Below the pieces are notes generated by a model. The model did not search any database. It worked only from the letters and a program-made list of their open reading frames with translations, and was not told the origin of the DNA. Of a stretch of 64,000 bases of DNA, positions 1 to 64,000 are shown in pieces. The translations under genes and the position numbers were made by a program. This DNA is from Bdellovibrionota bacterium (GTDB lineage Bacteria > Bdellovibrionota > UBA1018 > CAIPTA01 > JAALKR01), in the NCBI GenBank assembly GCA_965207455.1, contig CBDBMJ010000001.1, positions 672,001 through 736,000 on the forward strand, in the 5' to 3' direction. The first letter of the stretch is position 1; each line of letters starts with the position of its first letter.

Positions 1-108
1 TTTCAGGGGAAATCTATTAGGAGTATCTTTCACAAACAAAAGAAAAAAGTAAGAGATTTTTCTGGATGGAGCTGTCTCTTCTAAAAAATTTGCTCGGCTC
101 TCGGTGGT

Positions 109-129
109 TTTCAGGATAGTTGTCCCTTT
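109..129 (+). repeat. IS inverted repeat (downstream end)
   Basis: TTTCAGGATAGTTGTCCCTTT vs reverse complement of 2164-2184, TTTCAGGGAAGTTGTCCCTTT. Confidence 0.8.
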
Positions 130-577
130 AAAATTTAAACTACTCCATGTCTAGCAAGATTTTTACCATGTTTCAATAGCTTAATTTTTAAAACTCTATT
201 TCACTGGGATTTTTCTCTTTTTTTACAGGGGACGACTTTGGCGGCTCCAGCAAGCTGTAGGGCTTGCGCCGCCAGCCGCCCGTGGTAATGAAGCAGTTGC
301 TTGCATTTATCAATATCCCGAGAAAAATTTTCCGCAGGAGCGCGCTCATTACAATATTTCCCTCGATTCGTGTGCTCTTTGTTATAAAAATCCATGGCTT
401 ATTCAAGTCTATCTGGATTTCATCAAGAGTTTTCTGTTTTTTTTCTGAACGCTGTCTTATAAAACTCCTATCAGGTAATTTGATTGAGCCTCTCTGTACT
501 TCCATTCGCTTGTGAATGACAAGATTTTGTCTCGTATGCTCAATGCTATTTAAATGAAAAAGAACAGCTATTGGCCT

Positions 578-1657
578 CTAAGTTCCTGTGGCCATACTTT
601 TTAACGGATTTAATTTTACAACTTCTGACCTATCCCAGTTTCTTGTTTTCCCTGACCAACGATTTGGGTTTTTTTGTTTTGCTCGCTCGTATACCGCTCG
701 TCTCTTAGCTAATATCTTAACATCTTCACCTCTCCTGCGACTCCCTGGAGTTACAAAATTTATACCACTATGAAAGTGCTCTTCATTATACCAAGAAATA
801 AATTCATCCATCCATTCCCTACATTCCTCAATAGATTCAAACGGTTTAAAGGGATAGCTTGGACAATATTTCAGTGTCCTAAACAAAGATTCTGAATAAG
901 GGTTGTCATCGCTGACTCTCGGTCTATTAAAGGATGGAATCACTCCAAGTCTCTGGAGTGTTGCAAGCATGGTAGCTCCCTTCATTGGTCCTCCATTGTC
1001 TGAATGAATAACAAGCGCTCCTTCCTCTATCTTTTCTTGCTTACATAAATTTGATATCATTTGACTTGAAACTCTATCATTTTGTTCTGAGCTAATATCA
1101 TAGCCAACGATACTGCGATCAAAGATATCCATCACTAGGTACAGGTAAAATTACACACCTTTTATATTAGTTTTTAAATATGTTATGTCCCAACTCCAAA
1201 CTTCATTAGGACCTGTGGATACAAGCTCTCGAGGATTATTAACCTTACTTCCCTGCTTTTGCTTACCTCTATGGACTAGCATTCCCTCTTCTTTTAGACA
1301 GCGGTAAAAAGTAGATTCACTGGCTATATACTTTCCCTCATCGGCTAATGCGGGTACGATCTGTGCTGGCGGCTTATCCTGGAACCTTTCACTGTTTGCT
1401 ATTTTAAGAACTCTTTCTTTCTCCTCATCGCTTAATTTATTTGCTGGAACATTCTTGGAATCCTTCCTCCTATCTCCAACAGAATCTTTCTTCCAACGTC
1501 TATAGGTTTTGGGATCTACTCCCACCTGTATGCATGCCTTAAAGAGGCATGCCCCATTAGAGACAGCCTCTTCAATTTTTTTTAAACAATCTTTTCTATC
1601 TGCTAGCTCTGTTCGTCTTCCTCGTTTTTTCCCCATATCAGTTCCATCTTTTTTTTT
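578..1657 (-). pseudogene. IS3-family transposase OrfB with in-frame premature stop
   Basis: ORFs 1151..1636 and 578..1135 share a frame: WSWDITYLKTNIKGV*FYLYLVMDIFDR. TAA at 1151-1153 lies between the first catalytic Asp (WDITY) and the second (HSDNG); YSESLF carries the Glu. Confidence 0.85.
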
Positions 1658-2073
1658 AGAACCAACAGGGCACTAGCTTCTGCAAGAGCCTTATCTTTAC
1701 GAAGAATTTCTTTTTCCAAAATATGAATTTTCTTTTTCAATTGACGTTTCTCGGAAGGATCCTCCCTTTCACAAAGCTCACGCCTCCAGTCATTTATATC
1801 TCGATTAAAAAGTCCGTGCTTACGCAAATAGGCACCTCTACTTTCTTCCTCTTTGAGTTCTGCAATCTGCTCAATTGCTCCAAGTTTTTGTTTTCTACTC
1901 CAGTATTTATTTCCTTTTTTCATACTAGGCTCTTTACCACATTCCCTTACCCATTTGGATAGGGTGGGCTGTGATATATCAACCTCACGGCTGAGAGCAT
2001 AAGCACTGGGACCACGAGGAGATAACATCTTCTGAACCATCGTTTTCTTTATTTCTTCTGAATATAGCTTCAT
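1603..2073 (-). CDS. IS3-family transposase OrfA
   Basis: N-terminal HTH (YSEEIK...SQPTLSKW) and C-terminal ALAEASALLVLKKK ending at a -1 frameshift motif (A9G; T-run 1649-1657 on +). Confidence 0.85.
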   Translation of the reverse strand: MKLYSEEIKKTMVQKMLSPRGPSAYALSREVDISQPTLSKWVRECGKEPSMKKGNKYWSRKQKLGAIEQIAELKEEESRGAYLRKHGLFNRDINDWRRELCEREDPSEKRQLKKKIHILEKEILRKDKALAEASALLVLKKKMELIWGKNEEDEQS

Positions 2074-2163
2074 AATAAAGCCTTTCTAGCCCCCTATTGT
2101 TGATGAAAGAACTACGAGATTACGGCTTTTAAGAAAAATCAGCCGAACTCACGCAGATCGTGA

Positions 2164-2184
2164 AAAGGGACAACTTCCCTGAAA
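2164..2184 (-). repeat. IS inverted repeat (upstream end)
   Basis: Partner of 109-129. Confidence 0.8.
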
Positions 2185-2396
2185 CAGGGGGCTCCATTGT
2201 GCGAAGTATAAAAAATAAAATCCAATAAATAAGATAATAAAAGTCTGGTACTATACTGTTAATTAGTGAATAATTAGCTTTTTGCAATACATCAGACTCT
2301 CAGAGTCAAATTAAAAATCAGTAAGTCCCTTGAAACACAAAGCTTTTAACAATTAGAATTATTTTTTTTAAAATATAATTCAAAGCGATATTTTTA

Positions 2397-2425
2397 TTGA
2401 CAGGTATAACCCCGTGCGATATGTT
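2397..2425 (+). promoter_or_regulatory. putative sigma70-type promoter
   Basis: TTGACA-17bp-TATGTT upstream of ORF 2519. Confidence 0.55.
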
Positions 2426-2518
2426 CGGTGCATTGATGAGGTTGAAAGGCTTCATCAATGGGAAAAATAGGCCCTCCCCAATTAAGTTAAGTGGTGCTTT
2501 TAATAAAAGGAGAAAATA

Positions 2519-2848
2519 ATGAAAAACATAATCGTAACAACACTAGTAATAATGCTAGGAATACAGGCACCTTTATCTGCATCTGCAGAGGGGACAAACA
2601 ATAACATCGAGGATACACGGCTTGAGTTTATTCAAAGCTTTGATGCTCTTCTTGCAGAAGGTACGCTTAGTCAAGAACAAGCAGAGCTTGTACAGGACTA
2701 TATAGATGATATAAAGACGGGAACCCCTGAGCAAATAGCTGAGTTGCAAAACTTAGTGAACCAAGAAACACAGACAGCAGGCTTCATTGTAAGTGGTGTC
2801 GGACTTGCCCTTGTGATTCTTGCACTTGGTGTGGTTTTTGCACTATAA
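2519..2848 (+). CDS. small exported protein with C-terminal hydrophobic helix, unknown function
   Basis: AAGGAG RBS, signal peptide ending ASA, acidic helical core, hydrophobic C-terminus. Confidence 0.8.
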   Translation: MKNIIVTTLVIMLGIQAPLSASAEGTNNNIEDTRLEFIQSFDALLAEGTLSQEQAELVQDYIDDIKTGTPEQIAELQNLVNQETQTAGFIVSGVGLALVILALGVVFAL

Positions 2849-2872
2849 AAAATAAAAAATAATTAAAAATAT

Positions 2873-2913
2873 AAAAGCACTCAAGAGAACGTATTTCTTG
2901 AGTGTTTTTTTTT
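2873..2913 (+). terminator. rho-independent terminator
   Basis: CACTCAAGA / TCTTGAGTG stem followed by T9. Confidence 0.8.
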
Positions 2914-3161
2914 ATTCTCTTAACAGACCGCTGTATTTTCACTTTCATTTAAAAGCCTAAATTTATAGGGGAAACAGCAATAAGATTATACGTCGTGTTA
3001 TGAAATTTCCTTTTACTGAGGTGTGAGTTTTTAGATTTGTCCTTACACAGAATCATTTTTTATTGACGCCCTAAATAGCGCTATGATAGGTTCGCAGCAT
3101 TAGATTTAGGGAAAACAGTGTCCTCCCAAATAAAATGGTGTTTTATAAAGGAGTAATAAAA

Positions 3162-4259
3162 ATGTTAAAAAAAGTATATGTACTTATAGTCGCAAGTTTT
3201 TTTATGATGAATATGAATGCCTGTAAAAACGATAGTAAACTGACTATGATGACCCAAAACCTATATTTGGGTGCTGATATTAGTAGGCTAATTAAAGGGG
3301 GGGAAGGGAATGATCCTGTCTCTATTTGGAGAACTGTCCAGTACACCCGATTCCAGGATAGGGCAGTGGCTTTAGCAAAAACTATGGCTCGCCACAAGCC
3401 TCATGTAATTGCTCTACAGGAAGTAAGCCACTATACAATTGCGCTTGCAAGTAATGGTTATGTATTAGTAGATTTATCCTTTCAAGATGTTTTGATGGGA
3501 GCGCTGGAAGCTCAAGGTCTTCATTATAGGGCTGTGGCACGATCTCCTGGAGTAGACAGAACATTTCCAGCTAGTCTGCCAGATGTTGGAGACGTAAATG
3601 TACGATATCAGGGTTACAATTTATTGCTTGTAGACCCGTCCATTGAGGTGAGCAATACAGTTGAGGGAGAATATAATGCTCAATTGTCCCTCCCCCTAGG
3701 AGATGGGACTGTTACGTTTACAAGAGGCTATACAGTGTCTGAGCTAAAAAAAGGGGGCGTTTCTTTTGCTGTGGCGAATACCCATTTAGAATTACATCCT
3801 AGTATTCAATTGGCACAAGCTGGGGAACTCATGGAGGTAGTGAAAGACCTAGGCACAGACACTTTTGTTATGGGAGATATTAATAGCGCAGCTCCAAACA
3901 TCGCTTCGGAATCTGAAAATACAAACACTGCCACCTATACTTCCTTTCTAGAGGGTGGTTTTCGGGATGCTTTTCTGGATGTAAATGCAGACTCTTTGGC
4001 TACAAGCACTTGTTGTTTTAGTGAAACTCTCGATGAAGAGAAAGGCGACTTGAGTGAAGGGCGCATTGACCATATTCTCTATCGAAGGGGAAATAACTCT
4101 GTGGTTACTAAGAGGCGAATGCGAGTATTTTTTACAGGAAATAAAAGTACTGATAAAACTCCTGGCAGTGATGAGTCACCATCCCTTTGGCCCTCAGATC
4201 ACTTAGGTGTGGTAATGGAGCTGAATTCTCAGAAAGCAAAGAGAACGCCAATTCGTTAA
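3162..4259 (+). CDS. exported endonuclease/exonuclease/phosphatase (EEP) family protein, possible lipoprotein
   Basis: Motifs MTQNL, ALQEV, NTHLE, GDINS, RIDHILY, SDHLGV. Start moved to ATG 3162, which follows an AAGGAG RBS. Confidence 0.85.
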   Translation: MLKKVYVLIVASFFMMNMNACKNDSKLTMMTQNLYLGADISRLIKGGEGNDPVSIWRTVQYTRFQDRAVALAKTMARHKPHVIALQEVSHYTIALASNGYVLVDLSFQDVLMGALEAQGLHYRAVARSPGVDRTFPASLPDVGDVNVRYQGYNLLLVDPSIEVSNTVEGEYNAQLSLPLGDGTVTFTRGYTVSELKKGGVSFAVANTHLELHPSIQLAQAGELMEVVKDLGTDTFVMGDINSAAPNIASESENTNTATYTSFLEGGFRDAFLDVNADSLATSTCCFSETLDEEKGDLSEGRIDHILYRRGNNSVVTKRRMRVFFTGNKSTDKTPGSDESPSLWPSDHLGVVMELNSQKAKRTPIR

Positions 4260-4416
4260 AACAATAGTTTTTCAGTCGAGTACTGCCTGCGAGATAGTGT
4301 GTTAGACTATGGAGTGTAGGAGGGAATGGATTCCTGTATAAGGATGTGACGCATTGTCTCATGCCAGGAAGATTTACTATTCCCTTGATCATTAAAACAA
4401 TGGAGTTGTTTTATTC

Positions 4417-7400
4417 ATGTGGAAGAAAATAAAGCATAGACAGTTTTTCGTAGGTCTATTTCTATGCCTTCTTGTGCTTTCTTCTTTTTTTATCTTCTTT
4501 AGGTTTCAGGAAGATATTTCCCAAGAAAGGAATCTCGGTTCTTTTTTCAGTGGAGATCAAGAAGCTTTCGGCATTGAATTTTCTAATCAAAAAACTGATT
4601 TATTTATTCGAAATTTTTATTCCATTTTTTTAAAAAATTTTATTGAAGAGAATTTGCAGAGTTTATATTTAAAGGATTCTTTTTTTCACGCTTCAGATGT
4701 TTCCTATTGTATTCAAGATCAATATAAAAATTTTGAAACAGAGCCTATAGATAAAATTTGGAAAAAATGTTGGGGCATGCCCAATACTCTCGTAACTATA
4801 ATGGAACATAAGATGAAGTATTCATGCCAGTCTTTTCGTTGTACAATAGGAAGAGAGTTCCATCCTATTCCCGCATTCTTTAATTTTCATGAACTTCGTT
4901 TTCCAAAGTTTAAGCTTTCTGAAAATTTTGAAGTGTCTCATCTTGGAAATAATGTATTTGAAATGCTTACTTGTCTAGAGGATTTTGCCATAGAGGGGAA
5001 TATTACTCTTTCTTCTCTAAAAGAAGGTTTACCTTTACACCATAGCCCTAATTTGTTAGCCTCTTATAAAGACAGCCCGCCTATTTGTATCAAATTACAG
5101 CTTATAATAGAGCATAATAAAAACGGTAAATCTGAGATTAGAGTTAGTAATGCAACTGATATTACGTTTGAATCTGAAAATTTTTCTGTTAATATTTTGG
5201 ATACTGATAAGAAAGAATATTTTAATGAAGAATTATCACACTTAGGCACGTACTTTCTTAGAGAAAACCCTTTGCTGAAAAAAGCAAAATTAACATTATA
5301 CAGAGAGCTAATGGGTAATTATTTTAGCGATATAGATAAGTCAAAGTTAAATGAAAAAGCTCAAGTGCTTTTTATTAATGGTTTTAACTTTGAAAAAATA
5401 AAATCTATTGGAAAAGAAACTAGAATGGATGAGTTAATTGAGCACTCTTCAAATATATTATGGCGATATTTTTCAGAAAGTGCGGAAGAACCATTTTCGG
5501 TTCATTATAATCCATTTTATATTCGGATGTATGACCTATTGAGAGAAAATAAATTATGGGATGAGCTTGAGTTTAATATAAATTTTAATGATAAAGAATA
5601 CTCCAGATCCTACTTTAGTGCGGATAGAGGTACAATGCCATTTATTTTGAAAATGAAATTAATTGATTTTAATTTAAAAAAGAAAATACTTTATAAAGAA
5701 GAATTCAAGCCTATTTTATTAGATGCTATTCAAGATACATTATATTCTATTTTGGGTATTTCTTATGATGTTCAAATTCCAGAGAGGATACATTGGAAAA
5801 ATATTGATTTTGATAAATATAAATTCTTTAATGAAGCTGATTCTACAGATGAAAGCAGATATGACGATCAGATGAAGACCATAATCTCATTCTTTACTAC
5901 AGGAAATCTTTTAGCAAATGAACTGAATGAAATGGATAGGAGAGTTAAAGCATTTAATGTTTTGAATGCTGATAAGAAAGAATCTTCAGAGAGCCACAAA
6001 TCTTTAGATGAACTATTATCAAGCTTAGGCACATACTTTTTTAGAGAAAACCCTTTGTTGAAAAAAGCAAAATTAACATTATACGGAGAGCTAATGGGTA
6101 ATTATTTTAGCGGCATAGATAGCTCAAAGTTAAATGAAAAAGCTCAAGTACTTTTTGTTAATGGCTTTAACTTTGAAGAAATAAAGTCTGTTGGAAAAGA
6201 AACTAGAATGGATGAATTAATTGAGCACTCTTCAAATGTATTGTGGGAATACTTTTTAGAAAGCAAGGAAAAACCGTTTTCGATTCATTATAATCCATTT
6301 TATATTCGGATATATGACCTATTGAGAGAAAATAAATTATGGAATGAACTTGAGTTTAGCATGAATTTTAATAATAAAAAATATTTCAAATCTTACTTTA
6401 ATGAGAATAAAGACACAATGCCATTTATTTTAAAAATGAAATTAATTGACCTTAATTTAAAAAAGAAAACATTTTACAAAAAAGAATTCAAGCCTGTTTT
6501 ATTAGATGCTATTCAAGATGTATTATATTCTGTTTTGGGTATTTCTTATGATATTAAAATTCAAGAGAGGATGCTTTGGAAAGAGACTGATCTCGATAAA
6601 TATGAATTATTTAAAGGAGCTGATCTTGCCAGCCTTATGAATGAAAATAAATACGATGATCAGGGAAATATTATTATCTCATTCTTTATTAGAGGATATT
6701 ATTTGGCAAGTCAACTGAATGGAATGGATATAAGCAGATCATTACTTATTCAGTATACTTTATTTAGAGATAGTAAAATATTTAGAGATAGTAAGAATTT
6801 TACAAATTCCCCGGCTTTTGTGGATTGGTTAAAGAAAGTTCATTTAAACTATATTTTCCCTTTAGTTTTTAAGAATCTTAATAAAAAAATGGATAACCTT
6901 GATTTTTCTTTTTATATGAAAGGTGATGCCTCTGAGGATGACTCCAATGTAGAATCAGAATGTTTTTTTGAAGAAGAACCTCTTGCTTACAATTTTAAAT
7001 TGGTAGCGCCCAAGAATTCTTTACGGCAATATTTAAAAAAAATTCATGAAGAACGATTTATGGGAAAAACTTTTTTTATTAAAGAGTCAAAAAGTTCTGG
7101 AGATGGAACAAATATTGAGAATAAAATGATTTTATTAGAGGATAATAAGATTCATAAAGGAGATGGTGTGTTTGTTAAATTCCACAAACCCCTTAAGGTT
7201 TCTTTTGAAAAAAGAAAAAAAACAGTTGAATCTGAAAAATTTCTCCGAGTTTTAGGAGGCAAGCGAGACAAAAAACTTAAAAAACATGATTTCATAAAAA
7301 TAGATGCTCCTTTCCATTTTAAAAAAAAGACGAAGCATGGGTTTATGGAAAAATTTTTTAATCTGGCTTTTTCTACTGACTCTGGAGAATGTAGTGAACA

Positions 7401-7716
7401 GTTCCGGATACGATTGCAGGAGAACAAAAAAAATACCTCTGAAATTGCATTATCTGTCTTGCAGGACAGAGACTGTAGTTCTGTAGTTCAACAATTTTTT
7501 CTAAAAGCAGTTTTATCCTATTTTTTAAGTCCATTTATTCCCATTGTTGCTATACTTAACCAGTCATTTTCTTTAGACTATAAAGCCAGTTCAGGTATGG
7601 ATGATAGTTTTTCCATTGTGAGGTTATTCTTGAAAAAATATCGTATCGTGAATATGTGTGAATCTTCCAAAAAACTGGTATTTTTCATTGAGCTCAAGCC
7701 TTCGTCTTCACTCTGA
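4417..7716 (+). CDS. large membrane-anchored hypothetical protein with internal tandem duplication
   Basis: 1099-aa ORF with an N-terminal hydrophobic helix and two ~255-aa repeats; no family recognised. Confidence 0.8.
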   Translation: MWKKIKHRQFFVGLFLCLLVLSSFFIFFRFQEDISQERNLGSFFSGDQEAFGIEFSNQKTDLFIRNFYSIFLKNFIEENLQSLYLKDSFFHASDVSYCIQDQYKNFETEPIDKIWKKCWGMPNTLVTIMEHKMKYSCQSFRCTIGREFHPIPAFFNFHELRFPKFKLSENFEVSHLGNNVFEMLTCLEDFAIEGNITLSSLKEGLPLHHSPNLLASYKDSPPICIKLQLIIEHNKNGKSEIRVSNATDITFESENFSVNILDTDKKEYFNEELSHLGTYFLRENPLLKKAKLTLYRELMGNYFSDIDKSKLNEKAQVLFINGFNFEKIKSIGKETRMDELIEHSSNILWRYFSESAEEPFSVHYNPFYIRMYDLLRENKLWDELEFNINFNDKEYSRSYFSADRGTMPFILKMKLIDFNLKKKILYKEEFKPILLDAIQDTLYSILGISYDVQIPERIHWKNIDFDKYKFFNEADSTDESRYDDQMKTIISFFTTGNLLANELNEMDRRVKAFNVLNADKKESSESHKSLDELLSSLGTYFFRENPLLKKAKLTLYGELMGNYFSGIDSSKLNEKAQVLFVNGFNFEEIKSVGKETRMDELIEHSSNVLWEYFLESKEKPFSIHYNPFYIRIYDLLRENKLWNELEFSMNFNNKKYFKSYFNENKDTMPFILKMKLIDLNLKKKTFYKKEFKPVLLDAIQDVLYSVLGISYDIKIQERMLWKETDLDKYELFKGADLASLMNENKYDDQGNIIISFFIRGYYLASQLNGMDISRSLLIQYTLFRDSKIFRDSKNFTNSPAFVDWLKKVHLNYIFPLVFKNLNKKMDNLDFSFYMKGDASEDDSNVESECFFEEEPLAYNFKLVAPKNSLRQYLKKIHEERFMGKTFFIKESKSSGDGTNIENKMILLEDNKIHKGDGVFVKFHKPLKVSFEKRKKTVESEKFLRVLGGKRDKKLKKHDFIKIDAPFHFKKKTKHGFMEKFFNLAFSTDSGECSEQFRIRLQENKKNTSEIALSVLQDRDCSSVVQQFFLKAVLSYFLSPFIPIVAILNQSFSLDYKASSGMDDSFSIVRLFLKKYRIVNMCESSKKLVFFIELKPSSSL
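5191..6731 (+). repeat. intragenic tandem duplication (copies ~5191-5940 and ~5956-6731)
   Basis: LGTYF(L/F)RENPLLKKAKLTLY...GKETRMDELIEHSSN...HYNPFYIR...TMPFILKMKLID...LLDAIQD occurs twice, with obvious DNA-level similarity. Confidence 0.95.
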
Positions 7717-7895
7717 TCTTTTCTATGGTCTTTAGGAGAATGTGAGATGCTTGGAAACAGTGCGTCGCACCTTCCATTTTTTCTTTTTCTATTTAATGAT
7801 TTACTGGATTTTTACTTGTTGTATTACTAAATAAAAAATGTTGTACTATTTGTGCTTGTATAAATTTTCAAGAGAAGAGGGAGAATTCTTACATT

Positions 7896-8546
7896 ATGTT
7901 TGATACCGAAGAGACGCTAAGTACGTATAGAAAATTCAGAAAACATATATACACGCATGGCGTCGATATTTTTGGAGAGAGCATCTTCTTTTCCAGCAAA
8001 GAATATTTTTATCTAGGTTTTATAAACGAAAAAGAGAGTACAGAAGCAGAAAAAGAAGCCTTTGAAGATTGGCATACGTTTAATTGGATTTTTTCCCATA
8101 CCACAGCTAAAGGCAAACCAACGGCACCGAATCGTAAGAGAATTGCAGCAAATTTTTTAGAATGGCATGGGTCAAAAATTGCAGAAAGAGATCAACTGCT
8201 AATCCAGAAAAGCATGGACAGTGTACTAGCCTTCTATCAGGTTTTGAAAAAAGATGTTCAAGGGGAGCGAATTTACCTAAAGGATATGCTCCTAGGACAG
8301 GAACTTTGGACTTATTATCCCTTGGACCTGAATGTGCAGGAGGGCTGTTTTCTTTGGGCAAAGATTATTGAATGGAACGATAGCTCTCTGCTGCTCACAC
8401 ATGGTGATACCCTGCTCTCTTTAGAAGATGGAATTGACACGTTGAGAAGCTGGGCCTACTCCTCTTCAAAGTCTGTGGAAGGAGAAATGCGTGAGATTTA
8501 TTGGCTCTCTCGGATGGAAAATAAAAAAGTAATTCCCATGCGTTAA
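7896..8546 (+). CDS. hypothetical protein
   Basis: 216-aa ORF with a purine-rich upstream region; no family assigned. Confidence 0.65.
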   Translation: MFDTEETLSTYRKFRKHIYTHGVDIFGESIFFSSKEYFYLGFINEKESTEAEKEAFEDWHTFNWIFSHTTAKGKPTAPNRKRIAANFLEWHGSKIAERDQLLIQKSMDSVLAFYQVLKKDVQGERIYLKDMLLGQELWTYYPLDLNVQEGCFLWAKIIEWNDSSLLLTHGDTLLSLEDGIDTLRSWAYSSSKSVEGEMREIYWLSRMENKKVIPMR

Positions 8547-8587
8547 TTCAATTCCCTTGTCCCCCTTTTTTTCGTATACATAAACGT

Positions 8588-9355
8588 ATGAACTTCAATG
8601 GAAAGAATAAGGAGTATACAGCTGTTCTACTGGCCGCAGGCTATGGCTCGAGAATAGCAAGCCTAACGGATAAACCCAAATGCCTCCTTTCTTTAGGCAA
8701 AAAAACCCTTTTAGAAAGGCACCTAGACACCTGGAAGGACCTAGGAATCCAAAATGTTCATATTGTCCTAGGCTATAAAGCAAGCTCCATTGAACCTATC
8801 GCCAATAAATATACCCAGCACTTTCAAATCACCTATCTAGTGAACGAGGACTTTCGTAATTGTGGCAATACCTTTTCTTTATACTTGGGTATTAAGGGCG
8901 TCCAAGGACCATGCCTGATTTTTGATGCAGACCTTGCCTATGATCCCATCATCTTAGATGATTTTTTAAAAAATGGACCCAATAGTGAGATGGCAGTGGC
9001 TCCAGTAAGTATGGATAATATGGAAGCCACAAAAGCCCTAGTGGATGAAAAGAAACATATACGAGTGCTAGCAGATAAAAGACCCATCCAAGAAAGTGAA
9101 CTATTGAAATACCGCTTTATGGGAGAAGCAATTGGGATTTTAAAATTTTCAAGTAATGGAACATCTAACTTAAAAAAACATGCTAAAAGTTTTCTCTCCA
9201 TACCGAAAAATTTGAATTTAAACTGGGAATATTTGATGAACGAATATTTATTGAGTAATGATGTTGGTGCCCATATGACCCAAGAAGGAAACTGTATAGA
9301 GATTGATACTCCAGAGGATTTTAAAATGGCAAAATCCCTTTTTGGTTATAATTGA
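8588..9355 (+). CDS. phosphocholine/phosphonate cytidylyltransferase family (LicC/PntC-like)
   Basis: LLAAGYGSR...KPKCLL and C-terminal EIDTPED; first gene of the phosphonate cluster. Confidence 0.85.
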   Translation: MNFNGKNKEYTAVLLAAGYGSRIASLTDKPKCLLSLGKKTLLERHLDTWKDLGIQNVHIVLGYKASSIEPIANKYTQHFQITYLVNEDFRNCGNTFSLYLGIKGVQGPCLIFDADLAYDPIILDDFLKNGPNSEMAVAPVSMDNMEATKALVDEKKHIRVLADKRPIQESELLKYRFMGEAIGILKFSSNGTSNLKKHAKSFLSIPKNLNLNWEYLMNEYLLSNDVGAHMTQEGNCIEIDTPEDFKMAKSLFGYN

Positions 9356-9379
9356 AGACCTGACTTTGAAAGGAAAATA

Positions 9380-10261
9380 GTGTTTTCTTTAGCAGAATAC
9401 AAACGTAGCATACGACCATTTTATTTAGAAGAACCAATGGACTATTGTTTCTTTCGTCCTATTGCCTATATTATTGTAAAACTCACATGGAATCTTCCTT
9501 TAAAACCCGATCATTTTTCCATATGTTCTTTAATCGTGTCTATTCTATCAGCATATTTTCTGTCGACGGGCACGCCCAATGGATTTTTACTTGGAGGCCT
9601 AGGAATGCTTGCCTTTGGTGTCTGGGATTGCTGCGACGGAATGTTAGCGAGACTCAAAAATAACGGTTCGAAATATGGAGAATTTATCGACATGTTTGTG
9701 GATTTAATTTCCTCTGCTGCTGCTTATATTGGCCTATCCATAGGTCTTTACAATTCGACAACCCTCTCCCTTCCTCCATACTTGGCTATCTTTTCTGCCC
9801 TTTGCCTTTTGCTACACCTGAGCCGATACCAACACTATAAGAAACAGTACCTTTTCTATCTAAAGGGGGACCCCGAAGGCAGGGCTCAGGAAGTAGATAA
9901 ATATAAACAAGAGTATGAAAATCACTCCAAAGGAATTTTTGAAAAAATCCTTCTTCGTATGTTCCTTGTATATAACCGGATTCAACCGAAGCCTAGGAAG
10001 GACATGGAAACTGAAAAATACCTAAAATATAATAAAATCACTTTGCCACTATGGGGAGTGATTTCTGGAGCGTCCCATCTTTTTGTACTTTTTTGTACCC
10101 TGGTATTTCAAAGAATAGATTTATATTTTATGTACGCCCTTATCTTTGGAAATATTTGGTTTGTTATAATACTTTCTCTTCAAACACAAATAAATCGCCA
10201 TATCTCCATCAAGCCTTTGTCCTCTCAAAATAAACGAATAAAGGCTCTAGGGGAAAAGTAA
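9380..10261 (+). CDS. CDP-alcohol phosphatidyltransferase family protein
   Basis: Signature DCCDGMLAR...GEFIDMFVD; multiple TM helices. Confidence 0.9.
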   Translation: MFSLAEYKRSIRPFYLEEPMDYCFFRPIAYIIVKLTWNLPLKPDHFSICSLIVSILSAYFLSTGTPNGFLLGGLGMLAFGVWDCCDGMLARLKNNGSKYGEFIDMFVDLISSAAAYIGLSIGLYNSTTLSLPPYLAIFSALCLLLHLSRYQHYKKQYLFYLKGDPEGRAQEVDKYKQEYENHSKGIFEKILLRMFLVYNRIQPKPRKDMETEKYLKYNKITLPLWGVISGASHLFVLFCTLVFQRIDLYFMYALIFGNIWFVIILSLQTQINRHISIKPLSSQNKRIKALGEK

Positions 10262-10882
10262 ATGGCATTACTGATTGGTATCATCGGCGGCTTTGTTATG
10301 TCCATTCCGATTGGCCCCATCAATGTTTGGGTCATAAAAACCTGTGTTAAGAAAGGAATGAAAATTTCCATGGCTATCGCTCTAGGAGGATCCGTTATGG
10401 ATTTCATTTACTTTTTTATTGTTCTTTCTGGTCTATCTTGGCTTGAGTTTAGCGAAAGCCTTGCCTTTTACCTGAAACTCATCGGCGTTTGTTTTATTTT
10501 TTTACTGGGCCTAAGAGAACTAATGGCAAAAAATATTCTACTCCATGATCCTAAATACCGGGCAACACCAAAAGAATTACTAGGAGCCGTTCTACTAGGT
10601 GTAATTATTTATACCTCCAACCCCACTCTTTTATTCACAATGACCGCACTGGGAGCGTTCTTAAAAAGCCTAGAACTGTTTCCTTTTACCCAATGGAATA
10701 TACTCCTTATCTCCACAGGAGTAGGACTGGGAACATTCCTATGGTTTGTTGTGTTGACCCAAGTAATTCGCCGCTACCGAGAAGTAATCCTCAAGAAATA
10801 TTTAAGTTACTTTACAAAAATTAGTGGTATACTCATGATAACTTTGAGCGTCATTATGGCCACTCAATGGTTCCAAAACTAG
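10262..10882 (+). CDS. LysE family translocator
   Basis: SIPIGPIN N-terminal motif, SNP motif, about 6 hydrophobic helices. Confidence 0.85.
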   Translation: MALLIGIIGGFVMSIPIGPINVWVIKTCVKKGMKISMAIALGGSVMDFIYFFIVLSGLSWLEFSESLAFYLKLIGVCFIFLLGLRELMAKNILLHDPKYRATPKELLGAVLLGVIIYTSNPTLLFTMTALGAFLKSLELFPFTQWNILLISTGVGLGTFLWFVVLTQVIRRYREVILKKYLSYFTKISGILMITLSVIMATQWFQN

Positions 10883-10884
10883 GG

Positions 10885-10960
10885 GGGCGGTTGAAATGGG
10901 CGGTTGAAATGGGCGGCTAAAAATGGGGCCTAAAAAGGGGCACAAAAAGAGAGTCAAAAA
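10885..10960 (+). repeat. decaying 12-14 bp tandem repeat
   Basis: GGGCGGTTGAAAT x2, then GGGCGGCTAAAAAT, GGGGCCTAAAAA, GGGGCACAAAAA, GAGAGTCAAAAA. Confidence 0.75.
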
Positions 10961-10985
10961 GGCTTAAGCAAAAAGGAGACAAAAA

Positions 10986-12596
10986 ATGAAAAAAACAACG
11001 CGACTAAAAAGAATGCTAGAGAGCAAAGAGATGAGCTTTCTCATGGAATCCCATAACGGCCTATCAGCTAAGATTGTGGAAGAAGCTGGATTTTCTGGTA
11101 TCTGGGGCAGTGGACTGTCCATTAGCGCAGCCCTAGGTGTTCGAGATAATAACGAAGCATCCTGGACCCAAGTCTTAGAAGTCATGGAGTTTATGAGTGA
11201 TGCCACCTCTGTCCCTATCCTCCTAGATGGAGACACAGGCTATGGAAATTTTAATAATATGAGACGACTTGTGAAAAAACTGGAGCAACGGGAAATCGCC
11301 GGCGTTTGTATCGAGGACAAATTATTTCCAAAAACAAACAGCTTTTTAAGAGGAGAAAAACAACCCCTTGCAGATATAGATGAATTTTCTGGAAAAATTA
11401 AGGCAGGCTTAGATGCAAGGACGGACGAAGATTTTTGTATTGTAGCTAGAGTGGAAGCATTTATTGCAGGCTGGGGACTAGAAGAAGCTTTAAAGAGAGC
11501 GGAATCCTACCGAAAAGCTGGAGCTACGGCGATACTCATGCATAGTAAAAAAAATAATCCCAGTGAGATTTTTGCTTTTATGAAAGAGTGGGGAAATCGC
11601 TGCCCAGTAGTCATCGTACCCACAAAATACTATAGCACCCCCACAAAAGATTTTAAAGAGCATGGAATTTCTACTGTAATATGGGCCAATCATGTTCTAC
11701 GCACTTCCATTCAAGCTATGCAAAATACGGCGAAACAAATTTACAAAGAGCAAAGCTTGATGGGTGTGGAAGATCAAATCGTATCTGTAAAAGAAATTTT
11801 CCGCTTACAAGATGATAAAGAACTAGCCGACGCAGAGAAAAAGTACTTTCAACAGGACACGGAAAGCAACGCTATTATATTGGCCGCTAGTCAGGGAAAG
11901 GAGCTAGGAGAGCTAACCATAGACAAGCCAAAGGCCCTACTTCATGTAAATGGCGTACCTATTCTTCAGCAAGCCATCGATAAAATCAGGAATTTTGGAA
12001 TAAATAATATCTCCGTAGTTCGTGGTTATAAAAAGGAATCTTTTCCCGACTTGGGATGTGAGTATATTGATAATGATCATTTTAGTGAAACGGGAGAATT
12101 ATATTCTTTATTTTTAGCAAAAGATAAAATTAAAGAGAATATTTTAATTGGCTATGGAGATATCGCTTTTAAAAGCTATGTTTTAAATCTTTTAGAAGAT
12201 AGTAAGTCGGACATCTGTATCTTAGTGGATAGCAATATTCAGGACAGGAATAAAGGTTGTGTGGAAGATTATGTAATTTGTAGTCAAGAAAATAAAAAAC
12301 AGTTTGGATTAGACTCTTCAAAACTATTGAATATTTCCCTATCTGCTAAAGGAGACCTTTCCTTCGAGCCCCATGGAGAATGGATTGGAATTTTAAAGGC
12401 TAACCCCAAAGGGTCAAAAAACATTCGAACCGCATTGGATCACTTATCCAAGAAAGCTGATTTTAATGAACTGAAGATGTCTAATTTATTTCAAGAGCTC
12501 ATTTCTAAGGATGTGGAGATAGGAGTAGTTTATATCGAAGGTGGATGGATGGATGTGGACAGCTATAAGGATTTTGAAAAAATTCAAGTTTTTTAA
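10986..12596 (+). CDS. aepX: phosphoenolpyruvate mutase fused to a C-terminal nucleotidyltransferase domain
   Basis: PepM signature EDKxxxxxNS ([11 protein letters not shown]), LDGDTGYG. C-terminal domain ILAASQG...KPKALL...GYGDI...WMDVDS. Confidence 0.95.
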
Positions 12597-12619
12597 GAAC
12601 CATTAGTGAGGACGTAATT

Positions 12620-13780
12620 ATGGACGCTAACATTTTTTTAGATAAGTGTAGAGAACATGGATTTCATCTTTTCACAGGCACACCCTGTTCCTACTTAAAA
12701 CCATTTATCAATCAAGTGATTGACGATCCTAGCTTAGAATTTGTGGGTACCACAAATGAGGGAGATGCTGTAGCCCTTGCCACAGGAGCTTGGCTCGGCG
12801 GGCGACGTTCCGTTGTTATGTTTCAAAATTCTGGTTTAGGCAATGCCGTAAACCCATTGACCTCCCTTAGCCAAATAGTGAAAGCACCTTTTTTGGGAAT
12901 TGTTACGTTAAGGGGAGAGCCTGGCGGTCCTAAGGACGAGCCTCAACACAAATTAATGGGTTCTATCACAACCGATCTACTGAGCTTGATGGAAATTCCT
13001 TGGTCCTATTTTCCCCAAGAAAGCTCTGAAGTAACAAAAGCTTTTTCCCATGCAGAAAAAATGATGGAGGAAAATAAGACACCATTCTTTTTTGTAATGA
13101 AAAAGGGAAGCGTGGACAGCTACGAACTACAATCTTCTCTCAAAGAATATATAACAAAAGAATACAACGCTAGAGTAAATAAAAAACGTACCGGTAAAAT
13201 AGAATTTACTCGAACACAAGCACTAACAACCATTAAAGAAACATTGGGAGATAAATCTGTATATATTGCCACAACGGGAAAGACGGGAAGAGAACTTTTC
13301 ACTTTGGGAGATACGGAAAATCAATTGTATATGGTGGGGTCCATGGGATGCGCACTTCCCCTGGGATTAGGAATCACCACAACGGAATATAAGAATCCTG
13401 TGTGCGTGATAGATGGTGATGGAGCCATTTTAATGAGAATGGGCAATATGGCTTTGGCAGGGCAGATGAAACCAAAAAATCTACTCCATATCGTATTAGA
13501 CAACGGCATCCACGATTCCACAGGAGGACAAAGAACATTTTCAGAAACAATAGATTTCTGTGAAGTGGCCCTTCACTGTGGCTACGATTCCTCTTGGGAA
13601 CTGGACTCTTTGGATGCCCTGGAATCCACACTTCGAACTGTTATACAGAAAAACAATGAAAGCGGCCTACACTTTATACGTTTCTTTATTCGACCAGGAT
13701 CCCCTGCCCAATTAGCTAGACCCACAGTGCAACCTCTGGATGTTGCCATGCGATTAAAAAAGTATATAAATTTAGGGTGA
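12620..13780 (+). CDS. aepY: phosphonopyruvate decarboxylase
   Basis: FTGTPCSYLK, NEGDAVA, QNSGLGNAVNPL, DEPQH, TPP motif DGDGA...DN. Confidence 0.93.
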   Translation: MDANIFLDKCREHGFHLFTGTPCSYLKPFINQVIDDPSLEFVGTTNEGDAVALATGAWLGGRRSVVMFQNSGLGNAVNPLTSLSQIVKAPFLGIVTLRGEPGGPKDEPQHKLMGSITTDLLSLMEIPWSYFPQESSEVTKAFSHAEKMMEENKTPFFFVMKKGSVDSYELQSSLKEYITKEYNARVNKKRTGKIEFTRTQALTTIKETLGDKSVYIATTGKTGRELFTLGDTENQLYMVGSMGCALPLGLGITTTEYKNPVCVIDGDGAILMRMGNMALAGQMKPKNLLHIVLDNGIHDSTGGQRTFSETIDFCEVALHCGYDSSWELDSLDALESTLRTVIQKNNESGLHFIRFFIRPGSPAQLARPTVQPLDVAMRLKKYINLG

Positions 13781-13783
13781 GAG

Positions 13784-14923
13784 ATGCAAAAAGAAACAAT
13801 AACAAAAGAAATACAAAGAAATATTTTACTGAATCCGGGACCCGCAACAACTTCTGCTCAAGTGAAGTCTTCGTTAGTGGTGGAAGATATTTGTCCACGA
13901 GAACAAGAATTTGGCTTACTTTTAGATGATATACGAAAAAAATTGCTTTTAGTTGCAAACGGAGAAGCAGAGTATGAAGCAATTCTATTGGGTTCTTCTG
14001 GTACGGGAGCCATGGAATCTTGCCTACATTCTTGTTTGGATCAAGATGACAACAAGAAAATTCTCATCCTAGAAAACGGTGCTTATGGGCATAGAATGAA
14101 TAAAATTTGCAAATCCTTAGCAATTAAAGCCGATATGTTATCTTTTGGCTATGATGGCCCCATTGATTTGCAAAAAGTGAAGGAGCATTTACAAAAGAAG
14201 AAATATTCTGTAATGGCTTTTATCCACCATGAAACCACCACAGGAATGATAAATCCGTTAGAGGATTTGAATAGAATAGCAAAAAAATTTAATGTAGCAG
14301 TGATGGTGGATGCCATGTCCTCTTATGGAGGAATCCCCATTGACTTAGAAAAAACTGACGTGGATTATCTTATTTCTTCATCTAATAAATGCATACAGGG
14401 TATGGCTGGGCTGGGGATAGTTTTGGCTAAGAAAAAAGAATTGGAGAAAATAAAAAACTATAAAAATAGGAGTTTTTATTTTAATTTGTACAATAACTTT
14501 TTAAATCAGAAAGAAACAAAGCAATTTTTGTTCACACCTCCCGTACAGATTGTTTATTCCTTAAATAGTGCTTTGGATGAGTTCTTTGCTGAGGGAGGGA
14601 TTTCTGCTCGCTGGGAACGCTATTCTTGCCTGTATAAAGATATGTTTCAAGGGATGGTCCAAATGGGCTTTGCCCCACTTTTACCCGAGTCTTATCATTC
14701 TAAAATATTAACAACTTTTTTAGAACCTAAATGTCCTAACTATAATTTTGATTCAATGCATGATTTTTTGTATAAAAAAGGAATCACAATTTACCCAGGA
14801 AAAATTGACAGTAGGGGAACGTTTAGGATTTCTAACCTAGGTGACTTATCTCAAGAAGACATTGCCTATTTCCTGTCGACCGTGAGGGAGTACTTAAATT
14901 TCCATAAAATAAAGTTTTCATAA
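13784..14923 (+). CDS. 2-aminoethylphosphonate aminotransferase (AepZ/PhnW family)
   Basis: LLNPGP, HHETTTG, VDAMSSYGG, SSNKCIQG (PLP Lys), FTPPVQ, IYPGK. Confidence 0.9.
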   Translation: MQKETITKEIQRNILLNPGPATTSAQVKSSLVVEDICPREQEFGLLLDDIRKKLLLVANGEAEYEAILLGSSGTGAMESCLHSCLDQDDNKKILILENGAYGHRMNKICKSLAIKADMLSFGYDGPIDLQKVKEHLQKKKYSVMAFIHHETTTGMINPLEDLNRIAKKFNVAVMVDAMSSYGGIPIDLEKTDVDYLISSSNKCIQGMAGLGIVLAKKKELEKIKNYKNRSFYFNLYNNFLNQKETKQFLFTPPVQIVYSLNSALDEFFAEGGISARWERYSCLYKDMFQGMVQMGFAPLLPESYHSKILTTFLEPKCPNYNFDSMHDFLYKKGITIYPGKIDSRGTFRISNLGDLSQEDIAYFLSTVREYLNFHKIKFS

Positions 14924-14925
14924 CG

Positions 14926-16065
14926 ATGAAATACTTAATTTCAATTAGTCTGTTTCTCTTTTCTTTTCAGCTTTTTGCTGAAGAGATTAAAATCTTTCAA
15001 ATAAACTACCCCACCAAAGGAGTGTTTGTTGATTACTATATTGACAAAGAAAATTGTGATTTTAAGCCCCAAACATTGAGAGTAAAAATAAATAATGAAA
15101 AACCGAGTTTATTGGCAGATTTTTACTATGGATTTACTTTGGTTTCTGAAAAGAAAAATGAGCTGGTTTTTTATTTGAATTCAGCTAAAAATATACAATT
15201 TATTTATAGAAAAATAAATAGCTGTGCGTTTAGCTTATTTGCAAAAGTAGATGATAGGGAAAGGGAATTGAAAGGGATTTACCTAGAGTATTATAATAGA
15301 TTGTATTTCCCCACATTAAAGTCCATTAATCTTGATTTTTCTAATGGAGAAACACTGGCTTTAGAACCTCAAGATGCTGAGGGATACCTTCCATTTTATG
15401 AGCTCTATTTTGGTGTTGGCTCTATTATTAATACAGATATTAGGGGAGATAACCAGAAGTTTATCCATGGAGGAGGAGTAAATATGGAACCCATCCCTGC
15501 CGTGTTTGTCCGCTACGGTCCATTTTTTTTAAATCATACTGGTTTGGGTTCGCTTTTTTTAAAATGGAATAAGCTTCTTGTTCTTGGGATTATACTAAGA
15601 GATGGGGAGCCTTACGAGTCAAAGAATAAACATATTCGAGAAAGAACAAATGCAAATTTTTTTGGACTTATGGTGGAATTTGATTTTTTAAATGTACAAT
15701 ATATTAAAGATATTTTTTTCGATCATGGTGCGGTTTTTAAAGCATCAATAGCCCCAACATTTCACCCCAACGCCCGTTGGACGATTAAGCCCGTATTTTC
15801 TGTTCATCACTGGAATGAAAAATATATAAATTATTATTTTGGAGTAAATGAAAGGGAAGCTTTGGCCACAGGTAAATCAAGATATAAACCCAGGCACAGT
15901 TATCAATATGCTCTTATGGTGGAAAATTATTTAAAGTATAAAGAATGGCAATTTATCACTTCCATTGGAATGAAATCCTATGGAAAAGAAGTATCCCAAT
16001 CTCCCATATCAGAAACAGATAAAGAACTTAAACTTGTTCTGGGATTTTTATATAAAATACTATAA
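14926..16065 (+). CDS. exported two-domain protein with C-terminal MipA/OmpV-like beta-barrel
   Basis: Signal peptide; YINYYFGV...EA and SPI motifs typical of MipA/OmpV; ends LGFLYKIL; extra ~130-aa N-terminal domain. Confidence 0.7.
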   Translation: MKYLISISLFLFSFQLFAEEIKIFQINYPTKGVFVDYYIDKENCDFKPQTLRVKINNEKPSLLADFYYGFTLVSEKKNELVFYLNSAKNIQFIYRKINSCAFSLFAKVDDRERELKGIYLEYYNRLYFPTLKSINLDFSNGETLALEPQDAEGYLPFYELYFGVGSIINTDIRGDNQKFIHGGGVNMEPIPAVFVRYGPFFLNHTGLGSLFLKWNKLLVLGIILRDGEPYESKNKHIRERTNANFFGLMVEFDFLNVQYIKDIFFDHGAVFKASIAPTFHPNARWTIKPVFSVHHWNEKYINYYFGVNEREALATGKSRYKPRHSYQYALMVENYLKYKEWQFITSIGMKSYGKEVSQSPISETDKELKLVLGFLYKIL

Positions 16066-16089
16066 TGGAATCTATCCAGGCATGGGCAT

Positions 16090-17301
16090 CTATGGATAGA
16101 GGAGATATGGAGCCTGAGTCTCCACCCATATTGCTTCATCTGACTTTAATTTTTTATCTAAATCACCATATTCACTTTGGGGATCATCTACCCATTTCCT
16201 AAGAAAATCACAGCCACTGATAATATCAATGGGTAGGTGTTTTTTTTCATATTCATAAGGAGGGTCGATCCATAGATTATTTTTATGGTTTTCCATGATT
16301 TTTAAACTTTTTAATACGGCAGCAATGAAACGATAGGGGCGAAACTTTTCAGATTCGTAGAAATGATTGTCGATGAAAATCTGAAATCCTTTGCAATGCT
16401 TACCTGTGAATTTATCGAAAGTAGGTTTAAAGGCAATGGGAAGCAGGGAAAATCCCTTTAATACTTCAGGAAAGTTTTTCTCTAGGGTGGTGGTAAGAGC
16501 GTGATTTATAGTAGGAGAACCCAGTATTTCCAATGGTCGAACAGTGCCTCGTCCTTCCGATAAATGAGTACCCTCTAGCAAAACTGTACCCGGATACATT
16601 TGAGCTGTGAATTTATTTCCTATATTGGGACTGGGTAGTACCCAAGATCGATCTTGGGGCCATGGATAATCTGCGGGCTGGTAATGATTGAGTTTTATAA
16701 TTTTTAAGTCCACATCGATTTTTTTATGAGCCTTATACCACAGAGCTGCTTCTCCCATGGTAAAACCATGGCGCATGGGCATGGGAGCTATACCCACAAA
16801 GCTGGTATAATCCATATTTAAAAGAGAACCTTCAATAGGCCTGCCCGCCGGGTTGGGGCGATCAAAAATCAAAAATTCTTTTTGAAACCTGGCACAGTCC
16901 TCTAAAAGATAAAACAGAGTGGTGAGAAAAGTGTATACTCTAGTGCCCACGTCCTGGAGGTCATAGATTAAAACATCAAAGGAGGAGGCCATCTCTGGAC
17001 TGAGTCTTCGCTGTTTTCCGTATAGACTAAAGGATGGAATGTTATATTGGGAGTCCACAAAGCTATTACTTTCTATCATGTTCGCCTGTTGCTCACCGTG
17101 GATGCCATGTTGTGGGCCAAAAGTGGCAGATAAGGGTAGATTATTTTGAAAAAAGAGGCTCACGGTGGGGCATAGATCTTGATTGACTGAAGCTGTATTG
17201 GCCACTAATGCTAGTCTTTTCCCCTTTAATTTTTTTTTATGGGTAGAGTGGGGAGAGAAAAATTCATCCACGCCAAATTGAGTCTCTGTATGTGTTCCCA
17301 T
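16090..17301 (-). CDS. exo-beta-N-acetylmuramidase NamZ (DUF1343) family
   Basis: FGPQHG, SLYG, DLQDVGTRVYT, DRPNP, RHGFTMGE, PSPN, SEGRGT. Start at ATG 17301 preferred. Confidence 0.88.
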   Translation of the reverse strand: MGTHTETQFGVDEFFSPHSTHKKKLKGKRLALVANTASVNQDLCPTVSLFFQNNLPLSATFGPQHGIHGEQQANMIESNSFVDSQYNIPSFSLYGKQRRLSPEMASSFDVLIYDLQDVGTRVYTFLTTLFYLLEDCARFQKEFLIFDRPNPAGRPIEGSLLNMDYTSFVGIAPMPMRHGFTMGEAALWYKAHKKIDVDLKIIKLNHYQPADYPWPQDRSWVLPSPNIGNKFTAQMYPGTVLLEGTHLSEGRGTVRPLEILGSPTINHALTTTLEKNFPEVLKGFSLLPIAFKPTFDKFTGKHCKGFQIFIDNHFYESEKFRPYRFIAAVLKSLKIMENHKNNLWIDPPYEYEKKHLPIDIISGCDFLRKWVDDPQSEYGDLDKKLKSDEAIWVETQAPYLLYP

Positions 17302-17381
17302 ATCCAATAGTATAGCAAAGCCACATAGTAAAGGAAATAAGGCTATTGCTTGTAAGGGATAAATCAAGTAGTTTAGCTATC

Positions 17382-17978
17382 ATGAACCGTAAGAATCCTC
17401 TCTCTTGGGCAAGGATGGGTTATGATTGGGTGCTTACTTGCTCTACTCGTCCCTATGCTACATTTGCTCTTTGTGCTGTTTCTTTTTTAGAGTCGATTAT
17501 TTTTCCCCTTCCTCCAGATATTTTTTTATTGGTTATGGGGGGGAATGCTCCCCGTAAGGCCCTATACTTTGCTTTTTTGGCAGCTTTATTTTCTGTTTTA
17601 GGCGCTGTATGTGGATATTTATTAGGTTTGGGGGCTTGGGGGTTTTTACAGGATTTTTTCCTCACTTGGGTTATTTCTCCAGAGTTTTTTGATACGGTGA
17701 AGGGCTTGTACCAAGAGAATACTTTTTGGACAGTCTTTGCGGGAGCATTCACGCCCATTCCTTTTAAAATTTTCACAGTATTGGGTGGAGTCTTTGGAGT
17801 TCCTTTTTCCCCTTTTTTATTGGCGTGTATATCGGGTCGATTCCTACGTTTTATGTGTATCGGGACTTTATTGTATTTTTATGGAAGTAGGGGACGTACT
17901 TTGGTGGAGAAGCACTTTAACTTGTTCACGATCATTTTTGTAATTATTCTATTTTTAGGATTTTGGGGAATAGCTTAG
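17382..17978 (+). CDS. DedA/YqaA (VTT domain) membrane protein
   Basis: SFLESIIFPLPPD, FTPIPFKIFT, GRFLRF. Confidence 0.88.
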   Translation: MNRKNPLSWARMGYDWVLTCSTRPYATFALCAVSFLESIIFPLPPDIFLLVMGGNAPRKALYFAFLAALFSVLGAVCGYLLGLGAWGFLQDFFLTWVISPEFFDTVKGLYQENTFWTVFAGAFTPIPFKIFTVLGGVFGVPFSPFLLACISGRFLRFMCIGTLLYFYGSRGRTLVEKHFNLFTIIFVIILFLGFWGIA

Positions 17979-17980
17979 GG

Positions 17981-19210
17981 ATGGAGAAAAGATGCGACAC
18001 TATTGAGGCTATTTTAAGGGAGAAGTTTTCCCACTGGTCCGTTCCCACAATGGTTGTGGGTGTTTCGGGGGGCTTGGATTCCATGGTTCTCCTAGAGGGT
18101 TTGTACCGGTTGTATGGGAATGTAAATGTATCTGTACTGCATATCAATCATGGTTTGCGGGGAGAGGAGTCTGGGGGGGACGAGGATTTTGTGCGGGAGC
18201 AGGCTCGGATTCGTGGATTGCCTTGTATTGTGGAGCGTTTGGTTTGGGAGGATGGAGAGAAGCCCAGTCAGGAGGCTTGTCGTATAAAGCGTTTAGATGT
18301 ATTTCAAAAATATACTAATGGGCATATTGTTTTAGCTCACCATTTGGAAGATCAAGCGGAGACTATTTTTCAGCGAATTTTACGGGGTACGGGACCTAAT
18401 GGGTTTGGGGCCATGGAGGAAAAAAGAGGTTTCTTTTTGCGACCTTTATTATCCGTTTCACGTTCGCAGATCCAAAGCAGTGCTCGCACTTGGAAAGTTC
18501 TCTGGCGAGAGGATAGCTCCAATGAAAACACAAAATATGAGCGTAACTGGATTAGGAAAAAAATCTTTCCACTCTTGGAGCAACGTCGGCCTGGCTTTCA
18601 AAACCGCCTTGTTAGCTTGGCAAAAGACATAAAAGATTTAACAAAAGAACCAGTGGAACTTACGATAGCGAGTAATCCAGCAGGAGAGGTCTATCAGCAA
18701 AGGGAACTCCTAGAGGCACCCAATACATTCTTTATCCAACACTTTCAGTGTCAAAGAAAACATATTATTTTTATTAAAGATTTATTGGAGAAGGGTAGGG
18801 GAAAGCTCTCCTTACCCAGTGGCGTGCTGTGGTTAAGTTGTGGCTATTGCCTATGGACAAAAAACCTTGAAAAGTGGGAGGCAGAGGCCTGTGGGAAAGA
18901 AAAGGCCGATAGGTGGGAAAGTATTCTAGGTACCTGGGAACGAAAAAATACCAACATACGTTTTAAGAGACGGTCGGAATTTTCAAAGGGTTCATTGAAA
19001 AAAAAGTTTATCTCTCAAAGAATTCCTGCCTTCTTTCGAGAAGCAGTGCCTGTGGGAATACAAAACCACAAAGAGGTTCTTTTTATGAAAAAACTGGATC
19101 AAGGCTCACAGTGGACTGTGGCAGGAGGACAAGTGATATACAAACCCGTTTTCTTTGCACCAACCCCAAAGGATCGCCCAAAGGATCGTTCAGAGGCTAA
19201 GGAATTTTAA
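17981..19210 (+). CDS. tilS: tRNA(Ile)-lysidine synthase
   Basis: PP-loop VSGGLDS, HINHGLRG, AHHLEDQAET, RPLL, EDSSN, RNWIR. Confidence 0.92.
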   Translation: MEKRCDTIEAILREKFSHWSVPTMVVGVSGGLDSMVLLEGLYRLYGNVNVSVLHINHGLRGEESGGDEDFVREQARIRGLPCIVERLVWEDGEKPSQEACRIKRLDVFQKYTNGHIVLAHHLEDQAETIFQRILRGTGPNGFGAMEEKRGFFLRPLLSVSRSQIQSSARTWKVLWREDSSNENTKYERNWIRKKIFPLLEQRRPGFQNRLVSLAKDIKDLTKEPVELTIASNPAGEVYQQRELLEAPNTFFIQHFQCQRKHIIFIKDLLEKGRGKLSLPSGVLWLSCGYCLWTKNLEKWEAEACGKEKADRWESILGTWERKNTNIRFKRRSEFSKGSLKKKFISQRIPAFFREAVPVGIQNHKEVLFMKKLDQGSQWTVAGGQVIYKPVFFAPTPKDRPKDRSEAKEF

Positions 19211-19733
19211 TTTTCACCTGAAACCCCACTTTTTTCTCAGAGGAGGAAGAGCTACGGAGAAGGAGCCATGTGCTTGCCAAAACGCCTAGACCGAGAGTAA
19301 TCCAAAGGCCATAGTTACTTTCCGGAGGTGTGGGGCTTTGCTCAATGCTTTTCTCAATGCTTTGGTGCTTTGGTTTTATGCTTATGTCGTCTGCATCGGG
19401 ATTATTTATTTTTTTAACTACGAGGCTGCACAGCTTATTGTTGGCAGCCTTACTATAAGCGTATATGCCCAAGTCCTCTTGATGATTATTTTTCCACATG
19501 ACTTGCAAGCCCTTGGATGTTTCTGTTAATTCCAACTGTGGCACTCGCAGGTCTCCTTCTTCAATGATCTCCACAAGGGTAGTGGACTGTTCAAATAAAC
19601 ATTGAATTAAATCAATGGTCGTGTCCGCTATGGCAATAGTTTTGAATTTAGGTAACAGGTATATTTGATTCTCACCATGGGCCTGGGATGGAAATATAAA
19701 AACAAGAATAAGTAGTTTGCGAATAAATCTCAT
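19197..19733 (-). CDS. hypothetical exported protein with C-terminal membrane anchor
   Basis: Start at 19733 (MRFIRKLLIL...AHG) overlaps the upstream stop as ATGA; C-terminal TM helix. Confidence 0.7.
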   Translation of the reverse strand: MRFIRKLLILVFIFPSQAHGENQIYLLPKFKTIAIADTTIDLIQCLFEQSTTLVEIIEEGDLRVPQLELTETSKGLQVMWKNNHQEDLGIYAYSKAANNKLCSLVVKKINNPDADDISIKPKHQSIEKSIEQSPTPPESNYGLWITLGLGVLASTWLLLRSSSSSEKKVGFQVKIKIP

Positions 19734-20104
19734 AGGATTTCCTCCACATTTATGGGTTGAGAAATAATGTTGCAAACAATATTTTCACTTATTTCAAGGA
19801 GTTTTTTGCTGGATTCTTTGGAGAGAAAAGCTGTGGCATCTTGATGGTAATAAAATTCCAGATTTCCTTTTGTAAAGTTTAGCTCATAGAAGTTATTCGG
19901 TTGGAGAACCTGAGGACAGGGAAGAATATCAATGGATATGTACTGCCATTCCAATAGTTCCACAAGATGGAGATTTTTCTCATTCTCCTCTTCTAAAAAA
20001 GAAAAAAACAATAGAGAAATGGCTAAGCAACTTAGAAGAATAATAACTAGAGTGGGCCAATTCTTCTTTGCTCCTTTTTTAAGGTCTATATTTTTTAATA
20101 GCAT
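19730..20104 (-). CDS. hypothetical bitopic membrane protein
   Basis: N-terminal basic stretch plus one TM helix; within the flp operon. Confidence 0.65.
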   Translation of the reverse strand: MLLKNIDLKKGAKKNWPTLVIILLSCLAISLLFFSFLEEENEKNLHLVELLEWQYISIDILPCPQVLQPNNFYELNFTKGNLEFYYHQDATAFLSKESSKKLLEISENIVCNIISQPINVEEIL

Positions 20105-20249
20105 GATTGCGATGCCTTTCTATTTTTTCTTGTCTATTTTTTAAATAATAGTGAGCCCTCCACTGTGCGAATAGCAGAGAGGAAAAAAGAGAAATAATAA
20201 GAATTGTTTCTATGAGAAGAGCGCCTTGTTGTTTACTACGGGTATTCAT
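20079..20249 (-). CDS. small TadE-like pseudopilin (56 aa; absent from the ORF track)
   Basis: MNTRSKQQG|ALLIETILIISLFSSLLFAQW...: basic leader, Gly, Glu at +5, hydrophobic helix; overlaps both neighbours. Confidence 0.7.
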   Translation of the reverse strand: MNTRSKQQGALLIETILIISLFSSLLFAQWRAHYYLKNRQEKIERHRNHAIKKYRP

Positions 20250-20850
20250 AATTCATCCTTTGATTCATGAGTCGGGGAGCTAGGGAATAGCTAAGGGATC
20301 TGGATGATTTGAGTGTTTTACAACTGATTTGATGCTTTATAAAATCAGATTTTGGCGCGAGAGTTCCAGGTACGTCGGAATATAGAGTAGCCGCTCGTTG
20401 GAATTTATTCCTCTGGAAGAACTTCCAAAAGCATAGGGCTATTTCTTTAGAATAGGGCGTGGACTCACAGTATCGCAAGGGAATGATTTTTAGAGAGCCT
20501 AGAGCAAGTAGGGTATCCTGTATTTTCTCAATAGCCTTTAGAGCAAGTAGGGCAGCCTTTTGAGTCAATACACCCGACAGGGGATTTATATACTGAACAC
20601 CACGAGCGATATAAACTACTTTTTGTAGGGGTGGCATGGTTTTATTGAGTCGCATGAGGCGCTGTAGGAGAATATGGTGTTCTCGCAGTATTCTCATTGT
20701 ACAGATTTCCAATCGATACTGGAGGGCGATTTGGTTCTGCCCTAAATAGGTTAGGGTGAGAATTCCCAGAGCAGTGCCAAGGAGTACTAGCAACATGGGA
20801 AGGGTTGCTATGAACAGAAAGCCATTATTTTTCAAGAGAAAGAACTCCAT
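20236..20850 (-). CDS. putative pseudopilin-like (TadG-like) protein
   Basis: From ATG 20850: MEFFLLKNNG|FLFIATLPMLLVLLGTALG; lies in the flp operon. Confidence 0.55.
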   Translation of the reverse strand: MEFFLLKNNGFLFIATLPMLLVLLGTALGILTLTYLGQNQIALQYRLEICTMRILREHHILLQRLMRLNKTMPPLQKVVYIARGVQYINPLSGVLTQKAALLALKAIEKIQDTLLALGSLKIIPLRYCESTPYSKEIALCFWKFFQRNKFQRAATLYSDVPGTLAPKSDFIKHQISCKTLKSSRSLSYSLAPRLMNQRMNYEYP

Positions 20851-21115
20851 GGGAATACCAAAACTTTCCTTGAAATTTTGTGCTGCTGGATTGGAACCGG
20901 ATTTTTGGGCAATGATGGAGGGGATCGGCAGCACATAACTGTAAAAAAGCCCCCTGCTGTTTATGAATATTGGCTAGGGCAAATTGAGCCAAGAGATATT
21001 GACTCCAGTGGTATTTTCCCATATACCATTCCATTTTAAAGCACAGCATTAACATGGCAAAGAAAAGGGGAAGCACAAGAAGGGCCTCCACCATCACAGT
21101 TCCTCGAGAGGTCAC
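20825..21115 (-). CDS. TadE-like pseudopilin
   Basis: MTSRG|TVMVEALLVLPLFF matches the G-xxxx-E-xxxxxP TadE pattern; GTGA overlap with the flp stop. Confidence 0.75.
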   Translation of the reverse strand: MTSRGTVMVEALLVLPLFFAMLMLCFKMEWYMGKYHWSQYLLAQFALANIHKQQGAFLQLCAADPLHHCPKIRFQSSSTKFQGKFWYSHGVLSLEK

Positions 21116-21297
21116 TTTGGACTCAGTCGAATAGGAATGCCAGAATCCAGCTTTGTCTGCACTTCTTTGAGCTTGTAGTTTATTTTTTTACCCAGTTGCT
21201 TGGCTGCTGTTACGGAAACCAAGGCAATTAAGGCCACTAAAATTACATATTCCACAAGACTTTGTCCCTTATTATTGTTTTTTACTCGGCTCATCAT
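21112..21297 (-). CDS. Flp family type IVb/IVc pilin
   Basis: KG|QSLVEYVILVALIAL Flp motif; GGAGGG RBS. Confidence 0.9.
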   Translation of the reverse strand: MMSRVKNNNKGQSLVEYVILVALIALVSVTAAKQLGKKINYKLKEVQTKLDSGIPIRLSPK

Positions 21298-21351
21298 AGT
21301 ATTTTCCCTCCAATTTATGTTAAAAATAACCCATAGGGTTTAGAGGGATAA

Positions 21352-21367
21352 AGCAAGGACCATGCCA
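21352..21367 (-). promoter_or_regulatory. sigma54 (-24/-12) promoter for the flp operon
   Basis: TGGCATGGTCCTTGCT on the minus strand; exact GG-N10-GC spacing. Confidence 0.75.
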
Positions 21368-21470
21368 CCTGTAAGGCTGTTCTTGTGAAGAAAAGCCGAT
21401 CTATTCCAAAAATTGGTTTATTTTTTAAACCACTGGTATAAAAATTTAGCCGTAGTGGCAAGGAGGTTTC

Positions 21471-22223
21471 ATGGCAAAAAAGCCATCACTGTATATAGTC
21501 GAACGAAAAGAAGTCATTCTTTTAATCATACTCTTCATCCTAGTAACCGTGCTTTCCTTTACTGTGGGCGTGAAATATGGAGAATCCTTTGCCGGGAAAG
21601 GAGCATTAGAAAAAGCAAACTTTAAGAAAAAACTGCTAGGCGCTACGGGTTCTGGTGGCCATCTGGGAGAAGTGGTTTCCACAGTGAAGAGTTTGATGGG
21701 AAATGATGATGCTCAAAACCTCGCTGGGGAAAACAAAACTGGATCAGTGGGGCAGGCGAGAAAGAACGAAACCAAGAAAACAGCCAATAAAAAAACAAAT
21801 GAGTCGGCAAAAACTTTATTTGCCTCTGGACTAAAAAAGGGAAGGAAACAACCCAAGGCCACCCTTACCTCTACTTCCGACGAGTATCTTTTAGAGGCGT
21901 TGAAGAAAGCAGGGATGGAGTCTACTTCCACCAAAAGAAAAAAACTTCCATTGAAAATAAAAGGAAGGAGTGGCGTTCGTTATGTGATACAGGTGGGAAG
22001 CTTTCCATCAGAGAAAGATGCCACAAGATATATTCGTCAATTGAGAACAAAATCTAAAAAATTAGACTTTTTCATTTTAGATCCAACAGGCTCCTCTAAA
22101 GATCAACCCTGGTTTCGTGTGGCCACAGGAAAATTTTCAAGGTATAAGCTGGCCGAAAAAAGAGGCAAAGAGTATAAGAAAAAAGGGTTCATTAAAAATT
22201 ATTTCGTGAGAAAGATATATTGA
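21471..22223 (+). CDS. SPOR domain-containing membrane protein (FtsN-like architecture)
   Basis: N-terminal TM helix, low-complexity linker, C-terminal YVIQVGSF...WFRVATGKF. Confidence 0.85.
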   Translation: MAKKPSLYIVERKEVILLIILFILVTVLSFTVGVKYGESFAGKGALEKANFKKKLLGATGSGGHLGEVVSTVKSLMGNDDAQNLAGENKTGSVGQARKNETKKTANKKTNESAKTLFASGLKKGRKQPKATLTSTSDEYLLEALKKAGMESTSTKRKKLPLKIKGRSGVRYVIQVGSFPSEKDATRYIRQLRTKSKKLDFFILDPTGSSKDQPWFRVATGKFSRYKLAEKRGKEYKKKGFIKNYFVRKIY

Positions 22224-22603
22224 TGGATAGTTCTTTTACGAGAGTGGAAAAACCCTGGGGAGAAGAAAGGATTTTTGCCGTAACGAAAGATTATGTGGGA
22301 AAAGTACTTATTATCAATGAGGGACACCAACTCTCTTTGCAATACCATAAAATAAAAGAAGAAACTATTTATGTACAATCTGGAGAATTAGAACTTCTGT
22401 TAGAGGACGATAATGGTGAGGTTCAAACCTATCGTATGAGTCCTGGTCAGAGTGCCCACATTGCTCCTCAGAAAAAACACCGTATGCGAGCCATCTCCAA
22501 TTGTTCTGTTTTTGAAGTGAGTACCCCTCACCTAGAAGATGTTGTTCGTCTTGACGATTCATACGGACGCACTGACGGAGAAAAACAGAGTGTTCATAGA
22601 TGA
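22223..22603 (+). CDS. cupin, mannose-6-phosphate isomerase type II-like
   Basis: VEKPWG, LSLQYH..KEE, EVSTP..EDVVRLDDSYGR. Confidence 0.85.
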   Translation: MDSSFTRVEKPWGEERIFAVTKDYVGKVLIINEGHQLSLQYHKIKEETIYVQSGELELLLEDDNGEVQTYRMSPGQSAHIAPQKKHRMRAISNCSVFEVSTPHLEDVVRLDDSYGRTDGEKQSVHR

Positions 22604-23667
22604 GTGAACCATGGTTATTTATTATGGCTGGAGGATCGGGCACTCGATTCTGGCCCCGTAGTCGTAAAAAATTACCCAAACAACTATTAAAAGTCGGAGG
22701 AAAGACCTTACTATCTAGCACCATAGAGCGCTTGAGTTCCCTTGTTCCCCAAGAGAGAGTGATTATTATTTGTACCGAAGAGTTGGAAGATCCTACGCGT
22801 AAAGAAATAGGTTCCTTTCAAGGCACTATTCTTTGTGAGCCTCAGAAAAAAAATACGGCACCTTGTTTGATGATGGCAATGGAATGGCTGCGTTGTAAAG
22901 ATCCAAACGCAACCGCAATCATTGTTCCCACCGACCATTGGATAACAGACATTCCCACCTATCTTAAGACCCTAACTTTTGGCGTTGATTTTGTGAAAAA
23001 AAATAACCAACTCCTAACCATAGGAATCGCCCCCACTCGAGCAGAAACAGGCTATGGTTATATTCGCTGTGGAAAAACTGTGGATGGTGGTCCGGTTTGC
23101 TTTGTAGACCGTTTTTTAGAAAAACCATCCATGGAGGTAGCGGAAACTATTATTCAAGATACTTCGTATTTCTGGAATGCCGGTATTTTCATTTGGTCCG
23201 TTTCCACATTCTTCCAAGAGATTGAAAAGGTGGCCTTAGACTTACAAGAAGTTTTTCGTGACTATAAGCCAGGTGAAAACACCAATGAAGATAAAAAAAT
23301 CCTTGAAGATATTTATCAAAAAACTCCAAATATTAGTATCGATTTTGCTTTGATGGAAAAAAGTAAAAATGTGGCTGTGCTCCCAGCTAACTTTGACTGG
23401 AATGATTTAGGAAGTTTCCAATCTCTCTATGAACTGTACCCAGAAACTGAGGGAGGCGTGGGCTATGCAAAACGAATTATGGCAATAGACTCCACATCGA
23501 ATTTAATCGACTGTCCAGGAAAGACAGTGGCTCTTCTAGGAGCTACAAATATGATGATAGTGGATACGGGCGACGTATTATTAGTTGCAGCAAAAGAACA
23601 ATCCCAATTGGTGCAAAAATTTGTGGCACGAATCCAAGAGGAAGGCGACCTAGAAAATCTTTTATAG
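22600..23667 (+). CDS. manC: mannose-1-phosphate guanylyltransferase
   Basis: MAGGSGTRFWPRSR..PKQ, NTAP, PTDH, ETGYGYI, FLEKP, WNAGIF, SIDFALMEK, WNDLGS. Confidence 0.9.
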   Translation: MSEPWLFIMAGGSGTRFWPRSRKKLPKQLLKVGGKTLLSSTIERLSSLVPQERVIIICTEELEDPTRKEIGSFQGTILCEPQKKNTAPCLMMAMEWLRCKDPNATAIIVPTDHWITDIPTYLKTLTFGVDFVKKNNQLLTIGIAPTRAETGYGYIRCGKTVDGGPVCFVDRFLEKPSMEVAETIIQDTSYFWNAGIFIWSVSTFFQEIEKVALDLQEVFRDYKPGENTNEDKKILEDIYQKTPNISIDFALMEKSKNVAVLPANFDWNDLGSFQSLYELYPETEGGVGYAKRIMAIDSTSNLIDCPGKTVALLGATNMMIVDTGDVLLVAAKEQSQLVQKFVARIQEEGDLENLL

Positions 23668-23774
23668 GTATATTTTTTTATAAGTTTTTATAAAAAAACA
23701 ATATTTTCCCCAATAAATGAATTTACCGGTTATAATATTTTTAGAACAACAAATACTCAAGGAGGGTTATTTCA

Positions 23775-25910
23775 ATGGTGAAAAGAATTTCAAGGAAAAC
23801 GGTACTGTTAGTCAATATACTTCTTATATGTTTGATAGGTGTGGCAGGTGTGGCAGGTGTGGCAGGTATAGCGGGAGCACAACATCCCATCCTTTTAAAA
23901 GCAAAAGGCTCCTTAAATAAAATCGAAAATAAAACCCAAAAATTAGAGGAAAAGACTGGCACTGGACTGTATCTCGTTCAATGGAAAGGAAACGTCTACG
24001 AAAAAGAAAAAATAGCTCTTCGTAACATGGGAGTAAAATTTTACGGCTATATTCCGAATAATGCTTTCTTGGTGAGTATGGATGCCAGTCACCTTTCCCT
24101 AGTTCAAAGTAAAACTTTTGTGGATAGGGTATTGTCCTACACGAGTAATATGAAATTAGCAAGTGACCTTTCTAACATGAGTATTCTCTCTCTTCCCCAA
24201 GAGATTATAGTTGTTGTACAAATAACAGCCCAAGCAAATCTCACAGCTCTGCAAGCCTACTTTGGAAGCAGATTACAAAAAATATCTCGGGATTTATATA
24301 TGGGCAAAATCCATTTTAGTATCATTGATAGGCTCGTACAAAGAGAGGATGTGCTTTGGGTAGAAAAATACGATCCCATACAATTAGCATATATAGGGGA
24401 TTTATTGGATGATCCTCCAGTGGTAATACCCACTGATCCAACGTATACGGGCTACGAGAGTGGCACAAAAGTTATGAATGCAGAGGTTGTTTGGGAGGCT
24501 GGCTATACTGGAGAGGGAGAACGTATTGCTGTTGCGGATACGGGTGTAGATACGGGAAATATAGACACTATTATTCCAGACCTTCAAAACCAAATTTATA
24601 GCGGTCATGCAATGGGTCTTGGTGGTACCTCTTGGGAAGATCCCCATTCCCACGGCACGCACACAGCGGGTTCCATTATAGGAAATGGTTCCAGTTCCAA
24701 TGGTCAGATTCAAGGAGCTGCTTTTGGTGGACAATTAGTGGCTCAAGGAATGTGGAGTCCATTGATGGGTGGAATGTTTCCAGTTTCAGTGGATAAACTG
24801 TTTGGTGTGGCTTATACGGATGGGGCAAGAATACACTCCAACTCCTGGGGGATGCCATTAAGTGGGGAGTATAATACACTTGCTCGGGCTGTGGATGCCT
24901 TTTCATTTCAGCACCTAGACTTTCTTGCTGTTTTTGCAGCAGGGAACTCGGGAGAAGACATGGATAGGGATGGAGTGATCGACACCAATTCAGTCATTAC
25001 TCCTGGAACAGCTAAAAATGTGATGACCGTGGGAGCTTCCAAAAACTTTCTTCTCAAGGGAGGAATCCAAAGAAAAATGAAAAATCTTCGCCAAGGAAAA
25101 GAGAAGTGGGGAGTGGAACCTCTGGCTAGCTCCAGACTTTCAGATTCTGGCGCAGGTATGGCTGCCTTTTCCAGTCGTGGTCCCACAAATGATGGTCGCA
25201 TTAAGCCCGATATTGTGGCTCCAGGAACAAATATCGTTTCTTCCCGATCTACCCATACAGATGCTGATCTAGGCTGGGGACCCTTCTCCGAACACTATCT
25301 TTATATGGGGGGAACCTCCATGTCTACACCACTCGTTAGTGGCGCGTTAGGTGTTTTACGAGAAATACTAAGAAAAAAACATGGGATAGAGAACGTTTCC
25401 GCAGCACTATTGAAGGCTGCAATGATCAATGGAGCCCATGATTTATATCCAGGTCAATTTGGATTCCGGGAAAAAGGCCAGGAACAACCAACTGCTCGAC
25501 CCAATAATCACCAAGGGTGGGGTAGGGTCGATATGGCGTCCTTTTTAGGAAATATGATAGTGCTACCTACCCAAGGCTTAGGCACTGGAGAAGAGCAGAA
25601 ATTCACCATCACTGTTCCTAGCGAGGCAAGGGCCTTAAAAGTTACTATGGTGTATACGGATGCCCCTGGAACCCTCACAGCTCAAAAGGCTCTGGTCAAT
25701 GATTTAGATATGGTGGTGGAGGCTACATCAGGGGCTAAACACTACCCCAATCGTCTCTTTACTGCGGATAGGCTCAATAATGTGGAAAATATTGATATTT
25801 TTCAGCTAGAAAAAGGTGAGTATACTGTTACAGTAAAGGGGTTCAACGTGCCTCAAGGAATAAATGGAAAGCAACCATACGCGCTTGTATATTTATTGTC
25901 GGAAAAATGA
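23775..25910 (+). CDS. secreted S8 (subtilisin, KP-43-like) serine peptidase
   Basis: Catalytic D (VADTG), H (HGTHTAG), S (GTSMSTP); FAAGN; C-terminal VNDLD...NNVE domain. Confidence 0.93.
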   Translation: MVKRISRKTVLLVNILLICLIGVAGVAGVAGIAGAQHPILLKAKGSLNKIENKTQKLEEKTGTGLYLVQWKGNVYEKEKIALRNMGVKFYGYIPNNAFLVSMDASHLSLVQSKTFVDRVLSYTSNMKLASDLSNMSILSLPQEIIVVVQITAQANLTALQAYFGSRLQKISRDLYMGKIHFSIIDRLVQREDVLWVEKYDPIQLAYIGDLLDDPPVVIPTDPTYTGYESGTKVMNAEVVWEAGYTGEGERIAVADTGVDTGNIDTIIPDLQNQIYSGHAMGLGGTSWEDPHSHGTHTAGSIIGNGSSSNGQIQGAAFGGQLVAQGMWSPLMGGMFPVSVDKLFGVAYTDGARIHSNSWGMPLSGEYNTLARAVDAFSFQHLDFLAVFAAGNSGEDMDRDGVIDTNSVITPGTAKNVMTVGASKNFLLKGGIQRKMKNLRQGKEKWGVEPLASSRLSDSGAGMAAFSSRGPTNDGRIKPDIVAPGTNIVSSRSTHTDADLGWGPFSEHYLYMGGTSMSTPLVSGALGVLREILRKKHGIENVSAALLKAAMINGAHDLYPGQFGFREKGQEQPTARPNNHQGWGRVDMASFLGNMIVLPTQGLGTGEEQKFTITVPSEARALKVTMVYTDAPGTLTAQKALVNDLDMVVEATSGAKHYPNRLFTADRLNNVENIDIFQLEKGEYTVTVKGFNVPQGINGKQPYALVYLLSEK
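23837..23867 (+). repeat. 9-bp tandem repeat (AGGTGTGGC)x3 in the signal-peptide region
   Basis: Encodes GVAGVAGVAG. Confidence 0.85.
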
Positions 25911-25997
25911 GGAAGTCCATTTGACGAAACCACAAAGGGCTGTTAGTTTTATCTCCATATAAATTAATTGGTTAAACAGCGATAAAGGAGAATTTTT

Positions 25998-26663
25998 CTG
26001 AGGCATTTTGGGAATAGAGACAGGCGAGGTCCTAGTAATCGGACTCGTCTAAACGAACGCATCCGGGTTTCTGAGGTGCGAGTAATTGATGAAGAGGGCA
26101 ATCAGCTAGGCGTTCTATCCACTAGAGATGCATTGAACATGGCAAAGGATCGAGGATTAGACCTCGTGGAAGTGTCGCCAGAGTCTAAACCCCCTGTGTG
26201 CAAAATATTGGACTACGGAAAAGTCAAATATGTGAAGAAGAAAAGGGAGCAAGAGAATAAGAAAAAACAGACCATATATTCCATCAAAGAGATTCAACTA
26301 CGACCCAGAATTGAAAAACATGATTTTGAGGTGAAATTTCAACGTATAGAAAACTTTTTACTCCGTGGAGATAAGGTGAAAGTGGTTCTTTTGTTCCGAG
26401 GCAGGGAGATGAGCTATGCAAAAAAACAGGGGACAGAGCTACTGGATCGTGTTATAGACCTAGTAAAAGAGTATGCGGCAGCAGAGTCCACTCCAAAGCT
26501 AGAGGGGCGTAGAATGATAATGATGCTTGGACCCACAAAGGGAGCCAAGAAAAAGAGAGAGGCTATCGAGAGAGCAAAAGAGGCAAAAACAGTAGCCGAA
26601 CAGGTGAAAACAGTAGCCGAACAGGGAGAGGGATCCAAGAATGAAGAAAACAAAACAGCGTAA
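25998..26663 (+). CDS. infC: translation initiation factor IF-3 (non-canonical start)
   Basis: [37 protein letters not shown]. The conserved NERIR segment lies upstream of the first GTG. CTG 25998 is 7 nt after AAGGAG (ATT 25992 is the alternative). Confidence 0.9.
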
Positions 26664-26865
26664 TAAGCTGAAAACAAAGCGTGCAGCAGCCAAGCGTTTT
26701 AAAATTACTGGTACGGGAAAGGTGAAATTCTCTCGTGCAGGTGTTCGACACCTATTGACTGGAGACTCCCGAAAGGGTAAACGAAATTTGCGAGGTACAG
26801 GGGTTGCAAATCCCTCCGACCAGAAGGGCATACATGTACTTTTGCCCTACGGTAGTGGCTATTAA
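26641..26865 (+). CDS. rpmI: 50S ribosomal protein L35
   Basis: [19 protein letters not shown]...RHLL...LLPY. Confidence 0.95.
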
Positions 26866-26882
26866 AAGAAAGGAAATTATTT

Positions 26883-27239
26883 ATGTCTAGAGTAAAACGG
26901 GGAACAAAAGCAAGGAAACGGAGAAATCGAGTTTTAAAGCAAACCAAGGGGTTTGTGCTTGGTCGTAAAAATAAATTTCGTAGAGCCTTAGAAACCCTAC
27001 AAAGAGCAATGGCATTTGCATTCCGGGATCGACGGGTAAGAAAACGAGACTTTAGAGGCTTATGGATACAGCGCCTGTCCGCTGCGGCTAAAATTAATAA
27101 TCTAAACTATAGCAAAATGATGTACGCCCTAAAGCAAGCAAATATTCAGTTAAACCGAAAAATGCTTTCAGAAATTGCCATAAGCGACCCAGTAGCATTT
27201 ACAGCTATTGTTAAAAAATCTATTCCAGCTAAGAAATAA
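26883..27239 (+). CDS. rplT: 50S ribosomal protein L20
   Basis: MSRVKRG...RDRRVRKRDFRGLWIQR...LNRKMLSEIA. Confidence 0.97.
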   Translation: MSRVKRGTKARKRRNRVLKQTKGFVLGRKNKFRRALETLQRAMAFAFRDRRVRKRDFRGLWIQRLSAAAKINNLNYSKMMYALKQANIQLNRKMLSEIAISDPVAFTAIVKKSIPAKK

Positions 27240-27285
27240 TTTATTCTCTAAGCAGGCGGGAGCATAATAGCGGGGACATAAAGCG

Positions 27286-28311
27286 GTGAAGGCTCTATTA
27301 GAAAAACTTCAAAAATTGGAATCTAGCGCACTCTCTAATATTCTCTCCACTGAAACTGGAGAAGCACTCCAACAACTACGCATAGAATACCTGGGAAAGA
27401 AGAGTTCTCTGAGCGACGTACTCAAAAACTTAAAAAACCTAGACGCAAAAGATAAGGCCGTTATTGGTGAGCAAGCAAATTTTTTACGTAATAAACTCCT
27501 AGACGCTTTTCAAACCTCCACAAATAAAATACAAGCACGTATAGTGGAGAAAAAAATAGAGACCGACAGGGTAGATATAACCCTACCCGGTTATAGGCGA
27601 AAGCTAGGATCCATACACCCCTTAATAAAAGTAAGAAAACGTATCTTGGATATTTTCCTCGGTATTGGCTTCGCTCTTGTGGACGGTCCAGAAGTGGACA
27701 CTGAGTTTTGTAACTTTGAAGCCCTAAATGTACCCGCTGATCACCCAGCCCGGGATATGCAAAATACTCTTTATGTGGAACCCGGGCTTGTACTGCGCAC
27801 ACAAACCTCCACAGTACAGATTCGCACTATGCTGGATCAAGCTCCCCCCATTAAAATTGTAGCTCCAGGGGCAGTTTATCGGAATGAAACAGTGGACGCC
27901 ACCCACTCCTGTATGTTCCATCAGGTGGAGGGTTTATATATCGACGAAAATGTAACCATGGAGGATTTAAAAGGCACGTTGGAGTACTTTGCCCAAGAGT
28001 TCCTGGGGGCTAAAATCCGTTTGCGATCCAGTTTTTTTCCCTTCACAGAACCTAGTGTGGAAGTGGACTTCACCTGTATTTTTTGTAAAGGAAATGGTTG
28101 CCGTATTTGTCAGCAAACAGGCTGGATAGAAGTATTGGGAGCAGGAATGGTGCACCCCTCTTTGTATGAAAAAGTGGGGTATCCTAAAGACAAATATAGC
28201 GGTTTTGCATTTGGTATCGGCATTGAAAGACTGGCCATGCTTTTATTTGGTATTGATGATATTCGTCTTTTTTACACGAACGACCTACGATTTTTGGAGC
28301 AATATATTTAA
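27286..28311 (+). CDS. pheS: phenylalanine--tRNA ligase alpha subunit
   Basis: HPARDMQ, LRTQTS, FHQVEG, FPFTEPS, GFAFGIGIERL. Confidence 0.97.
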   Translation: MKALLEKLQKLESSALSNILSTETGEALQQLRIEYLGKKSSLSDVLKNLKNLDAKDKAVIGEQANFLRNKLLDAFQTSTNKIQARIVEKKIETDRVDITLPGYRRKLGSIHPLIKVRKRILDIFLGIGFALVDGPEVDTEFCNFEALNVPADHPARDMQNTLYVEPGLVLRTQTSTVQIRTMLDQAPPIKIVAPGAVYRNETVDATHSCMFHQVEGLYIDENVTMEDLKGTLEYFAQEFLGAKIRLRSSFFPFTEPSVEVDFTCIFCKGNGCRICQQTGWIEVLGAGMVHPSLYEKVGYPKDKYSGFAFGIGIERLAMLLFGIDDIRLFYTNDLRFLEQYI

Positions 28312-30761
28312 TGAAAATTTCTCTCCACTGGTTACAAAAGTATATCAATCTCTCTAAAATTTCTCCGGAAGAAATTGCCCAAAAACTTACTTTTTCTGGG
28401 CTGGAAGTGGAAGGGATAGAATTTCAAAATAAGGGTTTAGAGGGGGTTCGTGTGGGAGAAATCAAAGAAATCTCACCCCATCCTAATGCGGATCGTTTGC
28501 AACTTACTAAGGTGGATGTGGGCTCTGGAGAATTATTGGATATCGTTTGTGGCGCAAAAAATATTCAATGTGGACAGAAAATACCTGTAGCAACAATCGG
28601 ATCCATACTGCCCAATGGATTAAAAATTAAAGCATCCTCTATTCGAGGGTCCTCTTCCCATGGAATGCTTTGCAGTCCTGAAGAATTGAAACTCAACGTG
28701 GAAGAGATAGATGGAATTTATATTTTAGATCCAAAGGCTCCCGTGGGAAAAAGTTTTTCAGATTATATGGGACTAAATGATATTATTTTCGATATTAGCG
28801 TTACTCCCAATCGTGGAGATGCTTTGTCCCATTTGGGTATCGCTAGAGAACTAAGCATTTTATTTCAAATTCCTTATTCTCTTAAAGAGCCTAAAGCACA
28901 AAAAAGAAAAACATCGATGCCTTTGTCCATCGACAATCAAATTGGAGATGATTGTCCCGCTTATTTTGCTTGTTATGTGAAAAACATAAAAATAAATCCC
29001 TCTCCACCATGGCTACAGAATCATCTAAAGGCTGTTGGACTGCGATCCATCAATGCGGTGGTGGATATTAGTTCTTTTGTAATGATGGAGCTGGGTCAGC
29101 CCATACATATATTTGATGGAGATACGATGACAGATAATGGTGGTATTCGCATCACTATAAGAGATGCCAAGAAGGGCGAGAACTTTTCTACTATTTCCCA
29201 TAAATCCCTGCGACTGAGTGAAAAAGATATAGTCATTGCTGGTGGAGAAAAAGGAGATATATCCGCAGCCTTAGGTGGAGTTATGGGTAGCTCCAATACG
29301 GAAGTAGGAGAGCATACACAAAATATACTGATAGAGAGTGCAGAATTTTGTAGCAAACGGGTTCGTGGCACCAGTCAAAGGCATAGCTTGCCAACAGACG
29401 CAGCCTATCGTTTTGAGCGCAATATCGACTCTCAAAAAATTTCATGGGCAATTCAAAGAGCGATTGACTTAATAGAAGAATTGACCGGTGGTCAAGCACA
29501 GGCCATTGTGAGTTCTCAGAATGCAAAAAAGCACCTTGGACGATCCCCAGTTACAGTGACCTATAGTCAAGAACAATTAGAAAGAACTTTGGGTACATCA
29601 CCTGAAAAGAAAGAGATAAAAAAAATCCTTTCTTCTTTAGAAATGGACGTGAAGAGTGGAAGGAATGGAAAATGGGAAGTAGCCATTCCTAGTTGGCGAC
29701 ACGACATAAGAATTGCGGAAAATATTACGGAAGAGATTGTGCGTATCTGGGGATTTGAGAACTTAGACAGTAAGCTCCCATTAGTTCCTGCAAAAGTGAA
29801 AAAAAATATTATTTACCAAGATCAACATATTTACAAATTTCGTGAGTTATTATGCGGTCTAGGTTTTTTTGAAGCTCTCAATGTGGTTTTTTCCAATAAA
29901 AATATAGAAAGGAAGTTTTCTCATCATGGCTCAGAGCCCATAGAGGTTAATAGCCCCCTAGGTGAAGAGCAAAATGTTCTCAAACAGAGTCTTTTACCGG
30001 GCTTATTGTCCAATGTAAATCATAATCTATCCAATAGGCGCAGTGATGTCCGTTTGTTTGAGATACGACCTATCTTTACAAGAATAGAAAAAAATAGCTC
30101 CATGGATCAAAAATTGGCAACAGGGGTGCAGGAATACTTACGCTTAGGTTTAGTGGCCACAGGTCAGAATCTAGATATGGACTGGTCGAGTGCTAAAAGA
30201 CCTTTTGATTTTTATAGCATGAAGGGAGTAGTGGAGTCTCTTTTTGACTTGGCAAGTAATGGAGTAGTAACCTACGAATCTGGAAACTTACCTCAATTCT
30301 TACACCCTGGTCAGGGAGCCGCTGTGGTTGTTAGAGGGAAAAAACTGGGGTATTTGGGGCAAATCCACCCACAAATACATACGGGGATAGATACGCCCGT
30401 ATACGTAGCAGAATTGGATATGGAGGGCTTAGTTTCCAATACTCTTCCCCGGTATCGCTATCGTAAATTTGGAAAATACCCTCAGGTGGAGCGTGATTTC
30501 TCAGTCACAGTGAAGGATAGTTTTCACTCTGCTATGATTCAGCAAATTGTGATGAAGGTGGGAGCACCATTAGTGCAAAATTTGACTTTCTTTGACGTTT
30601 ATCGAGGAGACAGGATTCCCAAAGGTTCGGTGAGTTACGCTTTCCGTGTAATACTAGCCTCTCCAGACCATACTCTCACTGAAATGGAGATAGCGCCCGT
30701 GCAGGAGAAGGTTATGATGGCTCTGAGCAAAGACTTAGGAGCAAAATTTGCTGGAAAATAG
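28311..30761 (+). CDS. pheT: phenylalanine--tRNA ligase beta subunit
   Basis: HPNADRL, IVCGA, TPNRGDALS, RFER, C-terminal FDX-ACB domain (FDVYRG). Confidence 0.97.
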   Translation: MKISLHWLQKYINLSKISPEEIAQKLTFSGLEVEGIEFQNKGLEGVRVGEIKEISPHPNADRLQLTKVDVGSGELLDIVCGAKNIQCGQKIPVATIGSILPNGLKIKASSIRGSSSHGMLCSPEELKLNVEEIDGIYILDPKAPVGKSFSDYMGLNDIIFDISVTPNRGDALSHLGIARELSILFQIPYSLKEPKAQKRKTSMPLSIDNQIGDDCPAYFACYVKNIKINPSPPWLQNHLKAVGLRSINAVVDISSFVMMELGQPIHIFDGDTMTDNGGIRITIRDAKKGENFSTISHKSLRLSEKDIVIAGGEKGDISAALGGVMGSSNTEVGEHTQNILIESAEFCSKRVRGTSQRHSLPTDAAYRFERNIDSQKISWAIQRAIDLIEELTGGQAQAIVSSQNAKKHLGRSPVTVTYSQEQLERTLGTSPEKKEIKKILSSLEMDVKSGRNGKWEVAIPSWRHDIRIAENITEEIVRIWGFENLDSKLPLVPAKVKKNIIYQDQHIYKFRELLCGLGFFEALNVVFSNKNIERKFSHHGSEPIEVNSPLGEEQNVLKQSLLPGLLSNVNHNLSNRRSDVRLFEIRPIFTRIEKNSSMDQKLATGVQEYLRLGLVATGQNLDMDWSSAKRPFDFYSMKGVVESLFDLASNGVVTYESGNLPQFLHPGQGAAVVVRGKKLGYLGQIHPQIHTGIDTPVYVAELDMEGLVSNTLPRYRYRKFGKYPQVERDFSVTVKDSFHSAMIQQIVMKVGAPLVQNLTFFDVYRGDRIPKGSVSYAFRVILASPDHTLTEMEIAPVQEKVMMALSKDLGAKFAGK

Positions 30762-30808
30762 GACTTTTCTAGTTGATTTTTTGTTTTCAGGGCTTATTAT
30801 TAAAGAAT

Positions 30809-31114
30809 ATGGGAGATGATAAAAAAAGTGGAATCACAAAAGCTGATTTCGTAGAGGCTGTGTATCAACGAGTGGGTATTTCTAAAAAGGATTCCGCGAG
30901 TTTAGTAGATTTAATTTTTGAGTCCATCAAGGAGACTTTATCTTCAGGAAAGAAAATAAAGATTTCTGGTTTTGGGAATTTTATTATTAGAGATAAGAAA
31001 TCTAGGGTTGGCAGGAATCCTAGGACAGGTGAGGCCATGACAATCTCAAAACGCAGGGTTTTAACCTTTCGTCCTTCGCAGGTATTAAAGAATAATCTGA
31101 ATGGCAAAAGCTGA
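30809..31114 (+). CDS. ihfA: integration host factor alpha subunit
   Basis: TKAD...KISGFGNF...GRNPRTG...RRVLTFRPSQVLK; follows pheT. Confidence 0.92.
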   Translation: MGDDKKSGITKADFVEAVYQRVGISKKDSASLVDLIFESIKETLSSGKKIKISGFGNFIIRDKKSRVGRNPRTGEAMTISKRRVLTFRPSQVLKNNLNGKS

Positions 31115-31123
31115 GGTTATGAA

Positions 31124-31537
31124 TTGATAGAGTCTCCAAATATAGAGAATAAAGATCCAAATCCCTTGAAAAAAAGACCGCCTATTATTCCAAATCGCAT
31201 TTATTTTCGTATCGGTGATGTGGCAGATATCACTGAAATAAAGCCGTACGTTCTACGATTTTGGGAAAAAGAGTTCAATTGCCTTTGTCCCATAAAGAAT
31301 AAATCAGGTCAGCGTTTATATAGAAAAAAAGATATAGAATATGTGCTTCTCATTAAACGACTTTTATACAGAGATCGCTACTCCATTGAAGGAGCAAAAA
31401 AACGTATTCAAGAGTTGCGTAAGGATAAGTCCTTAGGACAGGTGAAGCAAGTGAGAGGTGAGTGGAATGAGACCAACCAGATGGCTTTTGAAAGAGTGAA
31501 GCAAGGTCTTAAAGAATTAGTTGATATGACGAAATAA
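31124..31537 (+). CDS. MerR family transcriptional regulator
   Basis: YFRIGDVA...VLRFWEKEF...GQRLY...YSIEGAKK; usual position after ihfA. Confidence 0.9.
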   Translation: MIESPNIENKDPNPLKKRPPIIPNRIYFRIGDVADITEIKPYVLRFWEKEFNCLCPIKNKSGQRLYRKKDIEYVLLIKRLLYRDRYSIEGAKKRIQELRKDKSLGQVKQVRGEWNETNQMAFERVKQGLKELVDMTK

Positions 31538-31541
31538 GCCC

Positions 31542-32597
31542 TTAACCATCCTTATTGGGTTTAATTTGAGGATTCTTTAAACTTCCTTTTAGCTTTATAC
31601 TGTATTTCCCATTTTTATTTCTATAGAAAGGAATAAATCCCTTTATTAGTGGGTTTTCTATAATACGAAGGAGCTTTTTCTTAGGGTTTTTCAGGTCTAA
31701 AACTAGGTTTATTTTACTATCTTTCATGCGATCTTTTAAGTTTATATCTCCATTAATTTCCAGCTCTATATCGCTTCCTTTTTGACCTAAAAGAAGTTTT
31801 AATATTTTTAGGTTTCCATTATCTATATTCACTTTTATGCTTGCAGGTCCAATATTTATTTTATCCAGGCCTTTTAGATAGTTTGCTATGGGAAATGGGC
31901 TTAAATCTATGCTTAAAAAATCACCTGTGATATTAAAATCCCCGTTAGACTTGCTTGCTTTAGATTCAGGCAAAGATATATTTATGTTTAGATTTTTTAC
32001 AATTCCAGTAATTCCTGTGGATTTAAATATTTCCGGAATTTTATCTAAATTTAATTTTTCAATATTTAGTCTTGTTTCAAAATCATTGGTATTTAGATAC
32101 CCTTGGATATTGGAGTCCAGCATTTCCATGGAAAAACTGCCGGATGGTGCAGGAGTTTTTATCCAGGGTATGGGGATTAAGCTCCATATACTTGGGCGAA
32201 TGACGAGTTTTTTGATTTGTAGACCATCTTTTAATAAAGAATAAATATATTTTTTAGAGCCACGATAGTATCGAATAGATGAGGTATGGTCTAACTGCAA
32301 ATTTTTAAACGTTATTTTTAGACCAAAGATTAAACTAATATCTACAGACTCTGCAGTCCAAGCAATATTTGTTTTTTTAGATATTATGTTTAATATGGAG
32401 CCGGAGTATTGGTTTAAAGGAACTTTTGCAAGTAAAAAAACAAAAAAGAAAAACATTCCAAGCGAAGAGTACAGCGTGATTTTTTTAAACTTTGCCCAGC
32501 CAAACGTTTTTTTTATTTGAATTTCAGTTTCTTCTTTATTACTGGGAATAGGTATTATCGATTCTTTTGTGATTTCAATGTTTTTATCCATGTTCAT
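31542..32597 (-). CDS. gspN: type II secretion system protein GspN-like
   Basis: Last gene of the gsp operon; TM helix then a beta-rich domain ending LKGSLKNP. Confidence 0.7.
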   Translation of the reverse strand: MNMDKNIEITKESIIPIPSNKEETEIQIKKTFGWAKFKKITLYSSLGMFFFFVFLLAKVPLNQYSGSILNIISKKTNIAWTAESVDISLIFGLKITFKNLQLDHTSSIRYYRGSKKYIYSLLKDGLQIKKLVIRPSIWSLIPIPWIKTPAPSGSFSMEMLDSNIQGYLNTNDFETRLNIEKLNLDKIPEIFKSTGITGIVKNLNINISLPESKASKSNGDFNITGDFLSIDLSPFPIANYLKGLDKINIGPASIKVNIDNGNLKILKLLLGQKGSDIELEINGDINLKDRMKDSKINLVLDLKNPKKKLLRIIENPLIKGFIPFYRNKNGKYSIKLKGSLKNPQIKPNKDG

Positions 32598-33163
32598 TTA
32601 TTTTTTTTTATTTTTATAGTAGACCATAAATAGCCGGCTTTGTTGTTTTGAGAGTCTATTTCCAAAGAATGTATCGAGATATTTTTAGGTGAATTTTCTA
32701 AGAAATGCATCATTCCAACAATTTGCTTAATGGATATTCGTGTTAAATTTACAACAAGGTTATTGGCGTCTTCTTTTATTTTATAATCTTTAGATTCCAT
32801 TTTATTCTGTTGCAGGCCTCTTTTTATCACGTCTGTTAATGGGGTATCTGTATTGATTGCATTCGAGCTTGTATTGGTTTTAAATCTATTGGATGTTTTG
32901 ATTTTATTATTAGCATCGTTTAAATAATCTATGGAAACTTTCATATTTTCTAACGATGTTTTCTTAGAATAAATATTAGTTACAAAATATAAGAGCATAA
33001 AGAAAAGAGTGAATGCAAAAATTCCGAGTGCTGAGAAATTAACAATTCTTCGAGTTTTTGCATCTGCATTTGTATATTGATTTTTTAATTCAGTATATAA
33101 ATGGCTATCCTCTATGGAGTGCTTTATATTTAAGATGATATTATTGAGAAATTCTATTTTCAT
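32594..33163 (-). CDS. type II secretion system protein GspM-like
   Basis: Bitopic protein between gspL and gspN; assignment mainly positional. Confidence 0.6.
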   Translation of the reverse strand: MKIEFLNNIILNIKHSIEDSHLYTELKNQYTNADAKTRRIVNFSALGIFAFTLFFMLLYFVTNIYSKKTSLENMKVSIDYLNDANNKIKTSNRFKTNTSSNAINTDTPLTDVIKRGLQQNKMESKDYKIKEDANNLVVNLTRISIKQIVGMMHFLENSPKNISIHSLEIDSQNNKAGYLWSTIKIKKNK

Positions 33164-34797
33164 ATTGATTTTCTTTCAATTTCTATATATGCAGTTTTAT
33201 ATTTACTGCCAGCATTTTGCATTATTGGTTTAGATACGGTTTTCACAAAAGAATTTTTCTTGATATAGTCAATAATTTTACCAATATTTTTATTACTAGA
33301 AGACTCAAATGTGATTTTCATACTCTCTGGAAGTATGGTTATTTTCTTTATTTCCATTACAATATTACTAGGTATGGATTGACTAATTTCCTTTATTACT
33401 TTCAGAAAAGTGTTTTTATTCTCTTTTTTAGTTTCTATTTTAACACCTTCTAATCCCGCTATTTTTTCATCTACAAGTCTTTTTAATCGAGAAGGATTGT
33501 TTTTCAGCGTGTACAATAGGCTAGGTTTAGGTCGACCAAATATCTTTCGGATAACTGCATCTCGCTTGACAGTGTATTTTGCTATTTCTTTTTTTAATAA
33601 AAAACCCTCAATGCCAAATACTAGAATTGCGAATACATATACTATGGAGAAGACTCGTATATAGTTTGCTAGTCCTTCCATTTTAAAGTTAAAGACGGTT
33701 TTATTGGATCGAAACATATGCGCTCGGAAGTTCAAGGCTTTTTTGTGACGTCTCTCTACTTGGGTTAGTCCAAGGATAATCGACTCAGTCAAAGGTAGGC
33801 AAGATTTCTCTGATAGTCTAATGGAAAGATTGGGAAGTTGAGAAAAGATATTAAAGGGAGTTACAGGGATTTTCCATTGATCAGATAAATATGTGCTTAT
33901 ACCAGGGAAAAGAGAAGTGCCACCAATTAGGTATATTTGAGAGACTCTTTTGTGGTATTTAGAAAAATAAGCCATTGTACATTGATAAAAATCTTTTAAA
34001 ACAGGTTCTAGAGTATCGGCAATTATTTTCGATAAATTTTCTTGCTCTTTTGAGAGCTCTGCTTCAGTTGAACCGAGAAAACCATTATTTTGCTTTGCCA
34101 TTTCTGCTTCTTCCATAGAAATATTATAATGGTTAGAAATAGTGGTAGTAATGTGTTTGCCCCCTATTGTTGTGGTTCGGTACATTTCTAACATGCAGTT
34201 ATCAAATATATGGATAGAACTTTGTTCATGTCCAAAATCTATAAAAGCAATGCCCTTGTTCTCATATAAGCTCTTTTGATTATATAAAAAGTTTATAAAG
34301 GAGGATTTTGTTGAAGTGAGAACATCAATATCAATACCTAGAGCACCTTGAACTTCTTTTATAAAGTCCTCTAAACCCAATTTTGGTGCAACGCAACAAA
34401 TACTTCTAGCTGTTTTATCTTTTGATGGAAATATTTGATTTACTAATAATGATTTATCTAAATGAAAAGGGACTTCATCTTCAATTTGAAACTTAGTATT
34501 GGCTAAGATTTTTTTAGGGCTTTTAAAGGGGAAGGAGAGAGTTCGGCTCGTATATAGGGAATCGGGGATATTCACTACAATGCGATAGGTGTGGTGAGAG
34601 TAATGCTGTTGTAGTTGGTATAAGGCTTGTTTTTGACCTTGGCTGAGATGGGAAGGGGATTTGCTATCGTCTTTTGCTTCTAGAAAATCCGGGACTTCAA
34701 TAGTGTGGTGGGAAATGATATCATAGTGCTTAAACCTACTGTCTAAGGCAATAGCTTTAATGTGAGAGCTACCAATGTCGATGGCTAGGATTTTCAT
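33160..34797 (-). CDS. GspL/PilM-like actin-fold assembly protein
   Basis: LAIDIGSSHIK, IDFGH, GGKHIT, IYLIGGTS, then a TM helix and periplasmic domain. Confidence 0.8.
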   Translation of the reverse strand: MKILAIDIGSSHIKAIALDSRFKHYDIISHHTIEVPDFLEAKDDSKSPSHLSQGQKQALYQLQQHYSHHTYRIVVNIPDSLYTSRTLSFPFKSPKKILANTKFQIEDEVPFHLDKSLLVNQIFPSKDKTARSICCVAPKLGLEDFIKEVQGALGIDIDVLTSTKSSFINFLYNQKSLYENKGIAFIDFGHEQSSIHIFDNCMLEMYRTTTIGGKHITTTISNHYNISMEEAEMAKQNNGFLGSTEAELSKEQENLSKIIADTLEPVLKDFYQCTMAYFSKYHKRVSQIYLIGGTSLFPGISTYLSDQWKIPVTPFNIFSQLPNLSIRLSEKSCLPLTESIILGLTQVERRHKKALNFRAHMFRSNKTVFNFKMEGLANYIRVFSIVYVFAILVFGIEGFLLKKEIAKYTVKRDAVIRKIFGRPKPSLLYTLKNNPSRLKRLVDEKIAGLEGVKIETKKENKNTFLKVIKEISQSIPSNIVMEIKKITILPESMKITFESSSNKNIGKIIDYIKKNSFVKTVSKPIMQNAGSKYKTAYIEIERKSI

Positions 34798-34798
34798 A

Positions 34799-36073
34799 CT
34801 AATCTGTCCTTAAGTATACAATATTTGGAAGTTTTTGACTAGCGGCATTTGAGCTCTTATTGTTTGCATCCAAACTAGGTGGTGCCCCACCCACATAAGC
34901 GATCCAGCTCTTCTGAGCACTACCGCTGGTGACATCTAGAAATACACGAAAAGCAGTTTCTTTGGTAACAATCTGGATTCCAGCATCTGTTATATTTTTC
35001 TTGTTCTCATCGGTAAACTCCATCTCGCTTTTCATATAAGCCCAAAAGTCAGATACATTTTCAAAACCTTCTGTGATACGCTCTTGAAATTTTTCCAATA
35101 AATTTGGATTTTCAGCAATACTTGGAAAAATGACTTTAATTAAATCAAGTTCAACGGCATTAATATTTATGCCTTCTGTAATTGTAGCAGTAAAATTATC
35201 AGAGAAAATTTTCACCAGTTCATCATCAAATCCTTTCACCATAATTAGTTCTGAAATAGAGTATAGCGGGGCATTTTTCACACTATATGGTTCTGGTAGT
35301 CCTGAATAATATATATCTTTTTGTATTTCATCTCCATCTAACGTGGTTTCTATATCGATCCAGGAAAGTATATTTTTAATAAGGATTCTTCCAGTAATAT
35401 TTTCATATTTTAATTTAAATTCTTCATCATCGATTTTTTTATCTTCTATGATTTTATCTGCAATATCCATAATTTTTTCACGTATATTGTTTAAATACTC
35501 CTCATTTGTTAGGGGGGGAGTAGGAGGAATAGGAGGAGCAGGGGATGGGGTAGGAGGAGGAGGAGGAGTTTTTGGATTCTTCACTTGATCCCTACTTCTA
35601 GAGATGGTCCATATCATTCGATTTAAATTTATTTTTCCTGAAGAACCCTCTATTTGAATAGACATGGAGCTATTTAATCCTAATTCACTGATAAAATTTT
35701 TATGCGCTTCTTTTGCAATAAGAGATGAATTAGGTAACAAGGGAGGGGGGAGGATGAATGGTGCGCTCCATATTGCATCAACCTCTGATTGACTCACAGG
35801 AGAATTTTTTCCAAAAGATTTAATTTTATCATTGGCTCTTTTTGCTGCCACAATTCGTAACAGTGCAATTTTTAGTGAAGATTTTACAATATGTTTTGCT
35901 CTTAATTGGTCTATATCATTATAGACAATTCTATTATATAGTTCTACTTCATATACAAGATCTGCGGCTAAGATTGCAATGATGGCTGTACTAGATAAGG
36001 CTAGCAAAAGAGCTACGCCAGATTTATTTTGTAATTTTTTAAGTACTTTTCTCATCATAAAATCAATTCTCAC
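34799..36073 (-). CDS. gspK: type II secretion minor pseudopilin GspK
   Basis: SG|VALLLAL, GKINLN, WID, KNAPLYSISELIMVKG, ININ. Confidence 0.88.
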   Translation of the reverse strand: MRIDFMMRKVLKKLQNKSGVALLLALSSTAIIAILAADLVYEVELYNRIVYNDIDQLRAKHIVKSSLKIALLRIVAAKRANDKIKSFGKNSPVSQSEVDAIWSAPFILPPPLLPNSSLIAKEAHKNFISELGLNSSMSIQIEGSSGKINLNRMIWTISRSRDQVKNPKTPPPPPTPSPAPPIPPTPPLTNEEYLNNIREKIMDIADKIIEDKKIDDEEFKLKYENITGRILIKNILSWIDIETTLDGDEIQKDIYYSGLPEPYSVKNAPLYSISELIMVKGFDDELVKIFSDNFTATITEGININAVELDLIKVIFPSIAENPNLLEKFQERITEGFENVSDFWAYMKSEMEFTDENKKNITDAGIQIVTKETAFRVFLDVTSGSAQKSWIAYVGGAPPSLDANNKSSNAASQKLPNIVYLRTD

Positions 36074-36078
36074 TTCTA

Positions 36079-36813
36079 TTATTCTGTATTTAGCTTTAAA
36101 ACAGGAAGAAACTCTGACCGAAATTTCAGAGAATTATCTGGATTTATTGGGTTTTCAATTTTAAATTCAATGGCAACCATGGATGGAAATCGAGATTTAC
36201 TTTTTGTATAATTATCCTCTGAATTCCAAGTTTTTTCCCAAGATTCTTCATCTAATTTATAAAATGAGAATGAAGCATCATTTAGTTTATCCAGCAGAGT
36301 ATATGTTTTTAAAGAATTATTTTCTATTTCATCTTGATCATAATTAAAAAGATCATTGCTGTATGTTGTTCTTTTTAGAGAATAGGTTCCATTATCTTCT
36401 CGAACAATTTCTAGTATTATTTTTTGTAAGTTTGTTTCTGGTGCGTCTCTTTGAATCCTTCGATTGGATAGAGAAAAGAATGTTATTTTATTTTCTTCTC
36501 CACTAAATCGAGTCCTTCTTAAATTATCTTTTCGTTGAGGAGCACTCCAGAATAAATCTGGAGTATTATCAGATATTAGGGATGTTTTCCCTATAATAGG
36601 GGAATACAGATAAGAAATATCTTTATCTAATATTTTCATGGCTGTACTTATGGATAAAAACCTATCAAATTCTGTTGATAGTTGAGTATTGATTGAATAG
36701 CTATTTGTTATGGCACTGTATATGGCTATACTGCTGAATGCCATTATAACTATGGCTATTATCACTTCCAGTAGAGTGAACCCTTTAATTTCCCGTTCTA
36801 ATTTTAGCATCAT
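36079..36813 (-). CDS. gspJ: type II secretion minor pseudopilin GspJ
   Basis: KG|FTLLEVIIAI N-methylation site; operon position. Confidence 0.8.
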   Translation of the reverse strand: MMLKLEREIKGFTLLEVIIAIVIMAFSSIAIYSAITNSYSINTQLSTEFDRFLSISTAMKILDKDISYLYSPIIGKTSLISDNTPDLFWSAPQRKDNLRRTRFSGEENKITFFSLSNRRIQRDAPETNLQKIILEIVREDNGTYSLKRTTYSNDLFNYDQDEIENNSLKTYTLLDKLNDASFSFYKLDEESWEKTWNSEDNYTKSKSRFPSMVAIEFKIENPINPDNSLKFRSEFLPVLKLNTE

Positions 36814-37312
36814 ATTTCACCAAAAATGTATTGAACTTTAATTTTATATCGTTATCATTTTCTTTCCATTGAATTGTAATAATCACTTTTCGAATACTGT
36901 CTTTAAAAAAATTTTGAGAAACTTTTAATATAATGTCATTTACACTTTCTTTTTTTGAATCATCCTCAGGCTCATCATCAATAAAATCAGCATCTGCGGA
37001 ATTCAATGCAATAAGTTCAGTTAAATAAGAGAAATCAATCTCTTTAACTTCTCTTGTCCATTTGAACTTGTCAAATGGTTTTGGGAATTCTCCGGTTTCA
37101 CTTTCACTTAATGAAGTAAAACTTTCTTTTTCCAACTCTAATTCACTCTTTGCGATAAAGGTTCTAGCTAGATTAGTTGCAATGGATAGATTCTTAGTCT
37201 TACTGCTATTAAATAAACTGTAGCTTTGAGTGGTATAAGCAGATAATACAACAACGGTAATAATGGAAAAAGCAATAATCACTTCCAGCAATGTGAATCC
37301 TTTTTTATTCAT
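36785..37312 (-). CDS. gspI: type II secretion minor pseudopilin GspI
   Basis: KG|FTLLEVIIAF; operon position. Confidence 0.78.
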   Translation of the reverse strand: MNKKGFTLLEVIIAFSIITVVVLSAYTTQSYSLFNSSKTKNLSIATNLARTFIAKSELELEKESFTSLSESETGEFPKPFDKFKWTREVKEIDFSYLTELIALNSADADFIDDEPEDDSKKESVNDIILKVSQNFFKDSIRKVIITIQWKENDNDIKLKFNTFLVKYDAKIRTGN

Positions 37313-37920
37313 CTATCTTCCGTTTTTTCTAAGTAATAACCGCTCTTTATAGCAGATTTCCCTGTAATGGGGTGTATGGTTAGGTGTTTTTTTTCTTCGT
37401 CAATATTTTGTAAATTTATACTAGCAGTTTCAGCAATACCATCTGGGAAAAAGTAAATATCCACAATGCCGGAGGTAATTTCTTGAGAGTGCCTCGGCGA
37501 TACTATGGAGAAGATGATAATACTGCTTGGAACTTTTTGTTGTTTTTTTAAAATAGATTCCACGGGAGTAAAGCTAGTTTCTTCTTCTTCTTTTTCTTCA
37601 TCAGTTTGAGTCTCTTTTTTTTCAAAATCCCTGTCTTCACGCTTAGCAATTTCTTTTTTTGAGGGTAAGAGGAAATCACTTGGGGCTGATTCTACCCAAT
37701 ATTCTTGTTCATCTAAATTGAAACGGAACCGGACCACTTGATTTGTTAAAATAGCATGATCTCTTGTTATCCTAAATAAGCTAGCTAGTTTGTTTGCGTA
37801 GCTATCTAGGCTAACTTGAAATAAAACAAGTGTGCCAGGAATTGCAATAGCAGATATTATTGCAATTAAAGCTATAGTTACAAGAATTTCAATTAATGAA
37901 AAAGCTTGTTTATTTTTCAT
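37309..37920 (-). CDS. gspH: type II secretion minor pseudopilin GspH
   Basis: QA|FSLIEILV and FFPDG; follows gspG. Confidence 0.8.
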   Translation of the reverse strand: MKNKQAFSLIEILVTIALIAIISAIAIPGTLVLFQVSLDSYANKLASLFRITRDHAILTNQVVRFRFNLDEQEYWVESAPSDFLLPSKKEIAKREDRDFEKKETQTDEEKEEEETSFTPVESILKKQQKVPSSIIIFSIVSPRHSQEITSGIVDIYFFPDGIAETASINLQNIDEEKKHLTIHPITGKSAIKSGYYLEKTEDR

Positions 37921-37948
37921 TTTCCCTTCCTTGGACATTGCTTTTTAT

Positions 37949-38371
37949 CTATAAGTCTGCGCTATTGATATCCTTATCATTATCTTCTCCACCTTCTGCT
38001 TTATCTGCACCTAGACTAATAATTTCAAAAGTCTTTCCATCAGATTCATAAAAATAGGGTGTATCCCATGGGTCAGGTGGAATATTTTTTCTCTCAATAA
38101 AACCACCTTTAGGGTAGTTTGGACAACCAGAGGATGGTGCCTCTAATAAAACTTCTAAGCCTTCACTTGTTGTGGGATATAGATGACAAACTCTACGGTA
38201 ATTTGTTAGTTGCTGCTTAAATAAGTTAATTTGAATCGTAGCAGCTTTTACCTTTCCTTCGCCTAATTGACCGATTACATTCACAGCAACAAACGCAGTG
38301 CCAAGAGAAATCAAGACAAGAACTACCATTATTTCAACTATTGTAAATCCATTTTGTTTTTTTTGTTTCAT
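37949..38371 (-). CDS. gspG: type II secretion major pseudopilin GspG
   Basis: NG|FTIVEIMVV, YPTTSEGL, DPWDTPY, SLGAD..EGG. Confidence 0.93.
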   Translation of the reverse strand: MKQKKQNGFTIVEIMVVLVLISLGTAFVAVNVIGQLGEGKVKAATIQINLFKQQLTNYRRVCHLYPTTSEGLEVLLEAPSSGCPNYPKGGFIERKNIPPDPWDTPYFYESDGKTFEIISLGADKAEGGEDNDKDINSADL

Positions 38372-38389
38372 ATTTATTTTCCTTTATTT

Positions 38390-39607
38390 TTAGGTTACTT
38401 GTTGTAATTGTAATAGGGGTGCAAATACAGCCATAACAATTATACCAACCACAACACCCATCACTATAATCATTAATGGCTCTAAAAGCGTGGTCAATTT
38501 AGTTACTTGTATATCGACTATTTCTTCATAAGTATTGGATACACTTTGAAGCATCTCAGGTAACTCGCCCGTGCGCTCTCCAATAGTTATCATATGAATT
38601 ACTAATTTGGGAAATTCTCCACTTTTCTTTAAGGGTCCTGCTAAAGATTGTCCTTCCGATATATTACCAATAGCCATATCAATGGCTTCAGCTAATACCA
38701 CGTTATTTACAACTGCTTTTGTGATATTTAGGGCTGAAATAATAGACACCCCACCATTTAGTAGAGTAGCCATGGTATTGGAGAATCTATTTACAGCAAT
38801 AACTCTTATTAAATCTCCTAATACGGGTAATTTTAACATCACTTTATCCTTACGTTTTTTCCCTTTAGGGGAAGCAATATAGGTTCTAAAAAACCACATA
38901 AACACAAAAAATCCTATAATAAGTATCCACCAATAGGCAAGGGTGAATTCACTTATTTTGAGAATCACATTTGTATACCATGGCATGCTTTTATTCATTG
39001 AGTCAAATATTTTCGCTATCTTTGGAATCACAAATGTGAAAATTCCAAGCATGAGAACGCCACCAATGAAAAGCATTAGTATGGGATATGCCATGGCTGC
39101 CATAATTTTACTACGAAGACGGGATTGAGACTCTAAAAATTCCGCCAGTCGAATAAGAACGATGGAAAGGGTGCCTGAGGCCTCTCCAGCACCCACCATA
39201 TTGATAAAAATAGGGCTAAAGATATTATCATGCTTGGCGATTGCGGCCTGTAGGGAAGAACCTTCATTTACTTGCTGTCGAATGTCGGCCAATATTACTT
39301 TAAAACGTTCATTTTCTATTTGATCGATAACAGCTGCAAGAGCCTCCACGAGAGGAATATTCGCTTTAATGAGTGAAGCCAATTGCCTAGTCATAAGAGT
39401 AACTTCAGCAAAAGAGACCGATTCTTTACCAAGAAATTTTAAAAAGATAGCGGAAGAGTTCTTTTTTAAAGATTGTTCCTGAATGGATAACAATACTATA
39501 TTATTTCTCTTTAGCTTCTGACGTGCGATTTTTGAAGAGTCTGCTTCCACAATTCCACGAAGATTATTCCCATTCAAATCAGTTCCTGTATATTGAAAAA
39601 TAGCCAT
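38390..39607 (-). CDS. gspF: type II secretion inner-membrane platform protein GspF
   Basis: TRQLASL, GEASGTL, AMAYP, GERTGEL, LEPLMI. Confidence 0.93.
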   Translation of the reverse strand: MAIFQYTGTDLNGNNLRGIVEADSSKIARQKLKRNNIVLLSIQEQSLKKNSSAIFLKFLGKESVSFAEVTLMTRQLASLIKANIPLVEALAAVIDQIENERFKVILADIRQQVNEGSSLQAAIAKHDNIFSPIFINMVGAGEASGTLSIVLIRLAEFLESQSRLRSKIMAAMAYPILMLFIGGVLMLGIFTFVIPKIAKIFDSMNKSMPWYTNVILKISEFTLAYWWILIIGFFVFMWFFRTYIASPKGKKRKDKVMLKLPVLGDLIRVIAVNRFSNTMATLLNGGVSIISALNITKAVVNNVVLAEAIDMAIGNISEGQSLAGPLKKSGEFPKLVIHMITIGERTGELPEMLQSVSNTYEEIVDIQVTKLTTLLEPLMIIVMGVVVGIIVMAVFAPLLQLQQVT

Positions 39608-39608
39608 A

Positions 39609-41351
39609 TCAATCTCTCAAATGAAGAATCCTTGTAAGCTCCTGCACCGTAGTTATTCCTGCTAATATTTTCCGTATACCATCATCTCGAATTGTGAGCA
39701 TTCCATTCTTTATGGCTGCATCACGGATTTTGGCAGCATCTGCATGTTGCATGATTAAAGATCGTATTTCATCTTCTACCAACATGATTTCATGTATATT
39801 TACTCGACCAGAATATCCCGTATTATTGCAGCTAGCGCATCCCACTGCTTTATATAATGTGATGGGCCCCTTTATGGCATCCACATCGAGTTCTTTTAGC
39901 TCATCATCAGAGGGTTCATATGTTACCCGACACTTCTCACAAACACGGCGTATGAGTCTCTGGGCAATGACCCCTTGAACGGAGCTAGAAACAAGGAATG
40001 GCTCAATGCCCATATCGATGAGTCGAGGAAAAGAACCCGAAGCCTCATTTGTATGCATACTGGAAAATACTAAGTGGCCTGTTAGTGCTGCCGTGGTTGC
40101 AAGATCTGCGGTTTCTTCATCACGAATCTCACCCACCATGATGACATCGGGGTCTTGTCGCAAAAAATGACGCAATGCACGTGAGAAGTTTAGATCGATT
40201 TTAGGATTCACCTGCACCTGACCCACTCCACTGATTTGGTACTCAATGGGGTCCTCCACGGTTAAAATATTTATTTCTGGAGAGTTTATTTTTTCCAAAC
40301 AAGCAGCCATGGTTGTGGATTTTCCAGAACCCGTGGGTCCTGTGATTAAAATAATACCATTTTCTTTTTTAATTAATTTCTCTATTGAATCTAAGGATTT
40401 TCCTTCAAAACCGAGAGATTGCAGAGACATTAATTTCCCACCCTTTTCCAGCAATCGCATTACAATACGTTCTCCATATTGAGTGGGAATAGTAGAAAGG
40501 CGGATATCTATTTCTTTTCCTGCAACTTTTCTAAAAATTCTTCCATCTTGAGGTAAGCGTTTTTCTGCAATATCCAAATTCGACATAATTTTAATGCGAG
40601 AGGTAAGAGCAGAGTGAACTCGCTTGGGTTGGTGGAGAATATCATGAAGGACACCATCAATTCTGAAACGAATAATTACTTCTTTTTCAAAAGTTTCTAT
40701 ATGAATATCACTGGATTTTTCTTTTATAGCCCTATGAATTATTGAGTTTACAAATCGAATAATAGGAGCTTCATCCTCTTTTGCATCTAGAATGTCTATA
40801 GAGCTTTCGAAGTCATATTCATTTTCATCATCTTCTTCCTCTATATCCTTAATCATGTTTCCAGCTCCTTTTTCATACACACGATTGATAGCATCTTGTA
40901 TACGAATAGGACTACTTACAATGATATGAACGTCAATTCCATTAAATAAGACGCGCATATCTTCAATTACTTCTAAATTAAAAGGATCTCCAAGAGCAAT
41001 AATCAAAGTATTATCTGTTTTCTGGAGTGGAATCATATTCTTCGTTTTGGCATAATTTATGGGGATATCAATAATCAGATCGGGATCAATTTCATCTGGT
41101 TTTAAATTTTCTTCATATTCTAAATCCATTTGGACGCATAGTGCTCGAATGATTTCATGAGGCAAGACAAATTTTTTTTCTAATAAAATATTGCCAAGCC
41201 GTTTTCCGCTAGTTTCCTTTATTGAGATGGCTTCGGCTAGCTGCTCTTTAGTGAGCTTTGTATGTTTTAATAGAATTTCCCCGATTTTAAGTGGAGATTC
41301 ATTATTTTCTAAACTATTCATCAAAAAAATCTCTTTCTGTGTCATTATCAT
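39609..41351 (-). CDS. gspE: type II secretion ATPase GspE
   Basis: Walker A GPTGSGKST, TVEDPIE, LRQDPDVIMVGEIRD, tetracysteine motif; N-terminal MshEN-like repeats. Confidence 0.95.
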   Translation of the reverse strand: MIMTQKEIFLMNSLENNESPLKIGEILLKHTKLTKEQLAEAISIKETSGKRLGNILLEKKFVLPHEIIRALCVQMDLEYEENLKPDEIDPDLIIDIPINYAKTKNMIPLQKTDNTLIIALGDPFNLEVIEDMRVLFNGIDVHIIVSSPIRIQDAINRVYEKGAGNMIKDIEEEDDENEYDFESSIDILDAKEDEAPIIRFVNSIIHRAIKEKSSDIHIETFEKEVIIRFRIDGVLHDILHQPKRVHSALTSRIKIMSNLDIAEKRLPQDGRIFRKVAGKEIDIRLSTIPTQYGERIVMRLLEKGGKLMSLQSLGFEGKSLDSIEKLIKKENGIILITGPTGSGKSTTMAACLEKINSPEINILTVEDPIEYQISGVGQVQVNPKIDLNFSRALRHFLRQDPDVIMVGEIRDEETADLATTAALTGHLVFSSMHTNEASGSFPRLIDMGIEPFLVSSSVQGVIAQRLIRRVCEKCRVTYEPSDDELKELDVDAIKGPITLYKAVGCASCNNTGYSGRVNIHEIMLVEDEIRSLIMQHADAAKIRDAAIKNGMLTIRDDGIRKILAGITTVQELTRILHLRD

Positions 41352-43776
41352 CGTCTATTTGATTGAATTTATCCTCATCAGAGTTTTCTTTTATTTTATT
41401 TAAATCTGGAAGATTATCTTTAATGGCTTGTATTTCTCTTGAGGATGGGTCTTTACCGCCTAAGTTATTATAAATAAATTCTTCTCTTCTTTTAATTCGC
41501 TCAGTTAGTAGGCTTCGAGTTCTACTATGTTTGGTGATAATATGGGGAGTTATGAATATTATTAAGTCCACTTTTGATGTACTAATAGAAGAGTTTTTAA
41601 ATAACCAACCAAGCACAGGAATATCTCCTAAAATAGGTACTTTATTGATAGTTCTTTCTGATTTTTCTCTAATAAGTCCACTGATTACAGCAGTATCGTT
41701 ATTTTTTATTATTACAGTTGTTTTCGTGCTTCTGGAGCTTCTACCTACTGCACTATCAGTTAAAGCTGAAGGAACATTGGATTTGGTAAATTCTTGTAAT
41801 GTTTGTTCTATCTTTAATTTTACAGAGTCAGATTCTCTGTTGATTTGCGGAGTAACTTTTAATTTTAAACTTGCTTTTTGTAAATCAAATGATGTAGTAA
41901 CATTGCCACCAGTAGCTCCTACAACTGTTTTTCGAAAAGGTACTTCATCACTAATTTCCACTATTGATTCTTCATTATCCATGGCTACAATTTGAGGGGC
42001 AGCAACCACATTTCCACTTCCAGAGGATTGTAATAATTCCACTAGCCCTTGCAAATCATAAACCTTTAAATCACTATTAGGTAAGTTTTTTAAGCCTCCT
42101 CTTTTGAAACCTAGAGATAATCCTGGCGAAGGAGAACCTGCAATGAAATTTTGCAAATTGACACTAGGAAAAGAAATTCCATTTTTTGGATTGATAAAAG
42201 AAAATCCATATCCATCAGTTTTATTAATTGCCAGTTCCATAATAATAGCTTCTACAAAAACTTGATTTCTAGGAATATCTAATTTTTTAATGACTCCCGT
42301 TAATGTAATAAAATCTTGAGGTGAAGCTGTAATCACAAGAGATTGAGTTGCTTTGTCTGGACTAATTAGTATTTGATCTTGAAAAATACTAGCTGTATTA
42401 TTATCTAGACCAGATCTACTATATCGATTATATGTGGAGCTACCTCTTTTGGGTCTCTGCTTTTTTGAATTTGAAGTTATGGCACCAAGAGATTTTGATA
42501 TTTGTTCCGCATCGGAATGTTTTAAACGATATACATGAATTCGACTGTTCTTTTGAGAAGAATCTAATTCAGTATCTAATTTGCGTACTAATTTTTTAAT
42601 TTCTATTATGCCAGATTTATTTGCTTTTACAATCAAGCTATTTGTTCGCTCATCAGCGATGATCTGACTTATGGAAATATTTCCTTGGCTAGTGTCACTC
42701 ATTTTATTATTAAATCTACGCCTGCTGGAAACTCTACTTCTACTACTTCTTCTTGAACTACTGCTGTCTGAACTTATTATTTTTTCAATCAAATTAGCTA
42801 TATCTTTAGCGGCAGCATATAAAATTGGAATCACTTCTAAAGATTCTTGAAATCCCTTAACGTCAAGTATTTCAATTAGTTCTAGGATTCGTCTTATATG
42901 TGCAGCAGTATCTGTGATAATTAATGTATTGGTTTGTTTATAAGCAGCAATTCGACCAGTTCGAGGTATCCATTGACTAAATGTCTTTCGTACTTCTTCT
43001 GCATTGATATATTTTAAAGAAATGATTCTTGTTATATATTGATCCGTATTTGGTGTATTTTTTCCTGTATAAATAGGAATTTGTTTTGTTTTTGCATTAC
43101 TCGACTGTTCAATTCGTAAGTACTCTCCAGAAGGTATAATAGTATATCCTTTTAAATCCAATGCAGTTAAAAATGCCTTCCATGCATCCCCTACAGTTAT
43201 GGAGGATTCAGAAACAATGGATATTTTACCTTTAATTTGTTGTGCATTATAAATGAAATTTTTTCCAGTCAATTTAGCTATAGCTTTTACTATGGTTAAT
43301 ATTTCTGTATCAGGATAATGAAAGTTTTGCACTATTTCTTTAGAATTTGCAAAGTTTGTATTCCTTTTACTTTTTGTAGATATTATTAAATCTTTTCCTG
43401 AGCTTTTAGTATTGGTACTATTACTAGTACTGTTTCTACTACTGTCTCTAGTACTGCTGTTGTCACTACTTCTACCATAATCAGACCGTTCTCTTCCTTT
43501 ATTTCTTTCTATTATTTTTAGACCTTTTTTCAACAAATCCTCTTCTTCTTCCTCCTCCTCTTGCTTTTTTATATCGATTTCTCTTCCTTCCATTCCTTCT
43601 CTTTCTCTATCATTATCAAAAAATATTTTTTTATCTGAGTTTGGATTTTTAGGTAAATTATTGAACGGATTTTTTATGGAGTCATCTTGTGCAAATAGTG
43701 CACCTGACATTGTCAGGATTAAGCAGAATCCGAAGATAATTAATTTAATGTATCTAGTGTTTTGTTTCATTTTCAT
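41314..43776 (-). CDS. gspD: type II secretion secretin GspD
   Basis: N0-N3 domains, LDIPRNQVFVEA, KVPILGDIPVLGWLF, IFITPHII. Confidence 0.93.
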   Translation of the reverse strand: MKMKQNTRYIKLIIFGFCLILTMSGALFAQDDSIKNPFNNLPKNPNSDKKIFFDNDREREGMEGREIDIKKQEEEEEEEDLLKKGLKIIERNKGRERSDYGRSSDNSSTRDSSRNSTSNSTNTKSSGKDLIISTKSKRNTNFANSKEIVQNFHYPDTEILTIVKAIAKLTGKNFIYNAQQIKGKISIVSESSITVGDAWKAFLTALDLKGYTIIPSGEYLRIEQSSNAKTKQIPIYTGKNTPNTDQYITRIISLKYINAEEVRKTFSQWIPRTGRIAAYKQTNTLIITDTAAHIRRILELIEILDVKGFQESLEVIPILYAAAKDIANLIEKIISSDSSSSRRSSRSRVSSRRRFNNKMSDTSQGNISISQIIADERTNSLIVKANKSGIIEIKKLVRKLDTELDSSQKNSRIHVYRLKHSDAEQISKSLGAITSNSKKQRPKRGSSTYNRYSRSGLDNNTASIFQDQILISPDKATQSLVITASPQDFITLTGVIKKLDIPRNQVFVEAIIMELAINKTDGYGFSFINPKNGISFPSVNLQNFIAGSPSPGLSLGFKRGGLKNLPNSDLKVYDLQGLVELLQSSGSGNVVAAPQIVAMDNEESIVEISDEVPFRKTVVGATGGNVTTSFDLQKASLKLKVTPQINRESDSVKLKIEQTLQEFTKSNVPSALTDSAVGRSSRSTKTTVIIKNNDTAVISGLIREKSERTINKVPILGDIPVLGWLFKNSSISTSKVDLIIFITPHIITKHSRTRSLLTERIKRREEFIYNNLGGKDPSSREIQAIKDNLPDLNKIKENSDEDKFNQIDDDNDTERDFFDE

Positions 43777-43781
43777 ACTCC

Positions 43782-44858
43782 TTATTCGATATTGTAAATC
43801 ATGTTAAACTTTTTTGAGCCTCTTTGAAGAGATAGTTCAATTTTATCTGCCGATTTTAATTGATAAAATAACTCAAAAGCTTTAGATGGGTCGTTTAATG
43901 ATTCGCCATTTATTTCATATATTATGTCGTTATTTTTTAGGCCCAATTTATCATATATGGAGCCTTTTTTGATTTGCATACAACGATATCCTTCTTGCTG
44001 CCCATTCACATTATTTGGAATACATCGAGCTTGTCGCATGATCTTTTTGATGTTTTTTAAAGAATTATTTACTTCTTCTCTGTCAATTTTCATGACTTTA
44101 TCTTCAATTTCTTGGGAGGAAGAGGAATTATTGAAATTTCTGTAACTTCTAGAAGAAGTTCTTATTGGAAGGCTGTTTACTTCTTCTGGAATTTCAATAT
44201 ATTCCTTTCTATTTGTTTTTTTATTAATAAAAATTAACTGATTATCTGTTATATCGTAAATGATTAAATCAGGATCCATTGGCTCATTGATTCGAACAGC
44301 TACAGTTGTATTGGCCTTTCTATCATTTACACTTGCAATACTTTTCAATCTATCTTGAAGAATAATAACTCCAAGTAAATCAAGAGGAAGTGAGGATTTT
44401 ACAGCGGTACCATCAACATCTGGTATAGCATTCCGTATATCCGGTATTAAACCGTCTTTATTAAATAAATTTCTTTTAAATATTTGACTATACTCTTGAA
44501 TACCTATAATACTTATTTTTTTAGATATAGGTTGTATGGGCTCTACATTAGGTATATAAACACCCATTATGGCTAGAACTAAATCAGCAGCCAAGTAAGC
44601 ACATAGAATAATGGCAACGCAGTTGATATATATATATCGATTCTTATAAAGAGCTATTTTTTTAGATAATCGTTTCGTATCTAGGTGGGAAGCAACCTGT
44701 GATAGTTTTCCTACTTTAGGCTTGAGGTTGATATTTTTAAATTTGGCTTTAGAAGGGAAGCTCATTTTCTTAAAAGGAAAGGGTGGGATTCCCTTTATTT
44801 TTTTCAGGATGTTTTTGAGGCTGAGCCTCTTGAAAAGTAGTAATAATTTTCTATACAC
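43782..44858 (-). CDS. gspC: type II secretion protein GspC (PDZ-containing)
   Basis: TM helix, RNLF, PDZ segment GSIYDKLGLKNNDII..ING. True start may lie downstream (e.g. ATG 44765). Confidence 0.85.
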   Translation of the reverse strand: MYRKLLLLFKRLSLKNILKKIKGIPPFPFKKMSFPSKAKFKNINLKPKVGKLSQVASHLDTKRLSKKIALYKNRYIYINCVAIILCAYLAADLVLAIMGVYIPNVEPIQPISKKISIIGIQEYSQIFKRNLFNKDGLIPDIRNAIPDVDGTAVKSSLPLDLLGVIILQDRLKSIASVNDRKANTTVAVRINEPMDPDLIIYDITDNQLIFINKKTNRKEYIEIPEEVNSLPIRTSSRSYRNFNNSSSSQEIEDKVMKIDREEVNNSLKNIKKIMRQARCIPNNVNGQQEGYRCMQIKKGSIYDKLGLKNNDIIYEINGESLNDPSKAFELFYQLKSADKIELSLQRGSKKFNMIYNIE

Positions 44859-44870
44859 TTTGAAAATTAT

Positions 44871-44886
44871 TGCAAGAATCCAGCCA
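44871..44886 (-). promoter_or_regulatory. putative sigma54 promoter for the gsp operon
   Basis: TGGCTGGATTCTTGCA on the minus strand; exact GG-N10-GC spacing. Confidence 0.6.
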
Positions 44887-45005
44887 TAATTATACCTTTT
44901 TTTTATCGTGTATTTTGCCTATAATAGGGCTATTATTGTGTTAATAGGGAAGTTTAGGGATGAGGGAATGGCAAAATAGCAAAAAACCTTTGGCAAAATG
45001 GCAAT

Positions 45006-45419
45006 TTATTTTTCCATAATTTCAACTTTATCTCCTGCAATAATATTTTTATGGCGACTACTGATTGCACGAGCAAGGGGAAGGGGTTTATTTTTCAATA
45101 CACGCCCTATGGATCGATTATTTTCTACACTAATTACGGTTAGAATACCTATCGGAAATGTGAAAACTTGGCTTTCATTTTCTTTTAACTGATTTATTGC
45201 CTTGATCTTGCGGATTACTTTTAGCTTAGAACCCACTTTAATTCCTTGATCTGATCCAATATTCATATAATAATCCTTTATGCGAGGTTCTTTATCGCTC
45301 ATGGGAAAATCTATATTGGTGCCAATAACAAGAAACTCGGTATTTCCATGGGCAACACGGTTTCCTGTGAATGATAGTCCCAGTACCATTAGAGCAAAAA
45401 AAATAGCATTTTTCTTCAT
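45006..45419 (-). CDS. hypothetical exported protein
   Basis: Signal peptide ending AHG; small beta-rich domain (YMNIGSDQGIKVGS). Confidence 0.75.
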   Translation of the reverse strand: MKKNAIFFALMVLGLSFTGNRVAHGNTEFLVIGTNIDFPMSDKEPRIKDYYMNIGSDQGIKVGSKLKVIRKIKAINQLKENESQVFTFPIGILTVISVENNRSIGRVLKNKPLPLARAISSRHKNIIAGDKVEIMEK

Positions 45420-45451
45420 AGCTTTTCTCTCGACATTTCGAACAGAAAAGT

Positions 45452-47269
45452 TTAGATAATTACTCGTACTCCACCCAATTCGGCAATATTATGGGGTAAG
45501 CTGTCTCCTGGGCAGGAAATAAACATATAGTTTACGGCCACGTTTAGTCGACGGCTAAGTGCTTGTATTGTTTCCGGGCTAAAGACTCCTTTTACTGTTA
45601 ACAGGTCAAGGTGTACGTTGGGGTAGGCCTTACTTAAAAACAAAAGGTTATTTTGGAAAGTACTGGAAATCTCTATATTGTCTTTATCTAGGTAGACAAT
45701 CTGGATATGGGATGAAGATTCGTTTTCTTGAATGTATAGGAGTGCACGATTGAGGTTTTTTAAATCGTCACCTCTGGAGAAATATATTACGGGTCGTTTT
45801 CTAGTATTTTTAATGAAATTTAAAATATATTTCTGAACCTGGGAGTTGGTGACAGTGATGTGTTGAAAAATATCTCGTATAATTTTTAATAGTAAAGACA
45901 TGATTTGAGACCTCAGGAGCATGGCACTTACTAAAATCATACTTATGAAAAAATAATTAAAGAAAATAATAAAATCTTTTCCAATAAAGAAAATATTTCC
46001 TATGAGTCCCAGTATGGCAGCAAAAAAAGCTAGACCAACCTCATACCAAGTGGATTTCACTGATCTGGGTAGGCGACTTCTTTTCACCTTCAGCAACATA
46101 TTTCCAAACGCAAATAAAATCATTACAGATAGGAAAGATATGGTATATACACTGGCAAGGCTAGTGAGCTTGCCTTTTGTGGAAATATAAATAGAGCAAC
46201 ATAGAATCCAAAAGGTGGTAATAGCTATAATATCTGTTTTCCATGGAGTTCGTTTAAGAAGAAATTGAGGAAGGCAACCGTCTAAAGTCATTCTACGAAT
46301 TAAACCATTGGAGCCAACAAAAGCCGTTAGTACGGCACCAGATAGGACTAATGTGGCATCGATACTAATTAATGTTTTTAACCAAGAACCACTAATTTCT
46401 CCGCCCATATGGGCTAGCAAATCCTCTGAATGGTTAGAAATTTCATTCATGGGAACAATGCCTAAAGCCAGCAAGGCAAGTAGAGGATTAAAAATAATTA
46501 CCAGTAGCCACATATTTCTCAGTGTTTTGGGAAATACGCCTTTTTCCTGTTCTTCCACAAAATTTGCAGAGCTTTCAAAGCCACTAATACCTAAAAAGGC
46601 AGCAGAAAAACCAATAAGCAGTGCCATGGGCCATGCGTGGGGTAGGGGGGCAGCCATATTGTTGAGAAAAATTTCAGGTTGTAGAATCAATGAAAAAACA
46701 CCTAAGACAGAGAGAAACACCATAGAGAAAATATGAAAGATGAAAATACACAGGGCTACGCGAGCAGATTCCCCAATGCCTGCAATGGCCAATAAAGCAA
46801 AACCACTCAATAGAATAAGTACGGATTCCTTAATGGGAATAAAATGGAAGAGATTTTGTGCATAATGAATAGCTTCACTGGCACTAATTACGGCTGTGGC
46901 TAGGTAAGAGAGTATGGTGAGGCAAGCAGCCATAGAGGCTCGTAGCTTGGTTGTAGTATTTAAAAGAGCATTATAGGCTCCTCCATTTAAGGGAAGAGCA
47001 GATACCACTTCTGTATAGACTTTACGAAATAGGTAGAGTACGAGGCCTATGGCAAGAAGAGCTACAGGGGCAAGTTTTCCAGCCACTCCAATAGTAATAG
47101 CAGAAACATACAAACAACTGGAGCCAATATCGTTACCACAGATAGCAGTACTAAGAAGTTCATTTAATTTTTTTTTTGGAGAACTGCGAGCAACACTCCG
47201 AACTTCAAGATCTGTGATTTTTTCTATGGAGATTCTTCCAATTAATAAGTTTTGTTTTCCTTCAGTCAT
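45452..47269 (-). CDS. APC family permease with C-terminal soluble domain
   Basis: TAICGNDIGSSCLYV, LPLNGGAY, GISGFES; many TM helices. Confidence 0.88.
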   Translation of the reverse strand: MTEGKQNLLIGRISIEKITDLEVRSVARSSPKKKLNELLSTAICGNDIGSSCLYVSAITIGVAGKLAPVALLAIGLVLYLFRKVYTEVVSALPLNGGAYNALLNTTTKLRASMAACLTILSYLATAVISASEAIHYAQNLFHFIPIKESVLILLSGFALLAIAGIGESARVALCIFIFHIFSMVFLSVLGVFSLILQPEIFLNNMAAPLPHAWPMALLIGFSAAFLGISGFESSANFVEEQEKGVFPKTLRNMWLLVIIFNPLLALLALGIVPMNEISNHSEDLLAHMGGEISGSWLKTLISIDATLVLSGAVLTAFVGSNGLIRRMTLDGCLPQFLLKRTPWKTDIIAITTFWILCCSIYISTKGKLTSLASVYTISFLSVMILFAFGNMLLKVKRSRLPRSVKSTWYEVGLAFFAAILGLIGNIFFIGKDFIIFFNYFFISMILVSAMLLRSQIMSLLLKIIRDIFQHITVTNSQVQKYILNFIKNTRKRPVIYFSRGDDLKNLNRALLYIQENESSSHIQIVYLDKDNIEISSTFQNNLLFLSKAYPNVHLDLLTVKGVFSPETIQALSRRLNVAVNYMFISCPGDSLPHNIAELGGVRVII

Positions 47270-48158
47270 GAGGTATTTTTTCTCCTATTTTCTCTCCTAA
47301 CTGAATAAAACATTCTGTTTTCTGTTTTGTTTTTTTGATAATGTCAGTATCTGGCATCCATTTGTTTTCCTCACCAATAAGAATAACAGTGGAGCCTCCA
47401 AAAAGGAAGTAGCCTTTTTCGTCACCACGTTGGGATTGCTTGAAAAAATTGCTTTGTATAATGGTGCTCACAAATAGGGCGCCAACTTCAATATAAGCTA
47501 TTTTTCCAAAATTTTTTGTTTCTAAAATGCTTACTTGTCGCTCGTTAGTAAATAAGATATTTTTTTTGAATTTTAATGCTATTGGATTTACGGAATGGAA
47601 CTTTCCGTTTAAATGATAGTGTTCCAGTAGAGTGCTTTCGTCAATATAATGAAATCGATGATAATCTGTTGGGCAAAGTCGGGCCACATAGCAAGGTCCA
47701 TTACGGAATGTATCTGCCCATTTTTTTCGTCCAAGAATTTTATCTACAGGTAACCATAGGCCTTTTACTGGAATGGATTTTTTAGAACTTAGTTTCTCAT
47801 AGGCAAGATAGCGTCCTTCACAAAAAGCAGGAATTTGAGATTCTGTTTGTACAAATGAACGGGAATTTTTCTTAAATTTTCGAGTGAAAAAATGATTAAA
47901 AGAAGGGTAATTTCTTTTCTCATAGTCTGCCATATTTACGGAAAATTGTTGGATAAATGGACGGATTTTTTTTTGACTATGTCTTGTATTTTGATAGGAA
48001 CCATATAGGCTACTCACCCAAGAATTTTTTGCTATTATATTGCTAATAGCGCGACCAATGGGATTTCCATAGAGGAGCCGAATGGGGAGCTCTCCATAGA
48101 CAAACTCCACTTCCTCACATGCTTTTTTTCGATTCCAAAACTTGATTTGTTTTTTCAT
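47262..48158 (-). CDS. psd: phosphatidylserine decarboxylase proenzyme
   Basis: FNHFFTR, RLCPTDYHRFH, HSVNP, NER, EVGA, FGGST self-cleavage motif. Confidence 0.9.
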   Translation of the reverse strand: MKKQIKFWNRKKACEEVEFVYGELPIRLLYGNPIGRAISNIIAKNSWVSSLYGSYQNTRHSQKKIRPFIQQFSVNMADYEKRNYPSFNHFFTRKFKKNSRSFVQTESQIPAFCEGRYLAYEKLSSKKSIPVKGLWLPVDKILGRKKWADTFRNGPCYVARLCPTDYHRFHYIDESTLLEHYHLNGKFHSVNPIALKFKKNILFTNERQVSILETKNFGKIAYIEVGALFVSTIIQSNFFKQSQRGDEKGYFLFGGSTVILIGEENKWMPDTDIIKKTKQKTECFIQLGEKIGEKIPHD

Positions 48159-49002
48159 AAAAATTTTCCCATTTATTTTTTAAATATGGAGGTACGGCAT
48201 CAGCACAGTCCGGGCAATAGCGCTCTCGTATGGAAAACTCTTTCTTGACCCTTGGATTGTGGATGGGTATCTGGCAAGCATTGCAGAAAGAGGTTGTTGT
48301 TTCCTGTAGATTCTTACCTACAGAAACACGTCCATCAAAAACAAAGCATTCTCCTTGATAGTGTTGGTTACCACATTTTTCAAAATATTTCAGAATCCCT
48401 CCATTGAGCTGGTAAACATCCTTAAAACCAAGATTCTTTAAGTAGGGGGCAGCCTTTTCACAACGAATACCTCCTGTACAATAGGTTACAATGGTCTTAT
48501 CTTTATATTTCCCGGGCAGCTGTTTGGCTGCTTTTTTAAAGTTAGTAAAGTTCTCCAGCTCTAAGTTTAGAGAATTTTTAAAAGCACCGAATTCTAGCTC
48601 GAAATCGTTTCGAATATCCATAACCACCATATCTTTTCTTTCATCATACCATTGCTTGAGTGTCTCAGGTGAAATATAAGAGGCAGGGGATTTGCCGGCA
48701 GAAAGAGGAGACTCTCGAAATGTAATAATCTCAGGTTTAATTTTTATAAACAAACGACGAAAGGGGTTTTCTGTACAAAAGTTTTGTTTATAGTCCAATG
48801 ATTCAAAGTGCTCCATAAATAATTGTAGTATGGGTTTTTTGTATAGTTTGGGGAAGGCGAGGGTAGTATTTACTCCTTCTGGGCTAAGAATTATCGTTCC
48901 CTTGCAGTTATATTGGGCAAGCTTGTGCTGGAAGGCTTCCTTTTTTTCCTCCAAGGCCTTAAGTGGCATAAATTTATAAAAGCTTAGAATAAAACTGGAC
49001 AT
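48115..49002 (-). CDS. trhO: tRNA uridine(34) hydroxylase TrhO-like rhodanese protein
   Basis: FYKF, EGVN, DIRNDFE..G.F, YCTGGIRCEKA, GGILKY, CFVFDGR. Confidence 0.85.
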   Translation of the reverse strand: MSSFILSFYKFMPLKALEEKKEAFQHKLAQYNCKGTIILSPEGVNTTLAFPKLYKKPILQLFMEHFESLDYKQNFCTENPFRRLFIKIKPEIITFRESPLSAGKSPASYISPETLKQWYDERKDMVVMDIRNDFELEFGAFKNSLNLELENFTNFKKAAKQLPGKYKDKTIVTYCTGGIRCEKAAPYLKNLGFKDVYQLNGGILKYFEKCGNQHYQGECFVFDGRVSVGKNLQETTTSFCNACQIPIHNPRVKKEFSIRERYCPDCADAVPPYLKNKWENFYEKTNQVLESKKSM

Positions 49003-49541
49003 TATAAAGGCTTTTTAGATTTGAGAACGGATAGGTGCTCCCGATAACCTAGTCGAATTTGGATAAATTCATTGTGGGTAAAGCCAATGGCCTTAGAAAT
49101 TACGCGAATCTCTTCATTTTCCACATTGCTGATACCATCCTCTGTCGCTAACTGGAATAATGCTTCTAAGAGTTTTTTCTTTTGTTCTGGACTCCCATAT
49201 TGCTTTACCCGCTCCCAAACCTCATAGTCCTCCAGGGTGTTGCGCAGGGTGGACTCTATGGCGAGTCGAGCCACCTCTTGAGCCTGTTTTTCGGTCAACC
49301 CCAAATTACTTTTTAAAATATGATACAGGCTGTCTTTTTCTTTTTGGGATATCTCGGAATCTGCATACGCTACCTGTCCCAGGAGTAGGGCCACAGCAGC
49401 GATATAATAGGCTTGGTTTTGGGTCAATTCCTCTAAAACGAGTTCTATACGCTTTAGATCATCCTCTTCTTTTGGAGAGAGTTGGACTGATGATTCAGAT
49501 TTATTAGAATTGGAGGAAAAGAAGGAATCAAAGAAGCCCAT
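49002..49541 (-). CDS. TerB family protein
   Basis: VAYADSEISQKE...DGISNVENEEIRVI. Confidence 0.8.
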   Translation of the reverse strand: MGFFDSFFSSNSNKSESSVQLSPKEEDDLKRIELVLEELTQNQAYYIAAVALLLGQVAYADSEISQKEKDSLYHILKSNLGLTEKQAQEVARLAIESTLRNTLEDYEVWERVKQYGSPEQKKKLLEALFQLATEDGISNVENEEIRVISKAIGFTHNEFIQIRLGYREHLSVLKSKKPL

Positions 49542-49618
49542 AGTTCCTTTTTTATCACTGAAAAAGGTAGCTTACAAGCAATTGAGTACTTTAGGGTGTA
49601 TTTCCAGCTATGCATAAA

Positions 49619-49646
49619 AGGTCTGATAATATATATTATGTAATAA
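49619..49646 (+). other. dif-like Xer recombination site
   Basis: AGGTCTGATAA-TATATA-TTATGTAATAA: 11-6-11 layout, intergenic, resembles E. coli dif GGTGCGCATAA-TGTATA-TTATGTTAAAT. Confidence 0.65.
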
Positions 49647-49711
49647 ATGGATCCATGTGTCTACTGCTGAAATATAATCCTACTGGGTGCGGTCTATGAT
49701 AAGGAGTTAAT

Positions 49712-50320
49712 ATGTTTGAATCCATTACCGAACTCCTGCTCAATTTTTCTGGTCTTCAAGCCTATTTTGCTGTTTTTTTTGCGCTCTTAATTTGCGGTCT
49801 GGGATTGCCCCTGCCAGAGGACATTACTTTGTTTGGAGCTGGTCTTTTGGCTTACTATGGTTTGGTGAATGTGCACGCTATGGTAGTTCTTTCCGTGTGG
49901 GGTGTTTTATTTGGTGACTCCCTTACCTTTGCTCTTGGCTATTACTATGGTCCGAAGCTACGAAAGTACTGGCCGTTTAGGAGAATATTGTCCGACGGTC
50001 GCTTTAACGAATTAAAGCAACGCTTTCAGGAAAGGGGCAATAAGGTTATTTTTGCTGGTCGTTTTATGCCCGGCCTCAGGGCTCCCATATTTTTCACAGC
50101 AGGTACTATTCACCTTCCCTATCGTGTTTTTCTTTTTTATAACGGTTTAGCAACTTTCATTAGTGTGCCTCTTATTATTTATGCTGTCTTTTATTTTGGA
50201 GATGAGGTGGAGCGTGTATTCAAGGTTATTCGAGGTATAGAGTATGGTATTCTTGCTTTTATTCTCATTCTCATTGCTCTATTGGTTGTTCGGTATATTT
50301 ACAAAAAAAGGCATCAGTAG
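49712..50320 (+). CDS. DedA family membrane protein
   Basis: GLGLPLPEDITL, GD...G, GRFMPGLR. Confidence 0.9.
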   Translation: MFESITELLLNFSGLQAYFAVFFALLICGLGLPLPEDITLFGAGLLAYYGLVNVHAMVVLSVWGVLFGDSLTFALGYYYGPKLRKYWPFRRILSDGRFNELKQRFQERGNKVIFAGRFMPGLRAPIFFTAGTIHLPYRVFLFYNGLATFISVPLIIYAVFYFGDEVERVFKVIRGIEYGILAFILILIALLVVRYIYKKRHQ

Positions 50321-50324
50321 AGTA

Positions 50325-51782
50325 TTATTTTTTCCATACAGTGGAAATAAGTTCGTCCCTTTCGGCAGCGAGTTCTACTAAGGCAATTTTATAATTTACA
50401 ATGGATTGGCTTTTTTCAGTACGAGACATATAGAGTGCATTGTAATCCTGTATTAGCTGACTACTATCAATTTTTCCCATTTGAAAATCCTTCTCTTCAG
50501 CTTGGACCACACGGCTCCGTAGTTTAGCTTCTTCGATAGCTGCTTTGGCGCCGGCATATAAGTGTTTTATTTTTAAAAGATTAATTTCCAAAGCCTTTAT
50601 TTTCTTTTCTTCTACATCCAATAGATTGGTTTGTGCCTCCTGTACTTGAATTTCTTTAAAGGCTCGTTGGGATTTGTGCAGATTAGAAGCAAAGGGCCAG
50701 GTGAATTCCAAGCCTATGGAATGTGAGGGATTTTCATTGTCTGTGACTTCTCTATATGCTTCCTTAGCCACTGAGTGTACGCCATTTCTTTGGTATTTCG
50801 CCACTAGGTTTAAGGTTGGCAGGGTATTTTGTTGAGTAAAATCTCGCTCTAGCATTGCTTGTTCTAGCCTTAGTTTTGCGCTTTCCACCGCTTTTTTGTT
50901 TTTTGGAGTATTTTTTTTATCCAATGGAGGGAGTTCTTCTTTTACATCAAAATTTATTTTTTCTTGGGGAATATTTAAGAATAGCAATAATTCCTTGGAG
51001 TTTTTCCTGTAGGCAAAGCGAGCAATTTCTAGATTTCTATTTTGGGACTCTAGGACAGCTCTTGCTCTATACAGGTCCGCTTTGGTGGCAATACCTAGTT
51101 TTTCTTTTTTTCTTAGTGTGCGTACAAGTTGCACATATTTATTATAAGCAGATGTGGCATTTTTCAACCGTTGGTTACTCATGTAGGTTTGCCAGAATAG
51201 TCTTGTGGTAGTTAGGAGGAGCTCTTCTATGGATTCTTCTTTATTCAATTCTGCAATTTTTATGTCGTATTTTGCAGACTTTTCTTTACCGCGATCCACA
51301 TAGCCAAAAAAGTTGCGAAGCAATGGTTGCTGTAGGGAAAATTCCAGTTTATTTTCAAATTGTACGGGAGGCGTGCCTAAATTAATAAATGTGGGGTTTA
51401 ACTCGCTTTTTAGTTTTAATTTAGTAAAGGAAAGATCGAGGGCAGTACCCGTGAAAAACTTTTTACGCAAACCTAATTTCCAAGCCGTGGTTCTATCCTG
51501 TTCGTTGGAGAATTTACTAAAGGAGTCTGTACGGCTTTTTTGATAACTAGCGGAGGCAAAAAACTGGGGATCAAAGACTGCTTGAGCTTGACCAAGAGCA
51601 AGCCTTGATTTTTGTGAATTGAATCGAATGATTTGTATTTGTTTATTTTTCTCCCAAGCTAATTTTCGGGCGATCTCAGGATTAAGACTCATAGCAGCAA
51701 GTGAGGTGTGCGGTATGATGAGAAAGATTAAGCTAGTCCATAGAGTAAAAAAATAAAAAAGCATTTCGACCCTCCAATTCAT
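50325..51782 (-). CDS. TolC family outer-membrane protein
   Basis: Signal peptide; LQQPLLRNF and LPTLNL segments; helical heptad repeats. Confidence 0.85.
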   Translation of the reverse strand: MNWRVEMLFYFFTLWTSLIFLIIPHTSLAAMSLNPEIARKLAWEKNKQIQIIRFNSQKSRLALGQAQAVFDPQFFASASYQKSRTDSFSKFSNEQDRTTAWKLGLRKKFFTGTALDLSFTKLKLKSELNPTFINLGTPPVQFENKLEFSLQQPLLRNFFGYVDRGKEKSAKYDIKIAELNKEESIEELLLTTTRLFWQTYMSNQRLKNATSAYNKYVQLVRTLRKKEKLGIATKADLYRARAVLESQNRNLEIARFAYRKNSKELLLFLNIPQEKINFDVKEELPPLDKKNTPKNKKAVESAKLRLEQAMLERDFTQQNTLPTLNLVAKYQRNGVHSVAKEAYREVTDNENPSHSIGLEFTWPFASNLHKSQRAFKEIQVQEAQTNLLDVEEKKIKALEINLLKIKHLYAGAKAAIEEAKLRSRVVQAEEKDFQMGKIDSSQLIQDYNALYMSRTEKSQSIVNYKIALVELAAERDELISTVWKK

Positions 51783-51829
51783 GACTGACTGTAATATAAT
51801 AAGATAGGAGTTTCAATAGGATTTAGTCG

Positions 51830-52492
51830 ATGACAGGTAAAATTATACCCTTTCCAGACCCGCGCTATTTTTCTGGCGTAGATGGCATTGTCTATGTTGG
51901 AGGAAGCCTCAATACCCAAACATTGGCACAAGCCTATTCATTGGGTATTTTCCCATGGCCTGTGGAGGGCTATCCCCTACTCTGGCACTGCCCTGAAGAA
52001 CGGGGTATTTTAGATTTTAGCAAACTCCATATACCCAAAAGTCTCCAGCGTTTCCAGCGTAAATCAAACTATACATTTTCTTTTAATCGAGCTTTTCCGG
52101 AAGTTATCAAAAATTGTGCAAAGAAAAAACGTTTGAAGCAGGATGGTACCTGGATTACTCCTGAAATTATTTCTGCGTATATCGATTTCCATAAGGCTGG
52201 CTATGCCCATAGTGTGGAGTGCTGGGATGGGAATAAACTTATTGCAGGCCTCTATGGTGTGTATGTTGATGGCTTGTTTAGCGGAGAAAGCATGTTTGCC
52301 CATGTTTCCAATGCTTCCAAGCTTTGTTTATTGAAGCTTATTGAGCAATTGGATTCTTGGCATCATCAATGGATGGATATACAAATGCTCACTCCTATTA
52401 CAGAAGCGCTTGGTGGAGAGTATATTTCTCGATTGGATTTTTTAAATCGTAAGGATAGGCTACTGGGGAAAAAAAGCAGCTTACAGTTTTAA
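51830..52492 (+). CDS. aat: leucyl/phenylalanyl-tRNA--protein transferase
   Basis: AYSLGIFPWP, GTWIT, AHSVECW, GLYGV, FSGESMF, NASK. Confidence 0.93.
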   Translation: MTGKIIPFPDPRYFSGVDGIVYVGGSLNTQTLAQAYSLGIFPWPVEGYPLLWHCPEERGILDFSKLHIPKSLQRFQRKSNYTFSFNRAFPEVIKNCAKKKRLKQDGTWITPEIISAYIDFHKAGYAHSVECWDGNKLIAGLYGVYVDGLFSGESMFAHVSNASKLCLLKLIEQLDSWHHQWMDIQMLTPITEALGGEYISRLDFLNRKDRLLGKKSSLQF

Positions 52493-52512
52493 GGTCTGTT
52501 GCTATCTTAGGA

Positions 52513-53703
52513 TTAGTTTTTTCGACTGATTTTGGAGAAGGCTTGTAGATGGTATTGGTATACTCGTCCATAGTGAGACACAATATAAAAATTATTTTTT
52601 GATTTAGCAATACTAGCATAAGTGCCTGAAGAATTGCCTAGGCTGGTGAAGTCTAAGAGTTTTCCATTGCTTGCATTGAAGGCATAGATGTAGTTATTGG
52701 AGCTAGCCACTATAAGTGTGTTACTTTTTTTCTTTGCCTTTTTAGAGGAAGGAATGATGGTTATTCCTGTGGGAATTCCCTGAGGTAGTAAAAACTTCCA
52801 ACGGAGTTTCCCCGTTTTTTCATGGATAGCGTATATATGTCCATCTGAGGATGGAAGAAAAACGAGTCTATTTGTAAGACGGGAAATTAAAGGACTGTGA
52901 GCTCCTCCTGCGGGAAATTTCCAAATTAAGGAGCCATTCCTTTTTATATAGCGGAGTTTTCCATCATAGGTAACAATAAAAACCCCTCTTTTCCAAGCAA
53001 CGGGTTTGGCGTTTATATTTTGGAATTTAGGATTATCTTTGTAGCGACTTTCTCGAATTATGGAACCATCATTGGGCTCTAACACCACAAGGGAGCCATC
53101 ACTAAAGCCTACCCAGATTTTTCCCCTGAGAAAGAGAGGGTTGCCTCCTCCCTTAATACTTAAATTTGGATTGTGGCGATGGAAGGCCCATAAGTGTTTC
53201 CCTGTGAAGGAATCCAGTGCGTGTATTGTGTGGTCTTCTGTGTTCACAAATATTCTTCCACCAGCTAATATGGGAGCACCCACAGTCGGAAATTTCAGAT
53301 CGGCACGCCATATCTCTGCGCCACTTTCTAACTTGAGGGCATAAAATCCATTGTCTCCACCCACAAATAAAGTTTTCTTTGTTAGTAGTACACTGGAAGA
53401 GGAACTGCCATATTTTTCTTTTTGCCAAATCACCTCTCCCGTATTTTTATTGAGAGCCATTACCCCAAATCGATCTGAGCTATAGAATAGATAATTCTTA
53501 TAAATTCGAGGACTGGAAAAATTTAAAGCAGGAATACCTGCTTTCATCTTTAACCAAACTTTTTCTGATTCCATATAGGACCAGCCTCTCTGGATAGTGC
53601 CAGGTTTTGTGCGTACTATTTTAAAAGAGGAAGGACTGCAAGCCCCGAGTAAGAACACGGAAACCAATATAAAGAAGTTGTTACGATAGAAAGTATAAGT
53701 CAT
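52513..53703 (-). CDS. BamB-like PQQ-repeat beta-propeller lipoprotein
   Basis: Lipobox LLGAC; repeated A(L)D..TG...W motifs; follows a YfgM-like TPR gene. Confidence 0.8.
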   Translation of the reverse strand: MTYTFYRNNFFILVSVFLLGACSPSSFKIVRTKPGTIQRGWSYMESEKVWLKMKAGIPALNFSSPRIYKNYLFYSSDRFGVMALNKNTGEVIWQKEKYGSSSSSVLLTKKTLFVGGDNGFYALKLESGAEIWRADLKFPTVGAPILAGGRIFVNTEDHTIHALDSFTGKHLWAFHRHNPNLSIKGGGNPLFLRGKIWVGFSDGSLVVLEPNDGSIIRESRYKDNPKFQNINAKPVAWKRGVFIVTYDGKLRYIKRNGSLIWKFPAGGAHSPLISRLTNRLVFLPSSDGHIYAIHEKTGKLRWKFLLPQGIPTGITIIPSSKKAKKKSNTLIVASSNNYIYAFNASNGKLLDFTSLGNSSGTYASIAKSKNNFYIVSHYGRVYQYHLQAFSKISRKN

Positions 53704-53710
53704 TGATTTT

Positions 53711-54346
53711 TTAAGGAGTATTTTTAATGCTTTCATACAATACACCAGCAGCTTTTCCATAGTAGGGTTCATTTTTATAGTTTGTTTGAATTTTTTTATA
53801 CAGTTCTTTAGCTTCTTTGTACTTATTTATAGCCTCATAGCAACGTCCTTGGGCCATCCATACTTCGGGACGCAAAAACAGACCGTCCTTTATTTTCACT
53901 GTATTTTCATAGCTTTCAATAGCTTTCTTATAGTTTTTGTTCATTTCGTAAGTAGTGGCTAAAGTATAAAAGGCCAAGGATTTGGAGAAATTGTCGGGAG
54001 CTGCTTCCACTGCCATTTTATAGACTTCTATTGCTGGCGTGTATTTTTTCAGGGCATAGTAAATATCGCCTTTCGCTATCATGGACTGATAGGCTCCACG
54101 GGTTCCTTTATATTGTTCTATAATAGTATCGAGTAAAGGTATCCCTTTAGTAATCTTCTCTTCTTCCTTAATATCTTTGGTCTTTTGATAGGCGGAGAAA
54201 AAAGCGCCGATGGCTTTTTGATCCCTGGCATTTTGTTTCTCTAAAGACATAAACACCAGCACTAAAATCGCAATAACAGCCCCTACAGCCCAGGTAAGAG
54301 ACTTAATATTCTCCGTAAAGAATTTTCCCCAACTACTGTCTTCCAT
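53711..54346 (-). CDS. membrane-anchored TPR protein (YfgM-like)
   Basis: N-terminal TM helix plus TPR repeats; upstream of the bamB-like gene. Confidence 0.78.
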   Translation of the reverse strand: MEDSSWGKFFTENIKSLTWAVGAVIAILVLVFMSLEKQNARDQKAIGAFFSAYQKTKDIKEEEKITKGIPLLDTIIEQYKGTRGAYQSMIAKGDIYYALKKYTPAIEVYKMAVEAAPDNFSKSLAFYTLATTYEMNKNYKKAIESYENTVKIKDGLFLRPEVWMAQGRCYEAINKYKEAKELYKKIQTNYKNEPYYGKAAGVLYESIKNTP

Positions 54347-54545
54347 AACTATTTTACCTCCTCGTTATTTTGTACCTTCTTATGCTAACACTGATAAAGT
54401 GATTTTATAAAAAGGTTTTTATGAAAAGAATTACTGGGTTGCGGAGCGGCGCATGGCATTATGAAGCGCATTTTTATTCAGTAGTTTTTGCTAATAGGAG
54501 GATTTCATTTTTATTTTTAATCACGGGACGTTACACTTTTATATA

Positions 54546-55259
54546 GTGATGATGTATTTTAAACCTCTATTCTTGTGCCTGTTGTGCTTCATCCTTGGCT
54601 CTACCCCCGGGCTTGCTCAAAATGCACCTGAGGGAGAGTACCAAAATCCTTTCTCGGACTATGTTCCCTTTGAAGATGAGTATGAGGTGGACGAAGACGA
54701 GCGTTTTATGTATTTTGGTCGATTTTTTGGGGTAAGTGTGGGTACAGGTTCGCAGTTTTTTGGCGGTAATATCGGTCGTTTATATAACTTAGCTCTTCCC
54801 ACGTTTGAGGTTCGTCTACTCTATTTTTTTGACTTTAGGATGGTGGGACAAGCTTCTGTTAGTTCTGCCAACCACGCATTTCATGCTGTGCCCAATAATT
54901 TTGTAGAGGTAAATCTTTTACGTGTTAATGTGGATTTTAAATATTACCTAGAAACGAGTAATCTTAGTGCTGATCTTACCTCGACTAACCCATACCTTAT
55001 AGCTGGTGTAGGGCAAATAACTCGAACTCAGGTATTTCACGACTTAGATTTTGTGGGAAAAGACAGGGCTTTAGCTATTTCTGTGGGTGGAGGTTTGGAA
55101 ATTGCACTCCAGTCGCGAAAAACTAGCATTGGTATAGAAGCGCGTGTTCACCAAGTTTTCTTCAAGGATCGGTTTGAAGAGGAGTACTTAGCTAGCGGCA
55201 TACCCGATACCACAGGTCCATTGTTCTCTTCTTATGTGGGAATTCTATTCTTTTTCTGA
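54546..55259 (+). CDS. putative outer-membrane beta-barrel protein
   Basis: Signal peptide; NPYLIAGVG, VGGGLE amphipathic strands; C-terminal Phe. Confidence 0.72.
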   Translation: MMMYFKPLFLCLLCFILGSTPGLAQNAPEGEYQNPFSDYVPFEDEYEVDEDERFMYFGRFFGVSVGTGSQFFGGNIGRLYNLALPTFEVRLLYFFDFRMVGQASVSSANHAFHAVPNNFVEVNLLRVNVDFKYYLETSNLSADLTSTNPYLIAGVGQITRTQVFHDLDFVGKDRALAISVGGGLEIALQSRKTSIGIEARVHQVFFKDRFEEEYLASGIPDTTGPLFSSYVGILFFF

Positions 55260-55393
55260 CGATAAGCACAAAAAACACAATGCTTGCAGTCATTTTTCTA
55301 AGAGCTAGTTTTTATTGATTTTTTACCTCTATCTTCATTGTATTTTTAAATTCATTATTTTTTATGCGTCGCATTGATTTTTTTCATGCATCA

Positions 55394-55483
55394 CATTAAA
55401 TTTATTTTATGCAATATATAAAAAATTGTATTGACAGAGTTGATGCCCCTAAGTTAAAAGTCCTAAATTAACTGATTGCACAA
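55394..55483 (+). promoter_or_regulatory. duplicated promoter module, copy 1
   Basis: Close match to 56337-56424; contains TATTGACAG.GTTGATGC and AATTAACTGATTGCACAA. Confidence 0.75.
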
Positions 55484-55544
55484 ATAGTATTTAAGGTTAA
55501 GTACTGTAGGTGTAATTACAACAACAATAAAAAGGAGAATAAAA

Positions 55545-56075
55545 ATGAAAATAACAAAAACAATAATATGTGCAACAACATTGGCTTTAGTATCTACAGG
55601 TGCTTGGGCTAGTGATTCATCTGGTTCATTTGGTAACTGGTTTGAAGCTACATCTGGTTCTACTGGTGGTGGAGAGGCAGCTGCTGAAGACAATGAAATG
55701 AGTGACGGTGCTGTTAGCCCTGAAATGAGTAAAAAATGGGGCAGTAGCACTGAAGGATCATCTCAAGGAGTATCTGATAGTAGTGGTAACGTCGTTGAAG
55801 ATGTCGCTGATACTGGAAAAGAAGTTGTTAATACAGGTGAGAAAGCTGTTAGTTCTAGCTTAGATAATCTTGGAGGATCATCTGAAGGAGTATCTGATAG
55901 TAGTGGTAACGCCGTTGAAGATGTTGCTGATGCTGGAAAAGAAGTTGTTAATAAAGGTAAGGATGCTGCTGGTTCTAGCTCGAAGAATGTTTCAGGATCT
56001 TCAACTGGTGAAAATGCTCAACCACCAACAGTTGAGGAAGAAAAAGAACGAGGAATAAACAGACCAAATAGGTAA
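55545..56075 (+). CDS. secreted low-complexity protein with a 40-aa internal repeat
   Basis: AAGGAG RBS, signal peptide ending AWA, Ser/Gly/acidic composition; 120-nt repeat at ~55752-55860 and ~55872-55980. Confidence 0.8.
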   Translation: MKITKTIICATTLALVSTGAWASDSSGSFGNWFEATSGSTGGGEAAAEDNEMSDGAVSPEMSKKWGSSTEGSSQGVSDSSGNVVEDVADTGKEVVNTGEKAVSSSLDNLGGSSEGVSDSSGNAVEDVADAGKEVVNKGKDAAGSSSKNVSGSSTGENAQPPTVEEEKERGINRPNR

Positions 56076-56113
56076 TTTATCAATTACTGTTTGACATGTT
56101 ATAGATAGTATAT

Positions 56114-56147
56114 AAAAGATCCCCCGCTTTTTAGGGGGATTTTTTTT
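56114..56147 (+). terminator. rho-independent terminator
   Basis: ATCCCCC / GGGGGAT stem followed by a T-run. Confidence 0.8.
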
Positions 56148-56336
56148 GTTCTCAAAATAGCACCTCAGTTCAACAAGCTTTCTTTAGAGTTCGTCTTGAT
56201 TTGATGCGTTATTTCATGACTATGTGCATTTTAAAATGCATGATGCGCACAGTCAGTCTCCTTAAATAACCAGTTTTATTAGCTTTCTAGGTTGATAATA
56301 TTTGTATTTTTAAATCCACCATATTTTAGCTTGATG

Positions 56337-56424
56337 CATTAAATTTATTTTGTGCGATATATAAAAATCTATTGACAGGGTTGATGCTCGTAGGCTAAAA
56401 CTTCAGAATTAACTGATTGCACAA
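56337..56424 (+). promoter_or_regulatory. duplicated promoter module, copy 2
   Basis: Partner of 55394-55483. Confidence 0.75.
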
Positions 56425-56490
56425 TTTTCCAATCTCTTTAGAGAGGGGACTTTTGAAACTTTAATAAAGATTTAAGAAGGAAGAAATATA

Positions 56491-56811
56491 ATGAAAAAAA
56501 CACTATCAATTTTAGCTTTGCTTTTGATTTCTTTGAATGCCCCCGCTAATCAATTTCCTCCATCAGATATAGATAATCAATGGGGGGATTTTTATATTCA
56601 AACTGAAAAGGCTTGGAATTACCCACAGAATTCAATGTTTCTTTATACAGCATTTATAAGTGTAGCTATGCTTTGCAAAAAAGACTTGGAAGAAACATAC
56701 CCATACACTCCTGGTGACAAGGTGCAGGTAGAGGATATGGCTACAATTGTAAATGAGCTTTATCACAATCGTGCTTGTCCCAAACAATTAAGAGTAAAAG
56801 AAAGTGAGTGA
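56491..56811 (+). CDS. small exported hypothetical protein
   Basis: Signal peptide MKKTLSILALLLISLNAPA; two Cys. Confidence 0.72.
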   Translation: MKKTLSILALLLISLNAPANQFPPSDIDNQWGDFYIQTEKAWNYPQNSMFLYTAFISVAMLCKKDLEETYPYTPGDKVQVEDMATIVNELYHNRACPKQLRVKESE

Positions 56812-59188
56812 CTCAATCATGAAAAATAATAGTATTAAAAATATAAGAAACATAATCTCCATCACCTTTATAGGGTTGTTTTTTTCTGGAGTAACGCCAT
56901 CCTTTGCTTTAGAGGGGCGAGAACAATATTCTTTTTTAACAGCAAATATTCTTTCTGGCATGGATAAAGATATAGTAAGTGCTTTTTTAGAAAAAATTGA
57001 AAAAACAGTTCCTGATAATTTAAAAGCTTACTTTAAAGCTAAAAATAAGAGTTTTGTTGTTGATTTCTCTAAAACTAAAGAAGTGAAAAGCTTCATTCGT
57101 AGTTTAAGCAACTGTAGCAAAACTGGTTCTTCCTCTGACAGTAGAAAGGAACCTGAAACTTTATTGAGCAAACAGACTGTTTATTCTCCATTTGATAATA
57201 AAAACAACAAAAATGTATCAATTTATTTAGATTATAATTTCTTTATTAATCACAATGATTTCGTTAGTAATACCTCAAAAGTTGGTTGTTCCGATTTTTC
57301 TCAGTATGTTTGGCGTGAAATTCTAGTCCTTCAGAGAATATTTCATGCTTATGATTATATGGAGTATGTTTCTTTACAATACCCATTAAGAGCGAACCTT
57401 GGTTGGGCTTATTTAAATAACTCTTATAAAGCAATCAAAAATGAGATAAGAAAAAGAAAAGGCTTGCCATCAAATCCAGACCCACTTTCCCAGGAAAAGG
57501 AAAACAAGTGGGAATTAGATCTTAGAGAAATATCTAGAGAGAGCTTAATTCATGGGGAGCAATATAGGGACTCTGGGAGAGCTTTTTTATTAAATATAAC
57601 TTATTTCTTCAAAGATCCTGAGTTTTTCTGTCGAAGACCCGCAGCCTATATGCAGTTATCTAAGGAATTTTCTGTTTCCCCTAACAAGGGTGCTTGTAAG
57701 CCCAAAAATTGGGTTTTTGTTGAAAAAGGCAGCCATGTGGGAGCTTCTTGGAGAGAACCAAGCAGATTCAGTCACTCGGTCAAAGAGATAGATCCCAATC
57801 GTATTTACGAGGTTCATTATCTTTTAGCAGATAAGGCTAGTGATAATTTTATTGGCTCATTCGGTCACTCCATGTTTCGTTTCATCGTTTGTGCTCCATC
57901 ACGAAAAGTAGTTGGTCCAGATTGTTTAAAAGATGAAACTCATCATGTAATTTTAAGTTTTCGAATGGACTTGGATTTGGAAGGCATGCATCTTTTGAAG
58001 GCTATGAATGGTAAGCACGTTGGAAGAGCTTTGACGTATTCTTTTGTAGACATAAAAAAAGAATACCTTATTGATGAAAATAGACATCTTTATAGTATAC
58101 CGTTTGACTTTGATGAGTTTCAAAAAAATCAATTTATTTATGCTGCCCTTGAAAGCTATTGGGTTTACTTTGGTGGATATAAATTTCTTAGCTTAAACTG
58201 TGCTACAGAGAGCCTATACTTACTTCGAGTTGTGGATGGATTGGACCCCAAATTTTATGCTCTAAATGATTCTGTTGTTACGCCATTTAATATGTTTGAG
58301 ACTTTAGAAAAATACAATTTTTTCGTTCCGGGTCCTCTTAATGAAGTGAAGAAACATATGGAACAAGTAAAGAAAGAGGGAAATCAAAACAATTCTATGA
58401 GTTTTGAAAGTAAAAAGAATATTGAAGTAAGAGGGATGATTATGTCGATCCCAAATAGTGAAAGTAATATAATGGAAAATCTAATGGAAGATCTTTTAAT
58501 TAATCCTTCTCCGGATATCGCAGATTCTTTCTACTTATTTCGTAGTAAAAACTTAAATTTTGATAGCTTAGTTTATAATAAAGAAGCACGATGGATGATA
58601 GCATGGATTCAGAACTCTGGTTATCCCTTGAACCTAGATGAGAAAAAAGAATTTTTCTCTGAACTCAAAACAAGCGCAGAGGCTCGAAAGGATTTATTCC
58701 AATGGGTTCTCAATAGTAAACTGAACGAAAAAGAAAGAGCACTAACATTTTTAGCAGTAACAGAAAGAACTTATTTAAATAATCTGAAAAAAGGTATCGC
58801 TGAATATTTTGAAATGTTTGTTTCTGCTAGCTATAAAAATATCAAAGAAAATAATGAAATGACAAGTCTTTCCAACTGTCTGGCTCCTTTTGGAAAAGAT
58901 CTAAATAATATTGTCAATTTAAAAAGGCCGTGGAATAATATTTATCCCTTTGCAAGATATGGAACGCCTATGTTTGTTTCACCTAAGAATCTTGAGTTTA
59001 ATGGAAAGAAGATGATTAAATATTATAATGATATGCATTCCTTAGTGAAAAAAATGAAAAAATGTTTTGCAGATTCAGATGAACACGCTGGACGAGTGAT
59101 TAAAAACTCAAGAGTGAAAATGAAAATGTCTAAACGAAACTTAAAGTTTTTCTACAATACTTTAGGTTGGACTTATTTAAATATTTAG
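56804..59188 (+). CDS. secreted DUF4105-domain protein
   Basis: Signal peptide; FGHSMFR and YKFLSLNCATE motifs (His/Cys pattern of DUF4105). Confidence 0.7.
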   Translation: MSDSIMKNNSIKNIRNIISITFIGLFFSGVTPSFALEGREQYSFLTANILSGMDKDIVSAFLEKIEKTVPDNLKAYFKAKNKSFVVDFSKTKEVKSFIRSLSNCSKTGSSSDSRKEPETLLSKQTVYSPFDNKNNKNVSIYLDYNFFINHNDFVSNTSKVGCSDFSQYVWREILVLQRIFHAYDYMEYVSLQYPLRANLGWAYLNNSYKAIKNEIRKRKGLPSNPDPLSQEKENKWELDLREISRESLIHGEQYRDSGRAFLLNITYFFKDPEFFCRRPAAYMQLSKEFSVSPNKGACKPKNWVFVEKGSHVGASWREPSRFSHSVKEIDPNRIYEVHYLLADKASDNFIGSFGHSMFRFIVCAPSRKVVGPDCLKDETHHVILSFRMDLDLEGMHLLKAMNGKHVGRALTYSFVDIKKEYLIDENRHLYSIPFDFDEFQKNQFIYAALESYWVYFGGYKFLSLNCATESLYLLRVVDGLDPKFYALNDSVVTPFNMFETLEKYNFFVPGPLNEVKKHMEQVKKEGNQNNSMSFESKKNIEVRGMIMSIPNSESNIMENLMEDLLINPSPDIADSFYLFRSKNLNFDSLVYNKEARWMIAWIQNSGYPLNLDEKKEFFSELKTSAEARKDLFQWVLNSKLNEKERALTFLAVTERTYLNNLKKGIAEYFEMFVSASYKNIKENNEMTSLSNCLAPFGKDLNNIVNLKRPWNNIYPFARYGTPMFVSPKNLEFNGKKMIKYYNDMHSLVKKMKKCFADSDEHAGRVIKNSRVKMKMSKRNLKFFYNTLGWTYLNI

Positions 59189-59219
59189 TGCCTTTTATTA
59201 TGCCCTTTATGATAGCATT

Positions 59220-59750
59220 ATGGGTATGATTGATGGAAAAATCCATATTCTATTTGTTTGCTTGGGAAATATCTGTCGTTCTCCTATGGCAGAGGCTTTG
59301 TTTAAGCACCATATAAAAGAACAAAGTCTTGTTCAATTCTTCTCCATTGATTCTGCTGGTACAGGATCCTACCATGAGGGAAAGAATTACCATAGCAGCA
59401 CAATTCGTGTGGTTCAAGAAAATGGAATAGAAATTGATGGTCATAGTCGCCCTGTGCAGGCAAAAGATTTTACAAATTTTGATTATATTTTAGCTATGGA
59501 TGAATCGAACTACGATAATCTAGAAACTATGGCAGCAGAAAATCCACAGGTTAAGGCAAAGATAAATCATATCCTAGCCTACTCTACGGAAAGCCATCGT
59601 CATGGGCTTAGTGTTCCCGATCCTTATTTTAGTGGCTATAACGGTTTTCAATCCGTATTTGATTTACTCAACGATGCTTGTCTGGGGTTTCTCCAAGCAC
59701 TGATACAGGAGCATAAATTACTTGATGGATTGGACAGACCTTCAAAATAA
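59220..59750 (+). CDS. low-molecular-weight protein-tyrosine phosphatase
   Basis: VCLGNICRSP, DSAGT, AMD, VPDPY. Confidence 0.93.
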   Translation: MGMIDGKIHILFVCLGNICRSPMAEALFKHHIKEQSLVQFFSIDSAGTGSYHEGKNYHSSTIRVVQENGIEIDGHSRPVQAKDFTNFDYILAMDESNYDNLETMAAENPQVKAKINHILAYSTESHRHGLSVPDPYFSGYNGFQSVFDLLNDACLGFLQALIQEHKLLDGLDRPSK

Positions 59751-60618
59751 GCTTCAAGAGACAATAGTAAAGAATGAGCCCATTACTAGTGAAGGGATAC
59801 ATAGGGCCTGGAAGGTAGTATTGGATTCAGGTAGAAGTATTTTTGTCAAAGGGGGCAAGGGTATGCCTTCTACCATGTTTTCATCTGAGAGTTTGGGTTT
59901 AGAGGAATTACGAAATATTGGTGTTTTCCGAATTCCAGTTGTATATGCTCACTCCAGATCTTACCTTGCTTTAGAATGGATTGAGGATCAAGTGGAGAAA
60001 AAAAAAGATAATTTGTATGCAAAGATGGGTATGTTGTTGGCAAAACAGCACAAGCACCACACAGAAAATTCATACGGTTGGAGAGAGGATAATTTTATTG
60101 GTAAAATTCCTCAACAAAATACATGGAATAGTTCTTGGTCCGTATTTTGGAAAACTATGCGTATAGAGCCTTTGGTTCAGCGAGCAAAAAAAAGTCTGTC
60201 GTCTCGTGATATGGATTCTTTGGAAAAGCTCTATGGGTGCATGGAAGAAATTCTTAGTGTTAGTGAAGAAAAGCCAGCTCCTTTGCATGGCGATCTTTGG
60301 GGTGGTAACCATTTAGTAGATCAAGATGGTGAAATTGTACTCATTGATCCTGCCTTTTACTATGGCCATCGAGAGGCTGACATAGCTATGACAAAAATGT
60401 TCTCTGCTTATCCACAAGCATTCTATGATGCCTATGAATATCACTTTCCTTTTGTTGCTGGTTTTTGGGAACAACGATTTTATTTATATTTGCTCTATCA
60501 CCAACTTTCCCATTTAAACCACTTTGGTACGGCCTACCTTGTTGGAGTTCGAGACTGTATACAAAAAGCTATACAGGGTAGGAAACCACATGAACCGCTG
60601 AGTTCTTTAAATCGGTAG
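59722..60618 (+). CDS. fructosamine kinase family protein
   Basis: FVK, DNFIG..PQ.N, LHGDLWGGN, IDPA.YYGHREAD. Confidence 0.9.
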   Translation: MMDWTDLQNKLQETIVKNEPITSEGIHRAWKVVLDSGRSIFVKGGKGMPSTMFSSESLGLEELRNIGVFRIPVVYAHSRSYLALEWIEDQVEKKKDNLYAKMGMLLAKQHKHHTENSYGWREDNFIGKIPQQNTWNSSWSVFWKTMRIEPLVQRAKKSLSSRDMDSLEKLYGCMEEILSVSEEKPAPLHGDLWGGNHLVDQDGEIVLIDPAFYYGHREADIAMTKMFSAYPQAFYDAYEYHFPFVAGFWEQRFYLYLLYHQLSHLNHFGTAYLVGVRDCIQKAIQGRKPHEPLSSLNR

Positions 60619-61666
60619 TGCGCTTGTCGTATCGTTCAATCATTAAGGGAGAACTCCAGCCGGCCATTTGCTGTACTGATCGATGGGAAGCTCCCTGATC
60701 TAGGGCATTGGAAATACAGGTGCTTCTACAGGAATGGGGGCTTATTTTAGCTTTCACGCCAGCTTTCTTAGTATATTTTTTTACAATGTAGGCGATGGTA
60801 TTGGTATTCAAAGGACGATCTTTTTTTAAGGCACGGTTATTTTTTACAGCAGAAAATAGAAATCGGTCCATTCCAGGGGCAAGATTGAAGCGTTCTAAAT
60901 AGATAGTTAAGATTTGGAGTACGGGCTTGGGAATGGGCAAAATTCTTTCCTTATCTCCTTTGCCAGGAACTCTTAGGCTGGTAATAATACTATCCCCTAC
61001 CCTTGTTTGTCCTATGTGAGAGCATTTCAATGCCACCACTTCACCACGACGAAGGCCCATATAAAAAAGTATACGGAGGATGAGTGCGTGCATGAGTCCG
61101 CTTTTTGTGTGCTGGCTTGCCATATCTAGAGTTCTTGCCACTTGAGCATCTGAGAGCCCTTCAGTGGGTGATTCTACTTTTGCGCGAAAATTACGTACCC
61201 AAATAGCGGGGTTTTCTTTTAAATAGCCCCGGCCCATAAGCCAGCCCAGAAATGATCGTACGGTAGCAAATTTTCGATTGGCCGAGCTCCGGCTAAGGCC
61301 TGCTCCATTCCTCTCCTTTGGCCGTACAAGCCAGTCACGGTACTCAAGGAGTGCATCTAGGGATGGCGAGTAGGACTCCATACGTAACCAGCCTAAGAAT
61401 TGTTTTAGATCGTTGCCATAAGCCCTTTGTGTGTGAATAGATCGTTGGGTTTGGGTAAAACGCTGTATTTCTTGGATGATCTCACCACGCATCCAGTCCT
61501 TTCTGGGTTCTGTCGGGTGTATTGTGATGGGTATTTTTGGGGTTAGGGAGAGCGTTTTTTCTGGGTTTATATCAGGTGTTTTTTGAGATTTTTGAAAAAA
61601 GCGATTTTTTATCCAATTTTGAATTTTGTGGAAAAAGTGGTTCAAAAGAGAAAAAATCTGGAACAT
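60569..61666 (-). CDS. tyrosine recombinase (Xer/integrase-like)
   Basis: SAM-like core-binding domain (TQRAYGNDL); catalytic R (GLRRGE), K (GKGDKER), HxxR (HSCR), W (AGW), Y (RYD). ATG 61666 preferred (AGGGG RBS). Confidence 0.92.
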   Translation of the reverse strand: MFQIFSLLNHFFHKIQNWIKNRFFQKSQKTPDINPEKTLSLTPKIPITIHPTEPRKDWMRGEIIQEIQRFTQTQRSIHTQRAYGNDLKQFLGWLRMESYSPSLDALLEYRDWLVRPKERNGAGLSRSSANRKFATVRSFLGWLMGRGYLKENPAIWVRNFRAKVESPTEGLSDAQVARTLDMASQHTKSGLMHALILRILFYMGLRRGEVVALKCSHIGQTRVGDSIITSLRVPGKGDKERILPIPKPVLQILTIYLERFNLAPGMDRFLFSAVKNNRALKKDRPLNTNTIAYIVKKYTKKAGVKAKISPHSCRSTCISNALDQGASHRSVQQMAGWSSPLMIERYDKRTTDLKNSAVHVVSYPV

Positions 61667-61678
61667 GCATACCCCTAT

Positions 61679-61706
61679 ATTAGTGATAATTAAACTTATC
61701 ACCAAT
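61679..61706. other. near-palindromic 11-6-11 tyrosine-recombinase-type site
   Basis: ATTAGTGATAA-TTAAAC-TTATCACCAAT; arms 10/11 complementary; 12 bp upstream of the recombinase ATG. Confidence 0.7.
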
Positions 61707-61806
61707 AAAAGCAAGCTTTTTTCTATTTATTTCGACCCTTTTCCCTACTTTGCCTTACCTTGGCCTATCCAAACCTAGAAATTAAGAAAACTTCGACGCG
61801 TCGCAT

Positions 61807-62283
61807 TTATTTCTTCTTCTTCTTTCTCTTCCCTTTTTCTACAATCGTAAAGCGAGTACCTAGAGCTATCTTCTTCCGTTTAAACCAACCCAGGGGAACC
61901 TCCAAGGCGTATAGGCACAGACCCCTGCTTTTATATACCTTTAGCTCGGAATCCTTTTTAGAGCTTCGATCCACCTGCATTTTCTCTATATTCACTAGCT
62001 TCTTTTCCTGGTTAAAAAAACCAATACTTAGGGGTATTTTTGTTTTTTTCATCCAAAAGTAGAGCACCTGGGGACTTGGATACTGGAAAAGCATGCCATG
62101 GCCATCTTTTAAGGTAAGGCGACCCTGTAAGCCCCTAGCTAATTGTTTTTCTCCAATAGCGAACTCCACCATTAACTTTTCTTTCCCCAAAAGGAGAACC
62201 TTTTTTTTAAAAGAATATCCCCCCTGTGCCGTGTGGGAAGCAAACAGTAGAGCTATAGTCCATAGGTAGAGGAAAGTCCTCAT
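61807..62283 (-). CDS. DUF192 domain protein
   Basis: RGL, GMLF, FWMKKTKIPLSIGF, YALEVPLG. Confidence 0.88.
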   Translation of the reverse strand: MRTFLYLWTIALLFASHTAQGGYSFKKKVLLLGKEKLMVEFAIGEKQLARGLQGRLTLKDGHGMLFQYPSPQVLYFWMKKTKIPLSIGFFNQEKKLVNIEKMQVDRSSKKDSELKVYKSRGLCLYALEVPLGWFKRKKIALGTRFTIVEKGKRKKKKK

Positions 62284-63200
62284 ATACAATGCTTCCTTTG
62301 GTATTGAATAAGATCGCTATACTCTTCCTTCTTTTTCGTGGAAATGGATCTTTTCGTTTTTGAAGCTTGCTCCTTAAAAAACAGAACCTTCAGTTCATTA
62401 TTTGCACAAGCAGTTCTACGAATAGTGTTGAATTCTTTAATTAAAGCTAGGGGGTAAGGCATTCCCTCCAAAGAGGACTGGAAGAAAGGAGCTTCTTTGG
62501 ACAGGTTATGAAGATGCTCTTTTAAGAAATCTATTGTGTTGTAGTGTTTTCCTACGGAGTAGAATTTCTTTTGCGCTAATCTCTTGTGAAAACGAGCCTT
62601 ACCGTAGGTATCCTTAAACCTAAACTGACCACAAAGGGGATGATCTGGAATGGGCATTACACGTTTTATTTCCCAGCCTACAGTGCATTCCATTTCAAAT
62701 GCATCCAACTCTCCCCCTACTCCCTCAATTCCATGTTGAATAAACTTTTCTATGGAGAAATTGATCTTATAAGGGTTTAAAGGCTTTCTTAAAGTATAGT
62801 GAGTAAGTTCATGGACAAGGTCGTAAAATAAATCAATACGCTTTAAATTACGCTTCACCTGTATAGAGTTTTTCACAATAAACTCTTCTTCTGTACTGTG
62901 AAAAGCATAGATCCTAAAAAAAGTGGTCTCTGTTAAGGAATGATCTCCTAAATGAATGTCTTTTAGCACCTTAGAAGCAGGCTGAGGGAGTTGTTTCAAT
63001 AGAATAGAGCCTTGTTTGCTTTGTTCAATAATATCCAACATTTCCTTGAGTGCTTTGGATACTTGCCTTTCAGAAGTAGAGGCTGGCAACCATGGCTCCT
63101 GCCACCATTTTAGGCTCCGTTGCCGATTCTCTGCCCCTAGTAAGGGACTAGAGGAGAGCAGCAGGAGGGCCAATAACAAAAAACTTTGATTTTTTCTCAC
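62280..63200 (-). CDS. exported hypothetical protein with HExxH (putative zinc metallopeptidase) motif
   Basis: Signal peptide; VHELTH followed by GGELDAFEME. Confidence 0.65.
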   Translation of the reverse strand: MRKNQSFLLLALLLLSSSPLLGAENRQRSLKWWQEPWLPASTSERQVSKALKEMLDIIEQSKQGSILLKQLPQPASKVLKDIHLGDHSLTETTFFRIYAFHSTEEEFIVKNSIQVKRNLKRIDLFYDLVHELTHYTLRKPLNPYKINFSIEKFIQHGIEGVGGELDAFEMECTVGWEIKRVMPIPDHPLCGQFRFKDTYGKARFHKRLAQKKFYSVGKHYNTIDFLKEHLHNLSKEAPFFQSSLEGMPYPLALIKEFNTIRRTACANNELKVLFFKEQASKTKRSISTKKKEEYSDLIQYQRKHCI

Positions 63201-63355
63201 CCATCTCTATCGGCAATAAATTATACAATTGTTAAAACTTTTTACATTAATTTCCCCATAAAAACCCTGAAAAAAGAGAGGGCAGATAGGAGGAATATAA
63301 ATAAATCCCTTTAAAATCAGTTGTTTATGAGTATATTTCTCATTTCCGACCGTAT

Positions 63356-63371
63356 TGGTATGGAACTTGCA
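63356..63371 (+). promoter_or_regulatory. putative sigma54 promoter
   Basis: TGGTATGGAACTTGCA with GG-N10-GC spacing, ~80 bp upstream of ATG 63451. Confidence 0.65.
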
Positions 63372-63450
63372 TTAGTAAGGGACATAGACAATGGAGCCAT
63401 AAAAGCCCTGTTGAAGTTGATGTTGATGTTGAAGAAGTTGGAGTTGAGTT

Positions 63451-64000
63451 ATGAAGAAGATAAAGTGGAATATAATAGTTATTGCTTGTTTGAGCTTGGT
63501 TTTTGCCCATGCTGAAACCGTTACGGCAAAGCCAAAGCCAAAGATTGCTGTGGCAAAAAAGAAGAAAACGCCTGATCCCTCATCGTTTTTTTACCGAAGG
63601 GATATTTTTCTAGATCAAATCTCTGTTAAAAAAGCGTTGAAAAAGTTTAAGCCAAAAAAGGATATTGTCATTGCATTCATTGATACAGGAATTGATCCTA
63701 AACATTCGGAATTAAAAAGAAATAAATGGATTCGTCCTGGAACTGTAGATGAATACGGTTGGGATTTTGTACGCAATTCAAAAAATCCTTTAGATACTAA
63801 TGGACACGGTAGCCATGTGGCAGGAATTGCCATTAGTGTGGCTCCTAAAGTAAAGATAATGGCCATCCGCTATTTTTCTAATAAGTCCGATGGAAATGCC
63901 CACTTAAGCAACACTATAAAGGCAATCAATTATGCTATTAAAAATAAAGCAGATATTATAAATTATAGTGGTGGTGGTGCTGAGCCTAGCTCTCAAGAAC
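63451..64000 (+). CDS. secreted S8 serine peptidase, N-terminal part (runs off window; absent from the ORF track)
   Basis: MKKIKWNIIVIACLSLVFAHA signal peptide; IAFIDTGID, GWDF, DTNGHGSHVAG, IINYSGGG. Confidence 0.88.
   Translation, partial: MKKIKWNIIVIACLSLVFAHAETVTAKPKPKIAVAKKKKTPDPSSFFYRRDIFLDQISVKKALKKFKPKKDIVIAFIDTGIDPKHSELKRNKWIRPGTVDEYGWDFVRNSKNPLDTNGHGSHVAGIAISVAPKVKIMAIRYFSNKSDGNAHLSNTIKAINYAIKNKADIINYSGGGAEPSSQE

Follow-up and report, generated by a model that had tools for sequence, protein, structure and literature searches.

Li and Horsman (2022, PMC8942020) have already described the type of gene cluster considered here, as a predicted phosphonolipid cluster. In the sections of that article concerned with Bacteriovorax stolpii, an organism recorded as making a sphingophosphonolipid (PMC8942020, PMC6148460), the ppm neighbourhood is assigned to GCF 761 and associated with a 1-hydroxy-AEP sphingophosphonolipid, so the link to this bacterium drawn in an initial annotation of our locus had published precedent. 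GCF 761 is described there as carrying a Ppm fused to a PF12804 nucleotidyltransferase together with Ppd and AEPT (PMC8942020), as does the window, by which we mean the whole 64,000-nucleotide stretch of DNA analysed here. The same article, citing Yu et al. 2013, covers 'Group 1 phosphonolipid' or 'Burkholderiales_CDP-OH' ppm neighbourhoods, the product of which, by its account, has never been isolated (PMC8942020). Like the window, these are reported to have an AEP core, two PntC-type nucleotidyltransferases (one of them Ppm-fused) and a phospholipid-type transferase, but the seven genes of their published core count an alpha-ketoglutarate oxygenase and two phospholipid genes among them, whereas the window has no oxygenase and one such gene, with LysE and MipA genes in addition. 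The 80 best relatives of the window transferase included no Burkholderia locus. A further parallel, drawn by gene content, is the unconfirmed 'alternative' inositol-lipid cluster of Bacteroides vulgatus (NTP transferase, CDP-alcohol phosphatidyltransferase and HAD; Heaver et al. 2022, PMC9246714), in which, according to the section describing it, a nucleotidyltransferase/CDP-alcohol transferase pair is suggested to form the head group of a lipid in a sphingolipid producer. That cluster adjoins an inositol-phosphate synthase and a HAD hydrolase, whereas the relatives of the window transferase adjoin a HisC/CobD-like PLP enzyme or PepM.

The initial annotation had described seven co-oriented, closely packed genes at 8588-16065, and this is borne out by the ORF list, which gives exactly the same coordinates, and by family matches that lie above their cut-offs (Table 1). 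The gaps between the genes are, in order, 24, 0, 103, 23, 3 and 2 bases. We compared the locus with the best 80 loci related to the window transferase. In 16 of the 80 fetched loci the same four types of gene follow one another (nucleotidyltransferase, CDP-alcohol transferase, LysE, PepM fusion), and 13 of these go on with Ppd and AEPT (the other 3 contigs stop before this point); the arrangement is therefore not due to chance. All 16 are Bacteriovoracaceae-type loci and every one has a TauD/FrbJ-like oxygenase upstream, which is absent from the window, and we therefore predict that the head group made here is plain AEP rather than 1-hydroxy-AEP. In the Bacteriovorax group, moreover, a gene for an M13 peptidase separates Ppd from AEPT, whilst the window has the extra MipA-like gene and comes from another class of the phylum. 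The transferase was found in 9 of 201 sampled genomes of the phylum and in none of 35 sampled from the window's own class, which suggests that it was acquired laterally. Whilst the cluster type itself is already catalogued, the 16-locus gene order, the absence of TauD from the window, the sphingolipid contexts of the relatives, the ceramide genes on contig 3 and the absence of the transferase across the sampled class are new.

Table 1. Features of the AEP cluster and the ORF preceding it (positions in the window)
Feature	Position	Strand	Length and family evidence
ORF upstream of cluster	7896..8546	+	216 aa; 41 bases before the gene at 8588
NTP_transf_3 nucleotidyltransferase, LicC/PntC-like, stand-alone	8588-9355	+	255 aa; 46.6 bits (cut-off 27)
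CDP-alcohol phosphotransferase	9380-10261	+	293 aa, GTG start; CDP-OH_P_transf PF01066, 38.9 bits (cut-off 22)
LysE-family membrane protein	10262-10882	+	206 aa; PF01810, 72.7 bits (cut-off 25.6)
PEP mutase-nucleotidyltransferase fusion	10986-12596	+	PEP_mutase 208.7 bits; TIGR02320 399.4 bits (cut-off 319.55); NTP_transf_3 at residues 296-416
Phosphonopyruvate decarboxylase (Ppd), thiamine-diphosphate enzyme	12620-13780	+	386 aa; TIGR03297 396.2 bits (cut-off 312.5); TPP_enzyme_N + TPP_enzyme_C
AEP aminotransferase (AEPT), PLP enzyme	13784-14923	+	379 aa; TIGR03301 387.5 bits (cut-off 360.8); Aminotran_5
MipA/OmpV-like outer-membrane protein	14926-16065	+	379 aa; MipA PF06629, 81.6 bits (cut-off 24.2), residues 163-377

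The route to AEP that had been proposed at the outset is matched at every step by a gene above a curated equivalog cut-off. PEP would be converted to phosphonopyruvate by the PepM domain, then to phosphonoacetaldehyde by Ppd and to AEP by the transaminase, which is predicted to work in the biosynthetic direction. The PEP mutase domain occupies residues 1 to about 290 of the fusion protein, matches the Mytilus PEP mutase (1m1b) with 469.7 bits and bears the Ppm-specific EDKxxxxxNS motif; it is followed by a LicC-like nucleotidyltransferase domain at residues about 295-536 (E 7.3e-15 to LicC). The suggestion that AEP is activated by a PntC-type enzyme gains from the finding of two such domains, the substrate preferences of which are predictions. 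For both, the best solved matches are PntC (Tde1415, PDB 6PD1/6PD2) and LicC (phosphocholine cytidylyltransferase, 1JYK), at low identity, and PntC, like the window enzymes, is reported from a ppm cluster (PMC6697681). The stand-alone enzyme (E 9.9e-11 to LicC, 1jyk; E 3e-7 to the AEP cytidylyltransferase Tde1415, 6pd1) has a canonical LLAAGYGSR motif, and in our alignment, read with residue roles taken from the literature, it has Asp at the position of Glu104 in Tde-PntC, as LicC does. In the PepM-fused domain the glycine-rich motif is a variant one (LAASQGKEL vs LAAGLGTRL in LicC), GxGTR being replaced by S(Q/R)G.(E/D). We predict that the stand-alone enzyme makes CMP-AEP from CTP and AEP, and the variant domain may share this activity or use a different phosphonate. 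Because the nucleotidyltransferase gene adjoins the transferase gene in the window and in the majority of relatives, and because both domains are fused in three representative proteins (P0120, P0148 and P0154), we infer that the nucleotidyltransferase feeds the transferase.

The assignment of that transferase as a CDP-alcohol phosphotransferase, made in the initial annotation, is upheld by an intact catalytic motif, D83xxD86G87xxA90R91...G100xxxD104xxxD108, which is complete here and invariant in 12 aligned relatives. Its top solved match is of the AF2299 / IPCT-DIPPS type from Archaeoglobus fulgidus, both by sequence (E 5.4e-6) and, using an AlphaFold model with a pLDDT of 89.1, by fold (4o6m; E 5.9e-5, TM 0.55). 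The two systems share the logic of a cytidylyltransferase, as partner or domain, feeding a membrane CDP-alcohol transferase, and fused forms also occur in the subfamily of the window enzyme. However, identity is 15-17%, the acceptor of AF2299 / IPCT-DIPPS is a soluble inositol phosphate, and the window transferase lies among other genes and has in addition a conserved C-terminal half, at residues about 150-275. The solved Kennedy-type enzymes CHPT1 and CEPT1 resemble it in predicted chemistry, passing a CMP-activated small head group to a lipid alcohol, but the similarity to CHPT1 is weak (8ul9, E 6.5e-4) and the donor in the window would be a phosphonate. The closest solved relatives are enzymes with soluble or diacylglycerol-type partners, which counts against a ceramide acceptor. 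In predicted chemistry alone, the Drosophila CDP-ethanolamine:ceramide phosphotransferase is presumably the superfamily precedent for a ceramide acceptor.

On balance, the gene content and neighbourhoods lead us to favour a reading in which the cluster makes ceramide-AEP, a sphingophosphonolipid. The transferase is predicted to take the phosphonyl-AEP group off CMP-AEP, releasing CMP, and to place it on the C1 hydroxyl of (dihydro)ceramide, or possibly of its 3-keto precursor. Relatives of the transferase lie among sphingolipid genes in several phyla. In one related locus (L041) a desaturase gene sits inside the AEP cluster, between transferase and LysE, and is 76% identical to a gene (L013) with FA_desaturase and Lipid_DES (sphingolipid delta-4 desaturase) domains. 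In the genome G001 the orthologous AEP cluster consists of TauD, nucleotidyltransferase, LysE, PepM fusion, Ppd, M13 peptidase and AEPT, with precisely the transferase absent; this genome's only transferase homologue lies between a GNAT acyltransferase (ceramide-synthase-like) and that sphingolipid desaturase, and nests within the PepM-linked clade (SH-aLRT 98). More distant relatives adjoin sphingolipid genes as well: across the 80 loci, a GNAT gene is present in 13, a serine palmitoyltransferase (SPT) homologue in 8 and an SDR reductase in 12. In the four Bacteroidales loci the genes run SPT, two GNAT genes, a reductase, a HisC-like gene, transferase, nucleotidyltransferase and LysE, with an SPT that scores 701.7 bits against NF047600 (cut-off 640). 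These neighbourhoods in other bacteria point to the transferase as the predicted enzyme for such head groups on bacterial sphingolipids.

The ceramide itself would be supplied from contig 3 of the window's genome, where the search for an SPT gene suggested in the initial annotation proved positive. The SPT-like protein there matches the Sphingobacterium SPT best among solved structures (411.9 bits vs <=317.7 for BioF/Kbl enzymes), although it falls under the NCBIfam cut-off (508.6 vs 640). A GNAT gene lies directly 3' of it, and an SDR reductase 8 kb further on is 31-37% identical to reductases of other clusters. We regard the GNAT protein as ceramide-synthase-like from its position, weak Acetyltransf_1 matches in relatives and its protein-atlas neighbours; the gene is present in 9 of 9 transferase-bearing genomes compared with 106 of 201 in the phylum sample overall, genomes which are related and so form no independent test. 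The earlier description of the locus as self-contained does not hold: the genes for the presumed ceramide acceptor are on another contig.

A less likely route, though one deserving attention, is Kennedy-type transfer of AEP to diacylglycerol, giving diacylglyceryl-AEP as end product or as donor for ceramide. Diacylglycerol is the classical partner of CDP-alcohol phosphotransferases with a soluble CDP-alcohol donor, and the cholinephosphotransferase match noted above would fit. Furthermore, no sphingolipid gene is present within the DNA covered for 15 of the 16 AEP loci with shared synteny; weighing against the ceramide reading, the same is true of 27 of the 31 HisC-type loci and of the loci of no clear type. 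In five relatives' loci an adjoining PAP2_3 (sphingomyelin-synthase-like) gene could pass the head group from glycerolipid to ceramide, so a two-step route would fit these too, and a comparable route is proposed in the account of the B. vulgatus cluster (PMC9246714). The window's genome, however, is 94.7% complete and has no PAP2_3 gene, the L041 desaturase and the relocated G001 transferase link directly to sphingolipids, and the Bacteriovorax phosphonolipid in print is a sphingolipid (PMC8942020, PMC6148460, in the parts dealing with it).

Transfer to a sugar, polyol phosphate or cell-surface glycan, as by a DIPP synthase with inositol phosphate, so that the cluster decorates the envelope or makes a solute, appears distinctly improbable. 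It would suit the AF2299 relationship and the matches of NF041135 to the nucleotidyltransferase (2e-13) and transferase (4.4e-4), both far under its cut-off, and glycan decoration is thought to be the role of most AEP clusters studied so far, as stated in the relevant part of PMC6697681. In the window, however, no LicD-type transferase or polysaccharide gene is in or adjoins the cluster and, as first reported for the cluster itself, nor is any glycosyltransferase, methyltransferase or hydroxylase; the neighbours of the relatives are lipid genes rather than glycan genes. The earlier preference for a lipid over a glycan or antibiotic fits this gene content, and the relatives' sphingolipid neighbourhoods support it more strongly. 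Another lipid acceptor such as a hopanoid seems very improbable. In its favour, reductases beside relatives match HpnA weakly (92-125 bits vs a cut-off of 367.65), but the 94.7% complete genome has no squalene-hopene cyclase domain, and what adjoins the relatives are genes for SPT, GNAT and a sphingolipid desaturase.

Returning to the proposed ceramide-AEP cluster, the export roles first suggested for LysE and the outer-membrane protein are unsupported, adjacency being their sole basis. The LysE start codon directly follows the transferase stop codon. All 16 syntenic loci have the LysE gene between transferase and PepM, and in the four Bacteroidales loci it comes after the nucleotidyltransferase; in G001, however, it has kept its place among the AEP genes, from which the transferase has moved away. 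Our guess is that its product transports a small solute such as AEP or a compound related to it, and not a lipid. The MipA-like gene is probably co-transcribed with the cluster; its product has a hydrophobic N-terminus, with no family match over the N-terminal ~160 aa, and homologues lie near the cluster in two related loci only (L007 and L009), at different positions and orientations. Membership of the upstream ORF is doubtful. It had no Pfam or NCBIfam match and did not credibly resemble the TauD genes of L007 or L009, and its sole protein-atlas lead, a high-scoring one, is DUF7986; the slot that it fills is that of the TauD-type oxygenase in all 16 related loci.

The seven co-oriented, tightly spaced genes described in the initial annotation were recovered exactly by the ORF listing as seven plus-strand reading frames, separated by gaps of 24, 0, 103, 23, 3 and 2 bases. 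The pathway that annotation had drawn, from PEP through 2-aminoethylphosphonate (AEP) and CMP-AEP to a lipid, is borne out as a prediction by the sequence and by comparison with relatives. Family scans of the window likewise agree with its statement on missing glycan- and antibiotic-type genes: glycosyltransferase, methyltransferase and oxygenase genes are absent from both the cluster and its flanks. The AEP aminotransferase, which exceeds the cut-off of its PhnW-AepZ model, falls under that of the catabolic PhnW model TIGR02326 (335.8 bits vs 400.8).

Features of the window, of the genome that contains it (C1 and C3, contigs 1 and 3) and of other loci (L numbers)
Feature	Sequence	Position	Strand	Family evidence
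IS-type transposase fragments	window	578-2073		rve, HTH_32, HTH_Tnp_1
Exo_endo_phos gene	window	3135-4259		
1099-aa ORF	window	4417-7716		no Pfam/NCBIfam match
216-aa ORF	window	7896-8546		
Nucleotidyltransferase	window	8588-9355	+	NTP_transf_3
CDP-alcohol transferase	window	9380-10261	+	CDP-OH_P_transf
LysE	window	10262-10882	+	family scan
PEP mutase fused to a second NTP_transf_3 domain	window	10986-12596	+	TIGR02320, 399.4 bits vs cut-off 319.55
PEP mutase domain	window	10986-11870	+	
Phosphonopyruvate decarboxylase (Ppd)	window	12620-13780	+	TIGR03297, 396.2 bits vs cut-off 312.5; TPP_enzyme_N + TPP_enzyme_C
AEP aminotransferase	window	13784-14923	+	TIGR03301 PhnW-AepZ, 387.5 bits vs cut-off 360.8
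MipA/OmpV-like protein	window	14926-16065	+	family scan
VTT/DedA-family membrane protein	window	17346-17978		
Type II secretion/type IV pilus-like genes	window	31542-44858	-	secretin, T2SSE ATPase, T2SSF, pseudopilins, PilM-like
Phosphatidylserine decarboxylase	window	47262-48158		
VTT/DedA-family membrane protein	window	49712-50320		
Phage-type integrase	window	60569-61714		
TauD-family gene, PvcB-like	C1 (L094:3434-4270)	441434-442270		306.3 bits, PDB 3EAT
Serine palmitoyltransferase (SPT) candidate	C3	127022-128218		NF047600, 508.6 bits vs cut-off 640
397-aa GNAT-type gene	C3	128173-129366		no family match
Reductase candidate	C3	137307-138293		Epimerase family
M13 metallopeptidase	L018	14389-16365		
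M13 metallopeptidase	L041	15954-17957		
M13 metallopeptidase	L092	3164-5137		
HisC/CobD-like enzyme, transferase, nucleotidyltransferase	L066	8903-11606		
Exo_endo_phos gene	L009	13090-13908		

The assignment of the PEP mutase is supported by the ten-residue motif EDKxxxxxNS, which is present in the window protein and in 14 of 14 relatives examined and which, in the portion of PMC6697681 available, separates mutases from other isocitrate-lyase-family enzymes. The mutase domain matches the PEP mutase of Mytilus edulis (PDB 1M1B) at 469.7 bits over 289 residues, with the majority of positions identical, and the next solved bacterial mutase scores far lower, at 245.5 bits. Molluscs are rich in ceramide-AEP, and a recent common ancestry of the animal genes with those of the Bacteriovoracaceae type is therefore possible. 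Two domains could fill the place of PntC: a stand-alone LicC-like gene three genes from the mutase gene, and the second domain fused to the mutase itself. The best matches of both are LicC and Tde1415. The glycine-rich motif is canonical in the stand-alone enzyme (LLAAGYGSR; reference LAAGxGxR), and the fused domain reads LAASQGKEL where relatives read LAASRG.(E/D)(L/I), a conserved variant of the form LAAS(R/Q)G.(E/D)(L/I). In the sections available of Rice et al. 2019 (PMC6697681), PntC enzymes produce CMP-AEP and about 60% of PEP mutases are fused, nearly all to nucleotidyltransferase domains.

The 293-residue transferase scores 38.9 bits against PF01066 (gathering cut-off 22) and carries the complete motif D(x)2DG(x)2AR(x)8G(x)3D(x)3D, all eight residues of which are invariant across 12 aligned sequences. 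Its predicted fold (model pLDDT 89.1) points the same way, in that the top 29 among the matches listed are all CDP-alcohol transferases, with AF2299 first. A word-indexed search returned only 20 proteins, the closest non-self match being 46-48% identical, and none of the relatives carried a name. When 1.84 billion representatives were searched exhaustively, 55 relatives scored at E <= 1e-30 and 337 at E <= 1e-10; the group is a small subfamily within a very large superfamily. The nucleotidyltransferase adjoins the transferase almost everywhere, and three representative proteins are fusions of the two. In the closest solved relatives, AF2299 and IPCT-DIPPS, a cytidylyltransferase feeds the CDP-alcohol transferase. 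The adjacency, the fusions and the logic of these solved systems argue that the donor would be a small CMP-activated head group, fed to the transferase by the stand-alone nucleotidyltransferase, and not CDP-diacylglycerol. The window pair resembles IPCT/DIPPS in this logic and does not belong to family NF041135 (cut-off 580), against which the nucleotidyltransferase (50.1 bits) and the transferase (19.3 bits) both score far below the threshold.

In species-representative genomes 409 stretches matched the search pattern, and 367 of these encoded a relative of the transferase. We analysed the best 80 of the 367 loci, each with at most 10 kb of flanking DNA at either end, by tblastn with the window proteins and then with sphingolipid proteins, and found three architectures. 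The first, type A (16 loci: L007-L012, L014-L020, L034, L041 and L056), comes mainly from genomes labelled Bacteriovoracaceae or Bacteriovorax and has the order TauD, nucleotidyltransferase, transferase, LysE, PEP mutase fusion, Ppd and AEP aminotransferase; the last two are seen in 13 loci, the contigs of the other three stopping short of them. An M13 metallopeptidase, which has no obvious tie to phosphonate chemistry, lies between Ppd and the aminotransferase in the Bacteriovorax group. Type B (11 loci, from Neomarinimicrobiota, unnamed bacteria and one Bacteriovoracaceae MAG) has a GNAT-type gene of about 390 aa, a putative ceramide-synthase-like acyltransferase, followed by the transferase and an Epimerase-family reductase, with a sphingomyelin-synthase-like PAP2_3 gene in five loci and an SPT homologue within 8 kb in four. 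Type C (31 loci; L066, L037, L049 and L059 are examples) is a triad in the order HisC/CobD-like PLP enzyme, transferase, nucleotidyltransferase, and resembles a Kennedy-type route to an amino-alcohol-phosphate head group; its genomes belong to Bacteroidota, Ignavibacteriota, Krumholzibacteriota, Fibrobacterota and Calditrichota. Four Bacteroidales have this triad at the tail of a longer cluster (SPT, two GNAT genes, reductase, HisC-like enzyme, transferase, nucleotidyltransferase, LysE), whose SPT scores 701.7 bits against NF047600, over the cut-off of 640. The remaining loci have no clear context, five of them (Aminicenantes, Acidobacteriota) having a PEP mutase gene at some distance. At least one of the SPT, GNAT and reductase genes is present in 15 of the 80 loci, to which L041 adds a sphingolipid desaturase.

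A tree of the transferases with 70 rows (IQ-TREE, LG+G4, quick search, SH-aLRT), which omits 11 of the 81 sequences for lack of an ORF of 240-360 aa covering the match, places the transferases linked to a PEP mutase in one clade with L013 (support 98). Within it L013 and L041 are sisters, and the neighbouring clade (support 87) is the type B group. L013 is the sole transferase homologue of a genome (G001) whose orthologous AEP cluster contains TauD, nucleotidyltransferase, LysE, PEP mutase fusion, Ppd, M13 peptidase and AEP aminotransferase, with precisely the transferase absent, and is flanked by the same ABC and DUF2141 genes as in L018, a type A locus. The transferase itself lies between a GNAT gene and a desaturase with FA_desaturase and Lipid_DES (sphingolipid delta-4 desaturase) domains. 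In L041 an intact gene of 335 aa, 76% identical to that desaturase, sits inside the AEP cluster between the transferase and LysE. Taken together with the tree, these two cases indicate that a transferase of the AEP clade can adjoin either AEP genes or ceramide genes.

If the window enzyme acts on ceramide, the backbone would have to be made from elsewhere in its genome (2.38 Mb in 3 contigs, 94.7% complete); no ceramide genes were found in the 32 kb upstream of the window, and the candidates lie on contig 3. There are three alpha-oxoamine synthases in this genome, a Kbl (TIGR01822, 614.9 bits), a BioF-like protein and the SPT candidate, for which SPT is the top NCBIfam model and the Sphingobacterium SPT the best solved match (411.9 bits vs 317.7 for the next enzyme type). 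The gene after it shares 26-35% identity with the GNAT genes in the relatives' clusters, and a protein atlas groups it with GNAT acetyltransferases of Myxococcota, Planctomycetota and Bacteroidota (0.98). The 328-aa reductase candidate shares 31-37% identity with its counterparts in the SPT clusters of other genomes. From position and family, and from the available description of the Caulobacter enzymes in PMC11087976, these two genes are candidates for bCerS and CerR. The genome has only three CDP-alcohol transferases, the window's included, and the other two are probably PgsA and PssA.

From the gene contexts and the published Bacteriovorax lipid, we infer that the transferase would move its head group to ceramide or, possibly, to the 3-keto precursor. 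A live rival is that the acceptor is diacylglycerol, in favour of which stands, above all, the PAP2_3 gene adjoining five of the relatives. A sphingomyelin-synthase-like route in the window's genome finds no PAP2_3 match there, and a hopanoid acceptor is set aside as no squalene-hopene cyclase domain was found in this genome, at 94.7% completeness. With ceramide as the preferred acceptor, we propose that the clade is the missing bacterial sphingolipid head-group synthase, in which a CMP-activated amino-alcohol phosphate or phosphonate from the partner nucleotidyltransferase would be passed to ceramide in a Kennedy-type step, served by exchangeable supply modules. One module, in the Bacteriovoracaceae and the window's genome, would make AEP through PEP mutase, Ppd and the aminotransferase. 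The other, in Bacteroidota, Ignavibacteriota, Krumholzibacteriota, Fibrobacterota and others, would use the HisC/CobD-like enzyme to make, at a guess, phosphoethanolamine or a similar phospho-amino-alcohol. The window would then hold a cassette that a lineage of another class, already making ceramide, gained by lateral transfer, and with it a C-P head group. We give this proposal as a whole an even chance of being correct.

The head group itself is predicted to be plain AEP. A TauD-family gene of about 300 aa, with the phosphonate hydroxylase FrbJ as its best solved relative, lies immediately upstream in 16 of 16 type A loci, and family scans find no alpha-ketoglutarate/Fe(II) oxygenase in the window; AEP itself, not the 1-hydroxy-AEP of B. 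stolpii, is therefore the predicted head group. The 216-aa ORF that stands in the corresponding place in the window is no decayed TauD, as it has no family match and no credible alignment to two cluster-type TauD proteins. The only TauD-family gene of the genome, 240 kb from the cluster, was rejected as a stand-in hydroxylase, being PvcB-like and 23% identical to the cluster type; it suggests an isonitrile-type natural-product pathway.

We considered how the two halves of this system are distributed across the phylum in a sample of 201 genomes, including the window's own, using thresholds of E <= 1e-20 for the transferase and E <= 1e-15 for the GNAT gene. The transferase was found in 9/201 and the GNAT gene in 106/201, with respective counts of 7/35 and 23/35 in one family (f20), 1/9 and 4/9 in another (f17), 0/3 and 3/3 in the order of the window's genome, and 0/32 and 31/32 in the rest of its class. 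All nine transferase-bearing genomes among the 201 have the GNAT gene, although these genomes are related and the counts are not independent. On this distribution the ceramide backbone would be an old, vertical trait of the window's lineage, and the AEP cassette a lateral gain from a Bacteriovoracaceae-like donor, minus the oxygenase. The flanking NamZ and HtpG genes gave no matches in the three same-order genomes and so no insertion site was mapped; the case for lateral acquisition is therefore drawn from distribution.

Clusters of this kind have been catalogued before. In the text available of Li and Horsman 2022 (PMC8942020), 'Burkholderiales_CDP-OH' or 'Group 1 phosphonolipid' neighbourhoods have a core of Ppm-PntC, Ppd, AEP aminotransferase, a second PntC, an oxygenase and two phospholipid genes, with a product that was never characterised, and the 1-hydroxy-AEP sphingophosphonolipid of B. 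stolpii is associated with its neighbourhood GCF 761, in which Ppm is fused to PF12804. On these descriptions the kind of locus and the likely Bacteriovorax lipid product are already in print. The window shares with the Group 1 core the fusion of Ppm to a PntC-type domain, Ppd, the aminotransferase, a second PntC-type enzyme and a CDP-alcohol-type transferase, but has no oxygenase and a single lipid-type gene, with LysE and MipA in the remaining places. It is thus an oxygenase-less form of a catalogued kind, in a lineage without an earlier instance among the sampled genomes. Phosphonolipid clusters are described, in the texts available, as common in genomes, with large predicted groups lacking an isolated product and a transfer step lacking a characterised enzyme. 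In the full-text literature searched, which excludes subscription journals, no bacterial phosphonolipid synthase or CDP-alcohol-type ceramide head-group transferase has been characterised, and the sphingolipid texts cover synthesis of the ceramide backbone and name no CDP-alcohol-type enzyme for phosphoethanolamine-like head groups. Judged by gene context, the transferase clade turns up again and again within sphingolipid gene clusters of bacteria, where the modules that supply the head group are interchangeable, which makes it a concrete candidate for this unassigned step. Natural controls are at hand in the TauD-less window, the genome with the relocated transferase and the HisC-type clusters. 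A C-P head group withstands phosphatases and phospholipases, which is of interest for predatory bacteria, whose membranes are exposed both to prey and to the predator's own hydrolases, and it also bears on marine phosphonate cycling.

The suggestion that LysE and the outer-membrane protein serve export found no support. Every one of the 16 type A loci contains LysE, as do the four Bacteroidales clusters, and where the transferase has been relocated LysE is kept with the AEP genes; from this we would guess that it handles a small solute. In the window the MipA-like gene is close-packed after the aminotransferase; of the other loci, only L007 and L009 have one in the vicinity of the cluster. In L009, from a Bacteriovoracaceae MAG, the AEP cluster is followed immediately downstream by an Exo_endo_phos gene that is weakly similar to sphingomyelinases (beta-hemolysin, E 6.5e-7; SMPD2, E 2.7e-6) and may release the phosphonolipid head group. 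The Exo_endo_phos gene of the window has no solved relative at E <= 0.01 and was rejected as a sphingomyelinase.

Upstream of the cluster lie the 216-aa and 1099-aa ORFs, neither with a family match, and beyond them the transposase fragments; the longer ORF has a G+C content of 27-28% vs 40% for the genome. These fragments, and the integrase towards the opposite end, may be traces of mobile DNA in the surroundings. Counts of promoter-like sites (41 vs 30.1 +/- 7.1 in shuffles) and terminator-like sites (6 vs 9.1 +/- 3.2) between 7500 and 17500 were uninformative. The first gene downstream is NamZ, which is convergent and whose end is overlapped by one of the two VTT/DedA-family genes. DedA proteins are lipid-flipping candidates in other bacteria. 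Further along, the window also holds the phosphatidylserine decarboxylase gene and the type II secretion/type IV pilus-like genes.
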